A DNA stretch of 64,000 nucleotides from a virus (taxonomy: Duplodnaviria; Caudoviricetes), in IMG/VR virus record IMGVR_UViG_3300032116_022045; one strand, given 5' to 3'. The translations under genes were made by a program, and so were the position numbers. The notes under the pieces were generated by a model. That model was not told where the DNA came from and made no database searches. It was given only the letters and a program-made list of their open reading frames with translations. Of the stretch, positions 1 through 64,000 are shown one piece after another. Positions within the stretch are counted from its first letter, which is position 1, and each line of letters starts with the position of its first letter.

Positions 1-1049
1 ACATCGGACGACAAAATGTACTGATGACCTTCTTTTGGTTCTTCCCAAATCCAAATATTTTTTTCGGCACCTAAAGTCCATTTAGGGTCTTGCATATTAT
101 TTTTATATTGTGCTTCAATATATTGCTCTTCAATAACATTACCACCAGAACCTATAAATGATACATCTAATTCTTGAGCAATCATTCTAGCGTCATTATT
201 CATCGCTAGACACATTTCTTCATACCATGGTGAAGTAGGTTTCCAACCTTCACTTATTCTTTTATTATATGATTCAAAAGTAAATTCAACTTCTTTTTCA
301 ATTAATTCATCTTTAAACCATCTTAATTCTCTATTATATCTTAAATCTTCATACCATTTCATTTCAATGATATTAAAATTATTTTTCTTTTGTTTTGCTA
401 AATCATATGTTTTATAATATAATTCATCAAGACCTTTTGGTGTTGATATAAGAATTGCTTTACCACCGCTACCAAGGGCCGTAAGAGCCGCACCAAAGAC
501 TTCTGCACCATTATCTATATACGCAGCTTCATCCATTACAAGATACGTTGGTGTAAAGCCTCTTAATGCGTCTTTTGATGTTGCTACTGCTTTTATACGA
601 CTACCATTTGGTAATTTTATTTCTTTTTTAGAATCAGTTAAAAAAATTGTTTTTTCTTCATTCTTTTTATTACCATAATATTCTGAACCCCAAACCCATC
701 TTGGTAATTGATTAACAAAATCTTTAATTTTAGCTAAAAATTCAAACGCTAATTCTTGTTTATTGGCAATGATTAGAATATTTTCAGGGTTTTCTTCATC
801 TGCAAAACCTGCTTTTATTGATAGATAAGCAGCTGTTGTTGTTGACACCCCAGCTTGTCTTGGCTTTGTAACTAAATTATGTCTATGGTTTTCATAAGCA
901 TATATTATTTCCTTTTGTCTTGGAAACAATTTAAATGGTACATATCCTTCTTGAGTCTTATCAAAAGTTTCCAAATAAGTTTCAATAGCATATGTAGGAT
1001 TAGTTAAACATAAAGCATATTCCTTTAATATTTCTTGTACTGTTAACAT
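1..1049 (-). CDS. terL: Terminase large subunit, T4 gp17-like (N-terminal part; runs off the window)
   Basis: Manual minus-strand translation from the ATG at 1049: MLTVQEILKEYALCLTNPTYAIETYLETFDKTQEGYVPFKLFPRQKE...VTKPRQAGVSTTTAAY (terminase Walker A). Missing from the ORF track because it is truncated. Confidence 0.9.
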   Translation of the reverse strand, partial: MLTVQEILKEYALCLTNPTYAIETYLETFDKTQEGYVPFKLFPRQKEIIYAYENHRHNLVTKPRQAGVSTTTAAYLSIKAGFADEENPENILIIANKQELAFEFLAKIKDFVNQLPRWVWGSEYYGNKKNEEKTIFLTDSKKEIKLPNGSRIKAVATSKDALRGFTPTYLVMDEAAYIDNGAEVFGAALTALGSGGKAILISTPKGLDELYYKTYDLAKQKKNNFNIIEMKWYEDLRYNRELRWFKDELIEKEVEFTFESYNKRISEGWKPTSPWYEEMCLAMNNDARMIAQELDVSFIGSGGNVIEEQYIEAQYKNNMQDPKWTLGAEKNIWIWEEPKEGHQYILSSD

Positions 1050-1059
1050 GTTTATATAA

Positions 1060-1443
1060 TTAAAATGTTGGGTAAGCAGTTAATTCATATCTACCGCTAG
1101 GCATTCTATAAATAGAAATAGCTATATTTCTGTTAAGTTCTTTACCTCTTTTATTCAATATTGGTTCACCATCTTTTAATAAAGATATTGTCGCACTTTT
1201 AGTTGTTTCATATGGAATACCACCAGTGCCAAAATGAGTAAACAATTCATCTTCATTTAATTCATAACCAAGTGCATTAGCCATATCTCTAACCGAATCT
1301 AATGCTTCAGACAATGTTTCATAATAATCATTATTACGTGTGTCAATTTTATTAAAGTTTTTCTTAAAACTTTCTATAATAATTCTTTCTTTTTCAGCTA
1401 AAATAGCCTTTCTTTCTGTTTCTGTTAATATTAGTTTTTTCAT
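1060..1443 (-). CDS. Hypothetical late protein with an N-terminal MKKLILTE-type leader
   Basis: ORF track; co-oriented and tightly packed with terL. Confidence 0.7.
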   Translation of the reverse strand: MKKLILTETERKAILAEKERIIIESFKKNFNKIDTRNNDYYETLSEALDSVRDMANALGYELNEDELFTHFGTGGIPYETTKSATISLLKDGEPILNKRGKELNRNIAISIYRMPSGRYELTAYPTF

Positions 1444-1448
1444 AAAAA

Positions 1449-2618
1449 TTAATTATTTAAAAATAATTCTTCATAAGAATAACCTAAAGATGAACTATTA
1501 TTTTTGTTAGCTTCATTCATAGCTTCATTAAAATCATCTTCTTGTAATTCTGTTTTTATTTTTTTAGATAACTCTTCAATTATCTTTTTACCTTTTTTTG
1601 TATGTGCCATTATTTCACGCATATTAGAATTAAATTCTTCTGTTGGCATACAAACCAAATCAGTATATATTTGGTGTTTTAAATTAAAATCTTCTGGTTT
1701 AATAAGTTTTGTAAATCTATTCCATATAGCTGGTCCTAACCTAATATCCCATGGTTCAGCAGCAGTAAAATCTGCTTTATTAATAACATACTCACCAAGT
1801 TTTTTATCTTTAGGTAATCCATGTGCAGAGATTAATTCCATAACACCTTTAACAAGTTCATGTATTAAAACTGGGAAAACCATTCCTTGTGCATATATAA
1901 CAGCTTTTGGGTTTTTTTTGGTTGGAAATTGAACTCTAACAACACCACTATTTATTGTGTTATCCATTTCAGGTACCACAAAATAAGTATAATCTGATGC
2001 TGACATTAATTTATTATATTTATTTGGTAATCTTGGGTCTAAATCAGATATATCATCATCAGCCATATGATACATATGATTACATTTTCTTGATGCACCT
2101 TCAACCATTGAATTTATAAATCTTCTTTTATAAACTTCTTTTTTTGCTTTTGCCATATCATCATGACTTTCAAACTCTAATTGAACAGCCACAGGTTTTT
2201 TATTTTTTTTAGGTGCTTCTAATGTGATATTTGGTGTTAATTTAGCGTGTATTTCTACCACATTACTATCCATATTAAATTCTTCTCTAATCATTTTCTC
2301 AGCTAATTTCTCAAGAGATTTTCTATGTTTAGATTCTAATTTCATAGTTTCAGTTAATAATGGTGTAATACTTGACATAATTAACTTATCATCAATTTCT
2401 GTCATATCATGTGCTTTTTTACATCTATTAACAACTTCTTTAAAGCGTTCACCAATTATTTTTTCCTCAAATAATGATTCATCAGTTTCTGGAAAAATTT
2501 CATTTAACCCTAATGAATGTTTTCTGCCAACCAATTCTTCTTCAAGTTTTGGATGCATTCTTTCTTTTAAACTTTCAGGATAAACAACATTTTCATTTAA
2601 TATTCTTTTATTCATCAT
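1449..2618 (-). CDS. Conserved-type phage hypothetical protein, probably virion-associated
   Basis: 389-aa ORF in the terminase gene block; no recognisable catalytic motif. Confidence 0.7.
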   Translation of the reverse strand: MMNKRILNENVVYPESLKERMHPKLEEELVGRKHSLGLNEIFPETDESLFEEKIIGERFKEVVNRCKKAHDMTEIDDKLIMSSITPLLTETMKLESKHRKSLEKLAEKMIREEFNMDSNVVEIHAKLTPNITLEAPKKNKKPVAVQLEFESHDDMAKAKKEVYKRRFINSMVEGASRKCNHMYHMADDDISDLDPRLPNKYNKLMSASDYTYFVVPEMDNTINSGVVRVQFPTKKNPKAVIYAQGMVFPVLIHELVKGVMELISAHGLPKDKKLGEYVINKADFTAAEPWDIRLGPAIWNRFTKLIKPEDFNLKHQIYTDLVCMPTEEFNSNMREIMAHTKKGKKIIEELSKKIKTELQEDDFNEAMNEANKNNSSSLGYSYEELFLNN

Positions 2619-3249
2619 TTAAATCTTTAACTTTAATTATTTTATTTTCTTTTTTAGGTTTTTGACCAAATAATCTTTCGTAAACATATTTTTTAAATTC
2701 ACTAAGACCCATATATTTTTCATTTTCTTTCATATTAGCTTTAGCTAATTCTTCAACAGTTCTAAATTTTCTTATTTTACCATTTTCATTTACAATGAAA
2801 TGTTTAAATTCATTTAGATTTAATGAATCAGAACCAGTTTGTTTTTCTTCTTGTTTAATTAATTCACCTTCAATTAAGTCTTTGGCTGGTTTAGCGACAT
2901 TTTCTTCAAAATATTGTACTGGGTATATTTTATTATCACCAGAGTCATCATACTCATCATGACAATAGACACCCATAACAACTTCTTGATTAGGTGTTAC
3001 ACCTCTAACCATTTGATATTGTTTACCAGATATGTTAAATGGTTTAGATATCTCACCAGTACGACTGTCAATGACATTCGATAAATATTTAATAGTTTCT
3101 GGGTCTTTAGGTTCTATTACAGCATCAACTTCATTAATTTTATCAGTAACTACAATATTTACATTATGGTTATCACCAATATCTTGTATGGTCTTTTTTA
3201 AACCATCTGACGTTGTTATAACTGTAGGTTTTTTTTCATTATTCTCCAT
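2608..3249 (-). CDS. Hypothetical protein
   Basis: ORF track; overlaps its neighbours by a few nt (operon-like). Confidence 0.7.
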   Translation of the reverse strand: MENNEKKPTVITTSDGLKKTIQDIGDNHNVNIVVTDKINEVDAVIEPKDPETIKYLSNVIDSRTGEISKPFNISGKQYQMVRGVTPNQEVVMGVYCHDEYDDSGDNKIYPVQYFEENVAKPAKDLIEGELIKQEEKQTGSDSLNLNEFKHFIVNENGKIRKFRTVEELAKANMKENEKYMGLSEFKKYVYERLFGQKPKKENKIIKVKDLNDE

Positions 3250-3646
3250 GGTATTGCTTTTTATAATTAAGTATTAGGTCTTTTTCATAAAGTTTATTTT
3301 CAACATCAATATTTTTTTCACCAAAACTAAATGATAGTCTTTTATCTGGATATGACTCATAAGCATTTATATTTTCCCATGCCATTGCGATTACACCATC
3401 AACAGCATCCCATATAGCAAATGTATCACTATCTTGTATTAAATCAAGTTTAAGTTCTGATTCAAGTTTACCCACTTTTTTTATTAAATTTTCATGTGGT
3501 GGTTCTGGTCTACCAGATGCTGGATACATATCCCAATCTGGACCATCAATATTATCTAATGAATCAGAAAATAAAAATTCATAAAGGTATTGACCTTTAT
3601 AATTTTTACCGACTTTATTAATATAAATCAAATATAAATTTTCCAT
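3239..3646 (-). CDS. Hypothetical protein
   Basis: ORF track; coupled to its neighbours. Confidence 0.7.
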   Translation of the reverse strand: MENLYLIYINKVGKNYKGQYLYEFLFSDSLDNIDGPDWDMYPASGRPEPPHENLIKKVGKLESELKLDLIQDSDTFAIWDAVDGVIAMAWENINAYESYPDKRLSFSFGEKNIDVENKLYEKDLILNYKKQYHGE

Positions 3647-6633
3647 TATTCAATATCTGCCATTGGTAAAAAAGGTTTATTTTCTCTTTTAATATTTAAT
3701 GGTTTTTCAATATTATGTTTTTTACTTTTTTTATCTTTAGAATCCTTATCGTTAGTTTGTTTTGGTCTTTCATCATCGTCATCATCACCAAAGGTTTCAT
3801 TTAATTGTCTTTGAATATAATGTTTATCAAAACCATGCATATCTATTTTATTTTTTAAGAAATGATATACTTCTTCGATGTCATCTTTTGATGTTGCGAT
3901 ATGGTCTAATGCCCAACCATGACCATCTGATAAGACATTATCAACATTTTCAAAATCCATACCTTTCATTTCTGAAACTGCATTATAGATAGTTTTTAAA
4001 TTTTGCCAAAACATATAATTATTTGACATTTCATCTTTATTTGACATAATTTCTTCTAATTTTTGTTTAAAATTTTCCATATTTTCTTTAATACTTTTTT
4101 TACCCCATGATTTACCTTTACCTTTTGTTTTACATGCACTAGGATATGGTCTACATGCTGGATATTTAGCTCTTTTTTCACCTTCTTCTCTACCACAAGG
4201 TTTACATTTTAATCTACCAGTTTCTTTATTTTTTCTACATGTATTACAATCAACCCAGCCTTGTGAACCTTCACCACCTTTTCTAGAAAACCAACCATGA
4301 AGACCTTGTGATTTCTCTTTTGAGAAGTTAGTTTTTTTAGATTCATCTACTTTAATCTTATTTGTTTTGATATAATCATCAATCCATGCTTGTAATTCAT
4401 GTACATCTGGTGCGTATTCTTTACCCTTTTTTCTTGTAATCGAATCATGAGCTTTTTTAATCATTTCTCGACTCAACTTTTCTCTATCTATCTCTTTAGT
4501 TTTATTAATAGTTTTTTTACCTTCAGTAAATAATCTAGGCATTGTTAAGTATTTAATTATATTTTTATAATAAATATTAACATTACTACGCTTATCTTTA
4601 ATTAATTCACCGTTATCGTTTTTTGGTGTTAGATAACCATTAACATAACCAGTTTCAAAATTAAACTTTTTCATTTCAAATTTAACTAATTTAGATGACA
4701 AAACATCGTTTCTATAAGATTCACTTTTATCTTCAAACTTATCTTTTAAACTATTTATTGTTTCTAGCATATCTAAATTAAAATCAACATCATTATTAGC
4801 AAAATAAATTTCTAAAAGGTTAATCGCTTCAAAATGTTTAGCGATTTGAATTATTTTTTCTATTTCATCTAAGTCTTTAATGTCAACTTGTTTCATAATA
4901 TCATCTATGTTATCTTCATTAAAACCACCAATATGATGTATAAACATAATTGCATCATAGTTTTCATCATCATATCTATTTTCTAAACTTGCTTCAAGAC
5001 CATACAAAAAATCACGTCTAAAATCTTTAGCCATATCTGGATAATCAATGTAATTTAAAGCCATAGAAACTGTATAATAACCATCTGAATTTCCATCACC
5101 TTCAAAAGCAGCTCTTACTAAGCTTTCTTTCTGTTCATCTGTAAATTTATTACTATAAAAATTTTCAAAAGTTTCAGTATCACCATTTTCTAATGATGCT
5201 TCACAGATATTAAAATCAAGGTCGTTACCATAAATTTTATTAAAAAATTCATAAACATCATCATTTTCATTCATAAATTCACCAAGTCTTATTGGATAAT
5301 CTTTAGCGTCCATAAATTGAGAATCCTCAAAATGAAATTGATATTTTTCAGAAGGGTCTTGTTTATTTATTAATATGTATAAAGACCCTCTATTATTATA
5401 ACGGTCAAACATGTTATTATAACCAGTTGCTGCTGTACACCATTTTGTACCTTTACCATAATAACAAGAAGCTTCTTCTGTTTTTGGAACAATAATTGTC
5501 CAGTTAGTTAAATTATATTTATCAACGTCTTTTTTAATTTCTTTTTCTATATCTGTTTTTGATTTTAACTCTTCACTATCTGATTTTGATTCTAAATCAA
5601 AAATAAAATCTAATAAAGTTTTTATATTAAATTTATTAATATCTTTTTTATCAGTAGGTAATAGATTTTTAATCTTACTAGTATTAAAAAATTCTAAATC
5701 GTTTTTTATTTTATATAAATCTTCATCTTTAGCTTTTTTCAATAATTCAACATTATCTTTTCTGAATAACCATCTAGTATATTCACCTAATTTATTTTTA
5801 TCTTTATTATATGTTGGGTCTAAATCAATTATTTTATTAAATTTTTCTTTATCTGATTTTTCATCATCTTTATTAAATAAGTTTTTATAGAATTTATTAT
5901 AAGCTTCTTCAGAACTTATTTCATTTATTATGTTCATATTTTCTTCCATTATTTTTTTAATAAATTTTTTTTGCCTTAATTTAATTGTATCTAATGATTC
6001 TTTAATCTTTTTTCTACCTTGACAATGTGCTTTTTGGCTAAACCCTTTTGGGTTACTACAATCAATACTCTTTTTGTATTTCTCTGACCATTTCTCATTA
6101 ATTTGGTCATCAATATTTTCATCAGTTTTATTTCCCCAATTAGCAGCACCAACTTTACGACATTTTACGAGGGCACCTGAACCGTAGGCACTTGGCCAGA
6201 CAGAATATCTACTTTTTACTTTATAATAACAAGCATCTCTTTTTGTTTTTTTCTTTTTCTTTTTACCCTCTTGAATAATTTCAAATATAGCATATTCACC
6301 ATCTTCAAAATCAGTTTCAATAACTTCAACCATTAAATCACCAGAACCTTTAATTACCCTATGAAATGTGTTTTTAGGTATAAAAATTTCTTCATTAACA
6401 TTAAGTTTTTTTGGCAATTCATTATCAAATTGAATCATCCAATCATTGTTTTCTAAAACAATAACAACTCTATCTTTTTTATCTCTATGCCAAGATAATT
6501 CATTTTCATTAACGTCTTTTGAAAATGAACGTCTAATTATATTATTATTTATAGTTTCCTTATAAGGTTTCATATTATTTTTCATTTTTTTCTTGCCATT
6601 TATATGAGATTGAATCATCTTCGATAGGACCAC
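3646..6633 (-). CDS. Large modular protein: cupin-like N-terminal module, small basic Cys-rich modules, an ASCYYGxGTxWCT domain and a DGHGWALDHIATS module
   Basis: 995-aa ORF; modules are shared with ORFs 7049-8407 and 8440-9870; module borders fall at (I/L/V)xE motifs. Confidence 0.75.
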   Translation of the reverse strand: MVLSKMIQSHINGKKKMKNNMKPYKETINNNIIRRSFSKDVNENELSWHRDKKDRVVIVLENNDWMIQFDNELPKKLNVNEEIFIPKNTFHRVIKGSGDLMVEVIETDFEDGEYAIFEIIQEGKKKKKKTKRDACYYKVKSRYSVWPSAYGSGALVKCRKVGAANWGNKTDENIDDQINEKWSEKYKKSIDCSNPKGFSQKAHCQGRKKIKESLDTIKLRQKKFIKKIMEENMNIINEISSEEAYNKFYKNLFNKDDEKSDKEKFNKIIDLDPTYNKDKNKLGEYTRWLFRKDNVELLKKAKDEDLYKIKNDLEFFNTSKIKNLLPTDKKDINKFNIKTLLDFIFDLESKSDSEELKSKTDIEKEIKKDVDKYNLTNWTIIVPKTEEASCYYGKGTKWCTAATGYNNMFDRYNNRGSLYILINKQDPSEKYQFHFEDSQFMDAKDYPIRLGEFMNENDDVYEFFNKIYGNDLDFNICEASLENGDTETFENFYSNKFTDEQKESLVRAAFEGDGNSDGYYTVSMALNYIDYPDMAKDFRRDFLYGLEASLENRYDDENYDAIMFIHHIGGFNEDNIDDIMKQVDIKDLDEIEKIIQIAKHFEAINLLEIYFANNDVDFNLDMLETINSLKDKFEDKSESYRNDVLSSKLVKFEMKKFNFETGYVNGYLTPKNDNGELIKDKRSNVNIYYKNIIKYLTMPRLFTEGKKTINKTKEIDREKLSREMIKKAHDSITRKKGKEYAPDVHELQAWIDDYIKTNKIKVDESKKTNFSKEKSQGLHGWFSRKGGEGSQGWVDCNTCRKNKETGRLKCKPCGREEGEKRAKYPACRPYPSACKTKGKGKSWGKKSIKENMENFKQKLEEIMSNKDEMSNNYMFWQNLKTIYNAVSEMKGMDFENVDNVLSDGHGWALDHIATSKDDIEEVYHFLKNKIDMHGFDKHYIQRQLNETFGDDDDDERPKQTNDKDSKDKKSKKHNIEKPLNIKRENKPFLPMADIE

Positions 6634-7027
6634 CTTTGGCCCATGTTCTACAACTTCTAGCTGAATGACATTTAAAATGATGCATCCAACAATAACCTAA
6701 TCTACCATCTTCATCAGATACTGGACCTGGCATACAATCATCCATTCTTTTAGAGATATCAAAAGCAACACAATTACCACATCTAGATTCCATAGCAGCT
6801 TCAACACTAGTATCCCAATGGTCAGCTATATTTTCCCAAAAATCAGCTGGTTCATCAACATTTAACGGACCATATTTAATGTGTGGTTCATTTATTGCAG
6901 CATCTCTATTTTTAGTGTTTAATTCTAAATCTTGTGTTGCTTTTGGACAATCCATTTCTGGTTTACCTAAAACTTGTCTGTTTTTTCTTTCAATTAATAT
7001 TTTTTTGTTTTTTTCTATTCTTCCCAT
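6575..7027 (-). CDS. Cys/His-rich hypothetical protein (CGNC...YCWMHHFKCHSARSC), possibly metal-binding
   Basis: ORF track; Cys/His pattern. Confidence 0.7.
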   Translation of the reverse strand: MGRIEKNKKILIERKNRQVLGKPEMDCPKATQDLELNTKNRDAAINEPHIKYGPLNVDEPADFWENIADHWDTSVEAAMESRCGNCVAFDISKRMDDCMPGPVSDEDGRLGYCWMHHFKCHSARSCRTWAKGGPIEDDSISYKWQEKNEK

Positions 7028-7048
7028 AATTAATCTTTTTAATAAGTA

Positions 7049-8407
7049 TTACCAGTTTAATCTATCATTTAATATTTCATTAAAATTATCATTATCTATG
7101 TTACCATCAAAACCATATCTAGGGTAATTAAAATCAATTTTACCGTATTTTTCTGAGTAACCAGTAATAAATGATGATGTGTCCATACCATATAATAAAA
7201 TTGGTTCAGGACAAGTTATCTTTAATTTTATCTTATCACCATACTCAACATTTGTACCACCAAAATGATTAATTATATGTTTTGTTATTTGGTCGTAAGC
7301 TTCTTTTTCATCAGCTTGACGTTTAGCGTCAGATAACGCACCATCTATTTCACCAATAAATTCATCAAGTATAGCTTCTTCAAGTTCATCATCATCCATT
7401 TCATTTAAATCATAACCATTTTCTTTAAGTTTTTCCTTAATTAAAGACATATTTTTGTCATTAATATCATCTAAATAATATAACTTGATATCACTTCTAC
7501 TATAATCATAATCAGTATAATTATCATCTAAATCTCTTAAAAACATTGCTGGATTAATGTAGTTTCTATCTTCTTCAAAAGCGTCTTCAAAATCACCCCA
7601 ATCATTAACAACAATGTAACAAGAATCGTTAGCAACTTCTAAATCACTAAATTTAAGTGATTTAACTCTATCTTTTAAAAAATTATTATAAAAATTTCTT
7701 AAACCAGCGTTTTGTTTATTATCGATAAATTCAAATAATTCTATTTCATTATCATCAATATCCATAAATTGACTTGTTTCAAAATGAAACTGATATCTAT
7801 CTTCATAATCACTTTTATTTATATTAATAAATAAAGGACCTGTTTTATCATAATAATCAAATCTATTTGTTTTAGATTTATGTCTATCATCAAAAGATTT
7901 TTCACCCCATGTTGTGCACCATTCAGTACCTCTACCATAATAACATGAGGCATATTCTGTTTCTGGTATAATAACACACCATTTTTCATCCTCATATACT
8001 TTTTTAGCACCATCAATAACAGAACACAAATCAACTTGTTTACCTGATTCATAACTAGAATAATCTAATTTGTTTTTTACGATATTACCGAGTTCACCAA
8101 GAGTTTTAAATTTGTCGTAATCTATGTTTTTAAATTCAGATTGTTTAAATTTATCAAATGTTTGTATGTATTCTGTTGCTCTTTCTAAGTCTTCTAGTTT
8201 TAATTGTTTATTCTTATAAATTTTTAATAACCACTTAGCATAAGGACTTAAAAATTTTGGTTTTGAAAATGGGTCAGCATTAATAATTAAGTCATATTCC
8301 TCTTTTGGAATGTCTTTATAAAACTTAATATAAGCGTCATCGACAGTTATTTCTATCAATAAAGACTTAAGTTTTTTTAATTGTGTTTCCGTTATTTTTA
8401 TTTTCAT
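7049..8407 (-). CDS. Hypothetical late protein with an ASCYYGRGTEWCTT domain
   Basis: Paralogous to the central region of 3646-6633; late-type motif upstream at about 8422. Confidence 0.75.
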   Translation of the reverse strand: MKIKITETQLKKLKSLLIEITVDDAYIKFYKDIPKEEYDLIINADPFSKPKFLSPYAKWLLKIYKNKQLKLEDLERATEYIQTFDKFKQSEFKNIDYDKFKTLGELGNIVKNKLDYSSYESGKQVDLCSVIDGAKKVYEDEKWCVIIPETEYASCYYGRGTEWCTTWGEKSFDDRHKSKTNRFDYYDKTGPLFININKSDYEDRYQFHFETSQFMDIDDNEIELFEFIDNKQNAGLRNFYNNFLKDRVKSLKFSDLEVANDSCYIVVNDWGDFEDAFEEDRNYINPAMFLRDLDDNYTDYDYSRSDIKLYYLDDINDKNMSLIKEKLKENGYDLNEMDDDELEEAILDEFIGEIDGALSDAKRQADEKEAYDQITKHIINHFGGTNVEYGDKIKLKITCPEPILLYGMDTSSFITGYSEKYGKIDFNYPRYGFDGNIDNDNFNEILNDRLNW

Positions 8408-8439
8408 TTTTTTATCTAATTAATAAATATTGTTTTGTA

Positions 8440-9870
8440 TCACCAAAAAGTACCGCCCCCACTCAAACCAAGCAATTTAGAATATCTTGGAAGTCGGCAG
8501 CTCCAGTAACCTGGTGTTGTCTTATCATTTTTACTTTTACAATTATGTCTATCAGCAAATCTTTTTCTAGCTTTTGGGTCTCTTAATTTAACAGCTAAAT
8601 TACCACCACCAGATTTAGCACCAAAAGATACTTTTTTAATATTACCTGATTTTGGGTCTTTAACATAAACATAGAATTTTTTAGAACCACCTCTTTTTGG
8701 TTTGTTTAATTGTACCTTTTTACCTTTATATTCAGCTTCCTTTAATGATTCTTTATTAACTTCTTCAAATATAAAATTCATTTTTAATTTCTGGTTATTG
8801 TATTCGACATACATATTATCAAAATCATTTATAATAAAAGAATCGTTTTCATTTAAAGCAAGTAAATTATTTTTATATAATTTTTTTACTTCAGTCATTA
8901 AATTCATGAATTTTTCTGAACCATATCTAAATACTGATTCACCTAATGCAATACCATTATCTAAATGATATTGTAATTCAGGTGATACTTGAACATTTTT
9001 TGTTAATTGCATTGGTTTTGACCATTCACTATAATCATCATTAATATTACTATCTAAAAAATGATATACTTCTTCAACATCATCAGCAGAAGTTGCGATA
9101 TGGTCTAATGCCCAACCATGACCATCTGATAAAATAGAATCAACTTTATCACAGTCCATAGATAATATTTCTTCTACAGCGTCACATATTGTTTTTAAGT
9201 TAGCCCAAAACATATAGTTATTAGTCTCAATTTCATCGTCATGGTTAACGTTTTGATAATCGTTTGATGGATTATATTCATTACTACCTTTTGGTGCGAA
9301 TATGCTTAGCTTTTTGGGGTTAGATAATAAAAAGTTTTCACTAGATTCATCCACAGTTTCTTCATCACCTTTATTATCAACATTTTCATCAGAATCAATA
9401 TTGCTGTTATCATCAATATTATCATTGCCATCATCGCTAGTATTAGACTGATTAGTGTTTTCATCATTTTTTCCAGATTTTTTTACTTTTTTAATTATAT
9501 CTTTTTGGTCATCAGCATCCATTTCACCAGTATGTGTTGCTGACAATAATGAATTAATAGCAAATTTTTCTAATTCAAAATCTGGTTGACCTTGTTCATC
9601 TGTGTATTGTCTAAGTGATTGACCTAATTTACCAGTTAATTGTTGTATAAATTTCTTTGGGTCTTCTTCTTCATCAGCTTCAACACCAGCGTCAAATGGT
9701 TCTTTTTCAAAAGGCATTTCACCAGAATCAGCATCTGTAGGTTCTGTTGTATTATCTACTGCTTGATTGTCCACTGGTTGATTATCCATTGGTTCGTCCA
9801 TTGGTTGTTCCATTGGTTCATCAGCAGGGATATCAGTAGGTTCACCCATTGGCTGTTCCATTGGTGCCAT
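8440..9870 (-). CDS. Acidic/basic modular protein; probably the C-terminal part of a -1 frameshift fusion with 9942-10844
   Basis: The frame stays open upstream of the ATG as far as the A10 run at 9948-9957 (SLIDKLTEEVKYKLKISSPKPAQPAP). Confidence 0.7.
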   Translation of the reverse strand: MAPMEQPMGEPTDIPADEPMEQPMDEPMDNQPVDNQAVDNTTEPTDADSGEMPFEKEPFDAGVEADEEEDPKKFIQQLTGKLGQSLRQYTDEQGQPDFELEKFAINSLLSATHTGEMDADDQKDIIKKVKKSGKNDENTNQSNTSDDGNDNIDDNSNIDSDENVDNKGDEETVDESSENFLLSNPKKLSIFAPKGSNEYNPSNDYQNVNHDDEIETNNYMFWANLKTICDAVEEILSMDCDKVDSILSDGHGWALDHIATSADDVEEVYHFLDSNINDDYSEWSKPMQLTKNVQVSPELQYHLDNGIALGESVFRYGSEKFMNLMTEVKKLYKNNLLALNENDSFIINDFDNMYVEYNNQKLKMNFIFEEVNKESLKEAEYKGKKVQLNKPKRGGSKKFYVYVKDPKSGNIKKVSFGAKSGGGNLAVKLRDPKARKRFADRHNCKSKNDKTTPGYWSCRLPRYSKLLGLSGGGTFW

Positions 9871-9941
9871 AGGTGCTGGTTGTGCTGGTTTAGGTGAAGA
9901 TATCTTTAATTTATATTTAACTTCTTCAGTTAACTTATCAA

Positions 9942-10844
9942 TTAAACTTTTTTTTTTAATTTAACACCTCTACCTTTTAATATATCAGCTCTAGTAACTT
10001 TACCATCACCAGTTAAATCAGGAAAACTTTTTTTACGTTCATCAATATTTTTAGATGGTTTAATGTATATTCTATATACATTGCTACCTAATGAATCAAT
10101 ATCATTATACTTTTTAAAACCTAAGTCATCTTTACCATCTATATCACCTAACATAAAATTAGCATTACCATGTTCATTTGAAACATCTTGAATAAAAGAA
10201 TCCAATTTTTCAATATCTTCATCAGATAAACCACTATCGTCACCATTTATTAAGGATGACATAGCCCATTCAGGTACTTCATAAGCAATTAAATCATCAT
10301 CTTCACTATCATCATCAATCATGTCATCAATAGCTTGTTCATATTCAGTTAATTCAACTTCATCTATATCATATTCCATCATTGGCATATCTTCTTCAAG
10401 ATTACCATGACCGCTAAAACCATTACTTTTCATTTCTGCAAAACCAGCTGCCATAGGTGTTTCTGATAATAAATTATCATTTTCAAACACATTTATTTCA
10501 CCATCAAAATTATACGCTTCAGCCAAACTTTTGAATTTTAGGTTTAAATGTTTAATTGCCTTTGCGTAAGAAGGATAAGCTTCTTGTTTTTTATTTTGCA
10601 ATCCACCAATATATTTAAAATCTTCAGCAATTAAATTATTTAACTTATTTGCTTTTTTAATATACCATTCATGATTTTCTCTGATAACAGCATAGGCATT
10701 ACCATCAGGTCCTACTTTGGTTAATTCAACAGCATAATTTTTTTTATCTTCATTTATAGAAGAAATACCCATTAATTGTTTTTGACGTTCAAGTATTTCG
10801 TTACCTTTTAAACCAACTGGACTTATGATTAATTGTTTTTTCAT
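9942..10844 (-). CDS. Hypothetical late protein ending in KLKKKV at a poly-A slippery site
   Basis: ORF track. Confidence 0.75.
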   Translation of the reverse strand: MKKQLIISPVGLKGNEILERQKQLMGISSINEDKKNYAVELTKVGPDGNAYAVIRENHEWYIKKANKLNNLIAEDFKYIGGLQNKKQEAYPSYAKAIKHLNLKFKSLAEAYNFDGEINVFENDNLLSETPMAAGFAEMKSNGFSGHGNLEEDMPMMEYDIDEVELTEYEQAIDDMIDDDSEDDDLIAYEVPEWAMSSLINGDDSGLSDEDIEKLDSFIQDVSNEHGNANFMLGDIDGKDDLGFKKYNDIDSLGSNVYRIYIKPSKNIDERKKSFPDLTGDGKVTRADILKGRGVKLKKKV

Positions 10845-10871
10845 ATTTTTTTTTATTTAATTATATTATTT

Positions 10872-11126
10872 TTAATAAACACCACCAATTATATTAGTAC
10901 CTTGATATACATTTTGTTTTTCACCAAGTAAGAAACAACCAGTTCCACCACTAACAGAATTAATCCAAATACTTATATTTGAGGACATACCAACATTTAT
11001 TGTTTGACCATTTATGTTTATTGTACATCCACTATTACCACCATATACTTCACTATATGTATGTGCGGTTAAATTAGCATTTTGTGCTGGTACTATTATA
11101 CTATGTATATCATTTATTTTAGGCAT
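10872..11126 (-). CDS. Small hypothetical protein
   Basis: ORF track; late-type motif upstream at about 11143. Confidence 0.6.
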   Translation of the reverse strand: MPKINDIHSIIVPAQNANLTAHTYSEVYGGNSGCTININGQTINVGMSSNISIWINSVSGGTGCFLLGEKQNVYQGTNIIGGVY

Positions 11127-11164
11127 ATAGAAAATATTTTATAATAAATATATTGATATAAATA

Positions 11165-11192
11165 AAAAAGCACCAAATATTTGGTGCTTTTT
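11165..11192. terminator. Bidirectional intrinsic terminator downstream of thyX
   Basis: AAAAAGCACCAAA-TA-TTTGGTGCTTTTT perfect inverted repeat. Confidence 0.8.
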
Positions 11193-11221
11193 AAAATTTA
11201 ATTTTAATTATATCTTTTATT

Positions 11222-11869
11222 TTACAAATTAAATGCTTTGATTGTTAATTCAAAAGGTTTATTTTCTATGTTTTTAACTAAATCTAACATTTTTTGTGCT
11301 AATTCTCTAACTTCAAGTTGAGCATGTTCACTATTCCTTAATTTTTGGAAATGATAAAACGACCTCCAATTAAACATAACATCCATTGTTATTTGAGAAT
11401 TCATTGTTTTAAAAAATCTTGCACTTTCTTTAGCTCTTTTTCTCCCTAAAATTGGTGTCAATTCTTCTAAACATTTGTGATATAACTCATTACTTTCTTG
11501 AGTAAATTCTTCAAGTCTTTTTAACCAAGTATATGATGTTGTATTCATTTCAGTTTTCCAACCATCATCTTTTGGTAAATATAGGTTATCTTCTTTTAAT
11601 TCTTTATATCTGGCTGATTCACCATTAATACTAACACCAATTCTATGTTTTAATAGATGGATATGTGTTGCTTGGTCAACCGTAACCAAAAAATGTAATG
11701 ATGATTTTTCAAATGGTGTGTGATGACCTTCATTAGCCAACATACTTAATAATTTACCAACTCTATTTAACTTTTCTTCAGTTAAATCTCTTGATGTTGA
11801 TGTCCATGCTGATTGGGCGTGAATAACATCAGACCCATAATAACCTAATAATTCTACTTTATTCTCCAT
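11222..11869 (-). CDS. thyX: Flavin-dependent thymidylate synthase
   Basis: GHHTPFEKS, LKHRIGVSINGESARY (ThyX motif with K in place of the first R) and FQKLRNSEHAQLEVRELA. Confidence 0.92.
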   Translation of the reverse strand: MENKVELLGYYGSDVIHAQSAWTSTSRDLTEEKLNRVGKLLSMLANEGHHTPFEKSSLHFLVTVDQATHIHLLKHRIGVSINGESARYKELKEDNLYLPKDDGWKTEMNTTSYTWLKRLEEFTQESNELYHKCLEELTPILGRKRAKESARFFKTMNSQITMDVMFNWRSFYHFQKLRNSEHAQLEVRELAQKMLDLVKNIENKPFELTIKAFNL

Positions 11870-12554
11870 AATTTATTAATTTTCTATTGTTTTTAATCGT
11901 TTAAAAATATCTCAATAATTTTTTTCATTGCATTTCGGTTGTTTTTATGTAATAAATTATTTTTATACTATTTTTGTCGTAAAATCATTCTTGCGAGCGA
12001 TTCACCAATTACCCCCCAATTGCTTTTGAAAAATTCTTCGCCTTCTGGTGAGTTGTTCCAAAACATAAACCCATCTGTCTTTTCAATATCTTTCATTTTA
12101 TTAACAGAATTTTCAACAGTAATTTCATCAGTTCGAAATTCCAAAAAAACAGCTTTACCAAACTGAATAACTCCGTTATTATCTTTATATGTATATTGAA
12201 CCATACCCATTGGCAACTCCGAAAAAAATAAGTTCTTAAAATAAATCTCTCTTGTTGTCATAATATTTTTTCATTGCATTTTCTTAAGTTCTTCTTTAAT
12301 TCTTCGAATTTCGGTAATTACATCATCACCAAGTTCAATTTTAGACATCAGAATTAAGTCCATAATTTGTGATTCGTAAAGTGCAATTAGCTCTTGTTGT
12401 GATTGTATTACTTTTTCGTTATTCATGATTTTTTATTTTTTTATATTTAAGAATATTAACAAATATACTATTAATAATCGAATTAAACAAAAAAATGTTT
12501 TAGTTGCGTGATATTTTTATCCTAAAATATTGTGGTAATTAAATATACATCAAT

Positions 12555-14487
12555 TAGTTATAAAGATGTATTGCGTATATTCTGTTGTTATAGGTAATAA
12601 AACAAAAATTACGAGTTTTTTATTTCTTCAAACCCATAGTAATGTAAGAACATCAGTGTATGTTCGTCATCATCTAGCATCCTTTCTGTTATTGTTATTA
12701 TTTTACCGTTATGTTCGTTTTTCAAATTACCAATAAACTTCTGCCCTACTTGTAAATAATTAGGTGTAATTTTTGTTTTACTACCTATAACAAATAATTG
12801 GCGTAATGCCTTTAGTTTTTCAATCAAATATTTTCTCATAATATCAACTTTTGTTTTTCAAATTAACTTTTCGTTTGGCACTACGCCAATTATCAACCGT
12901 TATACACAATACTACATTAGTGTTTAAATTATAGTTCCGTGTAAAACTTTAAAATTAATTTTGTGAAATAAAATCTTGACACAATAGATAATCTTGGTTA
13001 TACTCAGATAAGTTATATTTAATATTAATATTATTTTCACAAAATCTTATAAAATTATGAATTATAGGTGTTCCTAATAACTGATTATGTTTTTTTGTGT
13101 AAAAAACAATTATAGGATATAAAACACCCTCAACATCATCGTAAAATTTTTGATTATATTTATTTAACACCAAAAAACAATTTAATAAATTTTTCCCTAA
13201 CACAAGATTATTAGTCAGTTCCAGTTGTTTTTCTGGGGTTAAATTGTCATTAATGAAACCTCTAGTTTTCCACAATTCAATATGTGTGTAATTCATAATT
13301 TTATATTTTAAAGTTAATATTTGTTTTTCAATTAAAGTTTCTACTTAATAAACCGTACTGTGTATAACAAGGTGTATATGTAATTCTTTTTACAAAGATA
13401 CGAATAAATTTTCAGATTTCCAAATAAAAAACTACATATACACCCAACCGTTAGCGGCAATTTAATACCGTATTTTATCATTAACTATACTAACAATCCA
13501 AAAGAACCCAACCAAGCTGAAAGCTGTAAACAGGTAACACATAAACATATTCATTTCGCTTTCAAACATTAAAACAAATCCAACTAATTGAAGGATAAAA
13601 ACTGCCGCTAACATCGCATATACGGCAATAGCGGCTACTGTGCTAATTTTAAACTTTTTCATTATATTTTAGTTTTTGTTGTTAATTAAACTTCTGTGTT
13701 TCAAATCCGCTACTGCGTATATGCCCAACCGTTATGAATAATAAATTTTAAACCCATTCAATCGGTATCAACTTATCACATTTACTATCTTTCACTTCTT
13801 TACAATCATTGTAGTATTCTACGGTAGGAACTACTTTAACAGAACCATCTTCAAATGTGATAATCACTGCTTTGTCCCAATTAGGATGTTTTTCTTTTTT
13901 TAAGATTTTCATATATTTATGTTTAAAATTTACATACTTATAACAAATGATAAACAACATTAAAACGATTGTTTATCATCGGACGTTATATGAAATGTTA
14001 TTTTTGTTCTGAGTTAATTAAAATTAAATACCCAATAAAATAACCCATTTTATCAGAAGATATGACATCATCAATTTTATTTTCCAATTCATTATCTTTC
14101 ATGTAAAATGTTTCAGTGTCCTTGAAATAAAATACAGATAATGATACATTACCATTCATATCCAATAAACATATTTCAAATATTTTACATGAAAGATTTT
14201 CACCCACTTCTTCATTCCCAATTCGTCCATATTTTATTTCATAATCATAGATAATCTTACCTTCTGATATTCTATTATTAATCACACCAGATAAAACACC
14301 ATTAGTATCTTCTGATAATGATTTTGAGTAATTAGTTAATAATTTACCAATATCAAATTTGGTATCCAAGTTTTTAATTTTAAATTTATTCATAATTTAT
14401 ATTTTTAATAGGTAAAACAAAAATAACACATTCATATAACAGATGATAAACAACATTAAAACGATTGTTTATCATCGGACGTTATTC
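12555..14487 (+). mobile_element. Integron-type attC cassette array, part 1 (about 5 cassettes)
   Basis: attC-like hairpins at 12785-12905, 13362-13456, 13606-13737, 13938-13991 and 14434-14487, plus a half site at about 12555-12593; the ends of most cassettes are 10-bp reverse complements. Confidence 0.8.
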
Positions 14488-14508
14488 ATAACTTTCTATT
14501 TTTTATAT

Positions 14509-14940
14509 TTAAGAATATAATAATACACAATATGTTACGTTTAAGTATAATTTAATAATAAGTGGTTCTGTAGTCCCCCAATCCAAAACACCAAAATCAA
14601 CTTTATTGATTGTACCTTTAATTAACCATTCTTCAACTTTATCACCGATAGGAGATAATATAGAAAGATTAACTTCTATTGTTTGGTCATCTAATTTTCT
14701 TAATTCTCTTAGTCCCGTCATCAATGATTGACTCGTTGATGGTACAATTGGGTCGTACATTGAGAAAACCATTTCATCCCATTTATGTCCGCCATTTGTT
14801 ATAATAAAGGTTGGTCTAGTTGTACTTTTTACAACAAATTTTGGAATATTAAATGGTGGTTTAAATTCAACCATAAATCTACTTACAGATTTAGGTTCAA
14901 ATGGCACAAATACTTCTTGATTGGTCTCGTCTTTACTCAT
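14509..14940 (-). CDS. Tail tube (T4 gp19-like) related protein, short orphan copy
   Basis: FEPKSVSRF...WDEMVFSMYDPIVPSTSQ...VEEWLIKG...DFGVLDW, recalled as the gp19-like tube signature. Confidence 0.6.
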   Translation of the reverse strand: MSKDETNQEVFVPFEPKSVSRFMVEFKPPFNIPKFVVKSTTRPTFIITNGGHKWDEMVFSMYDPIVPSTSQSLMTGLRELRKLDDQTIEVNLSILSPIGDKVEEWLIKGTINKVDFGVLDWGTTEPLIIKLYLNVTYCVLLYS

Positions 14941-15200
14941 AACTTTCTATTGTTTTGTAACTATCAAAACATAAATGTACTGTATCTTCATTTATACTTA
15001 ATATCGGGTAACAATGATGTAAAATACCTGATTCACATATTGTTTTGTATTCAATATTTTCTATGTAACTTTCCTTTGATACACCAGACTTACTACGTTT
15101 TTGCCATTTATAAAAGAAGATTACATCTTGTTCTTCGAATAGTCGTATAATAAATTTCATTTCATCATTATATCTTCCTTCAAACCATTTTTCATTAATT

Positions 15201-15782
15201 TTAACTTTCATAAACTTCTATTTTTTCGTTGTTGTATGTTATTGTAATTAGTCGGGTTGGCACATTCCATTCATTATTCATTCGGTATTCAATATCCGAT
15301 GGTAATAAGATTTCACTATCATCAGTATCATTTAATTTTTCTCTACATAAATTCATTCTTTCCTTCAAACTCAACTCTCTTTCCTCAATCTTTAATCCCC
15401 ATTTTTTTGAGAACTCTGAATCGGTTTTGCATTTGTTGATGAACTCTTCTTGTGAATACGGTTTCCATCTACTTTCAATTTCAGGATTCTTCTTAATCCA
15501 ATAATTATCTACTTCATCGTTATGTTTTAGATAGTTCTTATACGCTTCGTCAATAGTCATATCGGCTAACAAAGATTTTATTTTTCTAGCGCACTCAGTT
15601 ACTCTACCATCTACATCAAGTACGGTTGAAGATTCTAACGACCAAAGAAAATCATGTACCGTGGCATATGTTATCTCTCTTTTAATTTGTTTTAACCCAT
15701 CATATAAATGCTCTGCTGGGTCGATATAACTAGATGTACCTAATATAGTAATTACTTCTTTAATTATTTCTTCTTTACTCAT
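15201..15782 (-). CDS. Paralog family member 1 (WGLKIEERELS...RLITITYNNEKIE domain)
   Basis: Shares its C-terminal domain with 15775-16173 and 16437-16808. Confidence 0.75.
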   Translation of the reverse strand: MSKEEIIKEVITILGTSSYIDPAEHLYDGLKQIKREITYATVHDFLWSLESSTVLDVDGRVTECARKIKSLLADMTIDEAYKNYLKHNDEVDNYWIKKNPEIESRWKPYSQEEFINKCKTDSEFSKKWGLKIEERELSLKERMNLCREKLNDTDDSEILLPSDIEYRMNNEWNVPTRLITITYNNEKIEVYES

Positions 15783-16173
15783 AAATTTCTATCGTTTCAT
15801 TATTGTATGTTATTGTGATTAGTCGGGTAGGGGTCGGCTCGTAATAATCATTTTCAAAATCAGGAAGATTATTTTCATTGTATTCCATACCAGTTTCAAA
15901 ATTATTCTTAAACCAAATCTTATATCTTTCTTCCGAACTCAACTCTCTTTCCTCAATCCGCAATCCCCATATTTGAGAGAACTCTGGGTCGGCTTTGCAC
16001 TTTGATAAAAAACCATTTTTATTGTATTGTCTTGCACCTATAGACTTCTCACCAGTTTTCATGTCCATCACTGGAACAGGTTCGAGAAATTTAGGATTGC
16101 TATCAAACATGGTTTGTTGAAGATACTTACGCCAAGACTCATCAATCATCTGATTCATTTTTTCGTTACTCAT
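15775..16173 (-). CDS. Paralog family member 2
   Basis: MSNEKMNQMIDE...WGLRIEERELS...RLITITYNNETIEIYE. Confidence 0.75.
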   Translation of the reverse strand: MSNEKMNQMIDESWRKYLQQTMFDSNPKFLEPVPVMDMKTGEKSIGARQYNKNGFLSKCKADPEFSQIWGLRIEERELSSEERYKIWFKNNFETGMEYNENNLPDFENDYYEPTPTRLITITYNNETIEIYE

Positions 16174-16436
16174 AACTTTCTATTTTTTGATTTTCCCATT
16201 CAGTACCACTATAACCGATTGTTTCCATTTTATCAGTATCTACAAAAACACCCCAACCCCATTCAGATTGATAAAAAACCTCATTATCTTTGAGTTTTTC
16301 GGTCATTAACCAATTTTCATCTAAATCTTCAATTAAACACGTACCATTTTTTGGTACATATTTTATTTCTCGTTTATTAGTTAAAATAAATTTAACTTCC
16401 TCCCCATAACCTTTTAACTTTATTGTATCTGGTAAG

Positions 16437-16808
16437 TTACTCATAACTTTCTATTTTTTCGTTGTTGTACGTTATTGTGATTAGTTTTGCTGGGATGTTA
16501 GATGCATCGAGAACTGATTTTTCTTCTATAATTAACTTATGGTTTCTATCATAAAAATCTCTCTTATTATCACTTTGACTAACCAGAATTTTTGTTCTTT
16601 CTTCTAAACTCAACTCTCGTTCCTCAATCTTTAATCCCCACTTTTCAGAGAACTCAGGGTCTGTTTTAGACCTATAAATGAATGTTCCTTTAGTTTCTTT
16701 TGCCATCCATAAAAGACCTGTACCTTCTAAATGTTTACCCATTTCATATGATTTTTCATAATTCTCATACGCCTCATCAATAATCTGATTCATTTTTTTG
16801 TTATTCAT
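16437..16808 (-). CDS. Paralog family member 3
   Basis: MNNKKMNQIIDE...WGLKIEERELS...KLITITYNNEKIESYE. Confidence 0.75.
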   Translation of the reverse strand: MNNKKMNQIIDEAYENYEKSYEMGKHLEGTGLLWMAKETKGTFIYRSKTDPEFSEKWGLKIEERELSLEERTKILVSQSDNKRDFYDRNHKLIIEEKSVLDASNIPAKLITITYNNEKIESYE

Positions 16809-18282
16809 ATGTAATTTTAGTTACTTGAAATACTTGTTCTAAACCATCGTCTTCACATATATATCCGTTGTACTCGCCTGCATCCCAAACGTTAAATTTA
16901 AAATATAACCCATCTGATTTTCTTTGTACAATGTAATCCCATGAAGGGCCATCTGAATATTCTGAAGTGTTTATCTTGGTTATGTGAGTGTAAGTGTCTC
17001 CATCAATCTCATAACTACTGCCTTGAAAGTAAATACCATCCCACAACTCTAGTTGTTGCTCGGAGTTCATTTCAATTAAAATTCTATCTTTTTTATTCAT
17101 CTTTTTTATTAAATAATTCTTTAAAATTAACTGTTTCTTCTAAAATAATAATATCAATATTCATTTCTTCTTTAGCTTTTTCAATCATGTTGTTTAATAT
17201 TCCTCTAGTCCAAAGGCTACACCCATAACTGTTCTTATGGCATTTATAAACAGAATTAGAATACCCTTTAAAATAATAGAAATCTTCATCGTCTTCAACA
17301 GATACGATTCCACTATTCATTCTCCATACATCTGAAGAAATGTAACCACCATACCAAGTGGCAAAAACTTTATATAAATCTTCGGATATTTTTAATACCA
17401 CCCATTTATCAGGACTATGCATAATTTATTTTTGTAAGGAAATTGAGACTTTGTACTTCAAACGAGAAGAGTTTATATCTGTTTCAATTAACCCAAACAC
17501 GATACTTAAATCTTCTGGATTAATCATTGTTGGGGTAACCATAAATTCTTCTCCTATGTTATCAAGAGAATTTTTAATATTTTCCACTATTGATATTGGT
17601 ATCAATGTTTCAATTTCCATTTCTTCAAAGGTTTCTGGGTTAATGTGTTTTGATTTGTAATTTTTCATATTTGTATAAATTTATTTTTGTTTTGAATATA
17701 TTTCATATGTTTTATTAACAGCATCTTGAACACTTTCCATCCAAGTTTTCAATATTGGCCTAAAATTGAAAATGGACATTTCTGCGTCCCAAATAACTTT
17801 GGGGATTTCGATTTTAATAATTTTTCGGTTTTTCATAATTATTTTATTAGTTTTTGCATAATTCAGTTATTTTATTTTCATTTTCCATAGTATTTAAGTT
17901 TTGTGTTTCAATTTAAAGTAAACGGAATAACCCATCTTTCACAATCTTGTGTCAATCTATTGATGTGTTTATAATTATTCATTTAGTTATAAAGATGTAT
18001 TGCGTATAGCCTGTTGTTATAAAACATTTTTCGATACACCAAGTTCCTTTGATTTTACCAAAAATTCATTTTCATCTTCCAAAGAAATAGTTGAAAATAA
18101 ATGATGTTCCACCAAATATAATGGTGCGTTTGATGTAACTAAATCATTTAATTTAGCTTTATCCCAGAATTTTTCAACTCTTTCTTCTTGTGCTTTTGTT
18201 AATTTTTCCATATAAAACGTTTTATAACAAGGTATATGTGAAATACCTCATAAGGTTTCTACTAATTTTTAAGTTTTGTGTT

Positions 18283-18690
18283 TCAATTTAAAGTAAACGG
18301 AATAACCCATCTTTCACAATCTTGTGGCAATCTATTGATGTGTTTATAATTATTAATATACCCCATCATATTAGCTGAACCAATAGCGTTGGCAGAATGA
18401 ACCATAACCCTTGTTACTGGAGACCCATCCATCCATTTTTCAACTAACCATTTTGTGCAGTCCATACCAGTTTTTTCGGTTATGTTATTGTAATCAATGG
18501 TGTAGTTATTAACCACATTATTATGCCACTCAATCATAGCAGAATCACCTAAATCATGGTCCAAAGATATTAATTCTATATTTTCAAGACCTATTTCAGT
18601 TATTTTTGAAACAAATTCATCGTAGTTTCTAACCACAATCCAATCAGAACCCAATGGAGTTCTAACATCATCTAAATATATTTTTGTCAT
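18283..18690 (-). CDS. Receiver-like domain protein (cyclic-phosphate-processing receiver family)
   Basis: IYLDDVRTP...ISLDHDLG...VMVHSANAIG motif pattern. Confidence 0.65.
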   Translation of the reverse strand: MTKIYLDDVRTPLGSDWIVVRNYDEFVSKITEIGLENIELISLDHDLGDSAMIEWHNNVVNNYTIDYNNITEKTGMDCTKWLVEKWMDGSPVTRVMVHSANAIGSANMMGYINNYKHINRLPQDCERWVIPFTLN

Positions 18691-18983
18691 TTTGTTTTTA
18701 ATGTTTCAATTTCTACTAATAATTCTTTAACATCAAATTTATCCATTTTTTGAAAGTTTTTATATTTTGTTTTAATTGTTGAATTAAAAACAGAACCATT
18801 ACTTTCAGCCAATTCAAAACTATTGTAATCAATAGAATCAACATTATGATATTTGTATTGACCACCATTTTTAAAAATTATTGTTAAATCAAAATTATTT
18901 CTGTCGTACACTGATGCACAAATGTTTGATGAATCATAAATAGCTTTTATAATTCCCTTTTGTTCTTCTTTTTTTAATACCAT
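18687..18983 (-). CDS. KTSC domain protein
   Basis: DSSNICASVYD...LTIIFKNGGQYKYHNV...AESNGSVFN pattern. Confidence 0.7.
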   Translation of the reverse strand: MVLKKEEQKGIIKAIYDSSNICASVYDRNNFDLTIIFKNGGQYKYHNVDSIDYNSFELAESNGSVFNSTIKTKYKNFQKMDKFDVKELLVEIETLKTK

Positions 18984-20908
18984 TTTTATTTATTTATTAC
19001 AAATATACTAATAATATTTTATTTACACAAAAAAATATTTAAATAATAGTTGCGTAATATTTTTATCATAAAACCGTGATATAATTACCTATATATCATT
19101 TAGTTATAAAGATGTATTGCGTATAGCCTGTTGTTATAAACAATAAAAAACCTTAAAGTGGTGGTTCTAAATTATCTTTTATCTTATCATAAGAATCTTT
19201 AATCGCATCTGAAAGTATTTGTTCAATAGGTTTTTTACTATTTATAACAACGGATATATGAAATAAAAAATTAATAGATTCTACAAACTTTCTAATTTCT
19301 TCCTCCGATTTACATTCTCGTTGAACAACACAAAATTCACCTCTTACCACTTTACAAGTTTGGGTTTCTATGTTGTAATAAAGTATTGGTAATCTACAAG
19401 AGTTTCCACATATTTCAGTATCTTCTTCACCTAAAACCCAAACTTGTTTTCCAGAGAATACATCAACTATCTCTTTGAATCCTAAATCTGTTAAATTTTG
19501 TGTTGTTATCATCGTTCTAATTATTAATTTTTTACATTCATATATCCGCAACCGTTATAAAACATAAAATTATAATAACATCAGTAAACAAATTAATGTA
19601 CATACCGTTATTATCATAAGTGCGATTTTTTCAGTCTTATCTATTTTCATAATTTTACGATTTTATAACAAGGTATATGTGAAATACCTCATAAGGTTTC
19701 TACTAATTATTTAAGTTTCGCGGTTAGGTACTTCACATATACCCAACCGTTAGTGGCAATTTTGACGATGTATCTCATCACCGATAGCTTGTAATCTTTT
19801 GACATCTTCTGCATCCCATAAGTAAATTCGGCAGTTAGTTTCTTTTCCATCTTTAATAATTGGTGCAAATCTATCTTTACCCATATCACCGATAGAAAAA
19901 CTGCCACTAACATCGGTTTTGCAAAAAAGCCGTTTTAGTGCTAATTTTAATCTTTTCATTTCTATTGAACTTTTGTTGTTAATTGAACATTTGTTTTTCA
20001 AAATCGGCTTCTTCGCAAAGCCGTAAACGTTAGTGGCAATTTTGCTCACCACGCTTATAAACCATCTCTTTGTTTTCGTCAAAATGTAAGTCATATTCTT
20101 TACAAAAAGACCTAACCATTTTTCTAAATTCGTGATATTCCCAAGTTGTTAAGTCGTGCTTATCAAACAACAACCTCATTTTATACAATAATCCATTAGG
20201 TCTTCTTGTAAATTCATCTTGATAAAAACTGCCACTAACAGCACCTAAATCGCTATTGGCGGTTTCTTCTGTATTCAAATTTTCGTGTTCCATATTATGT
20301 TTATTTAAAATTGATAATTTAGTGTTCCAAATCGCCAACAGCGTTTAGCTGCGGCACGTTATAAGTAATTTTTAGTTACTCCTTATCATATTATCTTCTT
20401 CAAGAAAAAACATTTCCAATGCCGTGTCATATCCTTTACCCTCTTCCACTATCATAATATACTTACCTTCGCCATAAGCTACAGTAGCATTTTTATCAAC
20501 AATGAATTTAATCTTCTTACCTTCATACTTATTATGATAATGTAAGAAAAAACTACTTATAACATCAGATATACCCAATTCGGGGTTATGTGTTTCATTT
20601 GAGTTTTGTTCTTTATCAACCATTTTATTTATTATTTCTTCTTCTCGTTTATTTTACGTTTTTATTTTTTTTATTTTTGGTATGTCGTGAAATATGGTTT
20701 CTTTTCGTATATTATCGGTTATTATCAATGAATTATAATGTAAACTTATATGAACATTATTATATGTAACTGACCTACATTCAAAATCAACTGTTATAGT
20801 TTCATATGACTTGTTAAAAATAGTTTTATCTTCCATATAACAAAAATACTACTATTTATTATAAAAAACAATTGTTAAGATAAAAAAAAATATTGTATAT
20901 TTGTAACT

Positions 20909-23401
20909 ATGAATAGAGAAGTTGAACCAAAAGTTAAAATAATTATCACAAATGCCAGTAAAGAGGCTCTTAATCTTGATGATAATAAGTTAAGGCCAGA
21001 ACATATATTGTTATCTATGTTAAACGATAATAATAATGGATGTACAACAATATTAAAAAAATTAAAAATAGATGTTGATGAATTATATGATAGAATAATT
21101 GATTTTATCAAAAGAAATGATGTCTTACCTAAAATAAAAATTACTAGGCGTACACCACCATTTTCAGATGAAACAAAAAAATTAATTGTTTTATTGGATA
21201 AAGAATGTGAAAAATTAAATGATAATATAATTGATACAACACATATAATGTTAGTATATTTGTCAATGAAATCACCAATAAATGATTTATTAAATGTGCA
21301 CTACTCGCTAGACTATAATAAATTTAAAAACGAAATTATGAGTAATATGAATAATGAAAAAAACAATGTATTTAGTGACGATAATGATAACGACATTGAA
21401 TATCTTAAAAAGAGAAAAGTTGATGATAAATCTAAAACACCTGTTTTAGATAATTTCTGTAAAGATTTATCTAAATCAGCAGAAAAAAATGAACTTGACC
21501 CAGTTATTGGTAGAGAAAAAGAAATTAAAAGAATTTCTCAAGTTTTAAGTAGAAGAAAAAAAAATAACCCAATTTTAATCGGTGAAGCTGGAACTGGTAA
21601 AACAGCAATAGTTGAAGGGTTAGCTCAATTAATAAAAAATAATAACGCACCAAGAACCCTACAAAATAAAAGAATATATAGTTTGGATATGGGGTTGGTT
21701 GTGGCTGGTACTAAATACCGTGGACAATTTGAAGAAAGAATGAAAGCCATTCTTGAGGAATGTAAAGCAAATAAACATATTATATTGTTTATTGATGAAT
21801 TACATACAATAGTTGGTGCTGGAAATACATCTGGGTCATTAGACGCTTCTAATATATTTAAACCAGCGTTAGCTAGAGGTGAAATACAAGTTATTGGGGC
21901 AACAACATTAGATGAATATCGTGAAAATATAGAAAAAGATAGTGCTTTAACAAGAAGATTTCAACAAATTATGGTTGAAGAACCTACTTTGGAAGAAACA
22001 AAAAATATTTTATTTAATATAAAAGAAAAATACGAAAAACATCACAAAGTAATTTATACTAATGAAGCTATTAATGAATGTGTTAAATTAGCCGATAGAT
22101 ATATTACCGATAGAGCAATGCCAGATAAAGCTATTGATATCATGGATGAAGCTGGTGCCTCAACCAATATTACCATAGAAAAACCAGAAAATATTAAACT
22201 ATTAGAAAAAAGAAAACAAGAATTGATGGTGATTAAAAAAGAAGTAGTGTTAAAACAAAAGTATGAAGAAGCAGCTAAACTAAGAGATGAAGAAAAAAAT
22301 ATTATTGAAGAGTTAAATAAAGCTAACGCTATATGGAATGAAACATTAAGTAATGATGCAACTGAAATAACTGTAGATATAATCGCTGAAGTTGTTTCTA
22401 GTATGACTGGAATACCACTAACTAAAATATCAACAAAAGAAGCTGAAAAACTAATAAACTTAGATAAAGAATTATCTAGTAAAGTTATTGGTCAAGATAG
22501 TGCTGTAACTAAAGTAGTTAAAGCAATAAAAAGAAGTCGTGTTGGTATTAAAAATAAAAATAAACCTGTCGCTAGTTTCATTTTTTTAGGAAATAGCGGA
22601 ACGGGAAAAACTTTTTTAGCTAAATTATTGGCTGAAAAAGTTTATGGTGATGAAGATGCGTTGATAAGATTAGATATGTCTGAATATATGGAAAAACATA
22701 ATGTATCTAGACTTATTGGTTCACCTCCAGGATATGTTGGTCATGAACAAGGTGGTCAATTAACAGAAAAAGTTAGAAGAAAACCACATTGCGTTATTTT
22801 ATTTGATGAAATAGAAAAAGCTCACGAAGATATTTTTAATTTACTCCTACAAGTATTAGATGAAGGACAGTTAACTGATGGATTGGGTAGAAAAATTAAT
22901 TTTAAAAACGCATTAATAATCCTAACTTCTAATATCGGTGTTAAAGAAGTAAACTCATTTGGTAAAACTATGGGGTTTGAAACATCTAAATCAATAATTA
23001 ATGAAGAAAATAAAGTACGTTCAATTATTGATAAAGCATTAAAGAAAAAATTTAAACCAGAATTTTTGAATAGAATTGATGAAGCAATTACATTTAATAG
23101 ATTAACAAAAGAAGATATTCAAAAAATAGTCTATTTAGAAATAAATAAACTTGAAGAAAGATTAAAAGAACTAAACTTTAAACTTGAAATAACAAAAGAA
23201 GCAGTAGAATTTTTGGGTGATGAAGGTTATGATGAAAACTATGGTGCCAGACCATTAAATAGAACAATACAATATCATATCGAAGACCAAATCTCAGATG
23301 AAATATTAAATGGTAATATTAAAGATGGTGACACAATACTAATATCTTTTAATAAACAAAAAAAATTAATACAAATAAAAAGTAAAAAAACAAAAAAATG
23401 A
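20909..23401 (+). CDS. clpC: ClpC/ClpA-type AAA+ chaperone (Clp protease ATP-binding subunit)
   Basis: Clp N-domain; two AAA modules (GEAGTGKT/LFIDE and GNSGTGKT/LFDEIEKAH); coiled-coil linker; YGARPL. Confidence 0.95.
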   Translation: MNREVEPKVKIIITNASKEALNLDDNKLRPEHILLSMLNDNNNGCTTILKKLKIDVDELYDRIIDFIKRNDVLPKIKITRRTPPFSDETKKLIVLLDKECEKLNDNIIDTTHIMLVYLSMKSPINDLLNVHYSLDYNKFKNEIMSNMNNEKNNVFSDDNDNDIEYLKKRKVDDKSKTPVLDNFCKDLSKSAEKNELDPVIGREKEIKRISQVLSRRKKNNPILIGEAGTGKTAIVEGLAQLIKNNNAPRTLQNKRIYSLDMGLVVAGTKYRGQFEERMKAILEECKANKHIILFIDELHTIVGAGNTSGSLDASNIFKPALARGEIQVIGATTLDEYRENIEKDSALTRRFQQIMVEEPTLEETKNILFNIKEKYEKHHKVIYTNEAINECVKLADRYITDRAMPDKAIDIMDEAGASTNITIEKPENIKLLEKRKQELMVIKKEVVLKQKYEEAAKLRDEEKNIIEELNKANAIWNETLSNDATEITVDIIAEVVSSMTGIPLTKISTKEAEKLINLDKELSSKVIGQDSAVTKVVKAIKRSRVGIKNKNKPVASFIFLGNSGTGKTFLAKLLAEKVYGDEDALIRLDMSEYMEKHNVSRLIGSPPGYVGHEQGGQLTEKVRRKPHCVILFDEIEKAHEDIFNLLLQVLDEGQLTDGLGRKINFKNALIILTSNIGVKEVNSFGKTMGFETSKSIINEENKVRSIIDKALKKKFKPEFLNRIDEAITFNRLTKEDIQKIVYLEINKLEERLKELNFKLEITKEAVEFLGDEGYDENYGARPLNRTIQYHIEDQISDEILNGNIKDGDTILISFNKQKKLIQIKSKKTKK

Positions 23402-23407
23402 TAAAAT

Positions 23408-23435
23408 AAACCCAGATTATTTCTGGGTTTTTTTT
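23408..23435 (+). terminator. Intrinsic terminator after clpC
   Basis: AAACCCAGA stem with its TCTGGGTTT partner, followed by a T-run. Confidence 0.8.
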
Positions 23436-23456
23436 ATTATAACAATATTTATATGT

Positions 23457-24197
23457 ATGATTGAAAACACCTTAATAAATAAATATGAAGATTATTTGGA
23501 TGGTTTAGATATATATGAAAACAAAAATAGTTTAAGATTATCTAAAATAGTAATAAAACCAGAGTATAGAAATAAAGGTATTGGTAAAGATATTATGCAA
23601 GATTTAATAAATTATGCTGATACAAACAAACAAATAATTAGTTTAACACCATCTTCAGATTTTGGTGGTAATAAAAATAAATTAACACAATTTTATAAAA
23701 AGTTTGGTTTTAAACTTAATAAAGGTTATCACAAAAATTATGAATTTAATGATGCGATGATTAGATACCCTAAATTAAACGAAACAACTAAAAGTAATAT
23801 TAAAACATTATTACGTGAAGCTCTTATTAGAAAAGAAGAATTAGATATTAGAACAATAGCTGATTTTACTAATTTTGCTAAAGAGTTTTTAGGGATAACT
23901 GATGATGTAAAAGTAAAATTAGCCTTTGAAAGAACACCAGAGTTAGCAACTACTGCTTATTATAACACTAATGGTTTTTTGGTTGTATATGCTAAAGATA
24001 GATTGTTGGCTGATATAAAAAAATCGATAGCACACGAACTTACCCACCATTTACAAAATCTTCAAGGAAGATTAAATAACCCTATTAAAGACGGTGAAGA
24101 TGGTAGTCCAATAGAAAATGAAGCTAACGCAAAAGCTGGTGAAATAATTAGAAAATGGGGCAAATTGCACCCAGAGATTTATTATAAAACTCTTTAA
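23457..24197 (+). CDS. GNAT acetyltransferase fused to a second (HELTHH, peptidase-like) module
   Basis: PEYRNKGIGKDIM acetyl-CoA motif and FYKKFGF; internal KTLLRE junction. Confidence 0.7.
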   Translation: MIENTLINKYEDYLDGLDIYENKNSLRLSKIVIKPEYRNKGIGKDIMQDLINYADTNKQIISLTPSSDFGGNKNKLTQFYKKFGFKLNKGYHKNYEFNDAMIRYPKLNETTKSNIKTLLREALIRKEELDIRTIADFTNFAKEFLGITDDVKVKLAFERTPELATTAYYNTNGFLVVYAKDRLLADIKKSIAHELTHHLQNLQGRLNNPIKDGEDGSPIENEANAKAGEIIRKWGKLHPEIYYKTL

Positions 24198-24201
24198 ATA
24201 T

Positions 24202-25222
24202 ATGCCATATAAATATAAAAAAGTTGGTAGTGAATATTGTGTCTATAAAAAAGAAGACAATACTAAAGTAGGTTGTACAAAAAAATCTATTAAAAAATAT
24301 CTTTCCGCTTTACACGCCAATGTTGATGAATCAAATCAAATTAAAGGAGGTAAAGCAGATAACTTATCAATAAAAGATATTGCAAAAAAAATTTAATATA
24401 TCTGTAGATGATATAAAAAAACAATTGGAAAAAGGTATAAGTGTTGAAAAAGAACACACACCTAATGAAGATAAAGCTAAAGAAATTGCTAAAGACCATT
24501 TATCTGAAATTCCAGATTATTATGATAGATTAGTTAAAATGGAAAAAACAGCTAAAAAAAAACATAATTTAAATGAGATTGTTAAAAACAAATTAATAAA
24601 AAATTTAAAAAAAAGAACATTATTTATAAACGAATCTAAATTAAACGGTAAAACAATTATAAATGTTGATATACAACCAGAATATGAAAATTGGGTAAGT
24701 TTTAATCTGAATGAATGGGTTGGTTTTATAAATCAAAATGCTGACGTTAATGATATAGTTTTTCTTTATAACGGTGCGGATACATTAGGGATGATTAACG
24801 AATATTCTTATAAAGAGTGGTTAATAAATTTAGGTATTGATGAAGATGTTATTTATAATGCTACATTTTATGACAAAGGATACGCTTTTTTTAGATATTG
24901 TTTAGATAATTCAATTGATGAAGATAACATTGTTGATTTAATAAAATATATGGTTAAACACAATATTAATGATAGTAGAGACATTGATGAAGACATGTGG
25001 AATAATTATATGGAAGAAACAAATCATGACCAAGAAGATGTTAGAGAATTATTAGAAAACGCTGGTGATATGATAAATATACCAGATTTAATGGATTTCA
25101 TTAAAAAGTATTCAAACATTGTTTTAACTGGTGGTGGGATAAATGAATGTTTAAAAGAAGTAGAAATAGCACTATTAGCTTTAAATAAAGAATTTACTAT
25201 TTTAAATAAATATACTTATTAA
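24202..25222 (+). CDS. Modular protein split by a +1 frameshift at an A8 run (24384-24391)
   Basis: ORFs 24202-24396 and 24380-25222 join as DIAKK|FNISVDDIKKQLEKGISVEKEHT when one A is removed. Confidence 0.55.
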
Positions 25223-25223
25223 T

Positions 25224-26477
25224 ATGAGGTTAATAGAAGAGATTAAAGAAAAATTAAATTTTTATTTAACTGAAAAATTATCAGATATAGGTGAATTACA
25301 TCCAAATGTAAAAAAAAATGAAATACCACCAATATTATTAACTTGGAATGAATATTATAAGTTAGTAAACGAAAATGATAAATCACATCCAAGTTCAGCA
25401 TACAATAGAAGCTATAATAAAAATGATGTTTTTAATTGTGGTAATGGTGAATGTAAAACCATAAAAAATAAAACTGTTGGTAATTTACTATTAAAATTTA
25501 TATTAAAAAAAGAAAAAGCACAATACGCTAAATGGGATGGAGAAAAATACCTTGGAACGTATAGTGAAGATGAATTAATAAAAATAGGTAAAAAACCATA
25601 TATCTATTCAATATATTGTACACATAATAATATTGTTGTTGGTGAAGCGATTGATGAATGGGGTTGTGTTTTAATTTCAGTGGTAAATGAATTTAGAAGT
25701 CTTGGGATTGGTGAAGAATTAATTAAAATGTATAGGAAAATATATCCATATAAACCAAGTGGGGGGTTAACACCATCTGGTTATACACAACTAAGAAAAT
25801 ATTATAACCACATGGTAAAAGAAGCTCAATCAAATGGTGTTTATAGTGATTTAATTAAACGTGGTGAGTTAGATAAAAAAAGATATTATGATATAATTAA
25901 CTCAGTTTCAAAAGAAAAATTTTCAGATATAAAAACAAATAAATTAAAAGATGTTTATGGTAATAATAACGAACCAATATACATTATAGATAATAATATA
26001 GTTATAATATTTGATTCTAAAATAAAGGATTTAAATGATGAATCATTCTCAGATTTTGATGATGATTTTTTAAAAGACTTAATTTATTGTTATATATACG
26101 TTAATGAATTTAATGATTACCCACAAGTTTTTAACTGTTATGGTAATGATAAATACATTAAACAAGGTATTGAAATATTAGCATCTCTAAACAAAGATTA
26201 TGGCGGTTTAGGTGATTATTATTTTAGAAATTTTACTGGTAATGTTAAAACTACATTAGAAGACATTTGGAATGACAATAATAAATACACTATAGAGGTA
26301 ATTAAAGATGGTGGTTATATTAGTAGCATACCATTAACGTTAATTAAACCAAAAAAACCTATAAATAATGTGGTTAAACAACTACAATCTATTTCTAAGT
26401 TATGGTTTAAGAAAAACGATAAATATGATGAATTATATGATAGAATCCATGAATTTGCTTATGGTTTATTAGATTAA
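25224..26477 (+). CDS. Hypothetical protein with a GNAT-like central region
   Basis: EFRSLGIGEEL motif. Confidence 0.6.
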   Translation: MRLIEEIKEKLNFYLTEKLSDIGELHPNVKKNEIPPILLTWNEYYKLVNENDKSHPSSAYNRSYNKNDVFNCGNGECKTIKNKTVGNLLLKFILKKEKAQYAKWDGEKYLGTYSEDELIKIGKKPYIYSIYCTHNNIVVGEAIDEWGCVLISVVNEFRSLGIGEELIKMYRKIYPYKPSGGLTPSGYTQLRKYYNHMVKEAQSNGVYSDLIKRGELDKKRYYDIINSVSKEKFSDIKTNKLKDVYGNNNEPIYIIDNNIVIIFDSKIKDLNDESFSDFDDDFLKDLIYCYIYVNEFNDYPQVFNCYGNDKYIKQGIEILASLNKDYGGLGDYYFRNFTGNVKTTLEDIWNDNNKYTIEVIKDGGYISSIPLTLIKPKKPINNVVKQLQSISKLWFKKNDKYDELYDRIHEFAYGLLD

Positions 26478-26890
26478 TTAAAACCAATATATTCAAAACT
26501 ACCGCATAAACGTTTATTATCGGCATAGTGGTTATTATACACTTTTGTGTGAGTGATATCTACACGAATTTTACGATGTTTACTAGTAGTTTTCCATAAT
26601 AGAGAATTTTCTCTATAGTATATCATTTTAGGATGACTTGTTCTTGAAAAATATCTATGCCCTTGTTCAATGTGTATTTGACCTATAGCGTCAGAAAATC
26701 TAACACCTATACCTAATCCTTGGTATTGTGGTAATACGACTGTCCTATGGCCTCTCCAAGCGTTTTTAAGGTATCCATTAGGTAAAGTTAGTGTAGCACC
26801 AAATGCAACTATATTATCTTCCCAAACACCTATATAACATCTTGAAGCTTTGTTTAAATCACCACTTAAATAATGATGGTCTTTAAACAT
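26474..26890 (-). CDS. GNAT/Mom-like acetyltransferase, C-terminal part of an ABC-ATPase fusion
   Basis: HRTVVLPQYQGLGIG motif; the frame stays open upstream as far as the T9 run. Confidence 0.75.
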   Translation of the reverse strand: MFKDHHYLSGDLNKASRCYIGVWEDNIVAFGATLTLPNGYLKNAWRGHRTVVLPQYQGLGIGVRFSDAIGQIHIEQGHRYFSRTSHPKMIYYRENSLLWKTTSKHRKIRVDITHTKVYNNHYADNKRLCGSFEYIGFN

Positions 26891-27546
26891 ATCCCAAGCT
26901 CTATAGGTTGTGCTGTATATTTGTAATTTAATTTCTGGTCGGGCAAAAAAAAACCGTCTAAAAATTCACCAGTATCTGTATTAATAACCCAATCTGGTTG
27001 TAACCAATCAATAATATCAAAATGACATGTTGATATTACTACATTAGTTATATCACTATTGTTTATATATCTATTTAAAGCCACACTAGCTGCTTTAGCT
27101 ACGTTTCTATCAACAACGCTAGTGTATTCATCAATAACAGTATTTGATTTAAGTTTTCTTGCTAAATCAGCTCTAAACTTTTCACCATTTGATAAAACAT
27201 TATATGGTTTATACCAACTTGGTATTGTATTTAAACCAACAGACATAAGTTTATTTATTGCTTCATCTGGGTTTTCAAAATGTGATATTATTGCTTTTTC
27301 GTTATTCCATTCTGGTATTTCTTCTGAACCAAAATGTTTAAGTAATGTGCTTTTGCCTGTACCTGAACCACCAACAATAACACCAATTTTAAAATTATCT
27401 GGTATTATTGGTTTTTCCCATGGATAAAATTTAGATGTACCATCAAATATACAATCAAATGATTTTTCACTTGCTAAAATAAATTCATCTATAGTAACAG
27501 TTGATATTAATGGTGTTAATGATTTATTTAATTTTGTAACAATCAT
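26866..27546 (-). CDS. ABC-type ATPase (phage ABC/GNAT module)
   Basis: GGSGTGKS Walker A, LSNGEKFR signature, VIDEYTS Walker B. Confidence 0.85.
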   Translation of the reverse strand: MIVTKLNKSLTPLISTVTIDEFILASEKSFDCIFDGTSKFYPWEKPIIPDNFKIGVIVGGSGTGKSTLLKHFGSEEIPEWNNEKAIISHFENPDEAINKLMSVGLNTIPSWYKPYNVLSNGEKFRADLARKLKSNTVIDEYTSVVDRNVAKAASVALNRYINNSDITNVVISTCHFDIIDWLQPDWVINTDTGEFLDGFFLPDQKLNYKYTAQPIELGICLKTIII

Positions 27547-27585
27547 ATTATTTAATATAATTGTTATAAAATTATTTGTAAATGT

Positions 27586-28446
27586 TTAAGATTTAGCTAA
27601 ATTGAATTTTTTCTTTAATGTTATAACAACAGGTATTAAAATATCATGAACAATTTTAATTATGTCAGTAGCGACAAAAGCATAACCAACAAATTCAATA
27701 CCAGTACCGAAACCAATTAATTTTTCTATTATAAACTTAATGTTGTCATTACTAATAAGTGATTGTAAATTTGTTGATAGATTATTAAGCATGGTTTCAA
27801 TACCCTTAATGTTTTTTATTTGCTCTATTAACTTATCTACAGTTAAGTCAAATATCTTAGTTAGTATTTTATCTGATATCCAAGTTAGGGCAACAGCAAA
27901 AAAAAGTTTTGAAATAAAACCAAACCAACCAACATTTTTATTTATTTTTGAAAAAAAATTATTGACTTTATTTAAAATATTTGTAAAAACTTCTTGAAAA
28001 TCAAAATTATTAATTACCGTTTTTACTTTAGTTAAAATTTTATTAACACCATCTTTAATAAATTTTAATTTATCATTTATTCTATCATCAACTTTTTTTA
28101 TTGCTTCCTCCATCAAAGATGGTTCTAAAATTAAATTCTTAAAAAAAATTGCTAAATCTTTTGTGTCCTTTATAGTATCAATAAACGTTAAATAAACTTG
28201 TTTTGCTTTTTGAACAGTTTTACCAACAAAAGATTCAATAGATTTTAATAAATCTTCAATTATTAATTGTCTTTCTATAATTAACTTATTATATGTTCTA
28301 TTATTATTTTCATATAATAAAACATCAATACCTAAAACAGTTTTAATATAAGAATCATCTTTGATTAATTTCAAAGATGATTCCGATAGTTTTTGTTTTT
28401 CATTAATTATATACAACTCTTCTGTTAAGAGTTTTTTAATAACCAT
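27586..28446 (-). CDS. Hypothetical protein with hydrophobic segments and an MVIKKLLTEE leader
   Basis: ORF track. Confidence 0.65.
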   Translation of the reverse strand: MVIKKLLTEELYIINEKQKLSESSLKLIKDDSYIKTVLGIDVLLYENNNRTYNKLIIERQLIIEDLLKSIESFVGKTVQKAKQVYLTFIDTIKDTKDLAIFFKNLILEPSLMEEAIKKVDDRINDKLKFIKDGVNKILTKVKTVINNFDFQEVFTNILNKVNNFFSKINKNVGWFGFISKLFFAVALTWISDKILTKIFDLTVDKLIEQIKNIKGIETMLNNLSTNLQSLISNDNIKFIIEKLIGFGTGIEFVGYAFVATDIIKIVHDILIPVVITLKKKFNLAKS

Positions 28447-28880
28447 ATTTTTTGTTAGATAATATTATTAAAAATTTTAATTTAAGTAGTTTATGCAGTA
28501 GGAGTATTTCTGTTAATTGCTGTTGTAATCTTTGTCTTAAGTTTCATAAACGTTTCATCAGTAAGTCCAATTTGAGACATAATATAACCTATTGCTTTAG
28601 CTTTTTTAGTGTCATCTAACATTGCGATTTGTTCTATAAATGGTTCTGCCTTATTTAAAAACGCTTGCCCACCTAAGTCAGATGTTGATATACCTTTTGC
28701 CTTATCAAGGCCTGTATTAGCAGTTTGTGTACCTGCATTAACACTAGGTTGAGCATTTTCTTTAATCAGTCTATCAATTAGATTAACTAATTCACTTTCT
28801 TTAATTTTTACAACTTTTTTCATATTTTTTTTGTTTTAATTTTATTATTATAACAATAAATATATTAAAGAAAAAAAAAG

Positions 28881-29387
28881 TTATATTATTTTATCTGCAC
28901 AACTTGAGCTAGCTATTGCATCTGGTTTAATTTTAAAATTATAACCCATTCCTAATATATAACCAACAGATTGCTGTAATGCTTTATTCGATTCAAACAT
29001 TGGATTTGGATTAATATCTGCATGTATTTCTAATTTAACTTCATACAAATCTAATAATGTTGATAAATGATAAGCAACTTCTATTGATTTAGAAACTTCA
29101 AAAACCATTCTTTCATTTATTATTTCTTTATCAGATGCTTTAAATTCATGGTTATATGTAGCATAAACCATCATACCACCACGACCAACATTAATCCCAC
29201 CTAGTTCTTCATAAGTTGTTATTAATATAACCGTTGCAAATTTATATTTAAATGGAGATATCTTTTGTGAATCAGTACCTATTGAAACTTTAAACTTATG
29301 ATTTTTATTTAAAATATCATCAAAAAGGTTTTCAAGATAATCAACAATTGATTCTTTAATTTCTATGTTATTTCTAAACCATTTCAT
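28881..29387 (-). CDS. RNase H-like YkuK (DUF458) family protein
   Basis: SIGTDSQ...RMVFEVSKS...EIHADINP...SSCAD motifs. Confidence 0.75.
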   Translation of the reverse strand: MKWFRNNIEIKESIVDYLENLFDDILNKNHKFKVSIGTDSQKISPFKYKFATVILITTYEELGGINVGRGGMMVYATYNHEFKASDKEIINERMVFEVSKSIEVAYHLSTLLDLYEVKLEIHADINPNPMFESNKALQQSVGYILGMGYNFKIKPDAIASSSCADKII

Positions 29388-30170
29388 TAAACCAAATTTA
29401 AATCAAAAATTTTGAAAATAAATCGTTTTCAGAATATTCAATTAACTTATCTTTTAATTGCCAAATAAATGTATCTACGTTTTCTTCTTCCCTATCAATA
29501 AAATCAATTAAAATATCATTTATATTTTCATTTAACTGTAATCTATTGTTTAACTCACTAAGATACTTTCTATTGTGTTTTAACATTAAATTTTTTATTA
29601 TTATTGAATACGTTTCATGTCTTTCTTGCTGGTATTCTTCTTGATGATTTAAAAAAGAAAATTTGTCTTCTCTTTCACTTTTAAACAGATAATCATTAGC
29701 CATAGTAATTACTTAGTTTATTATAAATATTATTCTAAACTAAGTTAAAACTAATGTTATATGAATTTTATTTCAGTGATTTTGATTATCAAGCGAATAA
29801 ATTAATTTTAATTAAAATTTTTTATTTTGTCATATAACCTATCAAGTTCATTAGTTTTGTTATCTATTTTCTCGATAAAAAACAAAATAGCTTCATTAGA
29901 AATATTATCATCCGTTATTAAATATAAAAACTCTTTTAATAATAAATCATTATTTAATTTTACTTTTAACTCGATAACAACTTGATTATAAGTTGCCCAA
30001 ATTTTTTTATCTAAAATAAAATCTGAAGATAATTTTTCAGTTAATTTTTCCTCATATATTTTTTCTAAATATGAAGAAAATTCACCATAATTATCATTTA
30101 AAACAGCCTTTATTTTATTTTTAATATCCATCGTCTCATCAACAATAAATATCAAAAAAAATGTGGTTAA

Positions 30171-30500
30171 TTAACTTAAATAATAATTAATTTTATCAAT
30201 TAAGAAGCTCTCTGGTTTAAAGCCAGTTACAGATTCAACAACCTCTTTATTTTTTATAAAAAGTATTGTTGGAATGCCTCTAACACTATATTGTACCGCT
30301 GTCTTAGAATCTTCATCAACATTTATCTTACAAATAAATACCTTTTCATTATCCTTAAAAACTTCTGATACCTTATCTAAAACAGGACTAATCATTTTAC
30401 ATGGACCACACCATGGTGCAAAAAAATCTAATACAATTAAATCTTTTTCTTTAAAAATCTCATCAAATTGAGAATCACTAATTATTGTTGTCATATACAT
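30171..30500 (-). CDS. trxA: Thioredoxin
   Basis: WCGPC active site; INVDE and RGIPT. Confidence 0.95.
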   Translation of the reverse strand: MYMTTIISDSQFDEIFKEKDLIVLDFFAPWCGPCKMISPVLDKVSEVFKDNEKVFICKINVDEDSKTAVQYSVRGIPTILFIKNKEVVESVTGFKPESFLIDKINYYLS

Positions 30501-30953
30501 TTTTTTATGTTATAATAAATATTATTCTTTATTCAAATCTTTCAAAACATCCGAAATTAATTTATCAAATTTAACAACAGTGTCATAATCAAAACCTCTT
30601 GTGTTTGATAAACTACGTAAATCATTAAGGTCAATCATTGTGTTTTTGTTTTTTGATTTAGGTTCCTTATTTTGAATAACAATCGGACCACTAGGCTTCT
30701 TAATAACTTCACCACTTAATTTCTCATATAATTCTTTAATACCTATATCAAAACCACCACTTTTTAAACCTTTTAATTTTAAAAATATCTTTTGGTCTGA
30801 TGTTAATGTTATCTGTATTTCTCTATCACCAATTAAAACACTCGTTTCACGTGTTACGTCTTTATCTAAACTTGTTGCCATTTTTTTATCTTTTAAACAA
30901 AAATACATAAATTATTTCAATAAAACAAAATATTTATAATAAAATTAAAATTT

Positions 30954-32516
30954 ATGAAATTTTTACTTGATATAATAAAAGAAACTGTAAATAAAACTAC
31001 TAATATAGATGAATTTGAATCATTAGTTAATGAAATTAATTCAGAATTTAGTAAAAACATTAAAATACCTAAAGATGTCTTAACAAGCTTTAAACTTAAA
31101 AAGAAATTTAATGATGATATATGGGAAAAAGATAATATAAAAGAAAATATTAGACTTAAATTACTGAAAATAGCTAAAGACTTTATTAAAGACTTAGAAT
31201 TGCAAAGCGATGTTAAAATAATTGATGTGCTATTTACAGGGTCTCTAGCAAATTTTAATTGGTCCAAATTTTCAGATATTGATTTACATGTAGTCATAGA
31301 TTTTAAAAAAGTTAATACTGATGAAAAAATAGTTAAAAAATTATTTGATGCTAAAAAAAATCTATGGAATAAAGAACATGATATAACTGTTTTTGATTAC
31401 CCAATAGAAATATATATACAAGATAAAAACGAAAGTTTAGCAGCAACAGCTGTATTCTCTTTACTTAAAAATAAATGGTTAAAAAAACCAACAAGAGAAG
31501 ATTTTAAAATACCTAAAAAACCATTACAAGATAAAGTAAATATCTTTATAGAAAAATTAAAAGACATTAATAATGAATATAAAGATAAAAATTATCAAAC
31601 AGTAATAGATAAAGCAGATACATTAAAAAATAAAATTAGAAGAATGAGAAAAGCTGGTTTAGATGAAACTGGTGAATATTCATTAGAAAATATAGTTTTT
31701 AAAGTTTTAAGAAGAACTAATTTTATTGAAGAATTAAATAACCTTAAATCTAAAGCATATGATAACTTAATGACAATTAATGAAGTTAAAGAATTACCAT
31801 ATGACCCAAGACCAGAAATGAGATTACACTCACAAAAAAGATTAAGTGATTACGCTAATAAAGATTTATCTAAAAGAATAAAAGAAAAAATAACTAAAGC
31901 TAAAATAAACGCTAAAAATAGTGGTGATGAACTATATTTCAATAACCCAGAAGATGGTAATGGATTCTATCAAGTAGAATTTAAATTTGATGGTAAGATA
32001 ACAACAAAACACATTAGAGCTAGTGGTGATATGGAACAAAGAGATATTAACTTCCAACCAACAGATGTTGGAACAACAAAACAATTCCAAAATATAGCTT
32101 TATATTGTTTTGTTAAAGCAGGTAAAGAAGTTAATGACAAATATAGTTATCTTACTAGCCCAGCTGAAGATGCCGCAAATAAAGCTATGATAATATTTGA
32201 AGACGATATCCTATTATTTTATGGCGAAGATAGATATGTAGATGATTTAGCACCAAAAATATCCGCTGAAAAAATGACAGATAAAGAAGCACTAAAAAAA
32301 CAACGTAAAGACTTAGAAATAGAACTTGGTAGAAGATTAAAACCATCCGAATGGGAAGAATTTAAAGTTACTGGACAAAAGCCAGAAAAAGAATTTAAAC
32401 CACTTATCTATAATAAAGAAAAATTAAATAGAGATGAACTATCAGCTAAAATTGGTAGACAAGTAACACCAAAAGAATTTGATGAATATAAAAAATATGG
32501 TCAATTACCTAAATAG
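30954..32516 (+). CDS. Pol-beta superfamily nucleotidyltransferase domain protein with a C-terminal extension
   Basis: FTGSLANFNWSKFSDIDLHVV (GS...DxD motif). Confidence 0.8.
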   Translation: MKFLLDIIKETVNKTTNIDEFESLVNEINSEFSKNIKIPKDVLTSFKLKKKFNDDIWEKDNIKENIRLKLLKIAKDFIKDLELQSDVKIIDVLFTGSLANFNWSKFSDIDLHVVIDFKKVNTDEKIVKKLFDAKKNLWNKEHDITVFDYPIEIYIQDKNESLAATAVFSLLKNKWLKKPTREDFKIPKKPLQDKVNIFIEKLKDINNEYKDKNYQTVIDKADTLKNKIRRMRKAGLDETGEYSLENIVFKVLRRTNFIEELNNLKSKAYDNLMTINEVKELPYDPRPEMRLHSQKRLSDYANKDLSKRIKEKITKAKINAKNSGDELYFNNPEDGNGFYQVEFKFDGKITTKHIRASGDMEQRDINFQPTDVGTTKQFQNIALYCFVKAGKEVNDKYSYLTSPAEDAANKAMIIFEDDILLFYGEDRYVDDLAPKISAEKMTDKEALKKQRKDLEIELGRRLKPSEWEEFKVTGQKPEKEFKPLIYNKEKLNRDELSAKIGRQVTPKEFDEYKKYGQLPK

Positions 32517-32774
32517 TCGCTAATACACCTTTAGTAAAATATATTATCTCTATCTTTGAAGATATATTAATTATATCATTTAATATCTTATCTTTAGATA
32601 TATTATGATTATATGAGTAATATATTATCCTCTTTAATACACTAACTGCTGATTTGATATTATTAGAATATATTAAATCAACATAACTTTTAATGTTATT
32701 ATTATAATCTTCTTCACTAAAAGGTTTTTCTACAAAAAAATCTTCCCAAAAATAGTTTTTTTCAACATCCATGT

Positions 32775-33995
32775 TTAAAATAATCCCTCAAAAATTGATT
32801 CAAAAGCGTTTTCTACATTATTTAAAATGTTTTTATCATCTTTTTTATGTTCTTTATTAAATTCTGATAACTTTTTAGTTACCTCATCCGTTAACTCTTT
32901 AGGTGATTGAGCATTAAAACGACCTTTAAATTGAACCATATATAAGTCATTACCATAATAACTTAATTCTAACGTATGACCTTCTATATGGTAGATACCT
33001 GAGTGACCATCATTAACTTTATTTATATAGGTACCAACACAATGTTTCATAATCATACCCTCTTGTAATAATTCTAAATTTGTAGTCAATAAACGATATC
33101 CACTATATTCACTAAATTGAGTGAAAATTTTATTAACATTTAACTTTTGCTCTTTCTCAGATGATAATAAAATATTACTGATTTCTTTAGACCATTGGTT
33201 GTGTTCATTAATTAATCTCTTTTCACTCCATTTACAATTTACTTTACGACCTAATATCTTAGCCATATTACATGTGTCACTAAAATATTCATTGTCTAAA
33301 AATTCTTTAGTTAAACTAGTTATGTTTTCTAAATATCTTAATCTATCTTTAATAAACGTAAAACCAGAATTACCATAAGAATTTAACTTAAAAAATTCAC
33401 TGCTTATTAACTGATTAATAACAGGTAGTGGATATTTAAAATAATGTTTCTTAATATCAGTTAATGTATATAAAGAATTATTTTTAATCGTGTTAAAACT
33501 TAAATTTTGCGTCCATGTGTTCTCACCTAATGTCCTAATCCATGGATACTTTTCAATTAATTTATTTAAAATAACCCCATTATTGGAAAATTGTTTAAGA
33601 AATGTATAGGTTAAATTACGATAAACATTAATGTTGTTATAATAAAACTTACCATTCTTGTACCCAATTGATGATGTTTTAGTCTCTCTAAAATACATTT
33701 TGTTTGTTACCGAGATACCACATTTAACCCTAAAAAAAGCATATTCAAAATTACCACACTCAAACTCAAAATAAACTAATCTATTCTTATAGAATTCTGA
33801 TGGAGTATTGAAATATTTTACCCTAGCCTTATGTTTGTCTTCATTATATAAATCAACTAACTGGTTAACTTTAAACGAATTAAACTCATCTAAAACCTCA
33901 AATTTAACACATTTGGTTTGTTTTTGACCAACCTTGGTTGTGCTAGTTTCCTTTGGATTGACAGTTTCTTTTAGTTTTTTTGATTTCTTATCCAT
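32775..33995 (-). CDS. PcfJ-like domain protein
   Basis: ELLQEGMIMKHCVGTY...HTLEL...QFKGRFN motif. Confidence 0.65.
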   Translation of the reverse strand: MDKKSKKLKETVNPKETSTTKVGQKQTKCVKFEVLDEFNSFKVNQLVDLYNEDKHKARVKYFNTPSEFYKNRLVYFEFECGNFEYAFFRVKCGISVTNKMYFRETKTSSIGYKNGKFYYNNINVYRNLTYTFLKQFSNNGVILNKLIEKYPWIRTLGENTWTQNLSFNTIKNNSLYTLTDIKKHYFKYPLPVINQLISSEFFKLNSYGNSGFTFIKDRLRYLENITSLTKEFLDNEYFSDTCNMAKILGRKVNCKWSEKRLINEHNQWSKEISNILLSSEKEQKLNVNKIFTQFSEYSGYRLLTTNLELLQEGMIMKHCVGTYINKVNDGHSGIYHIEGHTLELSYYGNDLYMVQFKGRFNAQSPKELTDEVTKKLSEFNKEHKKDDKNILNNVENAFESIFEGLF

Positions 33996-34055
33996 ACGTT
34001 ATTTTATAATCTATAATACAAAGTTACTACAAAAACATGAATTAACAAAAAAAAA

Positions 34056-34508
34056 TTAAACGTTAGAGTAATAATTTATATACGACATTAAACATTCATA
34101 CTTTAAATTATTCCATTTGTCTTTATTTATTCTTATGCCCAACTCATTACCTAATTGATACCCAAAATCCCAAGCCTTGAACTCTTCTTCAACACATGAT
34201 ACCAAATAATTAATTGTTTTTTTCATTTTTTTATCGTTATAATACTCAACATCAGCCAAATAAGGTAAATTCTCAGTGAAAATATCCCAATTCGCCCTTA
34301 ACTTACAATGACCTAACTCATGTAATAACAAATATACTTTAATTTCGTAACTTTTACCACTCTCAATCATTATTTTATTAGGCTTACCAATGTCATCAAA
34401 TTTTATATATGAAAAATCGTTATAGTTAATATCTATTTTTTTAACCCCATTGTCTTTCGCATATGTGATTAACTTATGTAACGCACCTTTATAACTATAT
34501 CTTCCCAT
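34056..34508 (-). CDS. Putative HExxH metallopeptidase
   Basis: LLHELGH...EEFKAW. Confidence 0.55.
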   Translation of the reverse strand: MGRYSYKGALHKLITYAKDNGVKKIDINYNDFSYIKFDDIGKPNKIMIESGKSYEIKVYLLLHELGHCKLRANWDIFTENLPYLADVEYYNDKKMKKTINYLVSCVEEEFKAWDFGYQLGNELGIRINKDKWNNLKYECLMSYINYYSNV

Positions 34509-34969
34509 ATAGTTATAAATATCAAAATATTTAAAATTTGTATATTATTGATATCGTATTAATATACCTTCTATTGTTAAACCCACTAATAAAAAAACGA
34601 TTCGTTAAACTTAATCTATTGCTAAAATAAACTTTAAACCGAATATCATATGAAGCAATATCATATATGTTGCCAATTAAAATATCATTTATAACATTAT
34701 TATTAATCCTCGTACTAGCAGTCAATTTTAAAAATTCTGATGGTTTCCACATTAAACTTCTATTACCCCTATTACCAATAACATTGTATTTTAAATTAAT
34801 TTTTTTGTGATTTAATCTATGATAAAAATAATAATCTTTACCTTGGTGTTTCCACTGACCAAAAACTAAATTAATTAAAATAAAAACTATAATACAAATT
34901 TTATTAAACATTATTTACATCTTTTTATTTTAAAATTATATTTATTTTAAAATAAATATAATTTTAAAT

Positions 34970-35371
34970 ATGAATATTAACGAAACAATTAAAAAAGCAA
35001 CAAGTAAATCAGATTTCACAAATATGATTTCTAAAATTAAACATTCTCAATTACAAGCACAAACTTTTCATAGACAAACTAAATTATTCCCAGAACATAT
35101 CGCTTTAGGTGAATATTATGAAACTATTGTAGATATTACTGATGAATTAGTAGAAACTTATCAAGGTAAAAACGGTATCTTAACAAATTATGAATCCTAT
35201 GAACTTGAAAATTACGAAAATTCTCAACAAGTTATTAAATATTTTGAAGAATTAGTGTCAATTGTTTCTAAACTTAGAAAAAATATTACAGAATCGTATA
35301 TACAAAATCAAATAGATAATGTTGAACAACTAATTTATAAAACACTCTATAAATTAAAATATCTTAAATAA
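34970..35371 (+). CDS. Ferritin-like four-helix phage protein (DUF5856-like)
   Basis: FHRQT...EHIALGEYYE...LVETYQG...TLYKLKYLK pattern. Confidence 0.55.
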   Translation: MNINETIKKATSKSDFTNMISKIKHSQLQAQTFHRQTKLFPEHIALGEYYETIVDITDELVETYQGKNGILTNYESYELENYENSQQVIKYFEELVSIVSKLRKNITESYIQNQIDNVEQLIYKTLYKLKYLK

Positions 35372-36052
35372 TTAATTTAATTATATTACCTTTTATTTAT
35401 TGGTATTATGTTTTATAATTAATTCACCAAGAACCTCTAAACGACCAACCTCACGCTGAAAGTCAGTTTGACTCATATCAAAACCTATTTTATCATAAGT
35501 CTCCTTAAACTCTTTCTTAGCCTTATCGATATCAAATTTACCTTCAGAAGCTTTCTTATAATATGGTAACTTAACCTTGAAATGATGCCATGTTAATAAT
35601 GAATAACCACCCTTCTCCTTCGCTGTGTTTGCTATCTTCTCAGCACCACCCTCCCTAGTATTAGCAAAATCCTTAAATGACTCGCTATCATCAAATGTCT
35701 CCCTTAATATTTTTTTTATGTCTATTGTCATATATATAAATATTGGGTTTAATACAAAAAAATAGTATCTTTGAAATTCAAATAAATATTTATCTAATAT
35801 ACTTTATACATATGAGAAAAAATACCTTAATACATGGTAAACAAAAAATAAATTATAAAAGAACTAAAGATGACTATGGTGATGATATATTATTGGTAAA
35901 TCACTATACTAAAAAATATATATTAGATAATAATATAGAAGGTTTAACTGAAATTAATTTCACACACCCAGATAAAAATGTTGACCCAGATGAATATAAT
36001 TGGGTTCTATCAATAAAAATAGATAAAGTAGTAGAAAAATTAAAAAATATTT

Positions 36053-36087
36053 GACTTCTTATAATAAACTTAGTATATTTGTATTAT
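36053..36087 (+). promoter_or_regulatory. Bacteroidota-type promoter for tRNA-Pro; a near-identical promoter lies at about 38021-38057 before tRNA-Met
   Basis: TTGACTTCT...TAGTATATTTGTATTATA in both copies (TAnnTTTG -7 box). Confidence 0.7.
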
Positions 36088-36160
36088 AAGGTAGTAGTTC
36101 AGTTGGTAGAATGCTAGTTTTGGGAACTAGTGGTCGCAAGTTCGAGCCTTGCTTACCTTA
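36088..36160 (+). tRNA. trnP: tRNA-Pro(TGG)
   Basis: Full cloverleaf; anticodon arm CTAGT-TTTGGGA-ACTAG; no encoded CCA. Confidence 0.92.
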
Positions 36161-36281
36161 CTTTTGAATTAAAAAATGGATTCAGCAAATTTTAAAAAAT
36201 TACATTGGACGTAAAAAAAACCATTTTGTTTCAAAAAAAAAAAAATAACTTTTTAATAAAGATAACATATTTATTTGTAAA

Positions 36282-36365
36282 ATGAAAAACTATTCTAACA
36301 TATTTGACTTCGCATTTTTTGCTGGTGAGGAAGATTTAAACCTCATAATGGTCAAGTTTTGTTAA
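36282..36365 (+). CDS. Attenuator leader peptide MKNYSNIFDFAFFAGEEDLNLIMVKFC
   Basis: 27-codon ORF overlapping alternative hairpins upstream of the tRNA Phe/Asp/Glu/Ala cluster. Confidence 0.75.
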   Translation: MKNYSNIFDFAFFAGEEDLNLIMVKFC

Positions 36366-36385
36366 TTTTTATTAAATAATCATAT

Positions 36386-36425
36386 AAAAAACCTTGACCA
36401 TTAAAAAGTCAAGGTTTTTTTATTT
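36386..36425 (+). terminator. Attenuator terminator (3:4 hairpin)
   Basis: AAAAAACCTTGAC-CATTAAAAA-GTCAAGGTTTTTT followed by TATTT, immediately before tRNA-Phe. Confidence 0.85.
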
Positions 36426-36498
36426 GGTATGATAGCTCCAATGGTAGAGCGCAAGTTTGAAGAACTTGGCGTTGGTGGTTCGAATCCACCTCATACCA
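36426..36498 (+). tRNA. trnF: tRNA-Phe(GAA)
   Basis: Cloverleaf; CAAGT-TTGAAGA-ACTTG. Confidence 0.93.
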
Positions 36499-36503
36499 CA
36501 AAA

Positions 36504-36575
36504 GGACTCATGGTCTAAAGGTTATGATACTTGACTGTCTATCAAGTGATTGGGGTTCGATTCCCCATGGGTTCG
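36504..36575 (+). tRNA. trnD: tRNA-Asp(GTC)
   Basis: Cloverleaf; CTTGA-CTGTCTA-TCAAG. Confidence 0.92.
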
Positions 36576-36593
36576 CAAAAAAAAAAATAATAT

Positions 36594-36666
36594 CGCACAT
36601 TCGTCTAGTGGACTAGGACATCTCCCTTTCACGGAGAAGACACGGTTTCGAATACCGTATGTGTGA
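36594..36666 (+). tRNA. trnE: tRNA-Glu(TTC)
   Basis: Cloverleaf; TCTCC-CTTTCAC-GGAGA. Confidence 0.92.
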
Positions 36667-36671
36667 CAAAT

Positions 36672-36745
36672 GGGGGCACATGTTCCAAGGCTGGCGAAAA
36701 TGATTTGCAATCAATTTGTGAAGAGTTCAATTCTCTTTGTCTCCA
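36672..36745 (+). tRNA. trnA: tRNA-Ala(TGC) with an atypical D arm
   Basis: Anticodon loop TTTGCAA; G3:U70 Ala identity pair in GGGGGCA/TGTCTCC. Confidence 0.8.
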
Positions 36746-36809
36746 CTTTTTTTGTTTAGTTGTTTTATTTTATAGTATATTTGTAATATAATTAAAACAG
36801 AATGTTAAT

Positions 36810-37472
36810 ATGGGATATAGAACATATATAGCGTCAATGCCGAAAAGAGAATATAATAAAATAAAATCAATGTCTGAAGAAGAATTGATTGAATTTTATA
36901 ATATAGAAAAAGAAGAAAATGGTTTTTGGTATAAAGGTGTATATGAATTTGGTGAAGAACTTTATGAATTTGGTAAATTTACTGATTTTAATATACCAAA
37001 AAAATTTATTAAACCTTTTTTTAAAAATGAAAAGTTAATGTTAAAATATAACGAGTATGACTTTTTTACAATTAAAAAAGAAGTTCTTGAATTGATAATA
37101 AACCATTATCAAGAAAAAATAAAAAAATATTATAATGAAATGGTTAACCCAATTTTTGGCCTAGATAATTCTGGTAACCAAATAGAATCAAATTTATTAG
37201 ATTCAATTAAAATTAAATATACTCACCCAGATAATGATTATCTGTTTGATTTATCAAACATAACCCAAAAAAAACAAAATGCTTTATATAATATGATTAA
37301 CCATGTTAAACGTATGCAAATAGAATGGGTAGATTTAACACCGTTTGATTTAAATGATGGTAAACAAATAATCACAAATTCTTGGAAATATGAATATGGT
37401 ATATTTGAACTAGTTAGAATATACAAATCTTTTGATTGGAAAAAAAATTTAATGTTCTACTATGGATACTAA
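36810..37472 (+). CDS. Hypothetical protein
   Basis: ORF track; host-type promoter upstream. Confidence 0.75.
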   Translation: MGYRTYIASMPKREYNKIKSMSEEELIEFYNIEKEENGFWYKGVYEFGEELYEFGKFTDFNIPKKFIKPFFKNEKLMLKYNEYDFFTIKKEVLELIINHYQEKIKKYYNEMVNPIFGLDNSGNQIESNLLDSIKIKYTHPDNDYLFDLSNITQKKQNALYNMINHVKRMQIEWVDLTPFDLNDGKQIITNSWKYEYGIFELVRIYKSFDWKKNLMFYYGY

Positions 37473-37530
37473 TATATAACTTATTTAATCAATAAAACTA
37501 TATATTTATATATGAAATCTTAATTTAATT

Positions 37531-38034
37531 ATGAATAAACAAATAATATTAGAAACCATTCGTAAAGAATTTTTAATTAAAGAAAATTCAAAATACGATA
37601 ACTATAAAAAAAATTGGAACTACGCTGGAAATTCTTATACTGACTTAACTATCGAAGAACCACTGAAAATTAAAACATGGACCTTCCCAAATCAAAATGG
37701 CTTCTATTTAGAATTTTTTTTTAATAATACCTTAATAGGTCATTATCACTCATTTTATGACCAAGATGATGGTTTTATGAATGATATGGAAATAAAAGAT
37801 GATTACCAAAATAAAGGTTTCGGCAAAATATTACTTTTGTCAGCAATAGATGTTGGTAATAATTATATGGGCTTCTTCTCATCTGATACTAGATGGTTAG
37901 CACCAAATCAATCTAAAATCTATATCTACCTAAAAAAAGAAAATATAATATCTGATAATGACGAAATTATTGATTATGATAAAGCTAATAAACTAATCTC
38001 AATAATAACTGAAAAAAACTTGACTTCTAAATAA
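37531..38034 (+). CDS. GNAT acetyltransferase with an N-terminal ILE...LIKE leader
   Basis: DDYQNKGFGKILL motif; ATATTTAT late-type motif at about 37500. Confidence 0.7.
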   Translation: MNKQIILETIRKEFLIKENSKYDNYKKNWNYAGNSYTDLTIEEPLKIKTWTFPNQNGFYLEFFFNNTLIGHYHSFYDQDDGFMNDMEIKDDYQNKGFGKILLLSAIDVGNNYMGFFSSDTRWLAPNQSKIYIYLKKENIISDNDEIIDYDKANKLISIITEKNLTSK

Positions 38035-38058
38035 TTATTTAGTATATTTGTATTATAT

Positions 38059-38875
38059 TGCGGAAGAGTGAAACGGATAATCATTCAAGGCTCATACAGT
38101 TTTAAAATACTGAGAAATATTCGAACCAATAATAAAATTTAACTATTAGGTTCGTTTTTATTATTTTCACATATTTATTAATATGGGAAAGTATAATAAA
38201 GAAGAATTAGAAAAATTAATTTTAGAAGAGAATAAGAGTTATTCCGCTATAGGTAGATTGTACAATGTTTCTGGTGGTGCAATTAAAAAAGTTGCTAAGA
38301 AATATGGTATTCCATTACCAAGACGAAGAAAAGTTAATGAAAATGAAGTGTTTAGTCGTAAAGGCTATCGAAGTAACAGTTTAGTTAATAAAGTTAACGA
38401 CACTGAATTCATTTCAATAATAAAAGAGTCTAAACAATGGGTTGATGTGGCAGATAAATTAGGATATAAAAACTATTTATCTAATAACATCAAAGATTCA
38501 ATTAGAAATAGGTGCTCGATGTTAGGTATAGAGCTAAATTTAGTCCAAAGACTAGGTATTTCTGATTTAACAAAAGGTGAACTTTTTAATCATCGTAAGA
38601 ATTGGCAATCAGCAAGGTCGGCAATTCAAAAAGATGCTAGAAAGGTTTATTTCGAATCTAATACAACACCAAGTTGTGCAATCTGTGGTTATTCAAACCA
38701 TGTTGAAGTGGCTCACATTAAATCTGTGTCAGAGTTTAATGTAAGTACACCGATAGTAGTAATAAATTTGTTATCAAATCTCATAGGATTATGCCCTAAC
38801 CATCATTGGGAATATGATAACGGATTCTTGGAATTATAACCTTAGAGATAGTGGGTTCAACTCCCACATCCGCTA
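38059..38875 (+). tRNA. tRNA-Met(CAT), interrupted in the anticodon loop by a 742-nt HNH insertion
   Basis: 5' half 38059-38096 ends CAAGG-CTCATA; 3' half 38839-38875 reads A-CCTTA...GTGGG-TTCAACT-CCCAC-ATCCGCTA. Confidence 0.85.
38183..38839 (+). CDS. HNH homing endonuclease with N-terminal HTH-like repeats
   Basis: CAICGYSNHVEVAHIK...NLIGLCPNHHWEYD. Confidence 0.88.
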   Translation: MGKYNKEELEKLILEENKSYSAIGRLYNVSGGAIKKVAKKYGIPLPRRRKVNENEVFSRKGYRSNSLVNKVNDTEFISIIKESKQWVDVADKLGYKNYLSNNIKDSIRNRCSMLGIELNLVQRLGISDLTKGELFNHRKNWQSARSAIQKDARKVYFESNTTPSCAICGYSNHVEVAHIKSVSEFNVSTPIVVINLLSNLIGLCPNHHWEYDNGFLEL

Positions 38876-39868
38876 CTTTTTTAATATCCCCTTAATTACA
38901 TCAACTTCATTATCACTTACCTCGTAAACACTACTGTTTATATCATCCTCACTTAGTAAGTTGTATTCCCTAATATAATAGTCTTGACCTTTAGATAATA
39001 ACATATCTTCACAACTAGTATACCTATCAAAATCACCACTAATGTTATCTAATACCCTTAAATAACCATCCTTACCATCCAACTTAACGCAATCAATTAT
39101 TACACCATCGTTATTTAATATTATTTTATATATAACACATAAATGTAAAATAATGTCAGAAACATCATTATCACCAATATAATTAATATTACTTATATTA
39201 CGATAACCAAACTTATTAAAACTATCATATAACTCTTTAATGTGTCTCTCTAAACTATAATATTTAGGACTTATCTTATTATTTAATAAATAATCTAATT
39301 GATAACTATCATAATTTATGGCAATACAACTAAGTAATCTACCAGATGTTTTATATTCATTAATATTACTAAATTTAATGTAATAACTATCTTTAATCTT
39401 AATTAAATCATCCCAAATATTAACCATATCTTCTATTTTATCATGACTTTTTTCACCTAATTCATCTTCCTCTTTTAAATATAATACTAATACTGGTATC
39501 TTAGCTTGACCTAAATTACTAGCCGCTATAACCCTATGACGACCCTCTTGCGTCTTCTCAACATAATTTAAATAAGGTATGTCATACTTAATGCCTCTAG
39601 ACATATTATACTCAATCTTGTTAATGTTACCAATCAATAAAGGTTCCTTCTGACTATAAACATCAGTACCTGCTATCTTGGCACACTCCCTGAAATATTC
39701 CTCACCACTCATAAACTTAATCTCACCAACCCAATTATCATACTTCTTAGGTAATCTATTATTTAAACCAAATAATATTGCATCGTAATCTGGTATATTA
39801 CTCCTATCCTTAAAATATCCGTAATCTATACTCTCCCTTAATAACTCTTCGTAAATATTACCTATCAT
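38873..39868 (-). CDS. ParB/Srx-like N-terminal domain protein
   Basis: EGRHRVIAA motif. Confidence 0.55.
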   Translation of the reverse strand: MIGNIYEELLRESIDYGYFKDRSNIPDYDAILFGLNNRLPKKYDNWVGEIKFMSGEEYFRECAKIAGTDVYSQKEPLLIGNINKIEYNMSRGIKYDIPYLNYVEKTQEGRHRVIAASNLGQAKIPVLVLYLKEEDELGEKSHDKIEDMVNIWDDLIKIKDSYYIKFSNINEYKTSGRLLSCIAINYDSYQLDYLLNNKISPKYYSLERHIKELYDSFNKFGYRNISNINYIGDNDVSDIILHLCVIYKIILNNDGVIIDCVKLDGKDGYLRVLDNISGDFDRYTSCEDMLLSKGQDYYIREYNLLSEDDINSSVYEVSDNEVDVIKGILKK

Positions 39869-40407
39869 TATACTATCTTCTCAATATTTCTTATAACACC
39901 ATCACCCCATATACAACCACTAGCAACATCCCATGTGTAATACCACTCAATGGTCCTCCTAGCTTCATAAATATATGGCGCAATCTCAATCCCACCATAA
40001 TCATTAGCAACCTTACCCCAATCTATTTTAGTATATGTATCATAACCAAACTTATATGGTACACCATATTCTTTATCAAATTCCGTTATTTCTTCATAAT
40101 TACGTATTATCAAAATATTTGATTCATTAATATCAATCTTAAATACATTATCAGTTTCCCAATCTGGCATTTCACTTTTTACCCAATCAACCCATGAACT
40201 ACCTATACCATACCATAAACCCCTTGGTTTAAACCTAATCTCTTGCGAACTATTAGGTGTTGGCCTGAATTTAATCTCATCCTCATGTGACATTATTATC
40301 CTAGTATCAGAATATTCAGTAGTTAATTTATTATATACGTCAGAACTAACTTCAGTCATAACCTTATTATATATCTTTCCTATCTTCATATCTCTTTTAA
40401 ATATCAA
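39868..40407 (-). CDS. Hypothetical late protein
   Basis: ORF track; late-type motif at about 40408. Confidence 0.7.
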   Translation of the reverse strand: MIFKRDMKIGKIYNKVMTEVSSDVYNKLTTEYSDTRIIMSHEDEIKFRPTPNSSQEIRFKPRGLWYGIGSSWVDWVKSEMPDWETDNVFKIDINESNILIIRNYEEITEFDKEYGVPYKFGYDTYTKIDWGKVANDYGGIEIAPYIYEARRTIEWYYTWDVASGCIWGDGVIRNIEKIV

Positions 40408-40443
40408 TTATAAATATACAATATTTTTTAAATAACAACACCA

Positions 40444-40575
40444 CCCTAATATTTAAACCCAAAAAATTCTGGAAATTTTTTTTTAAAAAAAGGGACCCTA
40501 ATATTTAAATCCAAAAAATTCTGGAAATTTTTTTTTAAAAAAAGGGACCCTAATATTTAAACCCAAAAAATTCCC
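40444..40575. repeat. About 2.5 tandem copies of a 52-bp repeat
   Basis: Unit CCCTAATATTTAAA(C/T)CCAAAAAATTCTGGAAATTTTTTTTTAAAAAAAGGGA at 40444 and 40496, partial copy at 40548. Confidence 0.9.
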
Positions 40576-40623
40576 CAGAAAAATTTTGCGAATCCTATTG
40601 TACCCCACTTTTAACCTGCACCA

Positions 40624-40670
40624 GGGGGGTATATGTAAGGGGGGTAACGGGAGGGGGGGTATATAGGGGG
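40624..40670 (+). other. Four long G-tracts (potential G-quadruplex)
   Basis: G6 at 40624, G6 at 40639, GGGAG7 at 40649, G5 at 40666. Confidence 0.7.
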
Positions 40671-40846
40671 TACCCCTTATTTATAGCCCCTACATTGCAT
40701 TATCTTTATAGTAGTGGTATCTTCCTATCAAAACTATATCAAAGTCGTTTATATCGCTTTATTTTAAGATATTAATTAATTATCATATGATAGGGTAAAA
40801 AAAAGGTACTGAATATTCAGTACCTTTATTTCGGTTATCGGAATTT

Positions 40847-41407
40847 TTACAATTCCAAAGTTTCACCATTGGTGCGAACTTCGCCTATTGAGGAAATTAC
40901 GTATTGGGTATATTTCCCTGTACGTAATAATTTTCTCAATTCATTTTTAGCAATTGTAATAGGTTTTGAATTTACAATAGGATAATTCCCCTCTTGTAAA
41001 ATTGTCTTATTTTCCCGATACCCGAAAATGTAAATATCCCCTGTTTGATTGTGTACTTTAACGCCCTTAATGATATTAGTATAGGCGTTTATTTGACCTT
41101 CACTTCGATTAAAATCAGGTTTCTCAAAGGATTCAATTAAGGTTTGTTTAGCCTCAATTAATAGAGCCTTAGCCGACTTAAATTCAAATTCATTTGAATC
41201 CAAATCCAAATTTTTAAGAAACTCAATATCTCGTTCCTTAGCCTTAGAATAGGATGCACCAACATTAATTAGGTGATTGGCAATTTCTCCGTACTTATTA
41301 GTGTAAGAACGGATTGAAACGAATGTTACATTTGTTTTACTTGTTGCTTTTTTCAAAGCAATAACCACATCTAATGCGGTTGATTTTGTTGATACTTGCT
41401 GTTCCAT
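40847..41407 (-). CDS. Early hypothetical protein, copy A (paralog of 51438-51998)
   Basis: Long identical peptide stretches shared with 51438-51998. Confidence 0.85.
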   Translation of the reverse strand: MEQQVSTKSTALDVVIALKKATSKTNVTFVSIRSYTNKYGEIANHLINVGASYSKAKERDIEFLKNLDLDSNEFEFKSAKALLIEAKQTLIESFEKPDFNRSEGQINAYTNIIKGVKVHNQTGDIYIFGYRENKTILQEGNYPIVNSKPITIAKNELRKLLRTGKYTQYVISSIGEVRTNGETLEL

Positions 41408-41580
41408 TACTAAAATGTTTAAAAGGTTAAATTAAATTGAACACTACAAAAGTATAGGAAATATCAATACCAATAACATACATAACCACATTTTTATCCA
41501 CATATTTTAATTATTAATTGTGGATAAATAGGGTTAAAAAAATTAGGTATTGTCAATTAATTCCCTTAATATTGCAGTGT

Positions 41581-41637
41581 AATTCAGTTACTGAATTAAG
41601 GGTCGCTGGGAAGCGAGAGAGTGTACTCCATCCTGGC
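41581..41637 (+). ncRNA. Repeated ~55-nt structured RNA, copy 1 of 8
   Basis: Hairpin-AAGGG-hairpin-GAGAGT(A/G)TACTCCA-CCT; promoter upstream. Confidence 0.65.
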
Positions 41638-43278
41638 TTTTATTTTATATATAAAATAAAATTAATACGAGAAATGAAATATATAATACAAGAAATGAAC
41701 TATATAATACGAGAAATGAATAATAAGGTTGATAGAATATACCAACCTTATTATATTTCATAAAGTGAATTATTTAAAAATTGGATTATTTAAGTTTCTT
41801 ATTCTTTTTTATATGCGAAATAACCAATAACAATACAGGCTATTGCTTCAAAAAATCCGACCATAATGATTGAAGGTATTTTACCAACACTAATAACATA
41901 GTGAATGGATAAACCAATAACAATTGAGCCGACAAGGATTAAAAGGACACCAATTATTTTCATGATTACAAAATTAAATTGTGAATTGAATATGCAAATA
42001 TACTAATTAATTTAATACGTGCAACAATTATTTAAAATAAATGTACACATTTGTGTATGCAATTAAATTCATATAATAAGATAAAATAATAAGGTTGATT
42101 AATGTAACCAACCTTATTAATTACCTTATCTTAATTAAGACAGATTTCTAATTTATTTTCTCTCATAAACGCCATAAAAGGGGTTTCCATTTCAAATACC
42201 TTTGAGAAATTGTTATAGGGGATATCATTAAGGAACAATGCCAAATGACCAATAACAACATTAAGATTTGTTTCAGGATTGGCGAAATAAAAGTTTTGTT
42301 CAACCTTATCTTTACAAAACTTAAGGGTTTCAGTTGTTGATGCCCCTTCACCGAATATAGTATCATATTCGACTTTAATTACCCACAACCTTTTTTTGAG
42401 TTGAACTAACTCAAACGAATCAAGATTAATTTTTTCCATTGTTATTTTGTTTTAAGTATTAAACGATAATGCAAATATAAAACAAATAATTGATATAACC
42501 AAATAAAAAAATTATTTTATTGAATGTGCGTAAACATATCCAATGGTTAGTTCATTAATAATGAATCATCACATCTACAAATCAGGCATTCGCACCATTT
42601 ACATCTTTCAACCACACCACCCAAACTACCATCATCTTCGAGTTCCATTGTTAATCTATCCTCCTTATCAATTTCTCGTTGTGATATTCCGTATCCTAAT
42701 ACAATTGGTGTATCATTTTTCATTAACCATAACGCACTTGCAGGTGAAATTCTTGTAGTATTATTTCGTTTTTCGGGTGTAACTGTATTCCAATATCTAT
42801 CCTTGCAAACAGTTCCTTTTTTTGATTTACAAAATGCTTGTTGGTAGTTTGTTTTAACAAATTCAGTTTCACAACTTGGGCATTTACACGTTGAACCAAC
42901 TTTTGCTAATTTCGCATTTTCGTATAATTCTTTAATCTTTGCCATTATTTTTTAATGTGTTAAACGATAATGCAAATATAAAACAAATAATTGATTCCAC
43001 CAAATATTTTAAAAAAAAAAACCCTATCCATTGCAGATAAGGTTTTTTTTCACTTTAACCCAAAAAAAAAATCCAATTAATTATTGCTCGTTGTTTCTGT
43101 AATAATTGGATATGCAAAGATAACAATTATTTTAATACCGCAAACATTTTTTTACATTTTTTTTACATTTTTTTTAATTCATATAATATGATATAATTCA
43201 AATATAATATATTTTAATTTTCGTAATATATTATTCAAATTATGAATTAGTTATTATTCATATTAAAAAATATCATGT

Positions 43279-43333
43279 AGGTTGGAGTATACTCTCTCGC
43301 CTTGTTAGGGCAACCCTTAATCCTTATCAGATT
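43279..43333 (-). ncRNA. Repeated ~55-nt structured RNA, copy 2
   Basis: Same motif; TTTG...TATCTTTAC promoter. Confidence 0.65.
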
Positions 43334-43879
43334 ACATTGTAAAGATACAAGGAATATTTGACACCACCAAATAAAATGTAAAAAAAATAACAGATATTCT
43401 ATTATTTTTTTTAGGTTATTTGGATTAAAAATTAATTAGAATTTAGATAGTTCCCAAATTACTAATCCAATGATTCCGATAACACCGAATGATATTGACA
43501 ATAAGACGATGTTTTTTTCAAGTTTGTTTTCCATTGTTGTTATATTAAAGTGTGTGATTGATTTATTTTTTGAAATAGGCAAAATAACTCATAATGATAC
43601 AAGCAATTAATTCTATGACCCCTATTGACAGGATTACAGGTTCATTAAACCCAAATAGGTATAAATGATTGATTAATACGATTAGTAAATAAACACCTAT
43701 AATTGGTGCTACAATACCGACAGAAGTTAAAATACTTTTAATGTTTTTCATGATGTTGTTTTTTGTTTGACTATACAAAGATAAAACAAATATTTGATAT
43801 ATCCAAATAAAATAAAAAAAACCCCATCTTTTTACAGACAGGGTTTCTCGTTCACAACTTAACCAAAAAAAAAATTAGC

Positions 43880-43967
43880 AGTCAGGACAGGATTCGAACC
43901 TATTAGGAGTTATTGACTATTACCTCCACCGCTCACTCGGTGCGTCTACCAATTCCGCCACCTGACC
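43880..43967 (-). ncRNA. tRNA-framed RNA T1 (88 nt; Leu-like D arm, non-canonical anticodon arm)
   Basis: GGTCAGG-TG-GCGGAATTGGTAGACGC...AGGTTCGAATCCTGT-CCTGACT. Confidence 0.8.
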
Positions 43968-44119
43968 ATTTTATTTACAATACAAAGATAAAACAAATAT
44001 TTGATATATCCAAATAAAAAATAAAAAAAACCCCATCTTTTTACAGACAGGGTTTAACCTTAAAATTATTAAACTTAAAACATAATACAAAGATACAACA
44101 AATATTTGATATAATCAAA

Positions 44120-44896
44120 TTATTTGTTATAAATTTTTAATAGTTTATTAAAAATACCTTCTTCGCTTAAATGAGTTAAGTCAATACCATTTGTTGCTTC
44201 AATTGATAGGTTTTTATACATTTTACTATGTTCATACCTAATACCAATAGTAAGCATAAGACGCATAAACATTTGATTCACTTGTCTTGTAGGGGGTAAA
44301 AATCTGTGAACATCAACAAGGCAATTAAGTAAAAATTCAGCCCTTTCCCTATCTTTTATTACAAAATCACCTTTTTTAACAATTCTAACAGCAGTAGTTC
44401 TACGTTTAACTTGTAGGTAAGCCATTGGGATAACAGACGATTGAATGTGATTTCTGTAAATGTGTTTAATTGAGTTTTGAAGCGTGAAATAATCTTTATT
44501 TCCTGTTTCTTTCCAACTATTGATAAAATCATCGAATGACCATTTTTTCCCTGTGTTATTTGTATCAATCATTAATTGTACAATTTCAGTATCTGTTTTA
44601 CATTCAACAATACGACATTCAATAGGTAAATTAAGGCTTACCATTGCTCTAATTAAATGTTGTCCATCAACAACATACAATTTATTATTAGGTTTTCTAA
44701 CTAATAAAACTTGTCTTGTTTGTCCGTTTCTTTTTACCGATTCAACTAACTCTAAAACAATCTTTTGGTTAATAGGTCTGTTAAAAGGTAAGATTAACAA
44801 TGAAGCATAATCATTAACTCCAATTGTAATTGTCTTGTTTGTTTTTACTTTGTTTTTCATGTTTCTTTTTCCTTTAAGTGTTAAACAATGGGTCAA
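44120..44896 (-). CDS. ParB/Srx-like domain protein
   Basis: LYVVDGQHL motif. Confidence 0.65.
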   Translation of the reverse strand: MTHCLTLKGKRNMKNKVKTNKTITIGVNDYASLLILPFNRPINQKIVLELVESVKRNGQTRQVLLVRKPNNKLYVVDGQHLIRAMVSLNLPIECRIVECKTDTEIVQLMIDTNNTGKKWSFDDFINSWKETGNKDYFTLQNSIKHIYRNHIQSSVIPMAYLQVKRRTTAVRIVKKGDFVIKDRERAEFLLNCLVDVHRFLPPTRQVNQMFMRLMLTIGIRYEHSKMYKNLSIEATNGIDLTHLSEEGIFNKLLKIYNK

Positions 44897-45026
44897 AGTA
44901 ACTACTTTTTATTGAGAAAAACAAATTTTTGTTTAAATTTTTTTAAAAAAAATTAAATAAAAAAAAACCCCATCTTTTTACAGATAGGGTTTCTCGTTCA
45001 CAACTTAACCAAAAAAAAAAATTAGC

Positions 45027-45125
45027 AGTCAGGACAGGATTCGAACCTGTGGTAGTTAGATATTGATATCACCCTATCATCTAACCACTTCTTAGGTGAA
45101 GCAGATACCATTCCGCCACCTGACT
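45027..45125 (-). ncRNA. tRNA-framed RNA T2 (99 nt)
   Basis: Same acceptor and T arm; long variable hairpin GGTTAGAT/ATCTAACT. Confidence 0.8.
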
Positions 45126-45136
45126 ATTTTAATAAC

Positions 45137-45245
45137 TTGGACGTGCTACCCATTACACCAACCTTGGGATTCGAACCCATATCTTCGGTACAACCGACGC
45201 ATTACCCATTATGCTATCACCGAGAATCGAACTCGGACTTTCCAT
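45137..45245 (-). ncRNA. Double-elbow tRNA-like RNA (T arm, D arm, anticodon-like arm, T arm, D arm; no acceptor stem)
   Basis: See findings. Confidence 0.65.
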
Positions 45246-45249
45246 TCGT

Positions 45250-45323
45250 AGTCAGGACAGGATTCGAACCTGTAAATGAATCAGACTAATGCAGACTCTG
45301 CGATACCATTACGCCACCTGACC
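45250..45323 (-). ncRNA. tRNA-framed RNA T4 (74 nt)
   Basis: Same acceptor and T arm; irregular anticodon arm. Confidence 0.8.
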
Positions 45324-46429
45324 ATTTTATTTACAATACAAAGATACAACAAAGTTTTGATATATCCAAATAAAAAATAAAAAAAACCCCATCTTTTTAC
45401 AGACAGGGTTTCTCGTTCACAACTTAACACTAAAACAAAAACAAACAGAAATTATCTTTTATAGGCAACATAACCCATAGTAAAACACCCAATTGATTCA
45501 ACAAGACCAACCAACAAAAGTAAAGGTAACTCAAGACCAAACAACATAATATGATGAATTAATAACACCATAATAAATGTTCCAACAAACATTAAAAGAA
45601 CCCCAATTTTTTTCATAACATTTTTTTATTTACACTACAAAGATACAACAAAGTTTTGATATATACAAATAAAATTTAAAAAAACCCCATCTTTTTTTGA
45701 CAGGGTTTTTTTCTCTCTCGTTTTATATTTCTTTTGCTAATTTAATATAATCAGCAACTTCATCAGCAGAGCAATAACCTTTAACCAAATCATTACCAAA
45801 GTCATAAAATTCACCATTAGGTAAGATTATTGCTATTTCAGCATCAGACGATTCAACCATTGTTTTACCATTAGAAAAATCATAACCATCAGGATGATTA
45901 TCGTAATTATCACAATAATTACGATACCCGAATTGAACTGAAATTGTGCAACCATTTTCAAAAGTCATTTGAAAACCTTTGTTTTGTGTAATTCTGAACA
46001 TTGACATACTTTAAATTGTTTAAGTGTTTAACGATACCACAAAGATATAACAAAGTTTTGATATATCCAAATAAAATTTTTAATTTTTTTTTCACCAAGT
46101 CATTAATGCGTATGGATTGTAGTTTTGATAACGCAGTTCATTAAAAAGTGTATTAAACACATTTTTGCTAACTTTAAATGTTGTTGTGTTTTTTGTTGAT
46201 TCTTCAAACTTCAATTTTTTGTTCGGAATCATTGACTGAATCAAATCTTCGTTTTGTTTTGCGATTAGAACTATCATGTTATTTTAATTAAGTTTTTAAC
46301 GATATGACAAAGATACATAATTTATTAATACCACCGACATAAACCACCATATTTTTTTTTAACTTTTTTTTTAAAAAAATATCCTAATTAATTTTTTTAT
46401 TCCAATTATTCCTTGTATCTTTACAATGT

Positions 46430-46484
46430 AATCCAATAGGGGATTAAGGGTCGCTTGAAAAAGTGAGAGAGTATACTCCAACCT
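46430..46484 (+). ncRNA. Repeated ~55-nt structured RNA, copy 3
   Basis: Same motif. Confidence 0.65.
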
Positions 46485-46565
46485 ACATAATGTTTTTTTA
46501 TATAAAAAATAATAAAATTGAATAGATTAATCAGATTAACCTATTCAATTTCATTATATGAAATA

Positions 46566-47012
46566 TTATTTACTTCTACAAATAGGCCCTAAACCAATTT
46601 CGATACTATTTGCATCAGTTAATTTTTTGCCACAAACAAGGCAAGACCCTGTATGAAAAACCTCAATTGAATTATCCAACAAATTAAAGTTTTTCTTTTG
46701 AACATTATCTAAAGTCCATGCAATTGCTTTTGCCGAAGCGGAATCAATAATTTGTCCTTTATTGATTATTTTGCCATGCGAGAAAAAACCTAATCTAATG
46801 TAATTTTGATACTCGGTTTCAACCTTAACATGAGTGTACCAATTCCCTTTAAATAAAGAACGGCTAATTTTATAGGTATAGTCCTTACCTGTCCTAAGTG
46901 ATTTAATGGTAAATTCAGAACCATGGTTATTAGCCTCACGATTAATAACCTCAAATAACGAAGCGGATGAAATTTTGTGTGCCATATTGTTTTTGTTAAT
47001 TTGTGAACACAA
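46566..47012 (-). CDS. DUF6011-like Zn-finger protein
   Basis: CLVCGKKLTDANSIEIGLGPIC. Confidence 0.65.
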   Translation of the reverse strand: MCSQINKNNMAHKISSASLFEVINREANNHGSEFTIKSLRTGKDYTYKISRSLFKGNWYTHVKVETEYQNYIRLGFFSHGKIINKGQIIDSASAKAIAWTLDNVQKKNFNLLDNSIEVFHTGSCLVCGKKLTDANSIEIGLGPICRSK

Positions 47013-47089
47013 AGATATATAAACTAATTTAATTAAACAAGCATTTTGTAAAAAAAATTAATTAATTTTTGTTAAAAAAAATATCATGT

Positions 47090-47144
47090 AGCGTGGAGTA
47101 TACTCTCTCGCCTTGTTAGGGCAACCCTTAATCCTTATCAGATT
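47090..47144 (-). ncRNA. Repeated ~55-nt structured RNA, copy 4
   Basis: Same motif. Confidence 0.65.
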
Positions 47145-48052
47145 ACATTGTAAAGATACAAGGAATAATTGACACCACCAAATAAAATGTAAAAAAAAAC
47201 CCATCTTTTTACAGACAGGTTTTTTTGAATGGAATTATATTTTATAGTACAAAGATACTACAAATAATTGACACTACCAAATAAAATGTAAAAAAAAACC
47301 CATCTTTTTACAGACAGGTTTTTTCGTTCACAACTTAACCAAAACAAAAACTTAATTAAAAATCATCTTCATTAAAATCGTCATCATCTTCATAGTTATC
47401 ATCATAGAAATAACCTTGAAATTCGCATGATTCACAACCTGTTTCATCATACACCCAATTTTCAGGTTTCTCAACCAAATTAGGGTATTTTACACCTTTT
47501 GTACCATCACCATTCGGATTATCTTTAAAGGCGATATTAATACCTTTACTTCTCACTTCATCGGTATATTCTTCACCTTGTAAGGTTGATGTAACACCAT
47601 TCATTTCAGCGAGTAATTCATAATAATCCTTACCACCAAATACACCACAACCATCATATTCGGTTTCCACCCATTGATTACCTTTATCATCTAACATAAC
47701 CACCTTAAAAGGTTGTCTGTTTGAGTGAATGTTTGGGATACTTTTATTAGTATCCATTGTTTTCCAACTGAAAAATCCCATAACTTTAATTTTTTTTAAG
47801 TGTTTAACGATACCACAAAGATAAAACAAAATTTTGATTCTACCAAATAATTTTACAAAAAAAGTAAAATAATTTGTATCACCCTTAAAGCAATTGCAAC
47901 GATACCAATAAAGACCGCCACAAAAAAGATACCATCCTGAATTTTCTGTTCCATATTGTTTTTAATTAAATTGTGAATACAAAGATATATAAACTAATTT
48001 AATTAAACAAGCATTTTGTAAAAAAAATTAATTATAAAAAAAAATATAATAT

Positions 48053-48108
48053 AGGTTGGAGTATACTCTCTCGCCTTGTTAGGGCAACCCTTAATCCCTT
48101 ATTGGATT
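48053..48108 (-). ncRNA. Repeated ~55-nt structured RNA, copy 5
   Basis: Same motif. Confidence 0.65.
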
Positions 48109-48932
48109 ACATTGTAAAGATACAAGGAATAATTGACACTACCAAATAAAATGTAAAAAAAACCCATCTTTTTACAGACAGGTTTTTTCGTTCACAACTT
48201 AACCAAAAAACAAAAATTTTACTATTGAAATTCTATTTCAAAATCCTCCACAATTTCTTTTTGTTCATCTGTTAAAGGTTCATCTGAAATAAATTCAATG
48301 TAATACCTTGTGTAAGGGACACCCATTAAAAATTCTTCAACAGATAAATTAAATTCTTGTTTATCCCTTGCCATTATTGTTGTACCAATATGCTCTGAAC
48401 TATTTTTGTCAAAAGCAAATAACTGAACTTTAACCATGATTATTTTTTTTTAAGTGTTTAACGATACCACAAAGATACTACAAAGTTTTGATATATCCAA
48501 ATGTTTTCATTCTATATCACCTTGAATTTTTTGATAAATGTTAGCAAGGTTTAAGATATCCTGTAAACAATCAATTGATAATTCTTCATAAGTGAAAAAA
48601 TCAACAGACCTTTCATTTTCATCACCATTTAAATATAAATAACCATTAACACCATTTAACATAAATTTTTCACCAAGCATGATAGCAGAACCAAGCTCTC
48701 CAATTATAGGTGATGATTCACTTTCAACATCAAATGTTGTAAACATACCAAATTCATCAATAATATTTTTTATTGCTGAAATGATTTCATTTTTTTCTTG
48801 ATTGGTTTCCATTTTAATTATTTTTTTTAAGTGTTTAACGATACCACAAAGATAAAACAAAGTTTTGATTCTACCAAATAAAAATTAAAAAAACCCTAAC
48901 TTTTTTTTGATAGGGTTTTTTTAATTAACTTA

Positions 48933-49697
48933 TTACTTCAACCGCTTTATTATTATTAGAGCCATTGAGCAGGTATCATGATATTCAAATATTTCTTCTA
49001 TTGAATAATTGAACCCACAAACTTTTGAGAAAAATGTTTTAAAAGCGTGTATTGTTTCAATATCATTTTCATTCTTAATTAACCTTTTCATTTCACCATA
49101 AACCTTAGATGATTGACCAAGTTTATTAATTCGCTTTGATAAGGTTATTGCAACAATACCACCAACTTGCACGATATTAGCCTGAAACATACTTTTCATA
49201 TCTTCAACGATAGTACCCAATTGACAACAATAATCTAAAATAAGATGATTGTATTTGTCTTCATGTGCTGTTTCTAATTCATATCCAATATCACCCAACA
49301 TTGGATATATTGGTAATTTATGTTTTTGGATAGTTTTAAACATTTTCCAATAAACCTTTTCATCCCTTTCATATCCGATAAAACTAAATTTCTTTCCAAT
49401 TTCGGATAATATTTGCTTTTCAATATTACATTTTGAAAAGGGTAAGGATAATATTTTTCCTGAATTAAGACCGCTTTTGTAAATGTGTTTAATAATGATA
49501 TTTCTTGCTTTTTGCTTACCATTCCCATTTTCATTATTAAATGCCCCTACACTCTTTTTAATTCCTTTTTTCTTACGATAAGCAATTAAATTTGCTGATG
49601 CCCTTTGTTTGCTAAGCCCAAATTGTTTAACCAATTTTGAATTTGTCGCATAAGGATTGTTTTTAATCCATTCTTGAATTTCTTGTTTTGTTACCAT
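48933..49697 (-). CDS. Possible SAM-dependent methyltransferase-fold protein with an N-terminal HTH-like segment
   Basis: ILSLP...FIGYERD...LILDYC pattern; weak. Confidence 0.35.
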   Translation of the reverse strand: MVTKQEIQEWIKNNPYATNSKLVKQFGLSKQRASANLIAYRKKKGIKKSVGAFNNENGNGKQKARNIIIKHIYKSGLNSGKILSLPFSKCNIEKQILSEIGKKFSFIGYERDEKVYWKMFKTIQKHKLPIYPMLGDIGYELETAHEDKYNHLILDYCCQLGTIVEDMKSMFQANIVQVGGIVAITLSKRINKLGQSSKVYGEMKRLIKNENDIETIHAFKTFFSKVCGFNYSIEEIFEYHDTCSMALIIIKRLK

Positions 49698-49854
49698 TGT
49701 GTTAAATTGTTTAATTGTAAAACGATATGCAAAGATAGGACTTATTTTGATACCACCAACAAAAAACCAAAATTATTTTTAATTAATTTTAACTTTTTTT
49801 TCTTGCAATTGTCAATAATTGGTTATACTTTTGTAATGACATTTTTTAATCACT

Positions 49855-50034
49855 ATGGAATTAAATAAAGCAGTTGAAATCTTAATGCACAACCACCGAT
49901 TCAAATTGGGTAAAACAAGTGAACAAAATTTCACACCTCAAGAAATTAATCGTGCAATGAATGTATTAAGCCACTATAACGAAACACAACGGAGATTGAA
50001 TACCTACGAGAAAAAAAATCTTAATTGTGGATAA
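49855..50034 (+). CDS. 59-aa protein MELNKAVEILMHNHRFKLG..., against the orientation of the region
   Basis: Manual translation; TACTTTTG -7 box upstream. Confidence 0.5.
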   Translation: MELNKAVEILMHNHRFKLGKTSEQNFTPQEINRAMNVLSHYNETQRRLNTYEKKNLNCG

Positions 50035-50098
50035 ATAAATTCAAAATTTATCCTAATTAATTTTTTTATTCCGATTATTCCTTGTATCTTTACAATGT

Positions 50099-50152
50099 AA
50101 TCTGATAAGGATTAAGGGTCGCTTGAAAAAGTGAGAGAGTATACTCCAACCT
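50099..50152 (+). ncRNA. Repeated ~55-nt structured RNA, copy 6
   Basis: Same motif. Confidence 0.65.
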
Positions 50153-50634
50153 GGCTTTTATTTTTTTATATAAAAAATAATTATTTCATAAATTGAATTA
50201 TTTAATTTATTAATTAATACGAAAAATGAATAATAAGGTTGATAGAATATCTACCAACCTTATTATTTTTTAATTTGATTATTTACGTTTTGTAAATATA
50301 TCAAATGTAGCAGTTATACCAATAAAATATTTATCAATATCAATTGAATCACCGCCACAACCACAATCGCACCCTAATTTAATTTCGTACTTTTTAATGT
50401 ACTTAATTAAATCAATTCCGCTAATAATATCATCTAACGGAATTTCAGTAAAGGTTGAATAAATTTCTAACCTCTTTTTAATCGTTTTGTTTTTCAGGTA
50501 GTTTGTCATAATGTTATTTTAATTAAGTGTTGAACGATGATGCAAAGATATGTATTATTTCAATACCCCCGACATAAATTAAAAAAAAAACCCTATCTTT
50601 TTTTGATAGGGTTTCCAACCAATTAACCCACTAT

Positions 50635-51102
50635 TTAATACCTCTCTTTAAATTCAAGCAATATCTTATTTTCCCAACTTTTATGTGCTTGACATCTACA
50701 CGCCCTTTTTACCTCTTTTAATTTAATCCTTGCCTTTTCGTATGTTTCACCACAACCGCCACAAACCGCAAAGTATTTTAATTTAGGCGTATTAACTTTA
50801 TCTGAATCATAACATCTCTCAGGTTTTGCACCTATCTTAATACAAACCAATTTCCACTGATAACCATGATGGGCTTTAAACCCTGCAATAGCATGGGCAA
50901 TTTCATGTAGGATTGTATCTTTGACTATTTCAAGGTCATTTAAACGAGTTAAATGCTTTGACAATTGAATAGACTTGTTTCCATAGGAACAAACGCCAAA
51001 CGCCCTTAAATGATTGTTAAATTCAAAACGCCAACCCAATTCCCAAATACCATGTTGTTTCATTAAAGAAACCGCCAAATTTTCTGCAACTGATAATTCC
51101 AT
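50635..51102 (-). CDS. SprT-like zinc metalloprotease
   Basis: DTILHEIAHA...HHGYQWK...IGAKPERC; C-terminal CxxC. Confidence 0.85.
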   Translation of the reverse strand: MELSVAENLAVSLMKQHGIWELGWRFEFNNHLRAFGVCSYGNKSIQLSKHLTRLNDLEIVKDTILHEIAHAIAGFKAHHGYQWKLVCIKIGAKPERCYDSDKVNTPKLKYFAVCGGCGETYEKARIKLKEVKRACRCQAHKSWENKILLEFKERY

Positions 51103-51238
51103 AATGTTTATTTTAATTAAGTGTTAAACGATAAGGCAAATATAGGGAATATATTAATACCACCGACATAAAATTAAAAAAATATTTTTTTTCTTAATTG
51201 TTTGGAATTGTCAAATATTGGTTGTAATTTTACAATGT

Positions 51239-51291
51239 AATCTGATAAGGATTAAGGGTCGCTGACAAAGTGAGAGAGTATACTCCAACCT
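51239..51291 (+). ncRNA. Repeated ~55-nt structured RNA, copy 7
   Basis: Same motif. Confidence 0.65.
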
Positions 51292-51437
51292 GGCTTTTAT
51301 TTTTTTTATATATAAAATTAATACGAAAAATGAATTATTTAATTATATTAATAATACGAAAAATGGAATATATTAAAATAAAATAATAAGGTTGATAGAA
51401 TATTCCATCAACCTTATTATTTCAGATTCCGTACTAT

Positions 51438-51998
51438 TTAAAGTTCCAAAGTTTCACCATTGGCACGAATTTCCCCAACATTATCTAATACATATTGGGT
51501 ATATTTCGATGTCCGTAGTAACTTACGAATTTCATCCTTTGCAATTGTCAAAGGTCTTGACTTAACCACAGGATAAACACCATCCTGTAAAATAGTCTTG
51601 TTTTGGCGATAACCATAAACATAAACCTTTCCAGATTCATTATGAACCTTAACACCATCTACAATGGCTGTATAAGCCTCAATTTGCCCTTGGCTACGAT
51701 TCTCATTAGGATTCTCAAAAGATTCAATTAAGGCTTGTTTAGCCTCAATTAACAGAGCCTTAGCCGACTTAAATTCAAATTCATTTGAATCCAAATCTAA
51801 ATGTTTCAAAAACTCAATATCTCTTTCCTTAGCCTTAGAATAGGATGCACCAACGTTAATAAGGTGATTGGCAATTTCACCATATTTGTTAGTGTACTTA
51901 CGGATTGAAACAAATGTTACATTTGTTTTACTTGTTGCCTTTTTCAAGGCTACAACCACATCTAATGCGGTTGATTTTGTTACTTGCGTACTTTCCAT
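51438..51998 (-). CDS. Early hypothetical protein, copy B
   Basis: Paralog of 40847-41407. Confidence 0.85.
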   Translation of the reverse strand: MESTQVTKSTALDVVVALKKATSKTNVTFVSIRKYTNKYGEIANHLINVGASYSKAKERDIEFLKHLDLDSNEFEFKSAKALLIEAKQALIESFENPNENRSQGQIEAYTAIVDGVKVHNESGKVYVYGYRQNKTILQDGVYPVVKSRPLTIAKDEIRKLLRTSKYTQYVLDNVGEIRANGETLEL

Positions 51999-52200
51999 AA
52001 ATGAATTAGTTAAGAGTGAAATTTAATAGTACAAAGATATAGGTTATTTCAATACCACCGACAAACAAAACCACATTTTTATCCACATATTTATCCACAA
52101 TTAATCATAAGAATATGTTAATAAGTGTGTTGATAAATAGGTTAAAAATTTATCTTAATTAATTTTTTTATTCCAATTATTCCTGGTATCTTTACAATGT

Positions 52201-52255
52201 AATCTGATAAGGATTAAGGGTTGCCCTGACAAGGCGAGAGAGTGTACTCCAACCT
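52201..52255 (+). ncRNA. Repeated ~55-nt structured RNA, copy 8
   Basis: Same motif. Confidence 0.65.
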
Positions 52256-52600
52256 GGCTTTTATTTTTTTTATATAAAAAAATAATACGGATTTTGAATT
52301 ATTTATATTTTAAATAATACAATTATTGAAATATATATTTCGTAAATTGAATTATATAATTATTGTATATTATAGTATATTAAATTATTTCAATAATTAA
52401 AATATATATTTCGTAAATTGAATTATCTATTTATTGTATATTAATAATTTTAAATAATTTTTATATTTTAAATTATATCCAATATGTAATATTTTATTTA
52501 TTGAAGTATTTACTTTATATATTTTATATGTTATATATATTATATATTAATATACATTATAATAATTAATATATACACAATTGTGTATAATATATTAACT

Positions 52601-52970
52601 TAAATTAAGATAATCACCAATATCAATAAACTAAGTTAATACTAATTGCCAGAATCATCATAAACCCTATTTTTAGCCTGTCTGTTAAACTTTAATCGTA
52701 AAATGATATGTAGATATGGAATTAATAAAATAATTCAATACAAGGCAAAAAAAAGGGAATTGTTACATTCCCTTTTTAATTTAATTAAGATAATTACCAA
52801 CATCAAAAAACTAACTTAATACTAATTCCCAGAATCACCATAAACCCTATTTTTAGCCTGTCTGTTAAACTTGAATTGTAAAATGATAGATAGATACGGA
52901 AATAATAAGATAATTCAATACAAGGCAAAAAAAAAGGGAATTGTTACATTCCCTTTTTTAATTTAATTAA
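52601..52970. repeat. Two tandem ~180-bp repeats, each with a terminator hairpin
   Basis: Period 180 (52601 and 52781); AAAAAAGGGAAT-TGTTAC-ATTCCCTTTTT in both. Confidence 0.85.
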
Positions 52971-52978
52971 ACCTAAGT

Positions 52979-53899
52979 TTAATTTGTGGCGAAAATTAAT
53001 TCATGTGCCTTGGCGTTCATTTCACTTGCTGAAGCATAAAGTAATTTTTCAATGTTACCCTTTGCAAGTTCATGAGTAGTATATCGAGTAATACCCTGTA
53101 ATAGGCTGAAAGCATTATTACCTGTATTTTGCATCTCAATAGCAATTGAGTTATTTACAGAATCTAAGATATTACGGGAACGAGTGGTAAGGTCTGAATA
53201 AGCCTTAACATCATACCCTGTAAGTTTAGTTAAAAACTTATCAATATCGGATTGAGTAATTTGCTTTAAGGTAGCATCATTCAAACAATTAACATAATTT
53301 TCAGTCATTGAAATAACTTTGAAAATTTCATCTGTGAATGTCATCACCTTTGCTTGGTTTTTTGTTGTATTTTTCATAGAAATAGCAACATCCTTTTGCC
53401 AATTTTTTGCACCATTGGTGCACCATAGGCGAAGAGCATAGAACCCTAATGAAATTTTTGTCATACCATCAAATCCTGTACGAAATTCCAAAGCGGTTTC
53501 AAGGGTATCACCTACCATAGGAGTTTTAATTTCATATTTTTTCAAAGGTAATCTGAAAACAACCTTACCACCACCATAGTATTCATGATATGTTAATTTA
53601 TTCAAATCAACATCAGCATTTGAACTAAGGACTGAATGTTCAATTGCATCTAAAAACAATTGAAGATTCATTGGTTCAAATACATCCCCAACGATACCTA
53701 ACGCATCACCACCCGTATTTTTGTAAATACCGAATGATTTAGGTGAATTAAATCCCTCCATACCTGTATGAAGTTGGATTTTTTTAGCGGTTAATACCTG
53801 ACTTTTCAGGTTATTAATGTGGTTTCCGCTTGACTGAATGTTAGTTAAAATGTCCATGTGTTTATTTTGATTAGAGTTAAACATGGCACAAAGATACAA
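52979..53899 (-). CDS. DUF932/DUF945-family phage protein
   Basis: LGIVGDVFEPMN...GFDGMTKIS...LRLWCTNG...GNNAFSLLQGITRYTTH. Confidence 0.75.
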   Translation of the reverse strand: MYLCAMFNSNQNKHMDILTNIQSSGNHINNLKSQVLTAKKIQLHTGMEGFNSPKSFGIYKNTGGDALGIVGDVFEPMNLQLFLDAIEHSVLSSNADVDLNKLTYHEYYGGGKVVFRLPLKKYEIKTPMVGDTLETALEFRTGFDGMTKISLGFYALRLWCTNGAKNWQKDVAISMKNTTKNQAKVMTFTDEIFKVISMTENYVNCLNDATLKQITQSDIDKFLTKLTGYDVKAYSDLTTRSRNILDSVNNSIAIEMQNTGNNAFSLLQGITRYTTHELAKGNIEKLLYASASEMNAKAHELIFATN

Positions 53900-53986
53900 C
53901 CATTTTTTTAATTAGCAATACCCTAACAAACTTTTTTTTAATTAATTTAGAAATTTAGAATCATTCTAAATAAAAAGACCCTTTAC

Positions 53987-54066
53987 TATATATATATATA
54001 TATATATATAATAAAGGGAATCTACCAGCATGAATCTACCAGCATGAATCTACCAGCATGAATCTA
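53987..54066. repeat. (TA)n microsatellite followed by 3.5 copies of the 14-mer GAATCTACCAGCAT
   Basis: Read directly from the sequence. Confidence 0.9.
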
Positions 54067-54593
54067 ATTGTTTTTTAATTAAAATAAAATAACCTGAATC
54101 GACTTAATTTAAATAAGTTAATTCAGGTTAGATTAAAGATATGAAAGTTAATTAATACTATTTTGTTTTTAATGGTAAATCTTCCCATGATTTAATTAGC
54201 ATTTTTTCTCCGTTTATTCTAGGATATAGTGAGCATGATTCCATACCAACACCAATTATTATTTTATCTAAATCTATATTAGTAAGATTAGGATAATCTA
54301 AATCTTTAATTTTACCTTCATTGTTAATAAGTAAAACAATTAATTGAAGTTTATAAAGCTCTAGTGTTTCTTTTAGTTTTTTATTTTCTTCAATTAGTTC
54401 ATTTAATTCCTTTGCAAAATCTTTAATATTCATATTTTTTTCTTTAAGTTATTACAAAGGTAAGAAAAGATTTTTTAATCTGCAAAGGTTATTTTAATTA
54501 TTTTTTCAAGTTAATTAAAATAAATGTACACATTTGTGTACTAAAAAAAAGGTAGGTTATTAGCCTACCTTTTTATTTTAATTAGATTATTTG

Positions 54594-55313
54594 TTAATCA
54601 TTCATGATAACAAATCCATTCTTAAGTGCATTCTTGTTTATTATTGAAGCACCTTTATTTGTTGCTTTTTTGTACTTTAAACCAACAACAACACCACTAC
54701 CATCATTAAATCTAAGGTCATTTTCGTCACCATTAATTACTTTAAATCCTTTGTAGGTTTTTGGTAGTTTATTAAATACATAGGCAACATTAAATCCTTT
54801 TTTAAGTAATTTTTCAGCCAGTTTATCATTTGTTTCATCTCTTGAGAAAGTTAAATGATAATTTTTTGGTAAGACCTTTGTAAATCTTTTATGATTTTTT
54901 GTGTAGTCATAAAACTGAATATTCGGAAATAATTCAAATATTGTTTTATCATCAAAGATTTTAACATTTTCAAAAGGAATATCAGAAGTTCCGTTTAATC
55001 TAACTACAGGAATCATATTATCTTTTTTACCTGAAATTTCCAATAATTCAGAATAAAGTTTAAACATGAAAGCCTTTCTGTTAGTTAAAAATAACTCAGT
55101 TCGGTTAATCCTACCTTGTTGAATTTTGGTAAACATACCTCCCATACCTGAAAAGAATAAACAAGCCTCGGAACAACCTTTTGAAGCGTTTGGGCAAAGA
55201 TTTTTACCTTTGGAATTGTTTTTGTAAGGGGAAAGATACATAATATATGTACGATAACCCTTTTTTTCGCCTTTGATAGTTTTGGCATTGTTTGTTGAAA
55301 GCAAATTACTCAT
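54594..55313 (-). CDS. GP88-family protein (Cys-cluster, radical-SAM-like)
   Basis: CPNASKGCSEACL...RLNGTSDI...QFYDYTK...YHLTFS...GDENDLRF. Confidence 0.75.
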   Translation of the reverse strand: MSNLLSTNNAKTIKGEKKGYRTYIMYLSPYKNNSKGKNLCPNASKGCSEACLFFSGMGGMFTKIQQGRINRTELFLTNRKAFMFKLYSELLEISGKKDNMIPVVRLNGTSDIPFENVKIFDDKTIFELFPNIQFYDYTKNHKRFTKVLPKNYHLTFSRDETNDKLAEKLLKKGFNVAYVFNKLPKTYKGFKVINGDENDLRFNDGSGVVVGLKYKKATNKGASIINKNALKNGFVIMND

Positions 55314-55369
55314 AATGTTTTTTTTTGTTTAATTGTTAAACGACACCACAAAGATAAAACAAAATTTAA

Positions 55370-55996
55370 TTATTTCCAAACAAAACCTGAAAATTCTTTT
55401 TTGCCAAAATGTTTTTTAAAACATATTGAAATAAATTCAACGTGTGATGTCCCCATATCAATATTTTCTATTACCTTAACTCTCTTATTATTTTCATAAT
55501 AACCTATTCTACCACTCATATAATTACGACACTTAGATTGAGTTATCCACTCCTGTTTAACAAAAAATTGAGCAAATGCCCCATTTTTTTTATCGTTTTT
55601 GTAGGTTGTAATATCTGTAATAAAACTATCCCAAAATAACCAAATACCATCTCTTTTACCATTATTAAAAGAGCCTTTAACCGCTATCCCATCAGGGTTT
55701 AATAATGATGTTACACCACGTGTATATTCAAAAAAATCACCACATAAACGACCATTAACCCAATTAGTTTTTTGTCTTAATTGATTATGATGAGTGTATT
55801 CTATCCATTCACCATGTTTTTTACCATTTTCGTAAGTACCCTCTAAAATGGTTGAAATTGTTTTATAGAAATGGTAATTTTCATTAATAATATGGGGAAC
55901 ATATCTCCATTCACCATGTTTTTTACCATTTAAAAAATCACCAAAACCAATAACATTAATTGTTTCTCCATGTGTTTTAAGTTTTTCAATAACCAT
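55370..55996 (-). CDS. MORN-repeat (YwqK-like) protein, divergent
   Basis: GKKHGEW repeats. Confidence 0.7.
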   Translation of the reverse strand: MVIEKLKTHGETINVIGFGDFLNGKKHGEWRYVPHIINENYHFYKTISTILEGTYENGKKHGEWIEYTHHNQLRQKTNWVNGRLCGDFFEYTRGVTSLLNPDGIAVKGSFNNGKRDGIWLFWDSFITDITTYKNDKKNGAFAQFFVKQEWITQSKCRNYMSGRIGYYENNKRVKVIENIDMGTSHVEFISICFKKHFGKKEFSGFVWK

Positions 55997-56120
55997 AATT
56001 AATTTTGTTAATTGTTAAACGATGTCACAAAGATAAAACAAATAATTTATATCTCCAAATAAATTTATAAAAAAAACCCTATCCGTTGCAGATAAGGTTT
56101 TTTTCCTCTTTCGTTTTAAT

Positions 56121-57528
56121 TTATTCTTTTATTCTTAACTTATCCACATCAATACCTAACTTACTTGCAATATCACTTAAAGTTAATTCAATTAACTTTG
56201 GTTCATCAGGATTATAATCAACTTGCTTTCCCATGTCATAATAACCTTTAGACCATAATTGACCATTATCATAATATTCTTCCCATGAACCATGTTTTTT
56301 ACCATTAACGTAGTTACCTTTATAAGATAATTGACCATTAGAATAATAGGATTCACATGAACCATGTCTGTAACCATTTACATAGTTTCCTTTAAAACAT
56401 AATTTACCATTAGACCAATAGTCTTCACAATAACCATGTCTTTGACCATTAACATAGTTCCCTTTAAAATATAATTGACTATTATCATGATAGCCTTCCC
56501 AATAACCATGTCGTTCACCTTTTTCATTATAAAGGTTAATTAAATTTTCTTTTCTGATTTCTGAAGTGTTCATTTCTTTTTTTTTTGTTTATGATGCAAA
56601 GATATAACAAATAATTTAATCTACCAAATTATTTTTTATTCCTTTATTCTTAACTTATCCACATCAATACCTAACTTACTCGCTATTTCATTTAAACTTA
56701 ATTCAATTACCTTTGGTTCATCAGGATTATAATCAACTTGCTTACCCATGTCATAATAAGCTTTATACCATAATTGACCATCAGAAGAATAGGATTCCCA
56801 ATAACCATGTTCATTACCATCTACATAGTTACCTTTATAAAATAATTTACCATTAGACCAATAGTCTTCCCAATAACCATGTCGTTTATCATTAACATAG
56901 TTTCCTTTACACAATAATTGACCATTATCAAAATAGGATTCCCAATAACCATGTAGTTTACCATCAACATAGTTTCCTTTATACCTTAATTGACCATTAG
57001 ACCAATATACTTCCCATAAACCATGTCTTTCACCTTTTTCGTTATAAAGGTTAATTAAATTTTCTTTTCTGATTTCTGAAGTGTTCATTTTTCTTTTTGT
57101 TTATGATACAAAGATAAAACAAAGTTTTGATTCTACCAAATTATTTTTTATTCTTTTATTCTTAACTTATCCACATCAACACCTAACTTACTTGCAATAT
57201 CACTTAAAGTTAATTCAATTAACTTTGGTTCATCAGGATTATAATCAACTTGCTTACCCATGTCATAATAACCTTTATAACATAATTGACCATTATACCA
57301 ATAGTCTTCCCAATAACCATGTTCTTTACCATTAACATAGTTTACTTTATACCATAATTTACCATTAGAATAATATCTTTCCCAATAACCATGTCTTTGA
57401 CCATTAACAAAGTTTCCTTTATAACATAATTGACCATTAGACCAATAGTCTTCCCAATAACCATGTCGTTCACCTTTTTCGTTATAAAGGTTAATTAAAT
57501 TTTCTTTTCTGATTTCTGATGTATTCAT
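56121..57528 (-). CDS. Three MORN-repeat paralogs (56121-56573, 56636-57088, 57148-57528; 4, 4 and 3 repeats)
   Basis: Shared MNTSEIRKENLINLYNEKG N-cap, 24-aa repeats and conserved C-cap. Confidence 0.88.
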
Positions 57529-58196
57529 TTTTCTTTTTGTTTATGATGCAAAGATATAATAAAGTTTTGATATATTCAAAATATTATTTTAATTTTGCCA
57601 ACCATGCTGAATCATTAGTTGTTGCTATTGAAAATAATTCATGTATTTGCTCTTGGGTCATATCTTTTAATCTAAGTTCACCATAACTTTTTAGATATGA
57701 ATCTAAGTTATCATCTTTCCATTCAAGAAGATAATGTCTAATTCTACTTGGTAGTGTTTGGAAATATGTTTGTTGATTTTCCATTTTAATTAATTTGGTT
57801 TATTTCAAGACCTTGTGTTTGATTAATTAAATTTAAATTATCAAAATCTGTTTCGGTTAGATTATATCCATCGAATTCATTTGATGCTTTAATTGCTTTT
57901 TGTTTTTCATCAAAGGCACCTATCAGGTTATATGAATTTTTTGAGTGGTGTTCATCTGTGCTGAATAGGATGTAAATATATTTGTTCATTTTGGTTTAAT
58001 TAAAATGATGTACACATTTGTGTATGTTTTCTGTTGTAGATTTTCTTTGATGGTTTTGTTTTTGTAACCATTTTTCTACGAATAATTTGAGTAATATGTC
58101 TATCGGTCAAACCTTGTTTCCAATCATGTTTCGTTTTCATAATGCAAAGATAAAACAAATATTTGATACCACCAAATAAATTTTAATTTTTTTTGT

Positions 58197-58337
58197 TGTC
58201 AGGACAGGATTCGAACCTGTATGAATTTCTTACATTACCAGCCTATAACGAGTAATTATTCTGCCGTTTCCAAGAGTATTTCTCTATAGTTAAGAACTCT
58301 TTTAACATCAGCGTCTGCTCAATTCCGCCACCTGACT
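58197..58337 (-). ncRNA. tRNA-framed RNA T5 (141 nt)
   Basis: Same frame with a long insert in place of the anticodon/variable arms. Confidence 0.8.
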
Positions 58338-58341
58338 AGGT

Positions 58342-58476
58342 TTAGTTCTTAAATATCGAAATTAGCAAAGAGATTATCTCTAGCCATCCAATTACGCCAA
58401 AGAATATGTAAGGCAATCTGAAATCATCCCATGCTGGTTTCTTGAATAAAAAAATAACTTTTAGAGCTTCTGCCAT
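58342..58476 (-). CDS. 44-aa membrane peptide (MAEALKVIFLFKKPAW...) between tRNA-framed RNAs
   Basis: Manual translation; hydrophobic C-terminal half. Confidence 0.45.
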   Translation of the reverse strand: MAEALKVIFLFKKPAWDDFRLPYIFFGVIGWLEIISLLISIFKN

Positions 58477-58490
58477 AATTTGTTTTTAGT

Positions 58491-58561
58491 AGTCAGGACA
58501 GGATTCGAACCTGTGCATTCATTGATATCATCTCATTGCTCTACCACTGAGCTACCTGACT
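58491..58561 (-). ncRNA. tRNA-framed RNA T6 (71 nt; defective anticodon stem)
   Basis: AGTCAGG-TA-GCTCAGTGGTAGAGC...ACAGGTTCGAATCCTGT-CCTGACT. Confidence 0.8.
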
Positions 58562-58565
58562 GATT

Positions 58566-58655
58566 GAGGATGAGAAGTCCTCCGTGTTGTAGAAGATTAC
58601 ACATCTATTCTTCTCTTTGCATTCCAGTTTCATTCCTTTCTCAAGGGAACAACAC
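58566..58655 (-). ncRNA. Companion structured RNA K1 (kissing-loop candidate)
   Basis: GTGTTG/CAACAC; TTCC-CTTGAGAAA-GGAA; GAGGA-CTTCTCA-TCCTC. Confidence 0.65.
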
Positions 58656-58659
58656 AAGT

Positions 58660-58786
58660 AGTCAGGACAGGATTCGAACCTGTATAAAAGACAAGCAGTT
58701 AGCCCTCACGATTGTAAGAGGGTTAGGGATTATGTCTATTCCCACATTTAACATACCACTGCGTATACCAATTCCGCCACCTGACT
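58660..58786 (-). ncRNA. tRNA-framed RNA T7 (127 nt)
   Basis: Same frame; the insert has two hairpins. Confidence 0.8.
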
Positions 58787-58790
58787 ATTT

Positions 58791-58872
58791 GAGGATGAGA
58801 AGTCCTCTGTGTTGTAGGGTTTCCTCCATTTGCCCTATATGGTATTAAATTCCTTTCTCAAGGGAACAACAC
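58791..58872 (-). ncRNA. Companion structured RNA K2
   Basis: Same ends as K1, different middle. Confidence 0.65.
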
Positions 58873-58906
58873 ATTTCTCAACCATCCACCTGATGAATGA
58901 TTGATA

Positions 58907-59296
58907 TTACTTTTTATCTAAGTCAAAATAATACTCATCTTCTTCTTGCCTATACCACGCACCCGTACACGCATCAACAATCAAACTCGGTAAGCCAAAA
59001 AAGTTTACATAAGGCACAAAACACATCCCGATATTGCCAATCAAATACCCTGGACGAATCTGTCTTTGCGTCTTAATTTGAGCATTCTCATACCCTTCCG
59101 CCTTGACAATGATAGTGTTACGCTTCTTTACAGGAACTTCAGCAGTACAACTTCCCTCTCCTACCTTGTTCCCATTCACATAAACTTTAGCATGGTCAGG
59201 TTTTACATTGATAGTTACTTCCTGCTTCATGCTTGAAGTAATTGTGGCACAGCTTGTTAATAAAGCTAATGCAATAATAGCAAAAATACTTTTCAT
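58907..59296 (-). CDS. PEGA-domain lipoprotein
   Basis: Lipobox LLTSC; VKPDHAKVYVNG and VKAEGY. Confidence 0.75.
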   Translation of the reverse strand: MKSIFAIIALALLTSCATITSSMKQEVTINVKPDHAKVYVNGNKVGEGSCTAEVPVKKRNTIIVKAEGYENAQIKTQRQIRPGYLIGNIGMCFVPYVNFFGLPSLIVDACTGAWYRQEEDEYYFDLDKK

Positions 59297-59603
59297 TTTT
59301 TGTTTTAATTAAAGTGTTAATACTGATTAGCATCGGGTTTTTAAAACCTCAATTTCTTTTTGAATTCTTGTAACTTCAGAATCCGTGAGTTTTACTCTAC
59401 TATCTGTACTTTTACCAGAATCATCTTTAATAGATACTCTTTTAAATCCAGATTGTAACTGATTTTCTAAACGCTCGATTACTCTTTTGCGTCTTGCCTG
59501 TGCAGGCTTTGTCATTGAATGATTTACTCCATTATGTTTTCTCATAACTTTATAGTAATAAAAATTGTTTCTACACTTCTAGGTAGTAGAATTCACCTAT
59601 AGC

Positions 59604-59722
59604 AGTCAGAACAGGATTCGAACCTGTAGTGTAGGGAGTGGAGACCTTCCAACTTTATTATTATAACCTCCACATTCTGTTTTTTTGTTGCCCCATAGCG
59701 TCTACCATTCCGCCACCTGACT
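59604..59722 (-). ncRNA. tRNA-framed RNA T8 (119 nt)
   Basis: Same frame with one G:U variant. Confidence 0.8.
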
Positions 59723-59725
59723 ATT

Positions 59726-59874
59726 TTGTTCCTTATTCTCTTACCACTTTATATCGGAACAAACCTGCTTATCTATCAAAGTGTACTCCAAATACTGACA
59801 CCTGCTTTAGTGGGTGTACCATATACGAATATGACTCCTCTCTGAACAATACGATTTTCTCAAGGGTACAGGTT
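59726..59874 (-). ncRNA. Companion structured RNA K3 (divergent, enlarged)
   Basis: AACCTG/CAGGTT; TACC-CTTGAGAAA...GGTA; directly follows a promoter. Confidence 0.5.
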
Positions 59875-60207
59875 GTTATTTAATTACATAACAAAGATAC
59901 AAATTGTTTTTGAAATAAACAAATTTAAACCTCAATTATTTGACAATAATCAGCCAAATCTACCAAAGGTATTCTACCATAATCTCTTGAAGAATAATAC
60001 CCTTGTTCCTCATAGCGTTTTTTCCATGTTTCAAATGATTCAAACGCTTTTTTTCTTGATGGATATGTTTCATTAAATGAAATTGTGAAACCATCAGGAC
60101 TTAATACATTGTACTTTTTTCGTGCCATTTCCTTTATGTTTTAAATGATGATACAAAGATAAAACAAAGTTTTGATTCTACCAAATTATTTTTTCATTCT
60201 TTTATCC

Positions 60208-61146
60208 TTAACTTATCCACATATTAGCAATATCAGTTAAAGTTAATTCAACTATCTTTGGTTCATCAGGATTATAATCTACTTTCTTACCCATGTCATA
60301 ATAACCTTTAGAACATAATTGACCATTACCCCAATAGGATTCCCATGAACCATGTTCTTTACCATTAACATAGTTTCCTTTATAAGATAATTTACCCGTA
60401 TCATGATATTGTTCCCAATAACCATGTCTGTTATCATTAACATAGTTTCCTTTAGAACTTAATACACCATTAGAAAAATATTCTTCCCAATAACCATGTC
60501 TTTTACCATTAACATAGTTTCCTTTAAACATTAATTGACCATTATTCCAATAGTATTCCCAATAACCATGTTCATTACCATTAACATAGTTTCCTTTAGA
60601 ACTTAATTGACCATTAGAATAATACCATTCCCAATAACCATGTCTGTTATCATTAACAAAGTTTCCTTTACGCCATAATTGACCATTAGGATAATAGTCT
60701 TCCCAATAACCATGTCGTTCACCTTTCTCATTATAAAGGTTAATTAAATTCTCTTTTCTGATTTCTGAAGTGTTCATTTTTCTTTTTGTTTATGATGCAA
60801 AGATATAATAAAGTTTTGATTCTACCAAATTATTTTTTTATTCCTTTAGCCTTAACTTATCCACATCAATCCCTAACTTATTAGCAATATCAGTTAAAGT
60901 TAATTCAATTATCTTTGGTTCATCAGGATTATAATCAACCTGTTCGCCCATGTCATAATAGCATTTATAATATAATTCACCATTAGAAAAATAGAATTCC
61001 CAATAACCATGTAGTTTACCATCAACATAGTTTCCTTTATACCTTAATTGACCATTATTCCAATAGGCTTCCCAATAACCATGTCGTTTACCTTTTTCAT
61101 TATAAAGGTTAATTAAATTCTCTTTTCTGATTTCTGAAGTGTTCAT
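60208..61146 (-). CDS. Two MORN-repeat paralogs (60208-60777 with 6 repeats and a frameshifted C-cap; 60838-61146 with 2 repeats)
   Basis: Same caps; 13-nt deletion (AAGTTAGGGATTG relative to the siblings) in the first. Confidence 0.88.
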
Positions 61147-61275
61147 TTCTTTTTTTCTTTAATGTGTTAAACAATGATACAAAGATATAACAAAGTTTTG
61201 ATTCTACCAAATATTTTTAAAAAAAACCCTATCTTTTTTCAAAGATAAGGCTTCCAACTATGATAGACAAAATTT

Positions 61276-61920
61276 TTAATCTACATCATAGCCTATGAAA
61301 TAATTATCGTTAATTAATAAATAATAATAACCATTACCACAATTCCTAAACTCTTTTGCAAAATACCCTCTAAAATCCCCTTTATCGTCTTTTACAAAAG
61401 AAACTGACCCATCATATCCATTATAATCAAATCGACCTGTGGTGAAGTTATTTTGCTCTTTAATAGCCTGTTTAATTAATTCTTTATAATTGAAACTGAA
61501 TTTCTTTGAAATTGATTCAATACTAACCAAATCACCTGTTATTTTACAACCTGTGGTAATACCATATTGATAAGGTGTTTTCTTACCATCTGCAACCCAT
61601 TCATCAAATGTTTTTGGTAAAGCAATACAATCACGAATAAAATCATTTGTAAAACTCGCTTTTAATGCTTCTTTCCTAAACTTTGAAATAAGTTTAAATG
61701 TTTTTTCATCAATACTCTTTTCAGGTCTTTTCTTAGGTTCAATTAACCTTTCAATTTCACTTTCATGCAAACTCCAACCATACTTTCTACTACCTTTCTT
61801 AAATTGACAAAGAAAACCATTTGTTGAAAAAAATATCCTAACCTTTTCACCATTAGTTAAAATAGCCTCCCTAATCTGACGATTATTAATACCATCACGT
61901 TGTTCTTTACTTAATTCCAT
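61276..61920 (-). CDS. Early hypothetical protein
   Basis: ORF track; own promoter and terminator. Confidence 0.75.
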   Translation of the reverse strand: MELSKEQRDGINNRQIREAILTNGEKVRIFFSTNGFLCQFKKGSRKYGWSLHESEIERLIEPKKRPEKSIDEKTFKLISKFRKEALKASFTNDFIRDCIALPKTFDEWVADGKKTPYQYGITTGCKITGDLVSIESISKKFSFNYKELIKQAIKEQNNFTTGRFDYNGYDGSVSFVKDDKGDFRGYFAKEFRNCGNGYYYLLINDNYFIGYDVD

Positions 61921-61992
61921 GTTTCTTTTCCTTTAATGTGTTAAACGATAAGGCAAAGATAAAACAACTATTTGACACTACCAAATATTTTT

Positions 61993-62959
61993 TTATTCCT
62001 TTATCCTTAACTTATCCACATCAATTCCCAACTTATTAGCAATGTCAGTTAAAGTTAATTCAATTACCTTTGGTTCATCAGGATTATAATCAACCTGTTC
62101 GCCCATGTCATAATATCCTTTATAACATAATTTACCATTAGAAAAATAGTCTTCCCAATAACCATGTTCTTTACCATTAACAAAGTTTCCTTTATAACAT
62201 AATTGACCATTAGAATAATATCTTTCCCAATAACCATGTTTATTACCATTAACAAAGTTTCCTTTATAACATAATTGACCATTAGACCAATAGTCTTCCC
62301 AATAACCATGTTCTTTACCATTAACATAGTTTCCTTTATCACATAATTGACCATTAGAAAAATAGTATTCCCATGAACCATGTCTTTGACCATTAACATA
62401 GTTTCCTTTATAACATAATTGACCATTATCATGATAGAGTTCCCAATAACCATGTCTGTTACCTTTATCATTATAAAGGTTAATTAAATTTTCTTTTCTG
62501 ATTTCTGAAGTGTTCATTTCTCTTTTTTGTTTATAATACAAAGGTAAAACAAATAATTTAATCTACCAAATTATTTTTTTATTCTTTTATCCTTAACTTA
62601 TCCAAATCAATCCCTAACTTATTAGCAATATCACTTAAAGTTAATTCAATTACCTTTGGTTCATCAGGATTATAATCAACTCGTTTCCCCATGTCATAAT
62701 ATCCTTTATAATATAAAGGACCATTATAATAATAGGATTCCCAATAACCATGTCTTTGACCATTAACATAGTTTCCTTTATATGATAATTCACCATTACC
62801 CCAATAGTATTCCCAATAACCATGTTCATTACCATTAACATAGTTTCCTTTATACCATAATTGACCATTAGACCAATAGGATTCCCAATAACCATGTCTT
62901 TCACCTTTTTCGTTATAAAGGTTAATTAAATTTTCTCGTTTGATTTCTGAAGTGTTCAT
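61993..62959 (-). CDS. Two MORN-repeat paralogs (61993-62541 with 5 repeats; 62579-62959 with 3 repeats)
   Basis: Same caps and repeats. Confidence 0.88.
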
Positions 62960-63532
62960 TTCTTTCTTTTTAATTGGTTAAAAAATATGTACACATTTGT
63001 GTGCATTTATTTAATTAAAATAAGTTTATCACGAAGTAACCCCATATGCCTTGAAACATATTTATCCCAAATAATAATGAATTCCTCATTTTGTTCTATT
63101 GAAAAATATTCCTCAATCTCTTTATATTCACAAGATTTTTTAAGGTAATTAATGTGTTCTGTTACATCCGAAACAACTCTAACTATTTTAACATCTGTTA
63201 CTTCAATAACATAGTTATAATTAAATTTTCTTATGACACCATTTATGGTGTTAAATTGCCATAAACCATTTAACGCTTGTTCTTTAATTATTTGTGGTTT
63301 ACAATAAATAACTGATGTATGATTAGTATTTGTTGAAATAACAACTTTAATACCATCAAATGATTCAACTTTAATAATCTTTGATGGTGAACAACTCAAA
63401 CCAATTTCAATCTTTTTCATTTCTTTTTTCCTTTAATGTGTTAAACAATGATGCAAAGATATAACAAATATTTTATTCTACCAAATTATTTTAAAAAAAA
63501 CCCCTAAATTAATAGGGGTTTTTTTATTTTAA

Positions 63533-63979
63533 TTAAGAAACAATTTCTTCAAATTGTTTTTCAAAATCATGAATATTCCCTGAAAATAAAATTTCATTGT
63601 TTTCTTCAAATCCTGTTCTTATACACTCAAAAATTATTTCTTTTGAATCAAAATCAACAATTATGTTATATTCATAGTCTTGCCAACAATCAACATCATT
63701 AATGGATTGAATATATATTCCTCCTGAACCTGTCTTAAAATGTGCAACAAGTTGTGCTGACAAACAACCTGCACCATTAAAAACTTTTCTTGTTTCATTA
63801 ACTGAAATACCATTAACAACAATACCATCTTTTAAGAAATTAACCAAATCCATACCCATACCACTTGGATAACCATCATATTGACGATACATTGTTAATA
63901 ATTTCTTTGAAACTTTTTCGTCTTTTTCTGAATCAAAATAAGTTTCAAAAACGTGTGTTAAACTGCGTGTTCCCATTTT
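63533..63979 (-). CDS. Early hypothetical protein (MGTRSLTHV...YRQYDGYPSGMG)
   Basis: ORF track; likely start at MGTRS. Confidence 0.7.
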   Translation of the reverse strand, partial: KMGTRSLTHVFETYFDSEKDEKVSKKLLTMYRQYDGYPSGMGMDLVNFLKDGIVVNGISVNETRKVFNGAGCLSAQLVAHFKTGSGGIYIQSINDVDCWQDYEYNIIVDFDSKEIIFECIRTGFEENNEILFSGNIHDFEKQFEEIVS

Positions 63980-64000
63980 CTTTTTTTTTATGTTAAACAA

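Follow-up and report, generated by a model that had tools for sequence, protein, structure and literature searches.

The question raised by this locus is whether the small genes that stand between attC-like hairpins are mobile cassettes, and if so, which kind of system moves them. The stretch of DNA analysed (the window) is 64 kb long. About 11 small unknown genes lie in three rows of single-gene cassettes in this freshwater huge phage. The rows form array blocks A (12.5-14.5 kb), B (18.0-18.3 kb) and C (19.1-20.6 kb). The original prediction had described an integron-type array with no integrase in view, and indeed neither a recombinase gene nor a fragment of one was found within the 64-kb window. 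In our reading the three blocks are very probably arrays of mobile single-gene cassettes of an integron-like site-specific recombination system that is widespread among large phages. Computation established how the sites are built, that their stems covary, that the two strands are asymmetric, where exactly the cassettes end and that related arrays are linked to a recombinase, and the argument is based on these results.

A hairpin scan of the window found nine complete sites, as had been predicted, all on the plus strand and in a single orientation throughout 12.5-20.6 kb, along with half sites. The shuffled window gave an expectation of 1.8 sites in a relaxed scan, compared to the nine co-oriented real ones. 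On the plus strand a site reads N6'-TAAC, 2 nt, a stem arm of 12-19 bp, a loop, the second arm, 5 nt and GTTA-N6. A spacer of 5 nt had been expected on both sides of the stem; this is correct before GTTA, but the spacer after TAAC is 2 nt. The 10-mers on either side of each gene are reverse complements, and all eight of the matched pairs predicted were recovered (12587/12782, 12899/13359, 13450/13603, 13985/14431, 18016/18219, 19749/19902, 20029/20230 and 20358/20554). When the window is shuffled by mononucleotides, 5.8 matched 10-mer pairs arise per 64 kb, randomly scattered, whereas the real pairs, about nine, are grouped in two clusters. Half-site termini occur in three identical copies (12550-12594, 17979-18023 and 19096-19140).

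All the termini and cassettes are read on the minus strand, and the sites given with them are those of the plus-strand scan. The downstream terminus of array A (12544-12590) consists of an attI-like motif TAAC TAATTGATGTATA (12544-12560, minus strand) and a 30-nt half-site module ending at GTTA 12587-12590. The motif resembles TAAC-TATTATATATA, which is present upstream of every recombinase in the relatives. Cassette A1 (12588-12899, ends GTTATAGGTA / TACCTATAAC) contains an ORF of 76 aa and no family (12609-12839), whose start lies within the loop of the 115-nt site 12788-12902. A2 (12900-13450, ends GTTATACACA / TGTGTATAAC) combines an ORF of 113 aa (12955-13296) with the 89-nt site 13365-13453. 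In A3 (13451-13731) the first 22 codons of the ORF (13462-13662, 66 aa) are within the 126-nt site 13609-13734, and the same codons precede other payloads in the phage loci L108 and L183; the A3 protein looks hydrophobic and, by eye, membrane-spanning. The last two cassettes have 48-nt sites. A4 (13732-13985) has an ORF of 54 aa (13748-13912), the site 13941-13988 and mismatched end boxes (3/6), and A5 (13986-14481, ends GTTATATGAA / TTCATATAAC) has an ORF of 131 aa (13998-14393) and the site 14437-14484.

Array B has a downstream terminus (17973-18019) with a 45-nt half-site module identical to those at 12550 and 19096, followed by the single cassette B1 (18016-18278), in which an ORF of 64 aa (18017-18211) is joined to the left half of an 87-nt-class site, running from 18225 and cut off at about 18262. 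Array C begins with a terminus (19090-19136) made up of an attI-like motif TAAC TAAATGATATATA (19090-19106, minus strand) and the half-site module. The ORF of C1 (19133-19557) encodes 119 aa (19153-19512) and lies mostly within the 274-nt loop of the site 19245-19557. C2 (19555-19749) has an 87-nt site (19666-19752) and a candidate hydrophobic ORF of 26 codons, found by eye at about 19570-19651; its frame and coordinates are provisional, as stop codons interrupted the translation of 19574-19654. C3 (19750-20029, ends GTTAGTGGCA / TGCCACTAAC) has an ORF of 69 aa (19750-19959) which starts in the loop of the 125-nt site 19908-20032 and has the TAA of the TAAC box as its stop codon. The stop codon of the 87-aa ORF of C4 (20030-20358, ORF 20030-20293) is again the TAA of a TAAC box, and its 126-nt site (20236-20361) is imperfect. 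C5 (20359-20640, ORF 20372-20623 of 83 aa, end boxes GTTATAAGTA / TACTTATAAC) has only the first, left half of a site, from 20560, and forms the upstream edge of array C, adjoining a divergent ClpB-like gene.

The same sites are found in many other phages. Strict scans gave 344 sites in over 120 IMG/VR phage stretches, which together amount to about 1 Mb; these sites are co-oriented within every locus and fall in size classes of 48, ~87, ~115 and ~125 nt. It had been claimed that the two ends of a cassette are complementary while the two boxes within one hairpin usually are not, and this is borne out by the counts. Between adjacent sites the complementarity was 6/6 in 83 of 212 pairs and 5/6 in 45 of 212, compared to 6/6 in 3 of 348 within one site and 1 of 148 with one site skipped. 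The end pairing reaches 11 nt past GTTA, and position 7 is near-invariantly non-Watson-Crick. In the coding-strand stem 99.4% of the cells pair and there are no bulged bases; compensatory changes were seen at 14 of the 19 stem pairs, and the covariation score was 0.588, while shuffles scored 0.176 and slid controls no higher than 0.11. By computation one strand folds preferentially. Over stem positions 1-13 of the non-coding strand, the non-Watson-Crick pairs amount to about 500 A.C versus about 10 G.T, the same mismatches being G.T when read on the coding strand, and the coding strand gives the more stable fold in 198 of 208 cases with DNA parameters. Computed folding of the rebuilt circular junction adds a further -3.8 kcal/mol. 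Of 183 cassettes, 181 carry the ORF on the folding strand, with the site located 5' of it.

Comparison among related phages supports the gain and shuffling of cassettes that had been predicted. B1 is 93-96% identical to cassettes in the phage stretches L173, L142 and L201, and the homology begins exactly at GTTA 18016. C1 matches L200 and L087 with 93-94% identity precisely from GTTA to GTTA, while its copies in L244 and L236 cover part of the span only. The sequence flanking the B1 and C1 matches is unrelated up to the GTTA boxes, and in lake-metagenome contigs the left neighbour of C1 differs. In one case a cassette is present in one phage and absent from a related one: a 792-bp DNA methyltransferase cassette of L119 occupies a GTTAG site that is empty in L170, at an array terminus, and the flanks of the two are 93-99.6% identical. 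Among similar 87-nt-class hairpins the ORF-side flank alone is shared in 62 pairs and the other flank alone in 0. The exchange points stay at the GTTA box even where the adjoining hairpins are unrelated. As read from these compared genomes, this is direct evidence of cassette mobility with exchange at the GTTA box.

In related phages the arrays are linked to a recombinase. Six complete or near-complete records were checked, representing five distinct phages, as G002 and LR756500.1 are apparently one phage. A 268-aa Xer/IntI-like tyrosine recombinase adjoins the arrays in all three complete genomes possessing one. A co-directional array lies upstream of the recombinase in about 30 of the 33 loci with enough upstream DNA, at a distance from array end to gene of 77-860 nt in most loci, with a few extending as far as about 5.9 kb; sites downstream of the recombinase or in the opposite orientation were seen in 0 of 41 loci. 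Control loci around distant integrases gave 2 sites in 390 kb. A TAAC-TAT(T)ATATATA motif is conserved between the array and the recombinase gene, and downstream genes are not conserved. Alignments inspected by eye show the catalytic residues R, K, H-x-x-R, H and Y. The enzyme belongs to the Xer family, with XerA 4a8e as its best solved relative (E = 9e-33); its NCBIfam scores for XerA, XerC and XerD are about equal, each below cut-off. On the TIGR02249 model it scores 158 bits, below the cut-off of 265, with the match in two stretches, and it is without the IntI-specific insertion (33 aa vs 81 in VchIntIA, 2a3v). Identity to its closest cellular relatives does not exceed 52%, and 3 sites were counted in 958 kb of the loci of these relatives.

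Two of the phages, G004 and G002/LR756500.1, have arrays and only N-terminal fragments of the recombinase, so arrays can persist without the enzyme. While relatives have a recombinase and an attI-like site at the array end, the window has attI-like termini only. As these termini are present and the recombinase is absent within 64 kb, the arrays of the window are orphan, CALIN-like arrays. A phage tyrosine recombinase outside the window, the second of the two options originally predicted, would fit the relatives with their dedicated recombinase at array ends.

Stem-loops that flank ORFans and shuffle them are also known from variable regions in large lytic phages. The PeSLs of T4-type phages do so, carry expression signals and yield mini-circles (PMC2839356, PMC4122927). 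It could be argued that the present sites are regulatory stem-loops of this type (terminator, insulator, promoter or leader), with shuffling as a by-product of general homologous recombination and the recombinase unrelated. Of the 66 sites in the 115-128-nt class, 40 have the start codon of the downstream ORF within the loop, a TTTGAAA(A/C)AC motif recurs upstream of starts, and plain homologous recombination has also taken place in these regions (L162 versus L206, and a 14924-to-15767 variant in lake metagenomes). We consider this explanation quite improbable. Exchange between PeSLs is homologous with variable crossover points, there is no dedicated recombinase and the cassette ends are not mutually complementary, whereas here exchange is fixed at GTTA in spite of unrelated adjoining hairpins. 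Homologous recombination leaves the reverse-complementary cassette ends unexplained, and it accounts neither for the one-flank hairpin linkage nor for a recombinase that takes a fixed place and direction at the ends of arrays. Moreover, the phage sites do not have a promoter in every motif, as the full Bacteroidota promoter motif TTTG-N17-23-TAnnTTTG occurs in just 11 of the 154 sites in the 87-nt class and 2 of the 66 in the 115-128-nt class.

The hairpins may instead be primarily RNA elements of a polycistronic mRNA, acting in processing and stability or in translational regulation, with DNA mobility secondary. Every wobble pair is G.U when read in the mRNA sense, the structure takes in start codons and 5' coding sequence, and nearly all ORFs lie on the folding strand. 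This reading is very unlikely, since it explains neither the complementarity of the 5' and 3' flanks of a gene across 150-1500 nt, nor the exact GTTA-bounded transfer between genomes, nor the linkage to a DNA recombinase; an Rfam search gave no family at threshold and no relevant match. A dual role of the sites, in RNA and DNA, is possible.

The phage arrays resemble classical integrons in many respects. Both have folded imperfect palindromes with AAC...GTT cores and a variable loop, an unpaired spacer separating the outer (R) stem from the inner (L) stem, a cassette far end (R'' box) complementary to its own start, exchange at G|TT and co-oriented arrays, with a tyrosine recombinase gene and a non-hairpin attI-like site at one end in the relatives. 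The order on the folding strand, from array to attI-like site to recombinase in sense, with the exchanged box 5' of the hairpin, is that of the integron bottom strand. There are also differences. The integron IntI insertion reads extrahelical bases, whereas the phage system is without both the insertion and such bases; asymmetry of the phage sites comes from the 5/2-nt spacer and fixed G.T wobbles, and the outer stem is 15 bp. A phage ORF follows its own site on the folding strand and often has its start within that site, and the carrier is a huge, apparently lytic phage. The system is integron-like with inverted gene orientation, and it is not a canonical IntI/attC integron because the enzyme is Xer-like and without the IntI-specific domain.

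These differences also bear on the proposal that the sites are canonical attC sites captured from, and served by, a host IntI, an explanation put forward for the CALINs of a few virulent phages. The cores, the attC-like layout and the cassette footprint would all be consistent with it. Among 10,705 genomes, 17 CALINs were reported in phages, each with at least two sites (two to three in the described examples) and with host IntI assumed (Qi et al. 2023, PMC9892861). IntI1 recombined five of six CALIN attC sites tested, from three virulent phages; Polaribacter (Bacteroidota) phage P12002L was one CALIN-bearing virulent phage tested with it (PMC9892861). CALINs are like the present arrays in being attC-like arrays in phages without a nearby integrase, and DNA methyltransferase cassettes occur in both. 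Here, in contrast, there are hundreds of arrays of up to 13 sites, a phage recombinase family of their own and an attI-like site. With the inverted gene orientation, the asymmetric spacer, the missing extrahelical bases and a linked enzyme that is phage-specific and whose closest cellular relatives have loci without the sites, service by a host IntI is highly unlikely. Single-strand transposition by a HUH (IS200/IS605-type) enzyme or another hairpin-guided nuclease would account for hairpin sites, a fixed tetranucleotide at the exchange point and strand specificity, but the only gene consistently linked to the arrays is a tyrosine recombinase, and such transposition is extremely unlikely.

The related phages' arrays with their small Xer-type recombinase look like a phage version of the bacterial integron, mirror-image and with a simpler enzyme, and the hosts of these large phages are probably Bacteroidota. 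On the minus strand a cassette begins with C, five unpaired spacer nucleotides, in most cases GGTTG, and a stem-loop of 12-19 bp, followed by 2 unpaired nt, the GTTA-N6 box, the ORF, often with its start inside the loop, and N6'-TAA. In the free circular cassette the ends would pair and so add 15 bp of stem to the hairpin, the seventh variable position being a fixed G.T wobble. The small Xer/IntI-like tyrosine recombinase would bind the folded coding strand and exchange strands at TAA|C (G|TTA on the opposite strand). Cassettes would leave as circles, with insertion preferred at the non-hairpin attI-like site (TAAC-TATTATATATA) adjoining the recombinase gene. The recombination chemistry, the single-stranded substrate and the circular intermediates are what we infer from these features; the absence of the IntI insertion and of bulged bases in the stem makes folded-strand recombination by the linked enzyme a tentative proposal. 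In CTX phage (an IMEX) a Xer-type tyrosine recombinase acts on a one-strand hairpin and the junction is resolved by replication. CTX relies on host XerCD and chromosomal dif to integrate the whole phage, whereas here a phage enzyme would move single genes. The orphan arrays of the window may be relics, or a recombinase encoded elsewhere in the genome or by a co-infecting phage may act on them in trans.

It seems probable that large Bacteroidota-type phages own an integron-like platform, separate from the integrons of bacteria, that combines a phage-specific, Xer-like recombinase devoid of the IntI domain, folded single-strand sites made asymmetric by the 5/2 spacer and G.T wobbles, and a site doubling as the 5' end of a gene. 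If this is true, the gene would take its expression signals from the site, and in some cases its first 10-20 codons as well. Recombination would then exchange whole genes and also N-terminal leaders ahead of payloads, and a large part of the turnover of ORFans in these phages' variable regions would be explained by the platform.

At about 27% GC the window is rich in AT. Several proteins matching phage-only families are encoded in it, as well as a ClpB-like ATPase, a GP88-family protein and tRNAs. IMG/VR contigs related to it are 100-460 kb in length. From 12.3 to 20.7 kb every gene is encoded by the minus strand, and this region contains three arrays of hairpin sites, each site running from a TAAC box to a GTTA box on the plus strand: array A (12.5-14.5 kb), array B (18.0-18.3 kb) and array C (19.1-20.6 kb), with 5, 1 and 5 cassettes respectively. 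In the strict scan of the window, TAAC and GTTA had to enclose a loop between two perfectly matching arms of 8 nt or more, with a short spacer after TAAC and another spacer before GTTA. It was found that seven sites fall in the array region and that matches elsewhere are chance-like. With a few mismatches allowed, the layout reads TAAC, 2 nt, arm (12 nt or more), loop, arm, 5 nt and GTTA; shuffled windows gave 1.8 sites each under the relaxed scan. The sites in the window share one orientation. An imperfect site (20236-20361) and a site whose 274-nt loop contains most of an ORF (19245-19557) were read by eye, and truncated left halves lie at 18225 and from 20560. The downstream end of each array has the same 45-nt half-site terminus (copies at 12550, 17979 and 19096), followed by an attI-like TAAC-TAAWTGATRTATA. 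Every pair of matched 10-mers listed in the original prediction was located in the window, and its observation that no integrase was in view holds for the 64 kb, where the array ends adjoin ordinary genes without a recombinase. The window arrays are best described as orphan arrays of an integron-like system. Ten cassette ORFs were searched against Pfam without a match to any family (the eleventh, C2, is putative only and lies outside the ten), and the five of them also run against PHROGs gave no match. Neither IMG/VR nor the JGI metagenome contigs contained exact 30-mers from the window terminus. Relatives found through the neighbouring ClpB-like gene (L001-L080) carry almost no sites near that gene.

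It should be noted here that the region also carries repeats of other kinds. In the segment 14509-17836, which has no hairpin sites, small genes on the minus strand are closely packed and overlap, and three paralogues among them (15201-15782, 15775-16173 and 16437-16808) have 88-nt and 67-nt repeats in common. In contigs of two lake metagenomes 14924 is joined to 15767 across a 20-nt repeat; this variant is a deletion by homologous recombination. A 98-nt direct repeat of 95% identity is present at 17888-17985 and 18263-18360, and the 3' end of a cREC_REC-domain gene (18283-18690) is duplicated beside the array B terminus. The layout suggests that cassette B1 and this terminus may have been inserted or duplicated at the 98-nt repeat.

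The same sites occur in other phages. An array of them is present in the uncultured phage LR756500.1 (462 kb), apparently the same phage as the large genome G002; apart from a hairpin common to LR756500.1, searches of GenBank phage DNA gave marginal matches only. A single degenerate pattern derived from one site class matched more than 120 IMG/VR stretches among the matches listed, and strict scanning of these stretches returned 344 sites in about 1 Mb. They form arrays of up to 13 sites, always co-oriented, in the size classes seen in the window (48, about 87, about 115 and about 125 nt). The pattern search of whole records was too insensitive for per-genome site counts. A search of Rfam gave no relevant match.

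The two ends of a cassette are related to each other rather than to the other half of their own hairpin. The six bases outside GTTA and those outside the next TAAC were fully complementary in 83 of 212 adjacent pairs, and five of the six were complementary in 45 more. Full complementarity of the end boxes was seen within the same site in 3 of 348 cases and in 1 of 148 when one site was skipped. The complementarity extends 11 nt past GTTA except at position 7, which is almost never Watson-Crick, a C opposite A on one strand being T.G on the other. Stem statistics were taken from 23 non-redundant 88-nt sites. On the coding strand 99.4% of cells in the 19-bp stem are paired, compensatory double changes occur in 14 of the 19 stem pairs, and the covariation score is 0.588, against 0.176 after shuffling and at most 0.11 with the partners slid. 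G.T wobbles are conserved at two stem positions. Taken over all sites, the non-coding strand has, at stem positions 1-13, non-Watson-Crick pairs that number about 500 for A.C and about 10 for G.T, and therefore the coding strand is the strand selected to fold. With DNA energy parameters this strand is the more stable in 198 of 208 cases, and rebuilding the circular-cassette junction adds a mean of -3.8 kcal/mol. ORFs lie on the folding strand in 181 of 183 unique cassettes. The hairpins may have a role as RNA, possibly alongside one in DNA, and such a role fits the G.U pattern; the DNA-level facts, however, are left unexplained by it.

The position of the ORFs bears on the unit of exchange. 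ORFs in the window often start in the loop of a site and run on across its second arm and GTTA box, and two of them end at the TAA of the next TAAC box; in the 115-128-nt class the ORF starts inside the loop in 40 of 66 sites. For the ORF to stay intact, a cassette must consist of a site together with the ORF that follows it on the coding strand, so the exchange point would be the 5' TAAC box of that strand, which is G|TTA on the plus strand. This placement agrees with the comparative data. Where similar hairpins of the 87-nt class were compared, 62 pairs had the ORF-side flank alone in common, and no pair the other flank alone. A 792-bp cassette in L119, bounded by GTTAGGTGCA and TGCACCTAAC, is opposed in L170 by an uninterrupted GTTAG at the array terminus, with flanks 93-99.6% identical; its ORF, which starts within the site loop, codes for a DNA methyltransferase with a DPPY motif. 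Cassette C1 (19133-19557) matches segments of L200 and L087 at 93-94% identity from the G of GTTA to the next GTTA, and B1 (18016-18278) matches segments of L173, L142 and L201 at 93-96% identity, beginning at the G of GTTA; in both cases the flanks are unrelated. In contigs of two lake metagenomes C1 has a different left neighbour, with the break at 19133. Logan contigs from four lake or 'fungus' metagenomes are broken at the hairpins, but most of the joints have sides of less than 30 nt, possibly come from other site-bearing phages and were left out of the evidence. Two lake/'fungus' runs show low cover at 17.5-18.1 and 19.96-20.3 kb of the window. The first 22 codons of the A3 ORF (MKKFKISTVAAIAVYAM...) are encoded within the site at 13609-13734 and recur at 90-95% identity before unrelated payloads in L108 (about 5388-5453) and L183 (about 2846-2908), so that a site can donate an N-terminal leader.

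A different kind of change was observed between L162 (520-780) and L206 (6480-9020). In one of them the same gene directly follows a hairpin and a host-type promoter region, and in its counterpart 2.27 kb of extra genes lie between promoter region and gene, with the break at the start codon; the promoter region, and not the sites, mediated this rearrangement. The idea of a Bacteroidota promoter in every loop of the 87-nt class was rejected, as one is present in 11 of 154 only.

No Phage_integrase domain was found in LR756500.1. Among five further large array-bearing genomes the domain was found in three, each time with the gene no more than a few kb from an array. The enzyme has 268 aa with visible catalytic residues in alignments, scores similarly, below cut-off, on the XerA, IntI, XerC and XerD models, and has XerA as its best solved relative. 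Its two blocks aligned with VchIntIA skip the IntI-specific insertion (33 aa versus 81 in IntI). Close relatives (54-100% identity) were fetched at 41 loci, 33 of them with enough upstream DNA. About 30 of these 33 have a co-directional array upstream of the recombinase, ending 77-860 nt from the gene in most and up to about 5.9 kb in a few. None of the 41 recombinase loci had sites that were downstream or oppositely oriented, and 39 control loci around distant integrases had 2 sites in 390 kb. A conserved non-hairpin motif, TAT(T)ATATATA, lies between the TAAC of the last cassette and the recombinase start codon (in L209, the TAAC-TATTATATATA region) and is read as a candidate attI equivalent. 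No conserved partner gene was found downstream. Two genomes without the catalytic domain keep ORFs of 88-122 aa (G004:C1:15098-15433, adjoining an array; G002:C1:311327-311542, equally LR756500.1 48599-48814) that match only the N-terminal DNA-binding part of the recombinase. This suggests that the enzyme may have been lost from some lineages; the fragments could be relics or stand-alone site-binding proteins.

The recombinase family is abundant in metagenomes; its best match is 37% identical in cultured phages and 52% among 185,000 cellular species. No canonical sites adjoin the closest cellular relatives (46-52% identity). In a 465-kb phage (L208, G001:C1:5000-18000) the gene at 8328-9733 is split between residues 169 and 237 by about 830 nt, perhaps an intron, a homing element or an insertion of another kind. 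The window ORF 54594-55313, a weak tblastn match to the recombinase, was set aside as a GP88-family protein. Polaribacter phage Freya_10 (L369, MT732472.1, 1-4962) encodes an integrase with 36% identity to the array recombinase. Directly upstream of this gene lie small co-directional hypothetical genes, by 0-4 kb of which the cultured Freya phages 1-10 differ; by eye the region looked broadly like that upstream of the array recombinases. Canonical TAAC...GTTA hairpins were not found in Freya. Repeated AAC...GTT hairpins of 43-47 nt lie downstream of recombinases 41-48% identical to the phage enzyme in Fontibacillus (L292, 11756-11802 and 16306-16352) and Paenibacillus (L296, 16071-16113), and a related system may exist in Bacillota.

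Homologous recombination between regulatory repeats could be thought to drive the rearrangement, and it does happen near the arrays. However, it does not explain the fixed boundaries, the complementarity of the ends, the one-sided linkage of hairpin and flank or the position of the recombinase. Arrays served by a host IntI are conceivable, but the evidence does not call for them.

Integrons are known from bacteria and are defined by an IntI-specific domain by which folded attC sites are read. In the phage arrays the order along the folding strand is cassettes, attI-like site and recombinase in sense, and the exchanged AAC box lies at the 5' side of every hairpin; the bottom strand of a classical integron, with cassettes, attI, integrase in sense and the exchanged box 5' of the hairpin, has the same geometry. 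Unlike in the classical integron, the phage ORF is on the folding strand behind its own site, the enzyme is without the IntI domain, the asymmetry is due to G.T wobbles and the 5/2-nt spacer and not to extrahelical bases, the outer stem is long and the hosts are huge phages. A few short CALINs (attC clusters without an integrase) have been reported in phages, some of them usable by IntI1 (Qi et al. 2023, PMC9892861). The PeSLs of T4-type phages, regulatory stem-loop cassettes that work by homologous recombination (PMC2839356, PMC4122927), are a looser analogue. Full-text searches of an open-access library turned up no description of a recombinase-array system of this kind.

If true, cassette recombination on folded DNA would be possible without the IntI-specific domain, by a plain Xer-like enzyme, and the enzyme and its sites are small and easily testable in E. 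coli recombination assays. Since each cassette carries its own bar-coded ends, the system would also help to find and date accessory genes in viromes. It would be a parallel to bacterial integrons in huge lytic phages and would explain by a concrete mechanism how small accessory genes turn over fast in the variable regions of phages; these genes include DNA methyltransferases, which may aid evasion of host restriction.

Follow-up and report, generated by a model that had tools for sequence, protein, structure and literature searches.

Integron biology rests on two assumptions: cassettes are promoterless and read from the platform, and recombination sites lie outside genes. In the attP of the CTX phage, a single-stranded DNA hairpin mimics a two-arm core site for an Xer-type enzyme, and the whole phage integrates at dif. 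The idea of a folded single-strand site acted on by an Xer-type enzyme may return in the system described here, in which, unlike in CTX, gene-sized modules appear to be shuffled within phage genomes.

Several further systems come close in part. Phages have been reported to carry CALINs of 2-3 sites, detected by means of the classical attC model (Qi et al., 2023, PMC9892861), and one phage CALIN described in the literature is MW202573, a genome of 35 kb. In class 1 integrons, ORF-11/ORF-18 of attI1 place a start and a short frame inside a recombination site, spanning the crossover; an incoming cassette may supply their stop codon through its core, and fusions to cassette proteins are known (PMC8876359). 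In T4-type phages, PeSL elements comprise a strong early promoter and a terminator stem-loop and are recombined by homology; they have been suggested to bear expression signals and to underlie modular shuffling and mini-circle formation (PMC2839356, PMC4122927).

The locus analyzed here belongs to a giant lake phage (Duplodnaviria; Caudoviricetes; IMGVR_UViG_3300032116_022045), of which a stretch of 64,000 nucleotides, termed the window, was available. Between 12.55 and 20.7 kb, its minus strand carries three co-oriented integron-like cassette arrays of 5, 1 and 5 units (arrays 1, 2 and 3, respectively). The stretch probably represents an integron-like cassette system borne by the phage, in three rows that lack a recombinase; its hairpins would carry starts and leaders and its modules would be reassorted. 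Along the coding strand, each unit consists of an outer box ATT-N5-TAAC, a GGTT bulge, a stem of variable length (12-25 bp), the loop, the return arm, a single T, an inner box GTTA-N5-AGT and the gene body, after which the next outer box follows. Its features are listed below:

20372..20623, minus strand: cassette ORF of 83 aa; start in the loop of the decayed first hairpin, leader through the inner core at 20552-20563
20236..20361, minus strand: long attC-like hairpin with ATG 20293 in the loop (DNA fold -18.9 kcal/mol, z -3.3; plus strand only -13.6)
20030..20293, minus strand: cassette ORF of 87 aa; in-loop start, stop on the outer-core TAA
19908..20032, minus strand: long hairpin with ATG 19959 in the loop
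19750..19959, minus strand: cassette ORF of 69 aa; in-loop start, stop on the outer-core TAA
19666..19752, minus strand: mid-size hairpin of 87 nt, loop without a start codon
19570..19650, minus strand: small hydrophobic ORF of 26 aa; start 3' of the inner core
19245..19557, minus strand: giant hairpin whose arms surround most of the ORF at 19153-19512
19153..19512, minus strand: cassette ORF of 119 aa; start inside the giant hairpin, inner core crossed at 19248
19096..19140, minus strand: attI-like end of array 1, one of three copies that are 89-100% identical
18225..18277, minus strand: 3' half of a mid-size hairpin plus inner core, with which array 2, of one cassette only, begins in truncated form (93% identical to 19661-19718, as repeat D14)
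18017..18211, minus strand: cassette ORF of 64 aa; start 3' of the inner core, stop on the outer-core TAA
17979..18023, minus strand: attI-like end of array 2 (end repeat)
14509..17836, minus strand: block of ordinary overlapping phage genes without hairpins, between arrays 2 and 3
14437..14484, minus strand: short hairpin of 48 nt, joined to a GTTA..TAAC gene junction and marking the far end of array 3
13998..14393, minus strand: cassette ORF of 131 aa; start 3' of the inner core
13941..13988, minus strand: short hairpin of 48 nt
13748..13912, minus strand: cassette ORF of 54 aa; start ambiguous because an in-frame upstream ATG (13960) lies inside the hairpin
13609..13734, minus strand: long hairpin with ATG 13662 in the loop
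13462..13662, minus strand: membrane-like cassette ORF of 66 aa; in-loop start, inner core read in the other frame (G-TTA)
13365..13453, minus strand: mid-size hairpin of 89 nt
12955..13296, minus strand: cassette ORF of 113 aa; start 3' of the inner core
12788..12902, minus strand: long hairpin with ATG 12839 in the loop (-18.4 kcal/mol, z -5.0)
12609..12839, minus strand: cassette ORF of 76 aa, with about 26 residues at its N-terminus encoded jointly by loop, 3' arm and an extended inner box of 28 nt; the region includes inverted repeat I3
12550..12594, minus strand: attI-like end of array 3 (end repeat)

The exact 9-mer TAACGGTTG occurs in five copies, on the minus strand only and confined to 12.9-19.8 kb, and was not found in ClpB-like-gene relatives. 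None of 10 cassette proteins matched a Pfam family. An energy scan over all TAAC..GTTA segments was dropped as too noisy, since long AT-rich segments fold regardless.

Six of the 11 cassette ORFs in the window start within a hairpin loop (ATGs at 12839, 13662, 19959, 20293 and 19512, and at 20623 in the decayed first hairpin) and then continue across the 3' arm and inner core (GTTA-N5-AGT), which together encode the leaders. At the other end, the outer-core TAA serves as the stop codon of three ORFs (those at 20030, 19750 and 18017). In the proteins of the 12609 and 20372 cassettes, conserved residues begin well upstream of any later methionine, and the in-loop starts are real for at least these two cassettes. 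At one related locus (L209) the leader is retained despite the loss of the 5' hairpin arm, and homologues of the 12609 protein that lie outside cassettes are leaderless. Stem-loops are present, and no promoter consensus was identified in the hairpin loops by a search that did not include a host-appropriate scan. The initial annotation had described minus-strand cassette ORFs that begin in a hairpin loop, read through one arm to yield the leaders that it quoted and, in some cases, end on the TAA of the next core box; every item lies where it was placed, and the observation is confirmed and general. The range that it gave, 12609-20623, holds for the cassettes but not for the ordinary overlapping genes at 14509-17836.

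The generality is seen in a survey of 238 cassettes from about 95 IMG/VR phage contigs, whose elements were gathered by a motif- and stem-requiring detector. A start codon lies in the loop of 60 of 106 long hairpins, against 2 of 99 mid-size and 2 of 29 short ones. Among these loci, the commonest hairpin type is the short one of 48 nt at 14437..14484. ORFs start in or before the hairpin in 73 of the 238 cassettes; the inner core is likewise crossed by 73/238 ORFs and the outer core by none (0/238). Covariation is seen at 20 of 24 stem pairs of the long hairpins (n=77), in which 94% of cells are paired versus 63% in shuffles, a figure that is partly circular because a stem was a requirement of the detector. 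TAAC and GTTA never vary among these long hairpins (77/77), which also have a GGTT/T spacer and a covarying L stem. A MITE or insertion sequence, with conserved terminal inverted repeats that a transposase recognizes, was considered and rejected because the stems covary: arm sequences differ between copies with pairing kept, and N5 differs for each body.

The boxes themselves are complementary across the genes. An inner box and the next outer box form on average 5.8 Watson-Crick and 1.1 G.T pairs out of 8, against 2.9 and 1.5 for random pairs, whereas the two boxes that flank one hairpin pair no better than random ones. Every body has its own N5 sequence, and the inner-box N5 pairs with the outer-box N5 at the far end of the same body, 140-1000 nt away; in the window, for example, the flanks of ORF 20030 are complementary (GTTA-N5-AGT at 20239 and ATT-N5-TAAC at 20032). 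The arrays share one orientation, and as many as 16 hairpins are packed into 8 kb. Classical attC sites have extrahelical bases that set strand choice; what was observed here is a conserved G.T in each helix (A.C on the other strand) and a spacer asymmetry of 4 versus 1 nt.

Each array in the window ends, downstream of its ORFs, in a conserved attI-like sequence. The tail of the array 1 end resembles the sequence found in relatives between the last cassette and a recombinase gene. In 17 related loci, a gene for an Xer-like recombinase of 268 aa (in L093, at 6189-6995) directly follows the last cassette, always after the last unit and always on the cassette strand, and the junction TAAC|TAnnATATAT, conserved in 14 of the 17, resembles the three end repeats of the window. 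It follows from this position and strand that the ORFs face the attI-like end, opposite to the arrangement in a classical integron, and the claim that the ORFs run opposite to the usual cassette orientation is thereby borne out relative to the platform. In the window itself, no tyrosine recombinase was detected among ORFs of at least 150 aa or by tblastn. The recombinases of the relatives (268-270 aa) score 151 bits against TIGR02249, in two stretches and under the cut-off of 265; their best family, also under its cut-off, is the XerA type, their closest solved relative is XerA (4a8e), and they align to VchIntIA (2a3v) over residues 21-180 only.

Integrons and CALINs are thus matched in several respects: sites that are defined by structure, have invariant AAC/GTT cores and hold an unpaired spacer between two helices; co-oriented arrays; box complementarity that spans each cassette's gene; and a conserved attI-like end adjoining a tyrosine recombinase gene, here in relatives. 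By architecture, the sites are attC-like (imperfect hairpin, inverse-core and core boxes, R and L helices, unpaired spacer). Unlike in integrons, however, the recombinase is a 268-aa Xer-like enzyme under the integron-integrase cut-off, not an IntI with the integron-specific extra helix; the cassettes are not promoterless units transcribed away from attI with the ORF between a core and its own downstream attC, but point to attI, many starting inside the hairpin; both cores are homology breakpoints; and the hosts are lytic giant phages. The arrays qualify as CALINs (two or more clustered attC sites that lack a neighboring integrase) only on the premise that these sites count as attC-like. With ORF-11/ORF-18 they share a start codon and reading frame inside a recombination site, across the crossover point; those frames, however, belong to a single attI site and act mainly by translational coupling, whereas the long phage hairpins carry their own start and a leader fused in frame to the cassette protein.

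Comparison of loci reveals homology breaks at both outer and inner cores. The window hairpin 12902->12788, which provides the leader of the 12839 start, is 96% identical to a hairpin in L184; identity ends at TAAC and GTTA, and the flanking DNA and bodies are unrelated. The unit 19557->19130 has a 93% identical counterpart in L087; at each side the match ends precisely at TAAC, beyond which the DNA is unrelated. Between L174 and L184, identity switches at GAT-GTTA and the 3' arms are unrelated. One leader family is found on at least four unrelated bodies among IMG/VR loci and, in the protein database, also on a 20372-type body; one apparent fusion, P0008, was left out of account. Conversely, in 19 of 21 homologues of the 20372 protein the body retains 39-44 of 45 identical residues (87-98%) and the leader only 3-6 of 21-25 (14-29%). 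The bodies of 12609 and 20372 have no usable relatives in IMG/VR, and a metagenome scan placed the 12609 body at six loci. Clean swaps at the DNA level form a small sample (4 same-leader and 3 same-body pairs), and a strict megablast for very recent events returned only four blocks. Since homology breaks at both cores, hairpin-with-leader modules and bodies have been reassorted, giving several N-termini per body and several bodies per leader. The reading that a cassette always comprises hairpin plus body, exchanged at the outer core only, was dropped in view of the inner-core junctions. The outer core is also a junction, and the sole type seen at the attI-like end on the recombinase side, from which it follows that many cassettes move with their leader attached; as hairpins are co-inherited with the downstream body in 43 unique elements and with the upstream body in 6, leader and body usually stay together. 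The proposal that a crossover at G/TT joins a leader to a new body is supported by the switch of identity exactly at GTTA, with the enzymatic step inferred, and the search for one leader on different bodies in related genomes, suggested along with it, gave a positive result.

A more far-reaching reading is offered tentatively. The hairpins would be dual-purpose, acting as single-strand recombination sites and as translation-start and leader modules, and the Xer-like enzyme may act on folded single strands and exchange DNA at either hairpin foot, leaders and bodies being shuffled independently. The probable account given above has further elements. Because the inner-box N5 pairs with the outer-box N5 across the body, a full two-helix site forms only in a looped-out or circularized unit. 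The cassette genes being inverted relative to the classical integron, the platform could presumably not drive them; instead, the loops of long hairpins supply a start codon followed by 12-25 codons of leader. Translation would then pass the 3' arm and the inner box, which would impose motifs such as L-x-I-S-D-V-x-x-S, and stop at or before the outer-core TAA.

The shuffling might alternatively be driven by general homologous recombination between repeated hairpins, with no site-specific cleavage of the cores. Its context marks the phage as T4-like, the hairpin types are few and highly conserved, and many swaps share the last 15-20 nt of the 3' arm, as do the leaders of L187/L188. PeSL provide a precedent (PMC2839356), being likewise repeated stem-loop modules, interspersed with small accessory genes where the genomes of large lytic phages are variable. 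In contrast to PeSL, however, the phage system has covarying stems, invariant cores, boxes that pair across genes and a linked dedicated recombinase. Junctions lacking flanking homology, as in L174/L184 and window/L184, where nothing is shared beside the junction except the 4-7 nt core, argue against homology alone. The tight linkage of a dedicated recombinase and an attI-like site to the arrays also speaks against it, and N5 complementarity across bodies has no role in homologous recombination. We therefore consider this account unlikely.

Two other readings are given still less credence. According to one, which seems highly improbable, the hairpins were selected chiefly as RNA structures of the sense transcript (processing, stability or control of initiation), with the overlap with coding sequence a reflection of that role and DNA exchange a side effect. 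Where stems are mismatched, a coding-strand G nearly always faces a T (189 of 244 at one box position), the stem has a conserved G.T, folding of the coding strand is more favorable than that of the opposite one by about 5 kcal/mol and open loops hold the start codons. The same strand bias, however, suits a single-stranded DNA site on the coding strand, and the distant box pairing, attI-like ends, linked recombinase and homology blocks ending at cores indicate DNA. The other reading, to which we assign an equally slight probability, attributes leader differences to fast drift of an unconstrained leader and shared leaders to a common template at cassette making, with no swapping of existing genes. 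The leaders are indeed low-complexity, polar and dispensable, as leaderless homologues exist, and near-identical attC sites beside unrelated genes are the norm in Vibrio arrays. Against it, the bodies of L187/L188 are 99.5% identical with both adjoining hairpins different, identity in the 20372 protein falls from 44/45 to 3/25 at a single point, and leader DNA 85-96% identical sits on unrelated bodies. The interpretation of the initial annotation, that exchange at the core joins loop-encoded leaders to new bodies, is supported.

If true, the dual-purpose hairpins would give lytic phages a natural means of exchanging the front ends of the proteins that their accessory genes encode, and would be a concrete, testable case of site-directed shuffling of protein N-termini. 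This widespread phage system reverses both assumptions of integron biology: the genes face the platform, and the start codon and leader lie inside the recombination hairpin, the invariant core providing the stop codon and the leader-body join itself being an exchange point. A recurrent N-terminal motif of small phage proteins would be explained as the imprint of a DNA site, and the system bears on the use of folded DNA by an Xer-type enzyme without the integron-specific helix. Among deposited phage records, neither the 9-kb region nor the 87-nt hairpin gave a match, and one 48-nt hairpin matched two uncultured huge phages only.

Within 12.2-20.8 kb of the window every gene lies on the minus strand, and the cassette units share one plan along this strand. 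Each opens with an outer box (ATT-N5-TAAC), followed by GGTT or a variant, unpaired, and then by a stem and its loop; the return arm leads through a single T into an inner box (GTTA-N5-AGT), and the gene body extends from there to the next outer box. The stems comprise 12-25 bp and differ in sequence in each copy. Nine full hairpins and one half hairpin are present in the window, and the exact 9-mer TAACGGTTG occurs there five times, always on the minus strand and within the cassette stretch. The units form three arrays, each ending in one copy of a 45-nt sequence, referred to here as the attI-like end:

about 20690-19096, minus strand, array 1
18277-17979, minus strand, array 2, consisting of one cassette
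14484-12550, minus strand, array 3

The region between arrays 2 and 3 (14509-17836) holds ordinary overlapping genes without hairpins. Three paralogous genes in it (15201-15782, 15775-16173 and 16437-16808, minus strand) have an internal block of 88 nt and the last 67 nt at the 3' end in common and join their neighbors at overlapping stop/start junctions with a small GTTA..TAAC palindrome. Array 3 is connected by its far end (14484) to a junction of the same kind. Array 2 is flanked on both sides by a 98-nt direct repeat (17888-17985 and 18263-18360, 95% identical), a duplicate of the 3' end of gene 18283-18690, suggesting that an ectopic insertion or copying event took place recently.

The hairpin family extends well beyond the window. 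A 16-nt pattern drawn from three window hairpins was found in at least 119 IMG/VR stretches, and a complementary return arm, mostly ending in TT-GTTA, lies within 400 nt in 96 of 129 matches. A generic detector returned 352 hairpins on 96 locus-strands, with the same orientation within arrays, up to 16 hairpins in 8 kb and lengths that cluster in three classes near 48, 87 and 125 nt. Among 77 long hairpins, four core bases are invariant on each side and 20 of 24 stem pairs show compensatory changes; paired cells reach 94%, versus 63% in shuffles and about 40% with slid partners, a fraction that is partly built in because the detector demanded a stem, which does not apply to array density and co-orientation.

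The initial annotation proposed that cassette ORFs start in the hairpin loop and stop in the next core box, so that recombination could exchange N-termini; both the observation and this main inference stand. The ATGs at 12839, 13662, 19959 and 20293 each occupy the loop of a long hairpin (115-126 nt), and two more lie within a 313-nt hairpin (19512) and in the decayed first hairpin (20623). The leader peptides it quoted are the translated 3' arm and inner box, and ORFs 20030, 19750 and 18017 do stop on the outer-core TAA. Scored over 238 cassettes, the first ATG of the main ORF falls in the loop for more than half of the long hairpins (60 of 106) but rarely for the mid-size (2 of 99) or short ones (2 of 29), in which its median distance past the inner box is 37-50 nt. 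The inner core is crossed by 73 of the 238 ORFs and the outer core by none; 44 ORFs terminate on the outer-core TAA itself, and 153 end no more than 40 nt short of it. For 54 of 63 in-loop starts, GTT of the core forms a codon of the reading frame; the constraints on the DNA then dictate peptide motifs, for example L-[NHG]-I-S-D-V-x-x-S.

In ORF 12609 (12609..12839, minus strand) a conserved domain begins at about residue 27 and the next Met after the start is residue 54; ORF 20372 (20372..20623, minus strand) has near-invariant residues from 16-25 onward and no further Met before residue 57. A start beyond the core would thus truncate the conserved part, and these features support in-loop starts as the real ones for both ORFs. 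A homologue in locus L209 retains the same leader, with the 5' arm and both cores gone. A minority of leaders, at 13462-13662 and in the related loci L084 and L135, read the inner core in the other frame and have the hydrophobic character of a signal peptide or lipoprotein leader; cassettes may therefore be sorted by the core's frame into those with secreted and those with cytoplasmic products.

The predicted reassortment of leaders, including the occurrence of one leader on different bodies in relatives, was borne out by hairpin swaps and by switches of leader and body identity at the inner GTTA. The window hairpin 12902->12788 and a hairpin of the related locus L184 are 96% identical from TAAC to GTTA, and the flanking DNA is unrelated on both sides; homologues of the 12609 body that have no leader at all occur in non-cassette contexts (loci L210 and L211, database proteins P0012-P0014). 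The body of ORF 20372 is identical at 39-44 of 45 positions in 19 of 21 database homologues, versus only 3-6 of 21-25 matching positions in the leaders, and most of these homologues bear a leader family that is found on at least four unrelated bodies in IMG/VR loci. In anchored comparisons identity switches exactly at the inner GTTA in both directions: loci L174 and L184 share only GAT left of the junction. Loci L187 and L188 share a body with 99.5% identity and differ in both adjoining hairpins. The outer TAAC marks the start of the homology block in 42-72 of 117 cases, bounds the unit 19557->19130 on both sides in its match to a unit of locus L087 (93% identical), and the outer core abuts the attI-like junction. 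The outer core is a junction too, and the inner core is a second exchange point that has been used repeatedly. Hairpins are co-inherited with the downstream body in 43 unique elements versus 6 with the upstream body, most of the latter being two-hairpin blocks, so a leader and its own body usually move together.

Cassettes at L089:1722-2060 and L095:2718-3100 have the hairpin, inner box, 5' untranslated region with start codon, and last ~30 nt with outer box in common (92-100% identity), with unrelated ORF interiors between them; the frame of the cassette is conserved and its contents have been replaced. Three cassette segments common to L081 and L107 differ in order, which indicates cassette shuffling.

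Across the gene body, the eight bases that follow an inner GTTA can pair with the eight that precede the next outer TAAC. This pairing averages 5.8 Watson-Crick and 1.1 G.T pairs of 8 and reaches at least 7 of 8 in 64% of bodies, and the two boxes of the same hairpin pair only at random level (3.1 + 1.5; 11%). All window bodies obey it, with up to 28 nt paired around ORF 12609. The logic is that of the integron cassette, in which the site is complete only after the unit has been looped out or circularized. In 189 of 244 bodies one box position holds a G.T pair, and the stem has another, conserved G.T; the coding strand consequently gains about 5 kcal/mol in folding energy over its complement.

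Four of five large relatives encode a tyrosine recombinase of 268-270 aa, whose top models are XerA-type and integron-integrase, with a score below both cut-offs. Its closest solved relative is XerA (4a8e), aligned over the full length; VchIntIA aligned only to residue 180, and the enzyme thus seems to be without the integron-specific insertion. By tblastn across all loci, the recombinase or its remnants appeared in 17 further places, where it always shares the strand of the cassettes and immediately follows the last unit. At 14 of these 17 loci TAnnATATAT.. comes next after the last outer core, and the other three combine a more distant enzyme with a different conserved junction. The tails of the three end repeats in the window resemble the TAnnATATAT-type junction, and from this likeness and the recombinase position it follows that the ORFs point toward the attI-like end and the recombinase, in contrast to the polarity of classical integrons. 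The reversed orientation noted initially is thereby upheld. In the 64-kb window, no recombinase gene was found. In loci L126, L184 and L123 the more distant recombinase (41-47% identity) is accompanied by a different conserved sequence past the last outer core, which suggests that each enzyme type is matched to its own attI-like type. Otherwise complete giant phage genomes can carry a truncated or split recombinase gene beside an array (L141:9036-9353; L203/L204); these are decaying platforms, comparable to the recombinase-less arrays of the window.

The comparisons establish the anatomy and polarity of the arrays, the confinement of ORFs within the units and the pattern of reassortment; we infer that the Xer-like enzyme would use folded single strands as its substrate, at one foot of the hairpin or the other. 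Part of the pattern could also have arisen by homologous recombination in the manner of PeSL (PMC2839356) or by templated cassette formation, and part could reflect a mainly RNA-level role of the hairpins. A start codon within a recombination site has its nearest precedent in ORF-11/ORF-18 of attI1, a frame that extends over the crossover and can take its stop from the cassette core (PMC8876359). Phage CALINs have been described as sets of 2-3 classical attC sites (PMC9892861), and a full-text literature search found no paper on the present phage cassette system.

With 27% G+C and genes for ThyX, an 830-aa ClpB-like ATPase, an RNase H-like protein, an HNH endonuclease and seven tRNAs, the window looks like part of a large lytic phage. 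Deposited phage records contained nothing close to the window region; the ClpB-like protein has several hundred IMG/VR relatives, and some of the 80 loci retained are contigs of 200-370 kb. The tRNA genes lie at 36088-36667 (plus strand) and at 43878-43967, 45248-45323 and 58489-58561 (minus strand), four of them clustered (Pro, Phe, Asp, Glu), and one odd call has a two-base anticodon. At 55370-63000 (minus strand) there is a run of small paralogous genes with MORN-like repeats, in which the repeated DNA is highly similar.

Follow-up and report, generated by a model that had tools for sequence, protein, structure and literature searches.

Results

The window analyzed herein, a stretch of viral DNA of 64,000 nt taken at its full length, is AT-rich and phage-like (27% G+C), and about a dozen studies of freshwater and lake metagenomes contain near-identical copies of it. 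On its plus strand lies a tRNA unit (Table 1) in which a promoter motif, tRNA-Pro, a gap of ~120 nt, the motif ATATTTAT, a short leader open reading frame (ORF), a terminator, and the genes for tRNA-Phe, tRNA-Asp, tRNA-Glu, and tRNA-Ala follow one another. tRNA-Ala is followed by a T run and by the promoter motif that belongs to the next gene, which encodes a protein of 220 aa (36810-37472). A module of ~1.2 kb (about 36252-37478) is flanked by short ATAACTT repeats. As a separate observation, the product of a neighbouring gene is present on contigs of up to 293 kb.

Table 1. Features of the tRNA unit and its leader, in window coordinates
Feature	Position	Strand	Basis or remark
Host-type (Bacteroidota-like) promoter motif TTTG-N-TAnnTTTG	36050..36081	+	Regex match; before tRNA-Pro
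tRNA-Pro (TGG)	36088..36161	+	ARAGORN; Rfam 63.8 bits
ATATTTAT motif	36267..36274	+	15 nt 5' of leader ATG; conserved in L001
Leader ORF, 27 codons, reads MKNYSNIFDFAFFAGEEDLNLIMVKFC	36282..36365	+	ATG start; ORF list
Segment 1	36296..36309	+	Base-pairs with segment 2 when the leader is untranslated; minimum-energy folds, both versions
Regulatory codon run F D F A F F A G E E D (codons 8-18)	36303..36335	+	Translation
Segment 2, antiterminator 5' arm	36346..36364	+	Within codons 22-27 and stop; then U-rich tract
Segment 3	36385..36403	+	Common to antiterminator (with segment 2) and terminator (with segment 4)
Segment 4 and T run	36408..36425	+	Completes intrinsic terminator
tRNA-Phe (GAA)	36426..36499	+	ARAGORN; Rfam
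tRNA-Asp (GTC)	36504..36576	+	ARAGORN; Rfam
tRNA-Glu (TTC)	36594..36667	+	ARAGORN; Rfam
tRNA-Ala (TGC), atypical D arm, G3:U70	36672..36745	+	Rfam 29.4 bits
Host-type promoter motif of next gene	36751..36783	+	Regex match; marks tRNA unit end

Two sequence motifs bear on the transcription of the unit. The Bacteroidota-like promoter motif TTTG-N17-21-TAnnTTTG has 39 copies in the window against 6 expected, and the copy that precedes tRNA-Pro is a possible early promoter for the whole unit. The motif ATATTTAT occurs 33 times in the window, with 17 of these copies sitting 12-58 nt 5' of the starts of ORFs of at least 80 aa (p = 3e-15), and no other 8-mer of equal composition shows this association as strongly; it is a gene-start-associated motif of the phage, probably a promoter. 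Since the leader is preceded by ATATTTAT, as real gene starts are, it looks like an expressed phage unit. tRNA-Pro, being 5' of the leader, is outside the control of any switch located there; the leader has no Pro codons, and the gap between the two contains neither a terminator nor significant structure (fold z = +0.9).

The tRNA genes 3' of the leader had originally been predicted, from the sequence alone, to be Phe-GAA, Asp-GTC, Glu-TTC, and Ala-TGC. The first three are upheld by both ARAGORN and Rfam (55-62 bits each), and the fourth by Rfam, by its G3:U70 pair, and by comparison with L001, a diverged homologue of the locus. Specifically, the fourth gene was not called by ARAGORN and scored 29.4 bits, the gathering score for the tRNA family (RF00005) being 29. 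It is 83% identical to the annotated tRNA-Ala of Pseudomonas phage VCM, and, read as 36672-36745, it forms a full 7-bp acceptor stem that includes G3:U70, a pair that is an identity mark of alanine tRNAs. Relative to L001, it has compensatory changes in its acceptor and T stems. On the grounds of the Rfam score, the identity to the VCM gene, the G3:U70 pair, and the compensatory changes, we accept it as tRNA-Ala (TGC). Compensatory stem changes relative to L001 are also found in tRNA-Phe, and this compensatory evolution indicates that the four tRNAs are functional and under selection.

The leader ORF had likewise been predicted to devote 10 of 11 consecutive codons to Phe, Asp, Ala, and Glu, the amino acids of these four tRNAs, and reading of 36282-36365 confirmed both its 27 codons and this count, which applies to codons 8-18. 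The one position outside the tRNA set is codon 15, which encodes Gly in the window and Asn in L001. A six-frame search of the window yielded 556 ORFs of 20-60 codons as a control set; apart from the leader, none of them draws more than 7 of any 11 consecutive codons from the tRNA set, and the next best has 7. Across ~59,000 open stretches of 11 codons, only 2 reach 10 such codons, and no other of the 4845 possible four-amino-acid sets covers the leader as well as {A,D,E,F}. The match between codons and tRNAs is not a product of chance. The start-codon context of the leader is mediocre, scoring above 85% of all ATGs and below 86% of long-ORF starts in a position-weight matrix, a weak point in the reading of the leader as part of an attenuator.

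The end of the leader and the spacer behind it can form alternative structures. The original prediction placed a terminator with a 13-bp stem and a T run just before tRNA-Phe, and such a hairpin is present (36386-36425), with a perfect stem of 36386-36398 and 36408-36420 and a T run that ends one base 5' of the tRNA gene. A simple scanner missed it, its loop of 9 nt exceeding the scanner limit of 8. A role for the hairpin as a minus-strand terminator was dropped, as the plus strand also encodes the neighbouring genes. A motif search found no TAnnTTTG box between the leader and tRNA-Phe, and a promoter inside the leader was dropped for lack of such a box there. Given the absence of a promoter box, the terminator that adjoins tRNA-Phe, and the functionality of the tRNAs, we infer that the tRNAs are made only via terminator read-through.

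Segment 3, which supplies the 5' arm of the terminator stem, is also complementary to segment 2. The perfect 11-bp pairing that had been described between 36346-36356 and 36393-36403 was found as described, and it extends to 19 nt (36346-36364 with 36385-36403), of which 17/19 are paired (89% complementarity). Of the 16 perfect-stem, terminator-like hairpins that we counted as terminators in the window, the one before tRNA-Phe alone has a strong upstream competitor (-15.8 kcal/mol, z = -4.9), the next reaching -8.3. The minimum-energy fold of the whole leader (z = -4.0 against shuffles) comprises the terminator together with a 1:2 pairing, in which 36296-36309 pairs with 36350-36364 around a small hairpin (36325-36346). 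A 1:2 pairing, as originally proposed, is thus present in this fold, in a somewhat different register; the exact pairing first given is weakened in L001 and is not kept by compensation. The Phe codon F26 falls within segment 2.

Folding of the leader in its three states, which the original prediction suggested as a check, gave comparable energies for 1:2, 2:3, and 3:4 in both versions of the locus (-18.0, -13.9, and -14.3 kcal/mol in the window; -16.7, -13.7, and -15.7 kcal/mol in L001). As the 2:3 and 3:4 states of the window are equally stable, the choice between terminator and antiterminator must be kinetic, as in classical attenuators. The effect of a ribosome was modelled on the transcript as it stands just before the synthesis of segment 4, by masking the mRNA around the first base of the A-site codon (15 nt on the 5' side of this base and 13 nt on its 3' side). 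In these in silico folds, the antiterminator forms with codons 1-19 in the A site and is blocked with codons 23-27 or the stop there, again in both versions, and the switch point is predicted to lie between codons 19 and 23. With the limit at codon 19, Asp18, the last regulatory codon, is as far downstream as it can be without a ribosome stalled there covering segment 2. The equilibrium fold of the full-length leader favours the terminator at most stall positions, so that here, too, antitermination must be kinetic. By analogy with trpL, the 1:2 hairpin and the U-rich tract at the stop codon could serve as a pause site that synchronizes ribosome and polymerase.

Homologues of the locus proved to be few, and those obtained were reached by way of the neighbouring proteins. 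One locus (L015) is identical to the window, and L001 was the sole diverged homologue found, its 220-aa neighbour protein being 74% identical. The whole module of leader, terminator, and tRNAs is retained in L001, where the leader reads MKTYLNIFDFAFFANEDDSSIIMVKFC and has the same length (27 codons) and frame as in the window. An alignment of homologous loci had been proposed as a further check, and, in it, L001 keeps the ORF, the terminator, the tRNAs, and a codon run (F D F A F F A N E D D) that remains within the set but for codon 15. Inside the ORF, the two versions differ at 15 nucleotides. The F-D-F-A-F-F-A codons have taken four changes, all of them third-position and synonymous, with no replacements; as 11 of the 63 possible single changes are synonymous, we estimate the chance of four of four at ~0.001-0.002. 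In codons 15-21, seven nucleotide changes cause five replacements, one of which, Glu to Asp, stays in the set. Identity is complete over 26 nt that begin at codon 22, hold the antiterminator arm, and end five bases beyond the stop, and the rest of the ORF is ~82% identical. As far as two sequences can tell, this pattern is exactly what an attenuator would predict, with amino acids fixed in the run, nucleotides fixed in segment 2, and the spacer free to change. The 11-bp perfect antiterminator pairing loses two pairs in L001 without compensation (loop ATT to ACC), and an inner spacer hairpin is formed in both versions from different sequences. These conservation statistics rest on only 15 substitutions and a single diverged homologue.

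At three other loci, the module is missing as a whole: an acetyltransferase gene directly follows tRNA-Pro in two of them (L013 and L014), an IS605-type insertion occupies the module's place in the third (L012), and all three lack the leader and terminator along with the four tRNAs. Further removed homologues of the 220-aa protein (55-62% identical; L002 and L006-L011) have no tRNAs nearby and are therefore uninformative on the leader. Further homologues of the leader were found neither in IMG/VR viral contigs, using exact and degenerate patterns, nor in scans of JGI metagenome contigs, and blastn and tblastn searches of GenBank phages returned only tRNA-level or remote matches. A single pattern match in a giant-virus contig was rejected as a chance hit, with no tRNA there. 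Four lake metagenome runs compared over the region revealed no variant inside the leader, and so added no covariation.

Discussion

Our reading of these results, to which we assign a probability of roughly 70% in the absence of expression data, is that a multivalent, trp-type leader-peptide transcription attenuator controls the four phage tRNA genes. The trp/phe/his-type architecture that the original prediction saw here is supported, in that every feature that can be computed (ORF, codons, terminator, antiterminator, 1:2 pairing, and spacing) is present. From the observed sequence parts, energies, geometry, codon match, and conservation pattern, we infer the following sequence of events. Transcription would start 5' of the leader, either at ATATTTAT or at the host-type promoter before tRNA-Pro, and a ribosome would translate the leader while RNA polymerase moves ahead of it. 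With charged tRNA-Phe, tRNA-Asp, tRNA-Ala, and tRNA-Glu plentiful, the ribosome would reach codons 23-27 and the stop and cover segment 2, segments 3 and 4 would form the terminator, and the transcript would end one base before tRNA-Phe. Were any of the four scarce, the ribosome would stall on codons 8-18 and leave segment 2 free to pair with the newly made segment 3, such that no terminator would form and the Phe-Asp-Glu-Ala tRNA genes would be transcribed. The presumed outcome is a negative-feedback loop by which the supply of just these four tRNAs is maintained.

Several links in this chain are inferences. The translation of the leader and the response to tRNA supply are inferred, as is the coupling of ribosome and polymerase; for this host group and for the transcription of this phage, coupling of transcription and translation is an assumption that has not been demonstrated. 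The earlier proposal that the tRNAs are made only when depleted concerns function and lacks any backing from expression data, and anticodon nucleases or starvation as the trigger remain speculation. Other points that count against the attenuator reading are its reliance on one diverged homologue, the uncompensated loss of two antiterminator pairs and the weakened 1:2 pairing in L001, the equilibrium preference for the terminator, the position of F26 inside segment 2, and the non-cognate codon 15. The cause of any shortage is open, with codon-usage mismatch, host tRNA cleavage, and shut-off as candidates.

Other readings of the locus have to be weighed. The conserved peptide might matter for its own sake, as the product of an ordinary 27-aa gene with an ordinary terminator behind it, the tRNAs being supplied by constitutive, leaky read-through and the codon match being coincidental. 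The synonymous-only changes in F-D-F-A-F-F-A would then reflect selection on the peptide, as for any functional peptide, and the unremarkable start context and the lack of expression data are compatible with such a gene. Still, we consider this explanation unlikely. It has to dismiss a composition match that is unique among the 556 small ORFs, with {A,D,E,F} the best of 4845 sets, and the similar match between peptide and tRNAs in phage phiCbK (see below). Further, it leaves unexplained why the 17/19-bp competitor is found at the tRNA-Phe terminator alone, why the nucleotides of codons 22-27 are invariant down to their wobble positions, and why the codon run is placed just far enough 5' of segment 2.

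Alternatively, the switch could depend on translation without being specific to these tRNAs, and sense general translation capacity, be it a slowdown, a ribosome shortage, or host shut-off. The ermC and cat leaders, which report drug-stalled ribosomes, offer a model for such a device. The modelled geometry asks only for a slow ribosome anywhere in codons 1-19, and four amino acids already make for a broad sensor. Against this reading, the amino acids of the run have been kept through four synonymous changes while the neighbouring codons drift, and the codon set is the set of the downstream tRNAs. We therefore hold it to be quite improbable. The ORF might even be untranslated, with a phage or host RNA-binding protein, a small RNA, or a T-box-like response to uncharged tRNA choosing between structures that exist with or without translation of the ORF. 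This we find very hard to credit, given that no T-box or other Rfam cis-regulatory family was matched at E values up to 10, and that the frame-aware substitutions and conserved ORF length would go unexplained.

If the attenuator reading is right, its closest mechanistic relatives are the leader-peptide attenuators of enterobacterial amino-acid operons, such as trpL, hisL, pheL, and leuL, and the multivalent thrL and ilvL. With the former, the locus shares a short ORF with regulatory codons, 1:2, 2:3, and 3:4 pairings directly before the regulated genes, and a choice that would be set by ribosome position, and with the latter, it shares the joint sensing of several amino acids. Unlike all of these, it would regulate the tRNAs that read the codons, and thus tRNA supply and not amino-acid supply, and the phage that carries it has promoters of the Bacteroidota type. 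The criterion that the targets of this attenuator family be biosynthesis, transport, or synthetase genes is not met, the targets being four tRNA genes. A cmscan search of 35900-36900 (E up to 10) found no match to the Rfam leader families (Trp, His, Leu, Thr, Phe, and Bacteroid-trp), nor to the T-box (RF00230), and recovered only tRNAs above threshold and otherwise chance-level matches.

Three further systems invite comparison. In Escherichia coli, the pheM leader of pheST senses charged tRNA-Phe by means of Phe codons and has part of the translation machinery, not a biosynthetic pathway, under its control; unlike the phage locus, pheST is chromosomal, responds to one amino acid, and controls a synthetase and not a tRNA gene. 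T-box riboswitches also read tRNA status and choose between terminator and antiterminator 5' of translation-related genes, but they bind uncharged tRNA directly, by means of a specifier codon and the T-box sequence, and need no translation, whereas the phage leader has a conserved ORF. The Bacteroid-trp motif we take to be a Trp leader, a candidate cis-regulatory leader of Bacteroidetes that lies 5' of tryptophan biosynthesis genes; if it is such a leader, it indicates that the host group can use them, though it differs from the phage locus in preceding tryptophan biosynthesis genes, and it has no match to the leader sequence. It is listed as RF01692 in PMC2864571.

A possible second case comes from the cultured Caulobacter phage phiCbK (NC_019405.1, 49540-50937), in which an annotated 45-codon gene, gp335, and an annotated rho-independent terminator lie directly before a block of tRNA genes. 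By default, ARAGORN identifies Pro, Lys, Leu, Ala, and Ser tRNAs in this block, and these amino acids make up 31 of the 45 residues of gp335 (p = 5e-6); at a relaxed threshold, Thr-like and His-like genes appear in the gaps, and the match rises to 41/45 (p = 2e-11). The authors of that genome annotated no Thr, His, or Ala tRNAs and did not mention attenuation (PMC3556154). The resemblance to our locus lies in a small ORF, a terminator that adjoins a tRNA block, and a peptide composed largely of the amino acids of that block, in an unrelated phage with a different host, a different amino-acid set, and a longer ORF. With three of the seven tRNA identities (Ala, Thr, and His) unannotated by its authors, we regard the phiCbK match as no more than suggestive of a recurrence of the design.

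Full-text literature searches turned up no description of leader-peptide attenuation of tRNA genes; the original prediction, too, knew of no phage tRNA operon under translational attenuation. To our knowledge, leader-peptide attenuation is established for genes of amino-acid synthesis and tRNA charging, and not for tRNA genes themselves. Thus, the mechanism is a known one, and the target, apparently, is new and unpublished. We think it probable, if with slightly less confidence than we have in the attenuator itself, that phages run self-sensing tRNA homeostats, each with a short translated run of codons that gauges how fast the ribosome decodes them; this locus would be a compact four-amino-acid case within a widespread and apparently unpublished class that would also include phiCbK.

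If the attenuator reading holds, phage tRNA genes would be transcribed as the need arises and not constitutively, under feedback that the ribosome reads out. This bears on the long-standing question of why phages carry tRNAs at all, for which a topping up of codon usage, compensation for the loss or cleavage of host tRNAs, and host shut-off come into consideration. Leader peptides could further serve to predict or validate atypical phage tRNAs, as with the low-threshold Thr and His genes of phiCbK, which appear where the leader predicts them. Ribosome-mediated attenuation would extend to phages of Bacteroidota-type hosts, and the locus would provide a directly testable sensor, with a leader that spells out the tRNAs whose shortage the phage anticipates.

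The leader-tRNA module and its surroundings

The leader, terminator, four tRNAs, promoter and 220-aa gene were found together in the window and in a diverged homologous locus (L001), and are missing from two relatives (L013 and L014; comparison site L013:2895-3045). Short direct repeats flank this module in the window (ATAACTTTTTAAT to its left, ATAACTTATTTAAT to its right), and it looks like a cassette that has been acquired or lost via short-homology recombination. The 220-aa protein had no match in Pfam or PHROG and is a member of a large, well conserved, uncharacterised family, with several hundred metagenome homologues at 52-62% identity, carried by contigs that reach 629 kb.

The roughly 70 nt directly downstream of tRNA-Pro (TGG) are more than 90% conserved, including in phages whose neighbouring protein is just 62-69% identical, and fold prediction for this stretch gave nothing significant (z = +0.9). 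A TAnnTTTG box (TACTTTTG, window 36159-36166) overlaps the 3' end of tRNA-Pro. Separately, in the relative L012, an IS605-type element, composed of a Y1 transposase fragment and a TnpB/Cas12f-like ORF, is inserted directly 3' of tRNA-Pro (L012:1273-2756), which is the site of the leader-tRNA module in the window. Further along, both L013 and L014 carry an intact tRNA-Met (CAT) 3' of an acetyltransferase gene (L013:3566-3641; L014:1935-2010); at the corresponding window site (38183-38839), ARAGORN called no tRNA-Met, and an HNH-endonuclease ORF takes its place.

Coordinates of the features described
Feature	Location	Remarks
Module: leader, terminator, four tRNAs, promoter, 220-aa gene	window 36252-37478	
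220-aa protein gene	window 36810-37472	just 3' of the tRNA unit
Conserved ~70 nt	window 36162-36235; L001:4106-4180; L013:2914-2985	directly 3' of tRNA-Pro
ATATTTAT copies (examples)	23445, 30930, 34938, 37502, 38171 (+); 40417, 35743, 34522 (-)	
tRNA-like genes	window 43878-43967, 45248-45323, 58489-58561, about 58660-58790	minus strand
phiCbK Thr-like and His-like tRNA calls	L017:2256-2328 and L017:2903-2979	ARAGORN, relaxed threshold

Repeated motifs and atypical tRNA-like genes

The 8-mer ATATTTAT occurs 33 times in the window, and 17 ORFs of at least 80 aa have a copy 12-58 nt ahead of their start (p = 3e-15). Alongside the host-type TTTG...TAnnTTTG motif, it probably serves as a second promoter or start signal, one specific to the phage. 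Several tRNA-like genes on the minus strand have a common acceptor stem (GTCAGG/CCTGAC) and a common T arm, the anticodon arm being replaced by differing, sometimes long, inserts. Each of these genes is preceded by a repeated terminator-plus-promoter cassette. ARAGORN's calls for them were Cys, Ser and, in one case, a two-base anticodon.

In a tRNA block of phiCbK (NC_019405.1), ARAGORN at a relaxed threshold called Thr-like and His-like tRNA genes in unannotated gaps, matching what would be expected from gp335, the 45-codon ORF upstream. Atypical phage tRNAs may be easier to find with the aid of leader peptides.

Follow-up and report, generated by a model that had tools for sequence, protein, structure and literature searches.

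An HNH endonuclease cassette without a recognisable ribozyme splits initiator-like tRNA-Met genes of phages between positions 34 and 35

The tRNA-Met(CAU) gene at positions 38059-38875 (+ strand) of the window, by which we mean the whole stretch of 64,000 nucleotides of viral DNA that was analysed, is interrupted in its anticodon loop by an insert of 742 nt. This insert is confidently identified as a mobile HNH homing element that resides in tRNA-Met at position 34/35 without a ribozyme and that, to judge from its sequence relatives, is a member of a widespread phage element. No description of an HNH cassette family that splits tRNA-Met was found in full-text searches of the literature. As to the fate of the tRNA, we see an even chance that the RNA is not self-splicing, that most carriers have no working tRNA from this gene and that the element persists by repeated homing.

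Results

Structure of the interrupted gene

A first-pass annotation of this DNA had described a tRNA-Met split by 742 nt with ATA on both sides, and the same arrangement was seen again in the sequence (Table 1). The candidate sigma-70-like promoter precedes the 5' end of the tRNA by about 10 nt. The D arm of the 5' exon is unusual (GTGA / AACGGATAA / TCAT) and G8 is also present; the T arm of the 3' exon reads GTGGG/TTCAACT/CCCAC. The T-run that follows the acceptor stem is convergent with an ORF of 331 codons on the other strand (38873-39868, -).

The insert is composed of a leader of 89 nt with three local hairpins, followed by the HNH_2 ORF. About 85 nt had been estimated to precede the ATG, and 86-89 nt were measured. 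The stop codon of the HNH gene had been said to abut the 3' half of the tRNA. The two are indeed in contact, but the TAA (38837-38839) lies inside the tRNA, where it forms U36-A37-A38, and is thus supplied by the 3' exon. Hairpin 1 is found 3 nt from the 5' junction and shows compensatory changes among relatives (CAG/CUG, CGG/CCG and CGGUG/CACCG; RNAalifold). Both arms of hairpin 2 resemble the T-loop box of a tRNA and are near-invariant (ATTCGAAC and GGTTCGTTT), without covariation, and within the insert such boxes occur in the leader only. The late-type motif that had been attributed to the HNH gene was located in hairpin 3 at 38170-38178 (CATATTTAT) and has the conserved form (A/C)(T/C)ATTTAT in relatives. 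Of 15 relatives, 11-12 have the start codon base-paired within hairpin 3, by arms that differ in sequence.

The protein encoded by the insert matches Pfam HNH_2 (PF13391) with an E-value of 4e-7 and is built of N-terminal helix-turn-helix-like modules and a C-terminal HNH_2 domain. Its homologues number 653 at E<=1e-3, many of them on phage contigs of 100-400 kb. Residues C165, C168, H178, C204, N206, H207 and H208 are invariant, and the pattern C-x2-C ... H ... CPNHHW, unchanged in 23 homologues, identifies the HNH (beta-beta-alpha-Me) catalytic motif. Comparison with solved structures gave a weak match only, to the HNH domain of TagI. A search of the phage GenBank collection returned no DNA match and only weak matches of HNH-domain proteins, which indicates that there is no cultured relative in that collection.

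Table 1. Features of the split tRNA-Met locus (positions in the window)
Feature	Positions	Strand	Description or basis
Sigma-70-like promoter, TTGACT-17 nt-TATATT	38020..38048	+	Consensus scan, 10/12 matches; putative function
tRNA-Met 5' exon	38059..38093	+	Acceptor 5' strand, D arm, anticodon-stem 5' strand, C32-U33-C34
742-nt insert, mobile HNH cassette between C34 and A35	38094..38835	+	Sole CAU-restoring junction across relatives
Hairpin 1, CAGU / 8-nt loop / ACUG	38097..38112	+	MFE fold; recovered by RNAalifold
Hairpin 2, CGAACC ... GGUUCG then UUUUU, terminator-like	38122..38159	+	MFE fold
Hairpin 3, contains CATATTTAT motif, pairs with ATG 38183-38185	38162..38193	+	Fold
HNH homing-endonuclease gene, 218 codons	38183..38839	+	Pfam HNH_2, PHROG HNH families
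tRNA-Met 3' exon	38836..38875	+	A35-U36-A37-A38, anticodon-stem 3' strand, variable loop, T arm, acceptor 3' strand
T-run after acceptor stem, possible transcript end	38876..38882	+	Direct sequence reading

A family of split tRNA-Met genes and its insertion site

Related loci were gathered by identical-protein look-ups and by scans of IMG/VR, JGI metagenomes and GTDB genomes. All close relatives of the HNH protein (55-80% identity) are encoded between two halves of an initiator-like tRNA-Met, and about 22 distinct loci, from Antarctic and temperate lakes, rumen and pig gut, share this layout. Their tRNAs have a 1:72 mismatch and A11:U24, and their stems vary between loci through compensatory changes. 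Because about 22 relatives are alike, and because an intact orthologous locus and an intact lake allele exist (see below), the tRNA halves are not a chance resemblance. The odd D-arm exon type of the window was also found in L020, in L173 and, uninterrupted, in sequencing run X10. Within IMG/VR no exact copy of the tRNA halves of the window was found. The junction pattern retrieved six true elements there and one chance match (L150, on a GC-rich contig), and a search by leader motif for derivatives that lack the ORF gave 73 matches, of which the real ones were two known elements only. The protein of the neighbouring gene gave no usable match in IMG/VR.

From the sequence of the window alone, the 5' half ends at 38093 or 38096 and the 3' half begins at 38836 or 38839, as the ATA repeat permits four junction registers. 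The earlier placement of the junction between 34/35 and 37/38 was therefore a fair account of the ambiguity in the window, but the relatives fix it at 34/35. Their 5' side reads CTCACAC (L004) or CTCTTAC (L019, L152 and L163), whereas only ATAACC or ATAAGC is found on the 3' side. As only a junction between C34 and A35 restores CAU everywhere, the 5' ATA belongs to the insert, and 34/35 is, on this comparison of sequences, the only insertion site that yields CAU in all relatives. An argument that had been built on 37/38 as the canonical position of protein-spliced tRNA introns thus has to be given up, since the junction of the family is at 34/35 and the bulge-helix-bulge (BHB) motif is missing.

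Among the relatives the 5' junction reads AUAC, ACAC or UUAC. The last base of the insert is U, or A in L018 and L154, and a G at this position was absent from about 25 sequences; the remark that the insert does not end in G holds in every register and across the family. Two unrelated leader types, A (that of the window) and B, are present at the same junction. In L156, 60 nt of the leader are gone and the exons are perfect. More distant HNH relatives are either free-standing beside an intact tRNA-Met or arranged as a 5' half, the HNH gene and an intact tRNA, in which case the 5' half stops exactly at C34. Bacterial relatives of the HNH gene lie antisense within group I introns of tRNA-Arg(CCU) that are detectable by Rfam.

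Evidence for homing

A comparison with intact alleles had been proposed as a check, and such alleles were found in L233, L234 and lake run X10. The 331-codon neighbouring ORF has an orthologue with 58% identity in both L233 and L234, where an intact tRNA-Met occupies the same convergent, slightly overlapping position. This identifies L233 and L234 as the empty site. Run X10, from the same lake type, contains a DNA contig of 154 nt that carries an intact allele, has 31 of 32 nt in common with the 3' half and is present at about 4 times the depth of the phage of the window. The distal part of the 3' exon is the same in this allele and in the window; the anticodon stem is different, though internally compensated, and the stem found in the window is that of the type-A donors. 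This pattern, next to the insertion site, resembles co-conversion, as would be expected of a homing element.

In three syntenic pairs the tRNA+HNH block is more alike than its surroundings. The values for block and flanks are 99.4% and 95.6% in L007/L009, 98.3% and 87-92% in L168/L170, and about 100% and about 95% in the window and L232, respectively. Furthermore, the two leader types and the two exon types are freely recombined among the elements; the window combines a type-A leader with the odd-D-arm exons that elsewhere hold type-B leaders. Homing of the cassette is therefore supported by the empty site, by the greater similarity of cassettes than of flanks, by the reassortment of exons and leaders and by the co-conversion-like stem. 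At the level of sequence, these comparisons demonstrate that the cassette moves as DNA between diverged tRNA-Met genes and carries a few flanking exon bases with it. The HNH enzyme would cut the intact tRNA-Met genes of co-infecting phages, repair of the cut would copy the cassette into the intact gene, and its insertion would remove the enzyme's own target.

Transcription of the locus

RNA contigs from two lake metatranscriptomes cover positions 38068-38577 and nothing else within 37600-39300. The contig from run X18 starts at 38068, within 9 nt of the tRNA 5' end, with no cover upstream of it. The contig 38068-38350 is continuous: it begins in exon 1, crosses the 5' junction and hairpin 2 and reaches into the HNH gene. 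We read this cover, from a library that could contain DNA, as a transcript from the tRNA promoter, because in both samples its start lies no more than 9 nt from the 5' end of the tRNA. Neither a ligated tRNA joint nor cover of the 3' half was present in the few RNA contigs of low depth. This does not exclude splicing, given that depth and given that such libraries would miss a mature tRNA of 75 nt. In the DNA sequencing runs a joined form of the locus of the window phage itself was not found.

Transcription from the tRNA promoter runs into the cassette, as the RNA contigs show, and would be damped by the terminator-like hairpin 2 with its U-run, and hairpin 3 would hide the start codon of the HNH gene and so damp its expression. 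The TATTTAT motif within hairpin 3 is probably a promoter used later. More speculatively, the leader hairpin with the T-loop-like boxes could be an operator that mimics the homing site, by analogy with I-TevI.

Search for a self-splicing RNA

No intron or ribozyme family was detected by Rfam in the whole window at the gathering threshold, nor was any family, including RF00028, or any self-cleaving ribozyme detected in 37900-39000 at E<=10. Six related loci had no match to RF00028 at E<=0.1. As a positive contrast, tRNA-Arg loci with an internal HNH ORF match the group I model with E-values from 1e-4 to 5e-9. The silence of Rfam is nevertheless weak evidence, since it extends to an insert in the tRNA-Leu(UAA) gene of G003, also at 34/35, which is probably a group I intron: it has U at -1, an omega-G and about 200 nt of 3' non-coding RNA. 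In the cassette family C is found at -1 in every relative, and U or A replaces the omega-G.

Pairings of the P1/guide kind, of the leader with the T arm and of the leader with the 3' end of the ORF were considered and rejected; complementary stretches exist in some sequences, but without covariation. RNAalifold recovered across the relatives only the four tRNA stems and local hairpins, with no helix between leader and 3' end. A tRNA-shaped insert trimmed by RNase P and RNase Z was likewise rejected, the ends AUACAGU and …UUGGAAUU not being complementary. The non-coding portion of the insert measures 86-101 nt across the family, with 0-12 nt past the ORF. This agrees with the earlier observation that there is no room for a ribozyme core, although the raised synonymous conservation at both ends of the ORF makes a small core that overlaps them conceivable.

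State of the tRNA halves

With the insert in place, the tRNA was called by neither ARAGORN nor Rfam. After splicing in silico, the tRNA-Met(CAU) of the window was called by ARAGORN at a lowered threshold only and not by default. A default call results when position 38868 is T, as it is in the near-identical strain L232 and in run X10. In the window it is A, which gives an A.A mismatch in the acceptor stem where T restores the pair, and C27.A43 is also present. The statement that both halves are well paired therefore holds only in part for this copy, with exceptions at these two positions. The ARAGORN intron calls at 58658-58786, 59602-59722 and 43878-45125 are tRNA-framed RNAs and not intron-bearing tRNAs.

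The relatives give perfect initiator-like cloverleaves, compared with which the window copy is an odd subtype with an acceptor mismatch, and in about 21 lineages the cloverleaf is flawless after removal of the insert. Five lineages (L155, L095, L175, L166 and L043/L182) have an open HNH frame and truncated or mutated halves, and in L187 both the HNH gene and the tRNA have decayed. Point defects of the tRNA are U55C in L160 and a G5.A68 acceptor mismatch in L152. Degeneration of the halves in relatives, which the first-pass annotation had named as a sign against its proposal, was thus encountered in several lineages, whereas most are intact. Since homing keeps bringing the cassette into fresh functional alleles, the fate of the tRNA cannot be read from intact halves.

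Discussion

Fate of the interrupted tRNA

Two alternatives had been offered at the outset, a protein-dependent splicing route and a recent homing insertion that killed the tRNA. This framing still stands, and homing is well supported. If the tRNA is lost in most carriers, to which we gave an even chance above, the element would persist because homing into fresh intact alleles outpaces the decay of the halves. That the tRNA is not maintained is signalled by HNH frames that are open while the halves decay, by the double decay in L187 and by the point mismatches. On the other hand, the family is more successful than one would expect of an element that kills its gene. The first base to vary is precisely the one that follows C34 (AT, AC or TT), at position 35 of the 5' copy, as would result from selection for the tRNA acting on exon 1 as far as C34, and hairpin 1 covaries without an obvious role in HNH expression. 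Furthermore, the relative G003, whose complete genome measures 387 kb, has 31 tRNAs, and the split gene is the only one of initiator type among them. The last three points, together with the intact halves of about 21 lineages, argue for splicing by proteins, a possibility that we hold to be real though rather unlikely. An endoribonuclease of the host or of the phage would cut after C34 and before A35 and a phage RNA ligase would reseal the ends. The pre-tRNA would be a normal cloverleaf with a loop of 742 nt, in which hairpin 1, adjacent to the junction, and the AU-rich junctions may mark the cuts; the ligase would be RtcB, or Rnl1/Rnl2 with a kinase-phosphatase, and the HNH protein would be translated from unspliced RNA. 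Phages use RNA ligases for repairing breaks in anticodon loops, and G003 encodes RtcB and three Rnl2-like ligases and G001 Rnl1 and one Rnl2-like ligase. A35 is invariant even though the last amino acid of the HNH protein varies (L, I or K), and large phages are reported to have tRNA inserts that cannot be classified by Rfam (10.1101/356790). However, RNA ligases are common in large phages with or without the element and are thus unspecific, and among the 30 large ORFs of the window, which is part of a genome, neither an RNA ligase nor RtcB was found. The proposed search for RtcB, a ligase or a splicing endonuclease was therefore answered in part, by ligases in the relatives. No candidate endonuclease was found: EndA (PF01974) was absent from G001, G002 and the complete G003, while a control search found it in 4 archaea. 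A BHB is absent by inspection and by RNAalifold, as the 3' end of the insert (…GGAAUU) finds no complement in the loop or stem for a central helix of 4 bp. The junction sequences are too variable for a cleavage motif, several lineages retain the HNH gene while their halves decay, and recurrent homing accounts equally well for the intact halves.

Besides loss of the tRNA and its restoration by proteins, two readings place a function in the RNA itself. A cryptic, reduced self-splicing or self-cleaving RNA, which we regard as improbable, would have a core that overlaps both ends of the HNH ORF with the middle looped out, and would consist of the leader and about 60 nt from each of the 5' and 3' ends, about 200 nt in total. 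In codons 4-24 and 195-213, roughly the first and the last 20 codons of the HNH ORF, the conservation of synonymous sites is unusually high, which equally speaks against a tRNA that is never restored. So does the codon choice TGCCCTAACC, which type-A elements share and free-standing relatives do not have; type-A elements also have a conserved hairpin, UAUGCCC ... GGGAAUA, at about 30 nt from the 3' junction. Added to this, bacterial HNH relatives inhabit true group I introns, Rfam misses the probable intron in the tRNA-Leu gene of G003, and a C at -1 is known from some group I introns (10.1101/2020.01.27.920355). Against such an RNA, the omega-G is absent in about 25 sequences, P1/guide pairings are inconsistent among relatives, a long-range helix between leader and 3' end is missing, and no self-cleaving family is detected at E<=10. 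Moreover, type-B elements at the same junction share neither the leader nor the codon choice, and L156 has kept perfect exons with 60 nt of its leader missing. The least probable reading, and a very improbable one, is that the tRNA frame serves as a scaffold: after trimming by RNase P and RNase Z, the paired halves would form base-paired ends on the HNH mRNA, which would thereby gain stability and a strong promoter, and no mature tRNA-Met would be formed. RNA that runs from within 9 nt of the tRNA 5' end into the HNH gene in two metatranscriptomes, in which the neighbouring genes are not sampled, is consistent with this, as are the halves retained in most lineages and the seven tRNA-framed RNAs of the same genome, in which foreign inserts replace the anticodon arm. 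Yet the anticodon stem, U33, C34 and A35-A38 are also conserved, which a mere frame does not need; HNH ORFs outlast decayed halves in some lineages, free-standing relatives need no frame, and the 3' half is without RNA cover.

Significance

If the tRNA is simply broken, the family would be a large natural example of a gene-drive-like element that spreads by destruction of a conserved RNA gene. It would also explain initiator tRNAs that are missing from phage annotations, since standard tRNA finders skip split genes. Should the tRNA be restored, phages would possess tRNA splicing without a ribozyme, which would be the first protein-dependent case outside archaea and eukaryotes. The textbook split between self-splicing in bacteria and phages and protein splicing in archaea and eukaryotes would then change, and phage RNA ligases would gain a housekeeping role, with a natural use for the phage RNA-repair kit. 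Either way, the family offers a compact and well-sampled system with hundreds of variants and two leader types.

Comparison with known systems

The cyanobacterial tRNA-fMet intron with I-Ssp6803I is an example of a mobile intron in a tRNA gene. The cassette is like tRNA group I introns in that a mobile endonuclease gene lies in the anticodon loop, with empty and filled sites among relatives, and its position at 34/35 is the classical site of tRNA-Leu(UAA). Group I introns of tRNA genes have been ordered in 21 classes, including those of tRNA-Arg(CCU), tRNA-Leu(UAA) and tRNA-Ile2, all recognised by a covariance-model match (Williams 2020; 10.1101/2020.01.27.920355). The cassette, in contrast, has no such match, no omega-G, no P1 and a C at -1; only about 89 nt of it are non-coding, its ORF extends to the last base of the insert and its stop is borrowed from the 3' exon.

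We know of no protein-dependent tRNA splicing pathway in bacteria or phages. In archaea and eukaryotes, tRNA introns and split tRNAs are processed through the BHB, EndA and the ligases RtcB or Trl1 (PMC4090602, PMC3400036). The cassette shares with these introns a ribozyme-free insert in the anticodon loop, and RtcB and Rnl ligases are encoded by its relatives. It differs in its position at 34/35 instead of 37/38, in the lack of a BHB and in the absence of EndA from three records. Short, enigmatic and unclassified tRNA introns have been described in Lak megaphages (Devoto et al.; 10.1101/356790). These likewise occur in large phages of Bacteroidota-type hosts, fall into no Rfam family and are highly conserved across cohorts, but they are short and without an endonuclease gene; their removal is, as here, putative.

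As to the control of expression, ORFs in T4 introns have a late promoter and a hairpin in which the ribosome site is concealed, and I-TevI represses its own synthesis at an operator that mimics its homing site (reviewed in PMC2988022). The cassette resembles them in that its start codon lies in a conserved hairpin with TATTTAT, preceded by a hairpin of T-loop-like boxes. It differs in that it is not a demonstrated intron, and the roles of promoter and operator are putative here.

T4 SegB is a free-standing phage homing endonuclease in a tRNA region (PMC2330249). The cassette agrees with SegB in that a phage endonuclease targets a tRNA gene region and would spread among co-infecting phages, with co-conversion of flanks; SegB, however, sits between genes. 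MobE, in work attributed to Friedrich et al. in 2007, reportedly interrupts nrdA in Aeromonas phage Aeh1, which leaves a gene in pieces. Whereas the split reductase of Aeh1 reassembles as a protein, a tRNA broken in its anticodon needs religation to decode. Like MobE of Aeh1, the cassette is inserted directly into a gene without an intron, and more distant members of its HNH family are free-standing beside tRNA-Met.

The split tRNA-Met and its HNH cassette

At position 38868, within the acceptor stem of the split tRNA-Met, the window carries an A, where both the near-identical strain L232 and the main contig of the lake DNA run X10 have a T. With T the two stem strands form a Watson-Crick pair here, so the window copy is the stem-breaking variant.

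Codon choice in the HNH motif was compared over 38783-38815 of the window (HNH codons ~201-211) and in the relatives. In almost all type-A elements within the anticodon loop Cys-Pro-Asn is encoded by TGC CCT AAC, in a gene that is AT-rich; mixed codons for these residues were found in type-B and free-standing HNH relatives. The same stretch is predicted to fold into a hairpin (UAUGCCC/GGGAAUA) that holds UAACC within its loop.

Three related loci, L036 (~1300-2200), L180 and L044, showed another arrangement, in which a tRNA-Met 5' half that stops exactly at C34 is followed by the leader, the HNH gene and a second, uninterrupted tRNA-Met that differs from the first. The HNH frame of L036 extends into this intact tRNA and stops within its D arm. 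This arrangement suggests that the 5' half, the leader and the HNH gene are able to move as a single unit. A further related locus, L018 (1409-2047), when compared with L154, contains one in-frame TGA at an invariant Arg codon of an otherwise full-length HNH frame; its leader and both tRNA halves are intact. The HNH gene of L018 is either a young pseudogene or one with a recoded stop.

Other tRNA loci in the window, strain L232 and relative G003

Each of the tRNA-framed genes of the window is preceded by a similar promoter, and unrelated inserts occupy the position of the anticodon arm. The 'intron' calls of ARAGORN at these genes were rejected as artefacts of the shared acceptor/T frame. The 258-codon ORF between two of these genes had no match in Pfam; repeated promoter-like and terminator-like units flank it.

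Features on the minus strand outside the split tRNA-Met
Feature	Position	Strand	Remarks
Several tRNA-like genes	window 43878-45323 and 58489-59722	minus	common acceptor/T frame GGTCAGG...CCTGACT
258-codon ORF	window 44120-44896	minus	between two tRNA-framed RNA genes
Split tRNA-Leu(UAA)	G003:C1:344678-345543 (locus L255:4678-5543)	minus	complete 387-kb relative

When L232:3637-5120 was compared with window 36175-37500, this strain, which is 95% identical, was seen to carry an IS200/IS605-type TnpB (OrfB_IS605) and a Y1 transposase gene between tRNA-Pro and the GNAT gene, in place of which the window has a leader peptide, tRNA-Phe/Asp/Glu/Ala and a 220-codon ORF. It looks as if the four-tRNA block was exchanged for an insertion sequence at the strain level.

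The tRNA-Leu(UAA) of G003 is interrupted at 34/35 by 781 nt that comprise a 164-codon HNH gene and, on the 3' side, ~200 nt of non-coding RNA. Rfam gave no match to this insert, even at E<=10. Because of this non-coding RNA, the U at -1 and the presence of omega-G, the insert is probably a group I intron. Its HNH leader shares the motif ACTATTTAT with that of the tRNA-Met cassette in the window.

Follow-up and report, generated by a model that had tools for sequence, protein, structure and literature searches.

Bacteroidota dominate guts, lakes and algal blooms, use unusual promoters, and translate with ribosomes that do without Shine-Dalgarno pairing; to our knowledge, almost nothing is known about how phages take over these hosts. 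Promoter-proximal, transcribed hairpins are found in other phages, for instance in the nut sites of lambda and P22 and in the put RNA of HK022, whose two hairpins lie just past the promoter. Further relevant systems are small RNAs and DNA repeats. The multicopy FopS/GibS RNAs of Bacteroides act by base-pairing; FopS itself is chromosomal, exposes a single-stranded 5′ seed ahead of a canonical terminator hairpin, is bound by RbpB and has an Rfam entry (PMC11697453). PeSLs are lineage-specific DNA repeats with a terminator stem-loop upstream of a promoter (PMC2839356, PMC4122927), which runs straight into a ribosome site and a start codon (PMC2839356).

Here, we describe eight dispersed units in a 64-kb stretch of DNA from a lake phage (referred to as the window) that share features with each of these systems. 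Like the FopS/GibS RNAs of Bacteroides thetaiotaomicron, they are small, dispersed paralogues with their own Bacteroidota sigma-A promoters and one short conserved stretch beside variable parts (PMC11697453). Unlike FopS, they start with two covarying hairpins (H1 and H2), have their conserved stretch at the 3′ side, occur in phages only and match nothing in Rfam. Membership in the FopS/GibS type was rejected on account of the paired 5′ part and the absence of a terminator-like hairpin plus U-run directly after the units. As described for PeSLs (PMC2839356, PMC4122927), the units are scattered among small orphan genes in variable regions of T4-type genomes, and all eight have a host-type early promoter consensus. 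They differ from PeSLs in their RNA covariation, free orientation, lack of an attached gene and occurrence in unrelated phages, and PeSL membership was likewise rejected: H1 and H2 come after the –7 box and do not form a terminator stem-loop upstream of the promoter, five copies face gene 3′ ends and do not end in a ribosome site and start codon, and the three co-oriented copies lead into a U-run and then a second promoter before the gene.

Results

Eight copies of a promoter-linked unit within 11 kb

The motif GAGAGTRTACTCCA occurs eight times in the window without a single mismatch, compared with 0.17 occurrences expected, and none of 100 shuffles reached eight. A ninth match with two mismatches, at 59777, does not align beyond the motif and was attributed to chance. 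The eight units (Table 1) span 41578–52271, five on the plus and three on the minus strand, and lie dispersed at distances of 0.6–3.1 kb, each with its own promoter. They share one layout: a Bacteroidota host-type promoter, the 5′ hairpin H1, GGG, the hairpin H2, GAGAGURUACUCCAACCU and a U-run. Covariance models run over the 64 kb recovered the same eight units at 64–98 bits and no weaker copies, in agreement with the exact motif matches and with the places proposed by an initial annotation of this DNA. A model built solely from relatives (R2) scored all eight window copies at 64–77 bits. The initial annotation had put the RNA at ~55 nt, which we correct to about 65–75 nt from the likely start to the U-run. 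Its observation that five copies read against the local genes holds, because all gene-like ORFs of at least 50 aa between 40.8 and 54 kb are on the minus strand, so that the five plus-strand copies face them.

Table 1 Units and terminator hairpins in the window
Feature	Position	Strand	Predicted RNA	GAGAGTRTACTCCA match	Score (bits)	Remarks
Copy 1	41533..41650	+	41578-41650	41617+	75.8; 63.7 in second model	Position includes promoter; –7 box TAATATTG; H1 AATTCAG/CTGAATT; H2 TCGCT/AGCGA; motif GAGAGTGTACTCC then ATCCT
Copy 2	43263..43381	-	43336..43263	43283-	94.6	Upstream promoter TTTGG-N20-TATCTTTA; same direction as adjoining genes
Copy 3	46382..46500	+	46427-46500	46467+	91.1	Position includes promoter; converges on 3′ end of DUF6011 gene 46566-47012
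Copy 4	47074..47192	-	47147..47074	47094-	90	Tail CGCT, not ACCT; upstream of DUF6011 gene 46566-47012, with the gene's own second promoter in between
Copy 5	48037..48156	-	48111..48037	48057-	95.2	Followed by second promoter, then gene 47829..47356
Copy 6	50051..50168	+	50096-50168	50135+	97.9	–7 box 50085-50092; faces minus-strand genes
Copy 7	51191..51307	+	51236-51307	51274+	92.6	Promoter TTTGG...TAATTTTA; H2 TCGCT-GACAA-AGTGA
Copy 8	52153..52271	+	52198-52271	52238+	95.8	Position includes promoter; 0.7-kb AT-rich repeat region downstream
Two-way terminator hairpin	41720..41754					AATAAGGTTGAT...ATCAACCTTATT; about 70 nt past copy 1
Two-way terminator hairpin	50229..50267					Same AATAAGGTTGAT...ATCAACCTTATT hairpin; 60 nt past copy 6
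Two-way terminator hairpin	51379..51424					Same AATAAGGTTGAT...ATCAACCTTATT hairpin; 70 nt past copy 7

Promoters and predicted RNA ends

Boxes resembling TTTG...TAnnTTTG precede all eight copies, as the initial annotation had noted for the –7 box, which reads TATCTTTA(C) in six copies, TAATATTG in copy 1 and TAATTTTA in copy 7. Enrichment is seen across the wider family: of 131 distinct members, 56% have an exact TAnnTTTG in the 60 nt before them, compared with 8% of random windows from the same contigs, and its combination with TTTG at the right distance is found in 39% versus 3%. H1 usually starts 5 nt past the –7 box. Judging from these promoters, the units are probably transcribed, and probably early in infection.

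None of the units is directly followed by a canonical intrinsic terminator; the U-run lies 8–9 nt beyond the last possible helix, often within the loop of an AU hairpin, and an AT-only stretch (U-run, AUAU, A-run) closes every unit. Past the plus-strand copies 1, 6 and 7, it takes another 70–110 nt before a canonical terminator hairpin is reached, such that a read-through transcript of copy 1 would stop at the hairpin listed after it in Table 1. A separate terminator repeat precedes the minus-strand copies only.

Two covarying hairpins and a near-fixed 3′ module

The hairpin variants that had been quoted as evidence of covariation are all present in the window (H1: AATCT/GGATT, AATCC/GGATT, AATTCAG/CTGAATT; H2: TCGCT/AGTGA, TTGCC/GGCGA, TCGCT/AGCGA). 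Within the window alone the case is thin—one fully compensatory pair per hairpin, with the other changes being G-C to G-U—but it is borne out by the relatives. Among 135 distinct sequences, all six H1 pairs and all four H2 pairs change on both sides. Compensatory cells number 284, compared with 98 +/- 10 in 500 shuffles and 8–94 with slid partners, and 83.8% of cells are paired versus 30–56% with slid partners. Mutual information peaks exactly at the H1 and H2 pairs; it indicated neither a pseudoknot nor a cleavage site. U-G and G-U pairs are frequent and fit an RNA of this strand only. Folded one by one, the window copies gain no stability over shuffles (z –0.1 to –1.4).

Between phages, the sequences of H1 and H2 differ completely while their pairing is kept, and the H2 loop is not conserved. 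The 3′ module of ~20 nt is nearly fixed across the family, a near-invariance that is inflated because most relatives were retrieved with an 18-nt pattern from that very module; copies found by the model alone show the variants AAAGGUAUACUCC, GAGUGUAUACUCC and GAGAGUAGACUCC. Half of the GAGAGURUACUCCAACCU stretch is self-complementary. The bases of two candidate helices, GGG/CCU and GAG/CUC, never vary among the 135 sequences. Some relatives place two modules, each a hairpin plus GAGAGUGUACUCC, between one GGG and one AACCU.

An uncatalogued RNA family in unrelated phages

With the covariance model we obtained 160 matches, of which 135 are distinct; the contigs, viral or metagenomic, stem from lakes, the sea and other habitats and carry one to eight copies each. 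The unit is found again in many Bacteroidota phages; carriers include T4-type giant phages and the 77-kb siphovirus-type Tenacibaculum phage Larrie, a cultured phage whose two copies run opposite to the flanking genes; three complete genomes of 300–366 kb have one copy each. No phage protein was found to be common to all carriers, and a megablast search of 50,697 phage records returned no close sibling of the genome analysed here. Orientation is free: of 145 units, 41 read the same way as the genes on either side and 34 are antisense to both. Convergent pairs at the borders of genes are common among the relatives, and co-oriented downstream genes carry promoters of their own.

On the host side, a search of 185,579 prokaryote species genomes with the 18-nt core pattern gave 25 hits. 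A single one is a real unit; it sits on a 2.9-kb contig, AT-rich and probably of phage origin, that carries a Bacteroidota promoter. A covariance-model search of 151 Bacteroidota genomes gave no match.

Rfam returned no match over any of the eight units at gathering thresholds, and Rfam 15 none between 41400 and 52500 even at E <= 10 with lax filters, consistent with the initial annotation, which had not recognised a known family; nor was the motif found in the literature searched. As judged from sequence, the units thus constitute an uncatalogued phage RNA family, defined by model R2. The initial interpretation is partly supported: promoter enrichment, two covarying helices and the spread over many phages argue for a promoter-driven, structured, multicopy non-coding RNA. 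Among the functions it had listed, protein sponge and ribozyme stand as candidates, while the readings as antitoxin mimic or anti-CRISPR repeat are weakened, since no host-genome counterpart of the module was found and the copies are dispersed rather than in tandem.

Discussion

We consider the chances about even that every unit stands as a gene of its own, encoding a phage small RNA that acts in trans and engages a conserved component of the host through its fixed 3′ module. Host RNA polymerase would transcribe each unit from a Bacteroidota sigma-A type promoter (–33 TTTG, –7 TAnnTTTG), with the RNA predicted to start about 5 nt past the –7 box, directly at H1. The transcript would then comprise H1, the fixed GGG, H2, (G/A)GAGAGURUACUCC-AACCU-RC, 5–8 bases and an AU-rich stretch with a U-run. 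GGG may pair with CCU and so close a junction from which H2 and a mini-hairpin GAG-AGURUA-CUC project. H1 and H2, free in sequence but kept in pairing, would serve as scaffolds, and the fixed 3′ module as the working surface. Early in infection, we infer, the RNA may bind in trans, and thereby titrate or re-direct, a component common to all Bacteroidota hosts; for this conjectured partner a protein or ribonucleoprotein machine seems likelier than an RNA target. The dose could be raised by more gene copies, eight in this window, or by two modules in one RNA.

That some 20 near-fixed nucleotides recur in unrelated phages, often in many copies, argues for a shared and important target in the host. 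A bolder version, which we hold only tentatively and regard as doubtful, is that GGG...GAGAGURUACUCCAACCU represents a new effector docking on a Bacteroidota core machine—the ribosome, RNA polymerase, or an RNA-decay or defence complex being candidates that may be re-programmed during takeover—or else a new class of small ribozyme. If either were true, unrelated phages would share a phylum-wide, RNA-based tool for host takeover. Model R2 would permit the annotation of these genes in what now passes for 'empty' intergenic phage DNA. With two copies in Tenacibaculum phage Larrie, which is in culture together with its host (PMC10013915), the question lends itself to direct testing.

Among the competing explanations, a base-pairing regulator is unlikely. 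The fixed GAGAGURUACUCCAACCU, if single-stranded, would be a seed pairing with a conserved host RNA or a phage mRNA; FopS (PMC11697453) offers a parallel for both the multicopy layout and the seed-like conserved stretch beside variable hairpins, and promoter plus U-run would suit a classical small RNA. However, the window contains no complementary site (<=3 mismatches in 14 nt) other than the opposite strand of the RNA genes themselves, and complementarity to the rRNA operons in two genomes of the Flavobacteriales order group falls inside the range that shuffled seeds give. Both the self-complementarity of the stretch and the fixation of ~20 nucleotides among phages whose hosts are distant, which exceeds usual seed conservation, also speak against a seed. 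Free helices around fixed junction strands (GGG, GAGAG, UACUCCAACCU) are typical of small ribozymes and aptamers, and the former are frequent in phages; even so, a self-cleaving ribozyme or ligand-binding RNA with variable helices around a fixed junction core appears improbable, given that no Rfam 15 ribozyme or riboswitch model matches at E <= 10, that no gene is under the control of a unit and that mutual information gave no hint of a cleavage site or pseudoknot. Phages are known to make RNAs that mimic ToxI or CRISPR repeats, and the many copies, with two modules per RNA in some relatives, would befit a mimic of a host defence RNA, either a type III antitoxin repeat or else a CRISPR repeat standing alone as an RNA anti-CRISPR. 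Such mimicry is nonetheless highly improbable: the prokaryote genomes searched lack the unit apart from the single contig noted above, and no locus showed a tandem array adjoining a toxin or cas gene. A ToxI-like antitoxin or pseudo-ToxI was rejected specifically, the copies being dispersed with their own promoters rather than in tandem and no host counterpart having been found; for a solitary CRISPR repeat, the comparison covered the CRISPR-repeat models of Rfam, none of which matches the units. Least probable of all is a primer or R-loop former at replication origins. In T4 oriF and oriG, a strong promoter fires into an AT-rich unwinding stretch, and the AT-only stretch closing every unit, along with the AT-rich repeats into which copy 8 runs, fits this principle; but an origin would need neither covarying hairpins nor a fixed 20-nt word across unrelated phages, and eight origins in 11 kb are implausible.

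A cassette acting in cis—a PeSL-like regulatory or recombination module for shuffling small genes, an insulator promoter directed against the genes, or a put/nut-like leader that modifies the polymerase—we rate as quite unlikely, ranking it between base-pairing and the ribozyme reading. In its favour, the units lie in an early gene-shuffling region that also contains a promoter-leader (12 copies) and one terminator (7–11 copies), copies 1 and 8 fall within a 0.35-kb segmental duplication bracketing the region, and the convergent pairs of the relatives sit at gene borders. Moreover, the promoter-proximal hairpins, predicted to be transcribed, are akin to those of HK022 put and of the lambda and P22 nut sites, two of them following directly on the promoter as in put. 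Against it, the conserved hairpins lie in the predicted transcript with no gene directly after them, downstream genes having their own promoters; recombination requires sequence identity rather than compensatory changes with G-U pairs; and the three complete genomes of 300–366 kb make do with a single copy. In contrast to nut and put, the units have an unconserved H2 loop and no boxA-like word. Half of them point away from or against genes and would be unusable for a cis antiterminator, and a put-type antiterminator was rejected with five of the eight window units and 34 of the 145 family units being antisense to both neighbours. The true PeSL analogue in the window is a separate repeat, a cassette of terminator and promoter-leader. 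As a minor observation, H2 of copy 7 (CGCUGACAAAGUG) resembles the boxB hairpin of P22.

Eight copies of one putative small RNA gene

The initial annotation had described eight dispersed copies of a small RNA, each behind a host-type promoter, five of them running against the local genes and all without a known family, and on each of these points it was borne out. The word GAGAGTRTACTCCA has eight mismatch-free matches in the 64-kb window (41617–52251; five on the plus and three on the minus strand), where 0.17 would be expected, and covariance models run over the 64 kb returned the eight units and no weaker ones. A ninth match at 59777, with two mismatches, has nothing else in common with the units and was set aside as chance. 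Aligned with their flanks, all eight copies share about 120 nt, including a Bacteroidota-type –7 box (see table), preceded in four of the eight by TTTGG about 20 nt upstream. The box is followed by about 5 nt, hairpin H1, AAGGG, hairpin H2, and the module GAGAGT(A/G)TACTCCAACCT, whose end varies in copies 1 (ATCCT) and 4 (CGCT); 8–9 variable bases and 6–9 T come next. The stretch GAGUAUACUC of the RNA is self-complementary. A tiny start-stop ORF at the RNA start, ATGTAA, is unconserved in relatives and was dismissed. An Rfam search of the units returned no family, even at E ≤ 10, and the motif string was not found in the literature searched. The RNA family is new; its general kind, a promoter-driven multicopy small RNA, is known.

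The credible ORFs from 40.8 to 54 kb are small, mostly unassigned to a family and all on the minus strand, and the five plus-strand copies therefore point at gene 3′ ends. A two-way terminator hairpin (AATAAGGTTGAT...ATCAACCTTATT) stands 60–70 nt beyond copies 1, 6 and 7. The three minus-strand copies run in the direction of the genes; a T-run comes after each of them, and beyond it a second promoter drives the gene.

Features in the window and in Tenacibaculum phage Larrie
Feature	Position	Strand	Description
–7 box of the RNA copies			TATCTTTA in 6/8 copies, TAATATTG in copy 1, TAATTTTA in copy 7; Bacteroidota-type promoter
Promoter-plus-leader repeat	12 places, 42445–51183	–	~70 nt, TTTGG...TATCTTTG TGGTATCGTTAAACACTTAAAAAAAA before ATG
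One terminator	7–11 places, 43805–50614	–	AAACCCTGTCTGTAAAAAGATGGGGTTTTTTT; repeat families D1, D3–D5 with promoter-leader
DUF6011 protein	46566–47012	–	148 aa, phrog_20259, between RNA copies 3 and 4
SprT-like metalloprotease-domain protein	50635–51102	–	between copies 6 and 7
Larrie units (ON950054.1)	18761–18844 and 19391–19476	+	two RNA units

Promoter, orientation and 3′ end across the family

Of 131 distinct units, 56% have an exact TAnnTTTG in the 60 nt upstream, compared with 8% of random windows from the same contigs, and TTTG is also present at the right distance in 39% of units versus 3% of random windows; H1 usually starts 5 nt after the –7 box. Units take either orientation to their neighbours (41 run with both, 34 are antisense to both and the others are mixed), and co-oriented downstream genes have their own promoter, arguing that the unit is neither the leader nor the terminator of one gene. 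At the 3′ end, the U-run falls 8–9 nt past the last possible helix, often within the loop of an AU-rich hairpin, and terminator prediction directly 3′ of the units gave no canonical terminator. A freshwater metatranscriptome run (X20) contains 21% of sampled words of 46380–48160, which speaks neither for nor against expression.

Evidence for a folded RNA

Two further claims were that both hairpins covary and that the 3′ module is invariant. In the window alone, each hairpin shows one compensatory pair and otherwise G-C to G-U changes, and the copies fold with energies no better than those of shuffles. When 135 distinct sequences were aligned to R2, a covariance model made from relatives without the window's copies, each of the six H1 pairs and each of the four H2 pairs had changed on both sides (one H1 pair, for example, is AU in 37, UA in 33, CG in 25 and GC in 7). 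In this alignment, whose fitting to R2 is a bias toward the structure, compensatory cells numbered 284 versus 98 ± 10 in 500 column shuffles and 8–94 with the 3′ partners slid by 1–3 columns, and 83.8% of cells were paired versus 30–56% after sliding. The same pairing is visible by eye in the raw sequences, and the top mutual-information pairs are exactly these. The first H2 pair, immediately flanked by the fixed GGG and GAGAG, is U-A in 31 sequences and C-G in 96. U-G and G-U pairs are common, and the pairing therefore works only on the unit strand, as RNA. Taken as comparative evidence, the sequences point to an RNA-level structure thinly within the window and strongly across the family.

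As for the 3′ module, GAGAGTRTACTCCA is exact in the eight copies, and invariance among relatives is inflated, those relatives having been collected by a pattern from that very module; copies found by the model alone carry AAAGGUAUACUCC, GAGUGUAUACUCC, GAGAGUAGACUCC and GAGGGUAGACUCC. GGG/CCU and GAG/CUC are invariant across the family, and the corresponding helices are proposals. A putative GGG/CCU helix is favoured by a double-module variant that has both modules inside one GGG and one AACCU. Its extension by flanking bases was unsupported (C-G 35 versus C-A 29), and mutual information across the family gave no further long-range pair and no pseudoknot.

Relatives and spread

Relatives were sought with an 18-nt pattern taken from the fixed 3′ part. 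A first, strict viral pattern had no match, and megablast of 40000–54000 against 50,697 phage records found no close relative of the region. The 18-nt pattern recovered true units in IMG/VR contigs and, among the matches listed, over 117 stretches on metagenome contigs; the sources of unit-bearing contigs include lakes and the TARA ocean survey. Of 25 places in 185,579 prokaryote species genomes, 24 are chance matches in coding DNA, and one is a whole unit with a Bacteroidota promoter on a 2.9-kb AT-rich contig, probably one of phage origin that was binned with a 'Bacilli' MAG. A search of 151 Bacteroidota genomes with R2 returned no unit under strict filters, an absence that therefore holds for these genomes as searched. 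Short BLAST queries against the 50,697 deposited phage records located the unit in Larrie alone, a cultured Tenacibaculum phage with a described host (PMC10013915), where both units (see table) occupy an ORF-poor stretch, opposite to the flanking genes.

Copy number ranges from one in three complete 299–366 kb genomes and two in Larrie to 3–8 on several short contigs. About ten contigs have units in convergent pairs that share TTTTTATATAAAAA where the 3′ ends overlap. On nine metagenome contigs (L070, L074, L079, L114, L115, L124, L128, L159 and L164), such pairs consist of two RNA sub-types and recur every ~2.3 kb, so that read-through of one unit would yield a perfect antisense of its partner. 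In one lineage, a single GGG and a single AACCU enclose two hairpin-plus-GAGAGUGUACUCC modules; on its contigs (L018, L027, L030, L066 and L137), one RNA has two hairpin-plus-UAGGAGAGUGUACUCC modules in series, flanked by one AAGGG and one AACCU.

Search for a protein partner

In 16 of 17 loci, a DUF6011 zinc-finger-like protein (32–100% identity) is encoded no more than about 165 nt from a unit, convergent or downstream. The window's homologue bears the C-terminal motif H-x-G-x-C-x2-C...G-x-G-P-x-C. DUF6011 is nevertheless not an obligate partner, because five other carriers of the unit (three complete genomes, Larrie and the carrier G001) lack the family. A protein of 173–180 aa that follows the unit at 12 loci was likewise rejected, being absent elsewhere. 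Larrie and the giant carriers have only four or five proteins in common, none an evident RNA binder; one of these is SprT-like and is encoded in the window too, where it is among the very few proteins in common with Larrie (35% identity) and with two giant carrier phages.

What the RNA may be

The best fit, which we infer and hold with about even confidence as a general statement only, is a trans-acting RNA that engages a conserved component of the host. The hairpins would be free scaffolds, accompanied by about 20 nearly fixed nucleotides, and the dose would be raised via gene copies or doubled modules. For such a trans-acting RNA speak the free scaffolds with their fixed nucleotides, the unrelated carriers that share only a host phylum, the lack of a phage partner and, in the genomes searched, of a host copy, and the dose provided by copies or doubled modules.

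Its rivals are, in order, a base-pairing regulator, a cis cassette, a ribozyme, a mimic of a defence RNA and a replication primer. Regarding base pairing, a search for the complement of the fixed word yielded nothing above noise in three Bacteroidota genome bins and no site within the 64-kb window, and complementarity to two rRNA operons did not exceed that of shuffled seeds (two bins tried earlier for this comparison had no rRNA genes). A cis cassette has a precedent in the promoter-early stem-loop (PeSL) cassettes of T4-type phages, ordered as terminator stem-loop, promoter, ribosome site and ATG (PMC2839356; PMC4122927); their counterpart in the window is the set of terminator and promoter-leader repeats, not the RNA units. 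Together these repeated control modules, of which the region is a mosaic, frame nearly every small gene there and form the phage's true system of PeSL-like cassettes. Some resemblances were discarded as poor fits: that of H2 to P22/lambda boxB, that of the hexaloop to loop B of the hairpin ribozyme or the sarcin-ricin loop, and that of the loop's GUA/GUG to Tyr/His anticodons.

Other features of the window

The window is AT-rich (27% G+C) and contains tRNA genes. Odd tRNA-like genes at 45026–45323 surround a weak match to YrlA, a Y-RNA-like RNA (45168–45267, minus strand; 26 bits, far under the cut-off of 69). The sequence AATACGARAAATGAA has six plus-strand matches with at most one mismatch (41664, 41685, 41706, 50216, 51320 and 51353), and 12 versus 1.7 expected with up to two. 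Each of the six sits between a plus-strand RNA copy and the terminator hairpin that follows it, three forming a 21-nt tandem repeat, and each has an ATG opening a frame of 15–30 codons that enters the terminator stem; AATACGARAAATGAA may represent a binding site or a micro-ORF.

A segmental duplication (41300–41507 and 51891–52092; 82–91% identity; repeat families D15 and D17) spans the starts and upstream DNA of paralogous 186-aa genes (40847–41407 and 51438–51998). RNA copies 1 and 8 each come after one duplication copy, and the repeats, 10.6 kb apart, bracket the RNA-rich region. Directly after copy 8 lies a gene-free, AT-rich stretch (52300–52940) with several repeat families, among which are two 163-nt copies at 52595 and 52775 (D10 and D11); it may be an origin or some other kind of DNA site.
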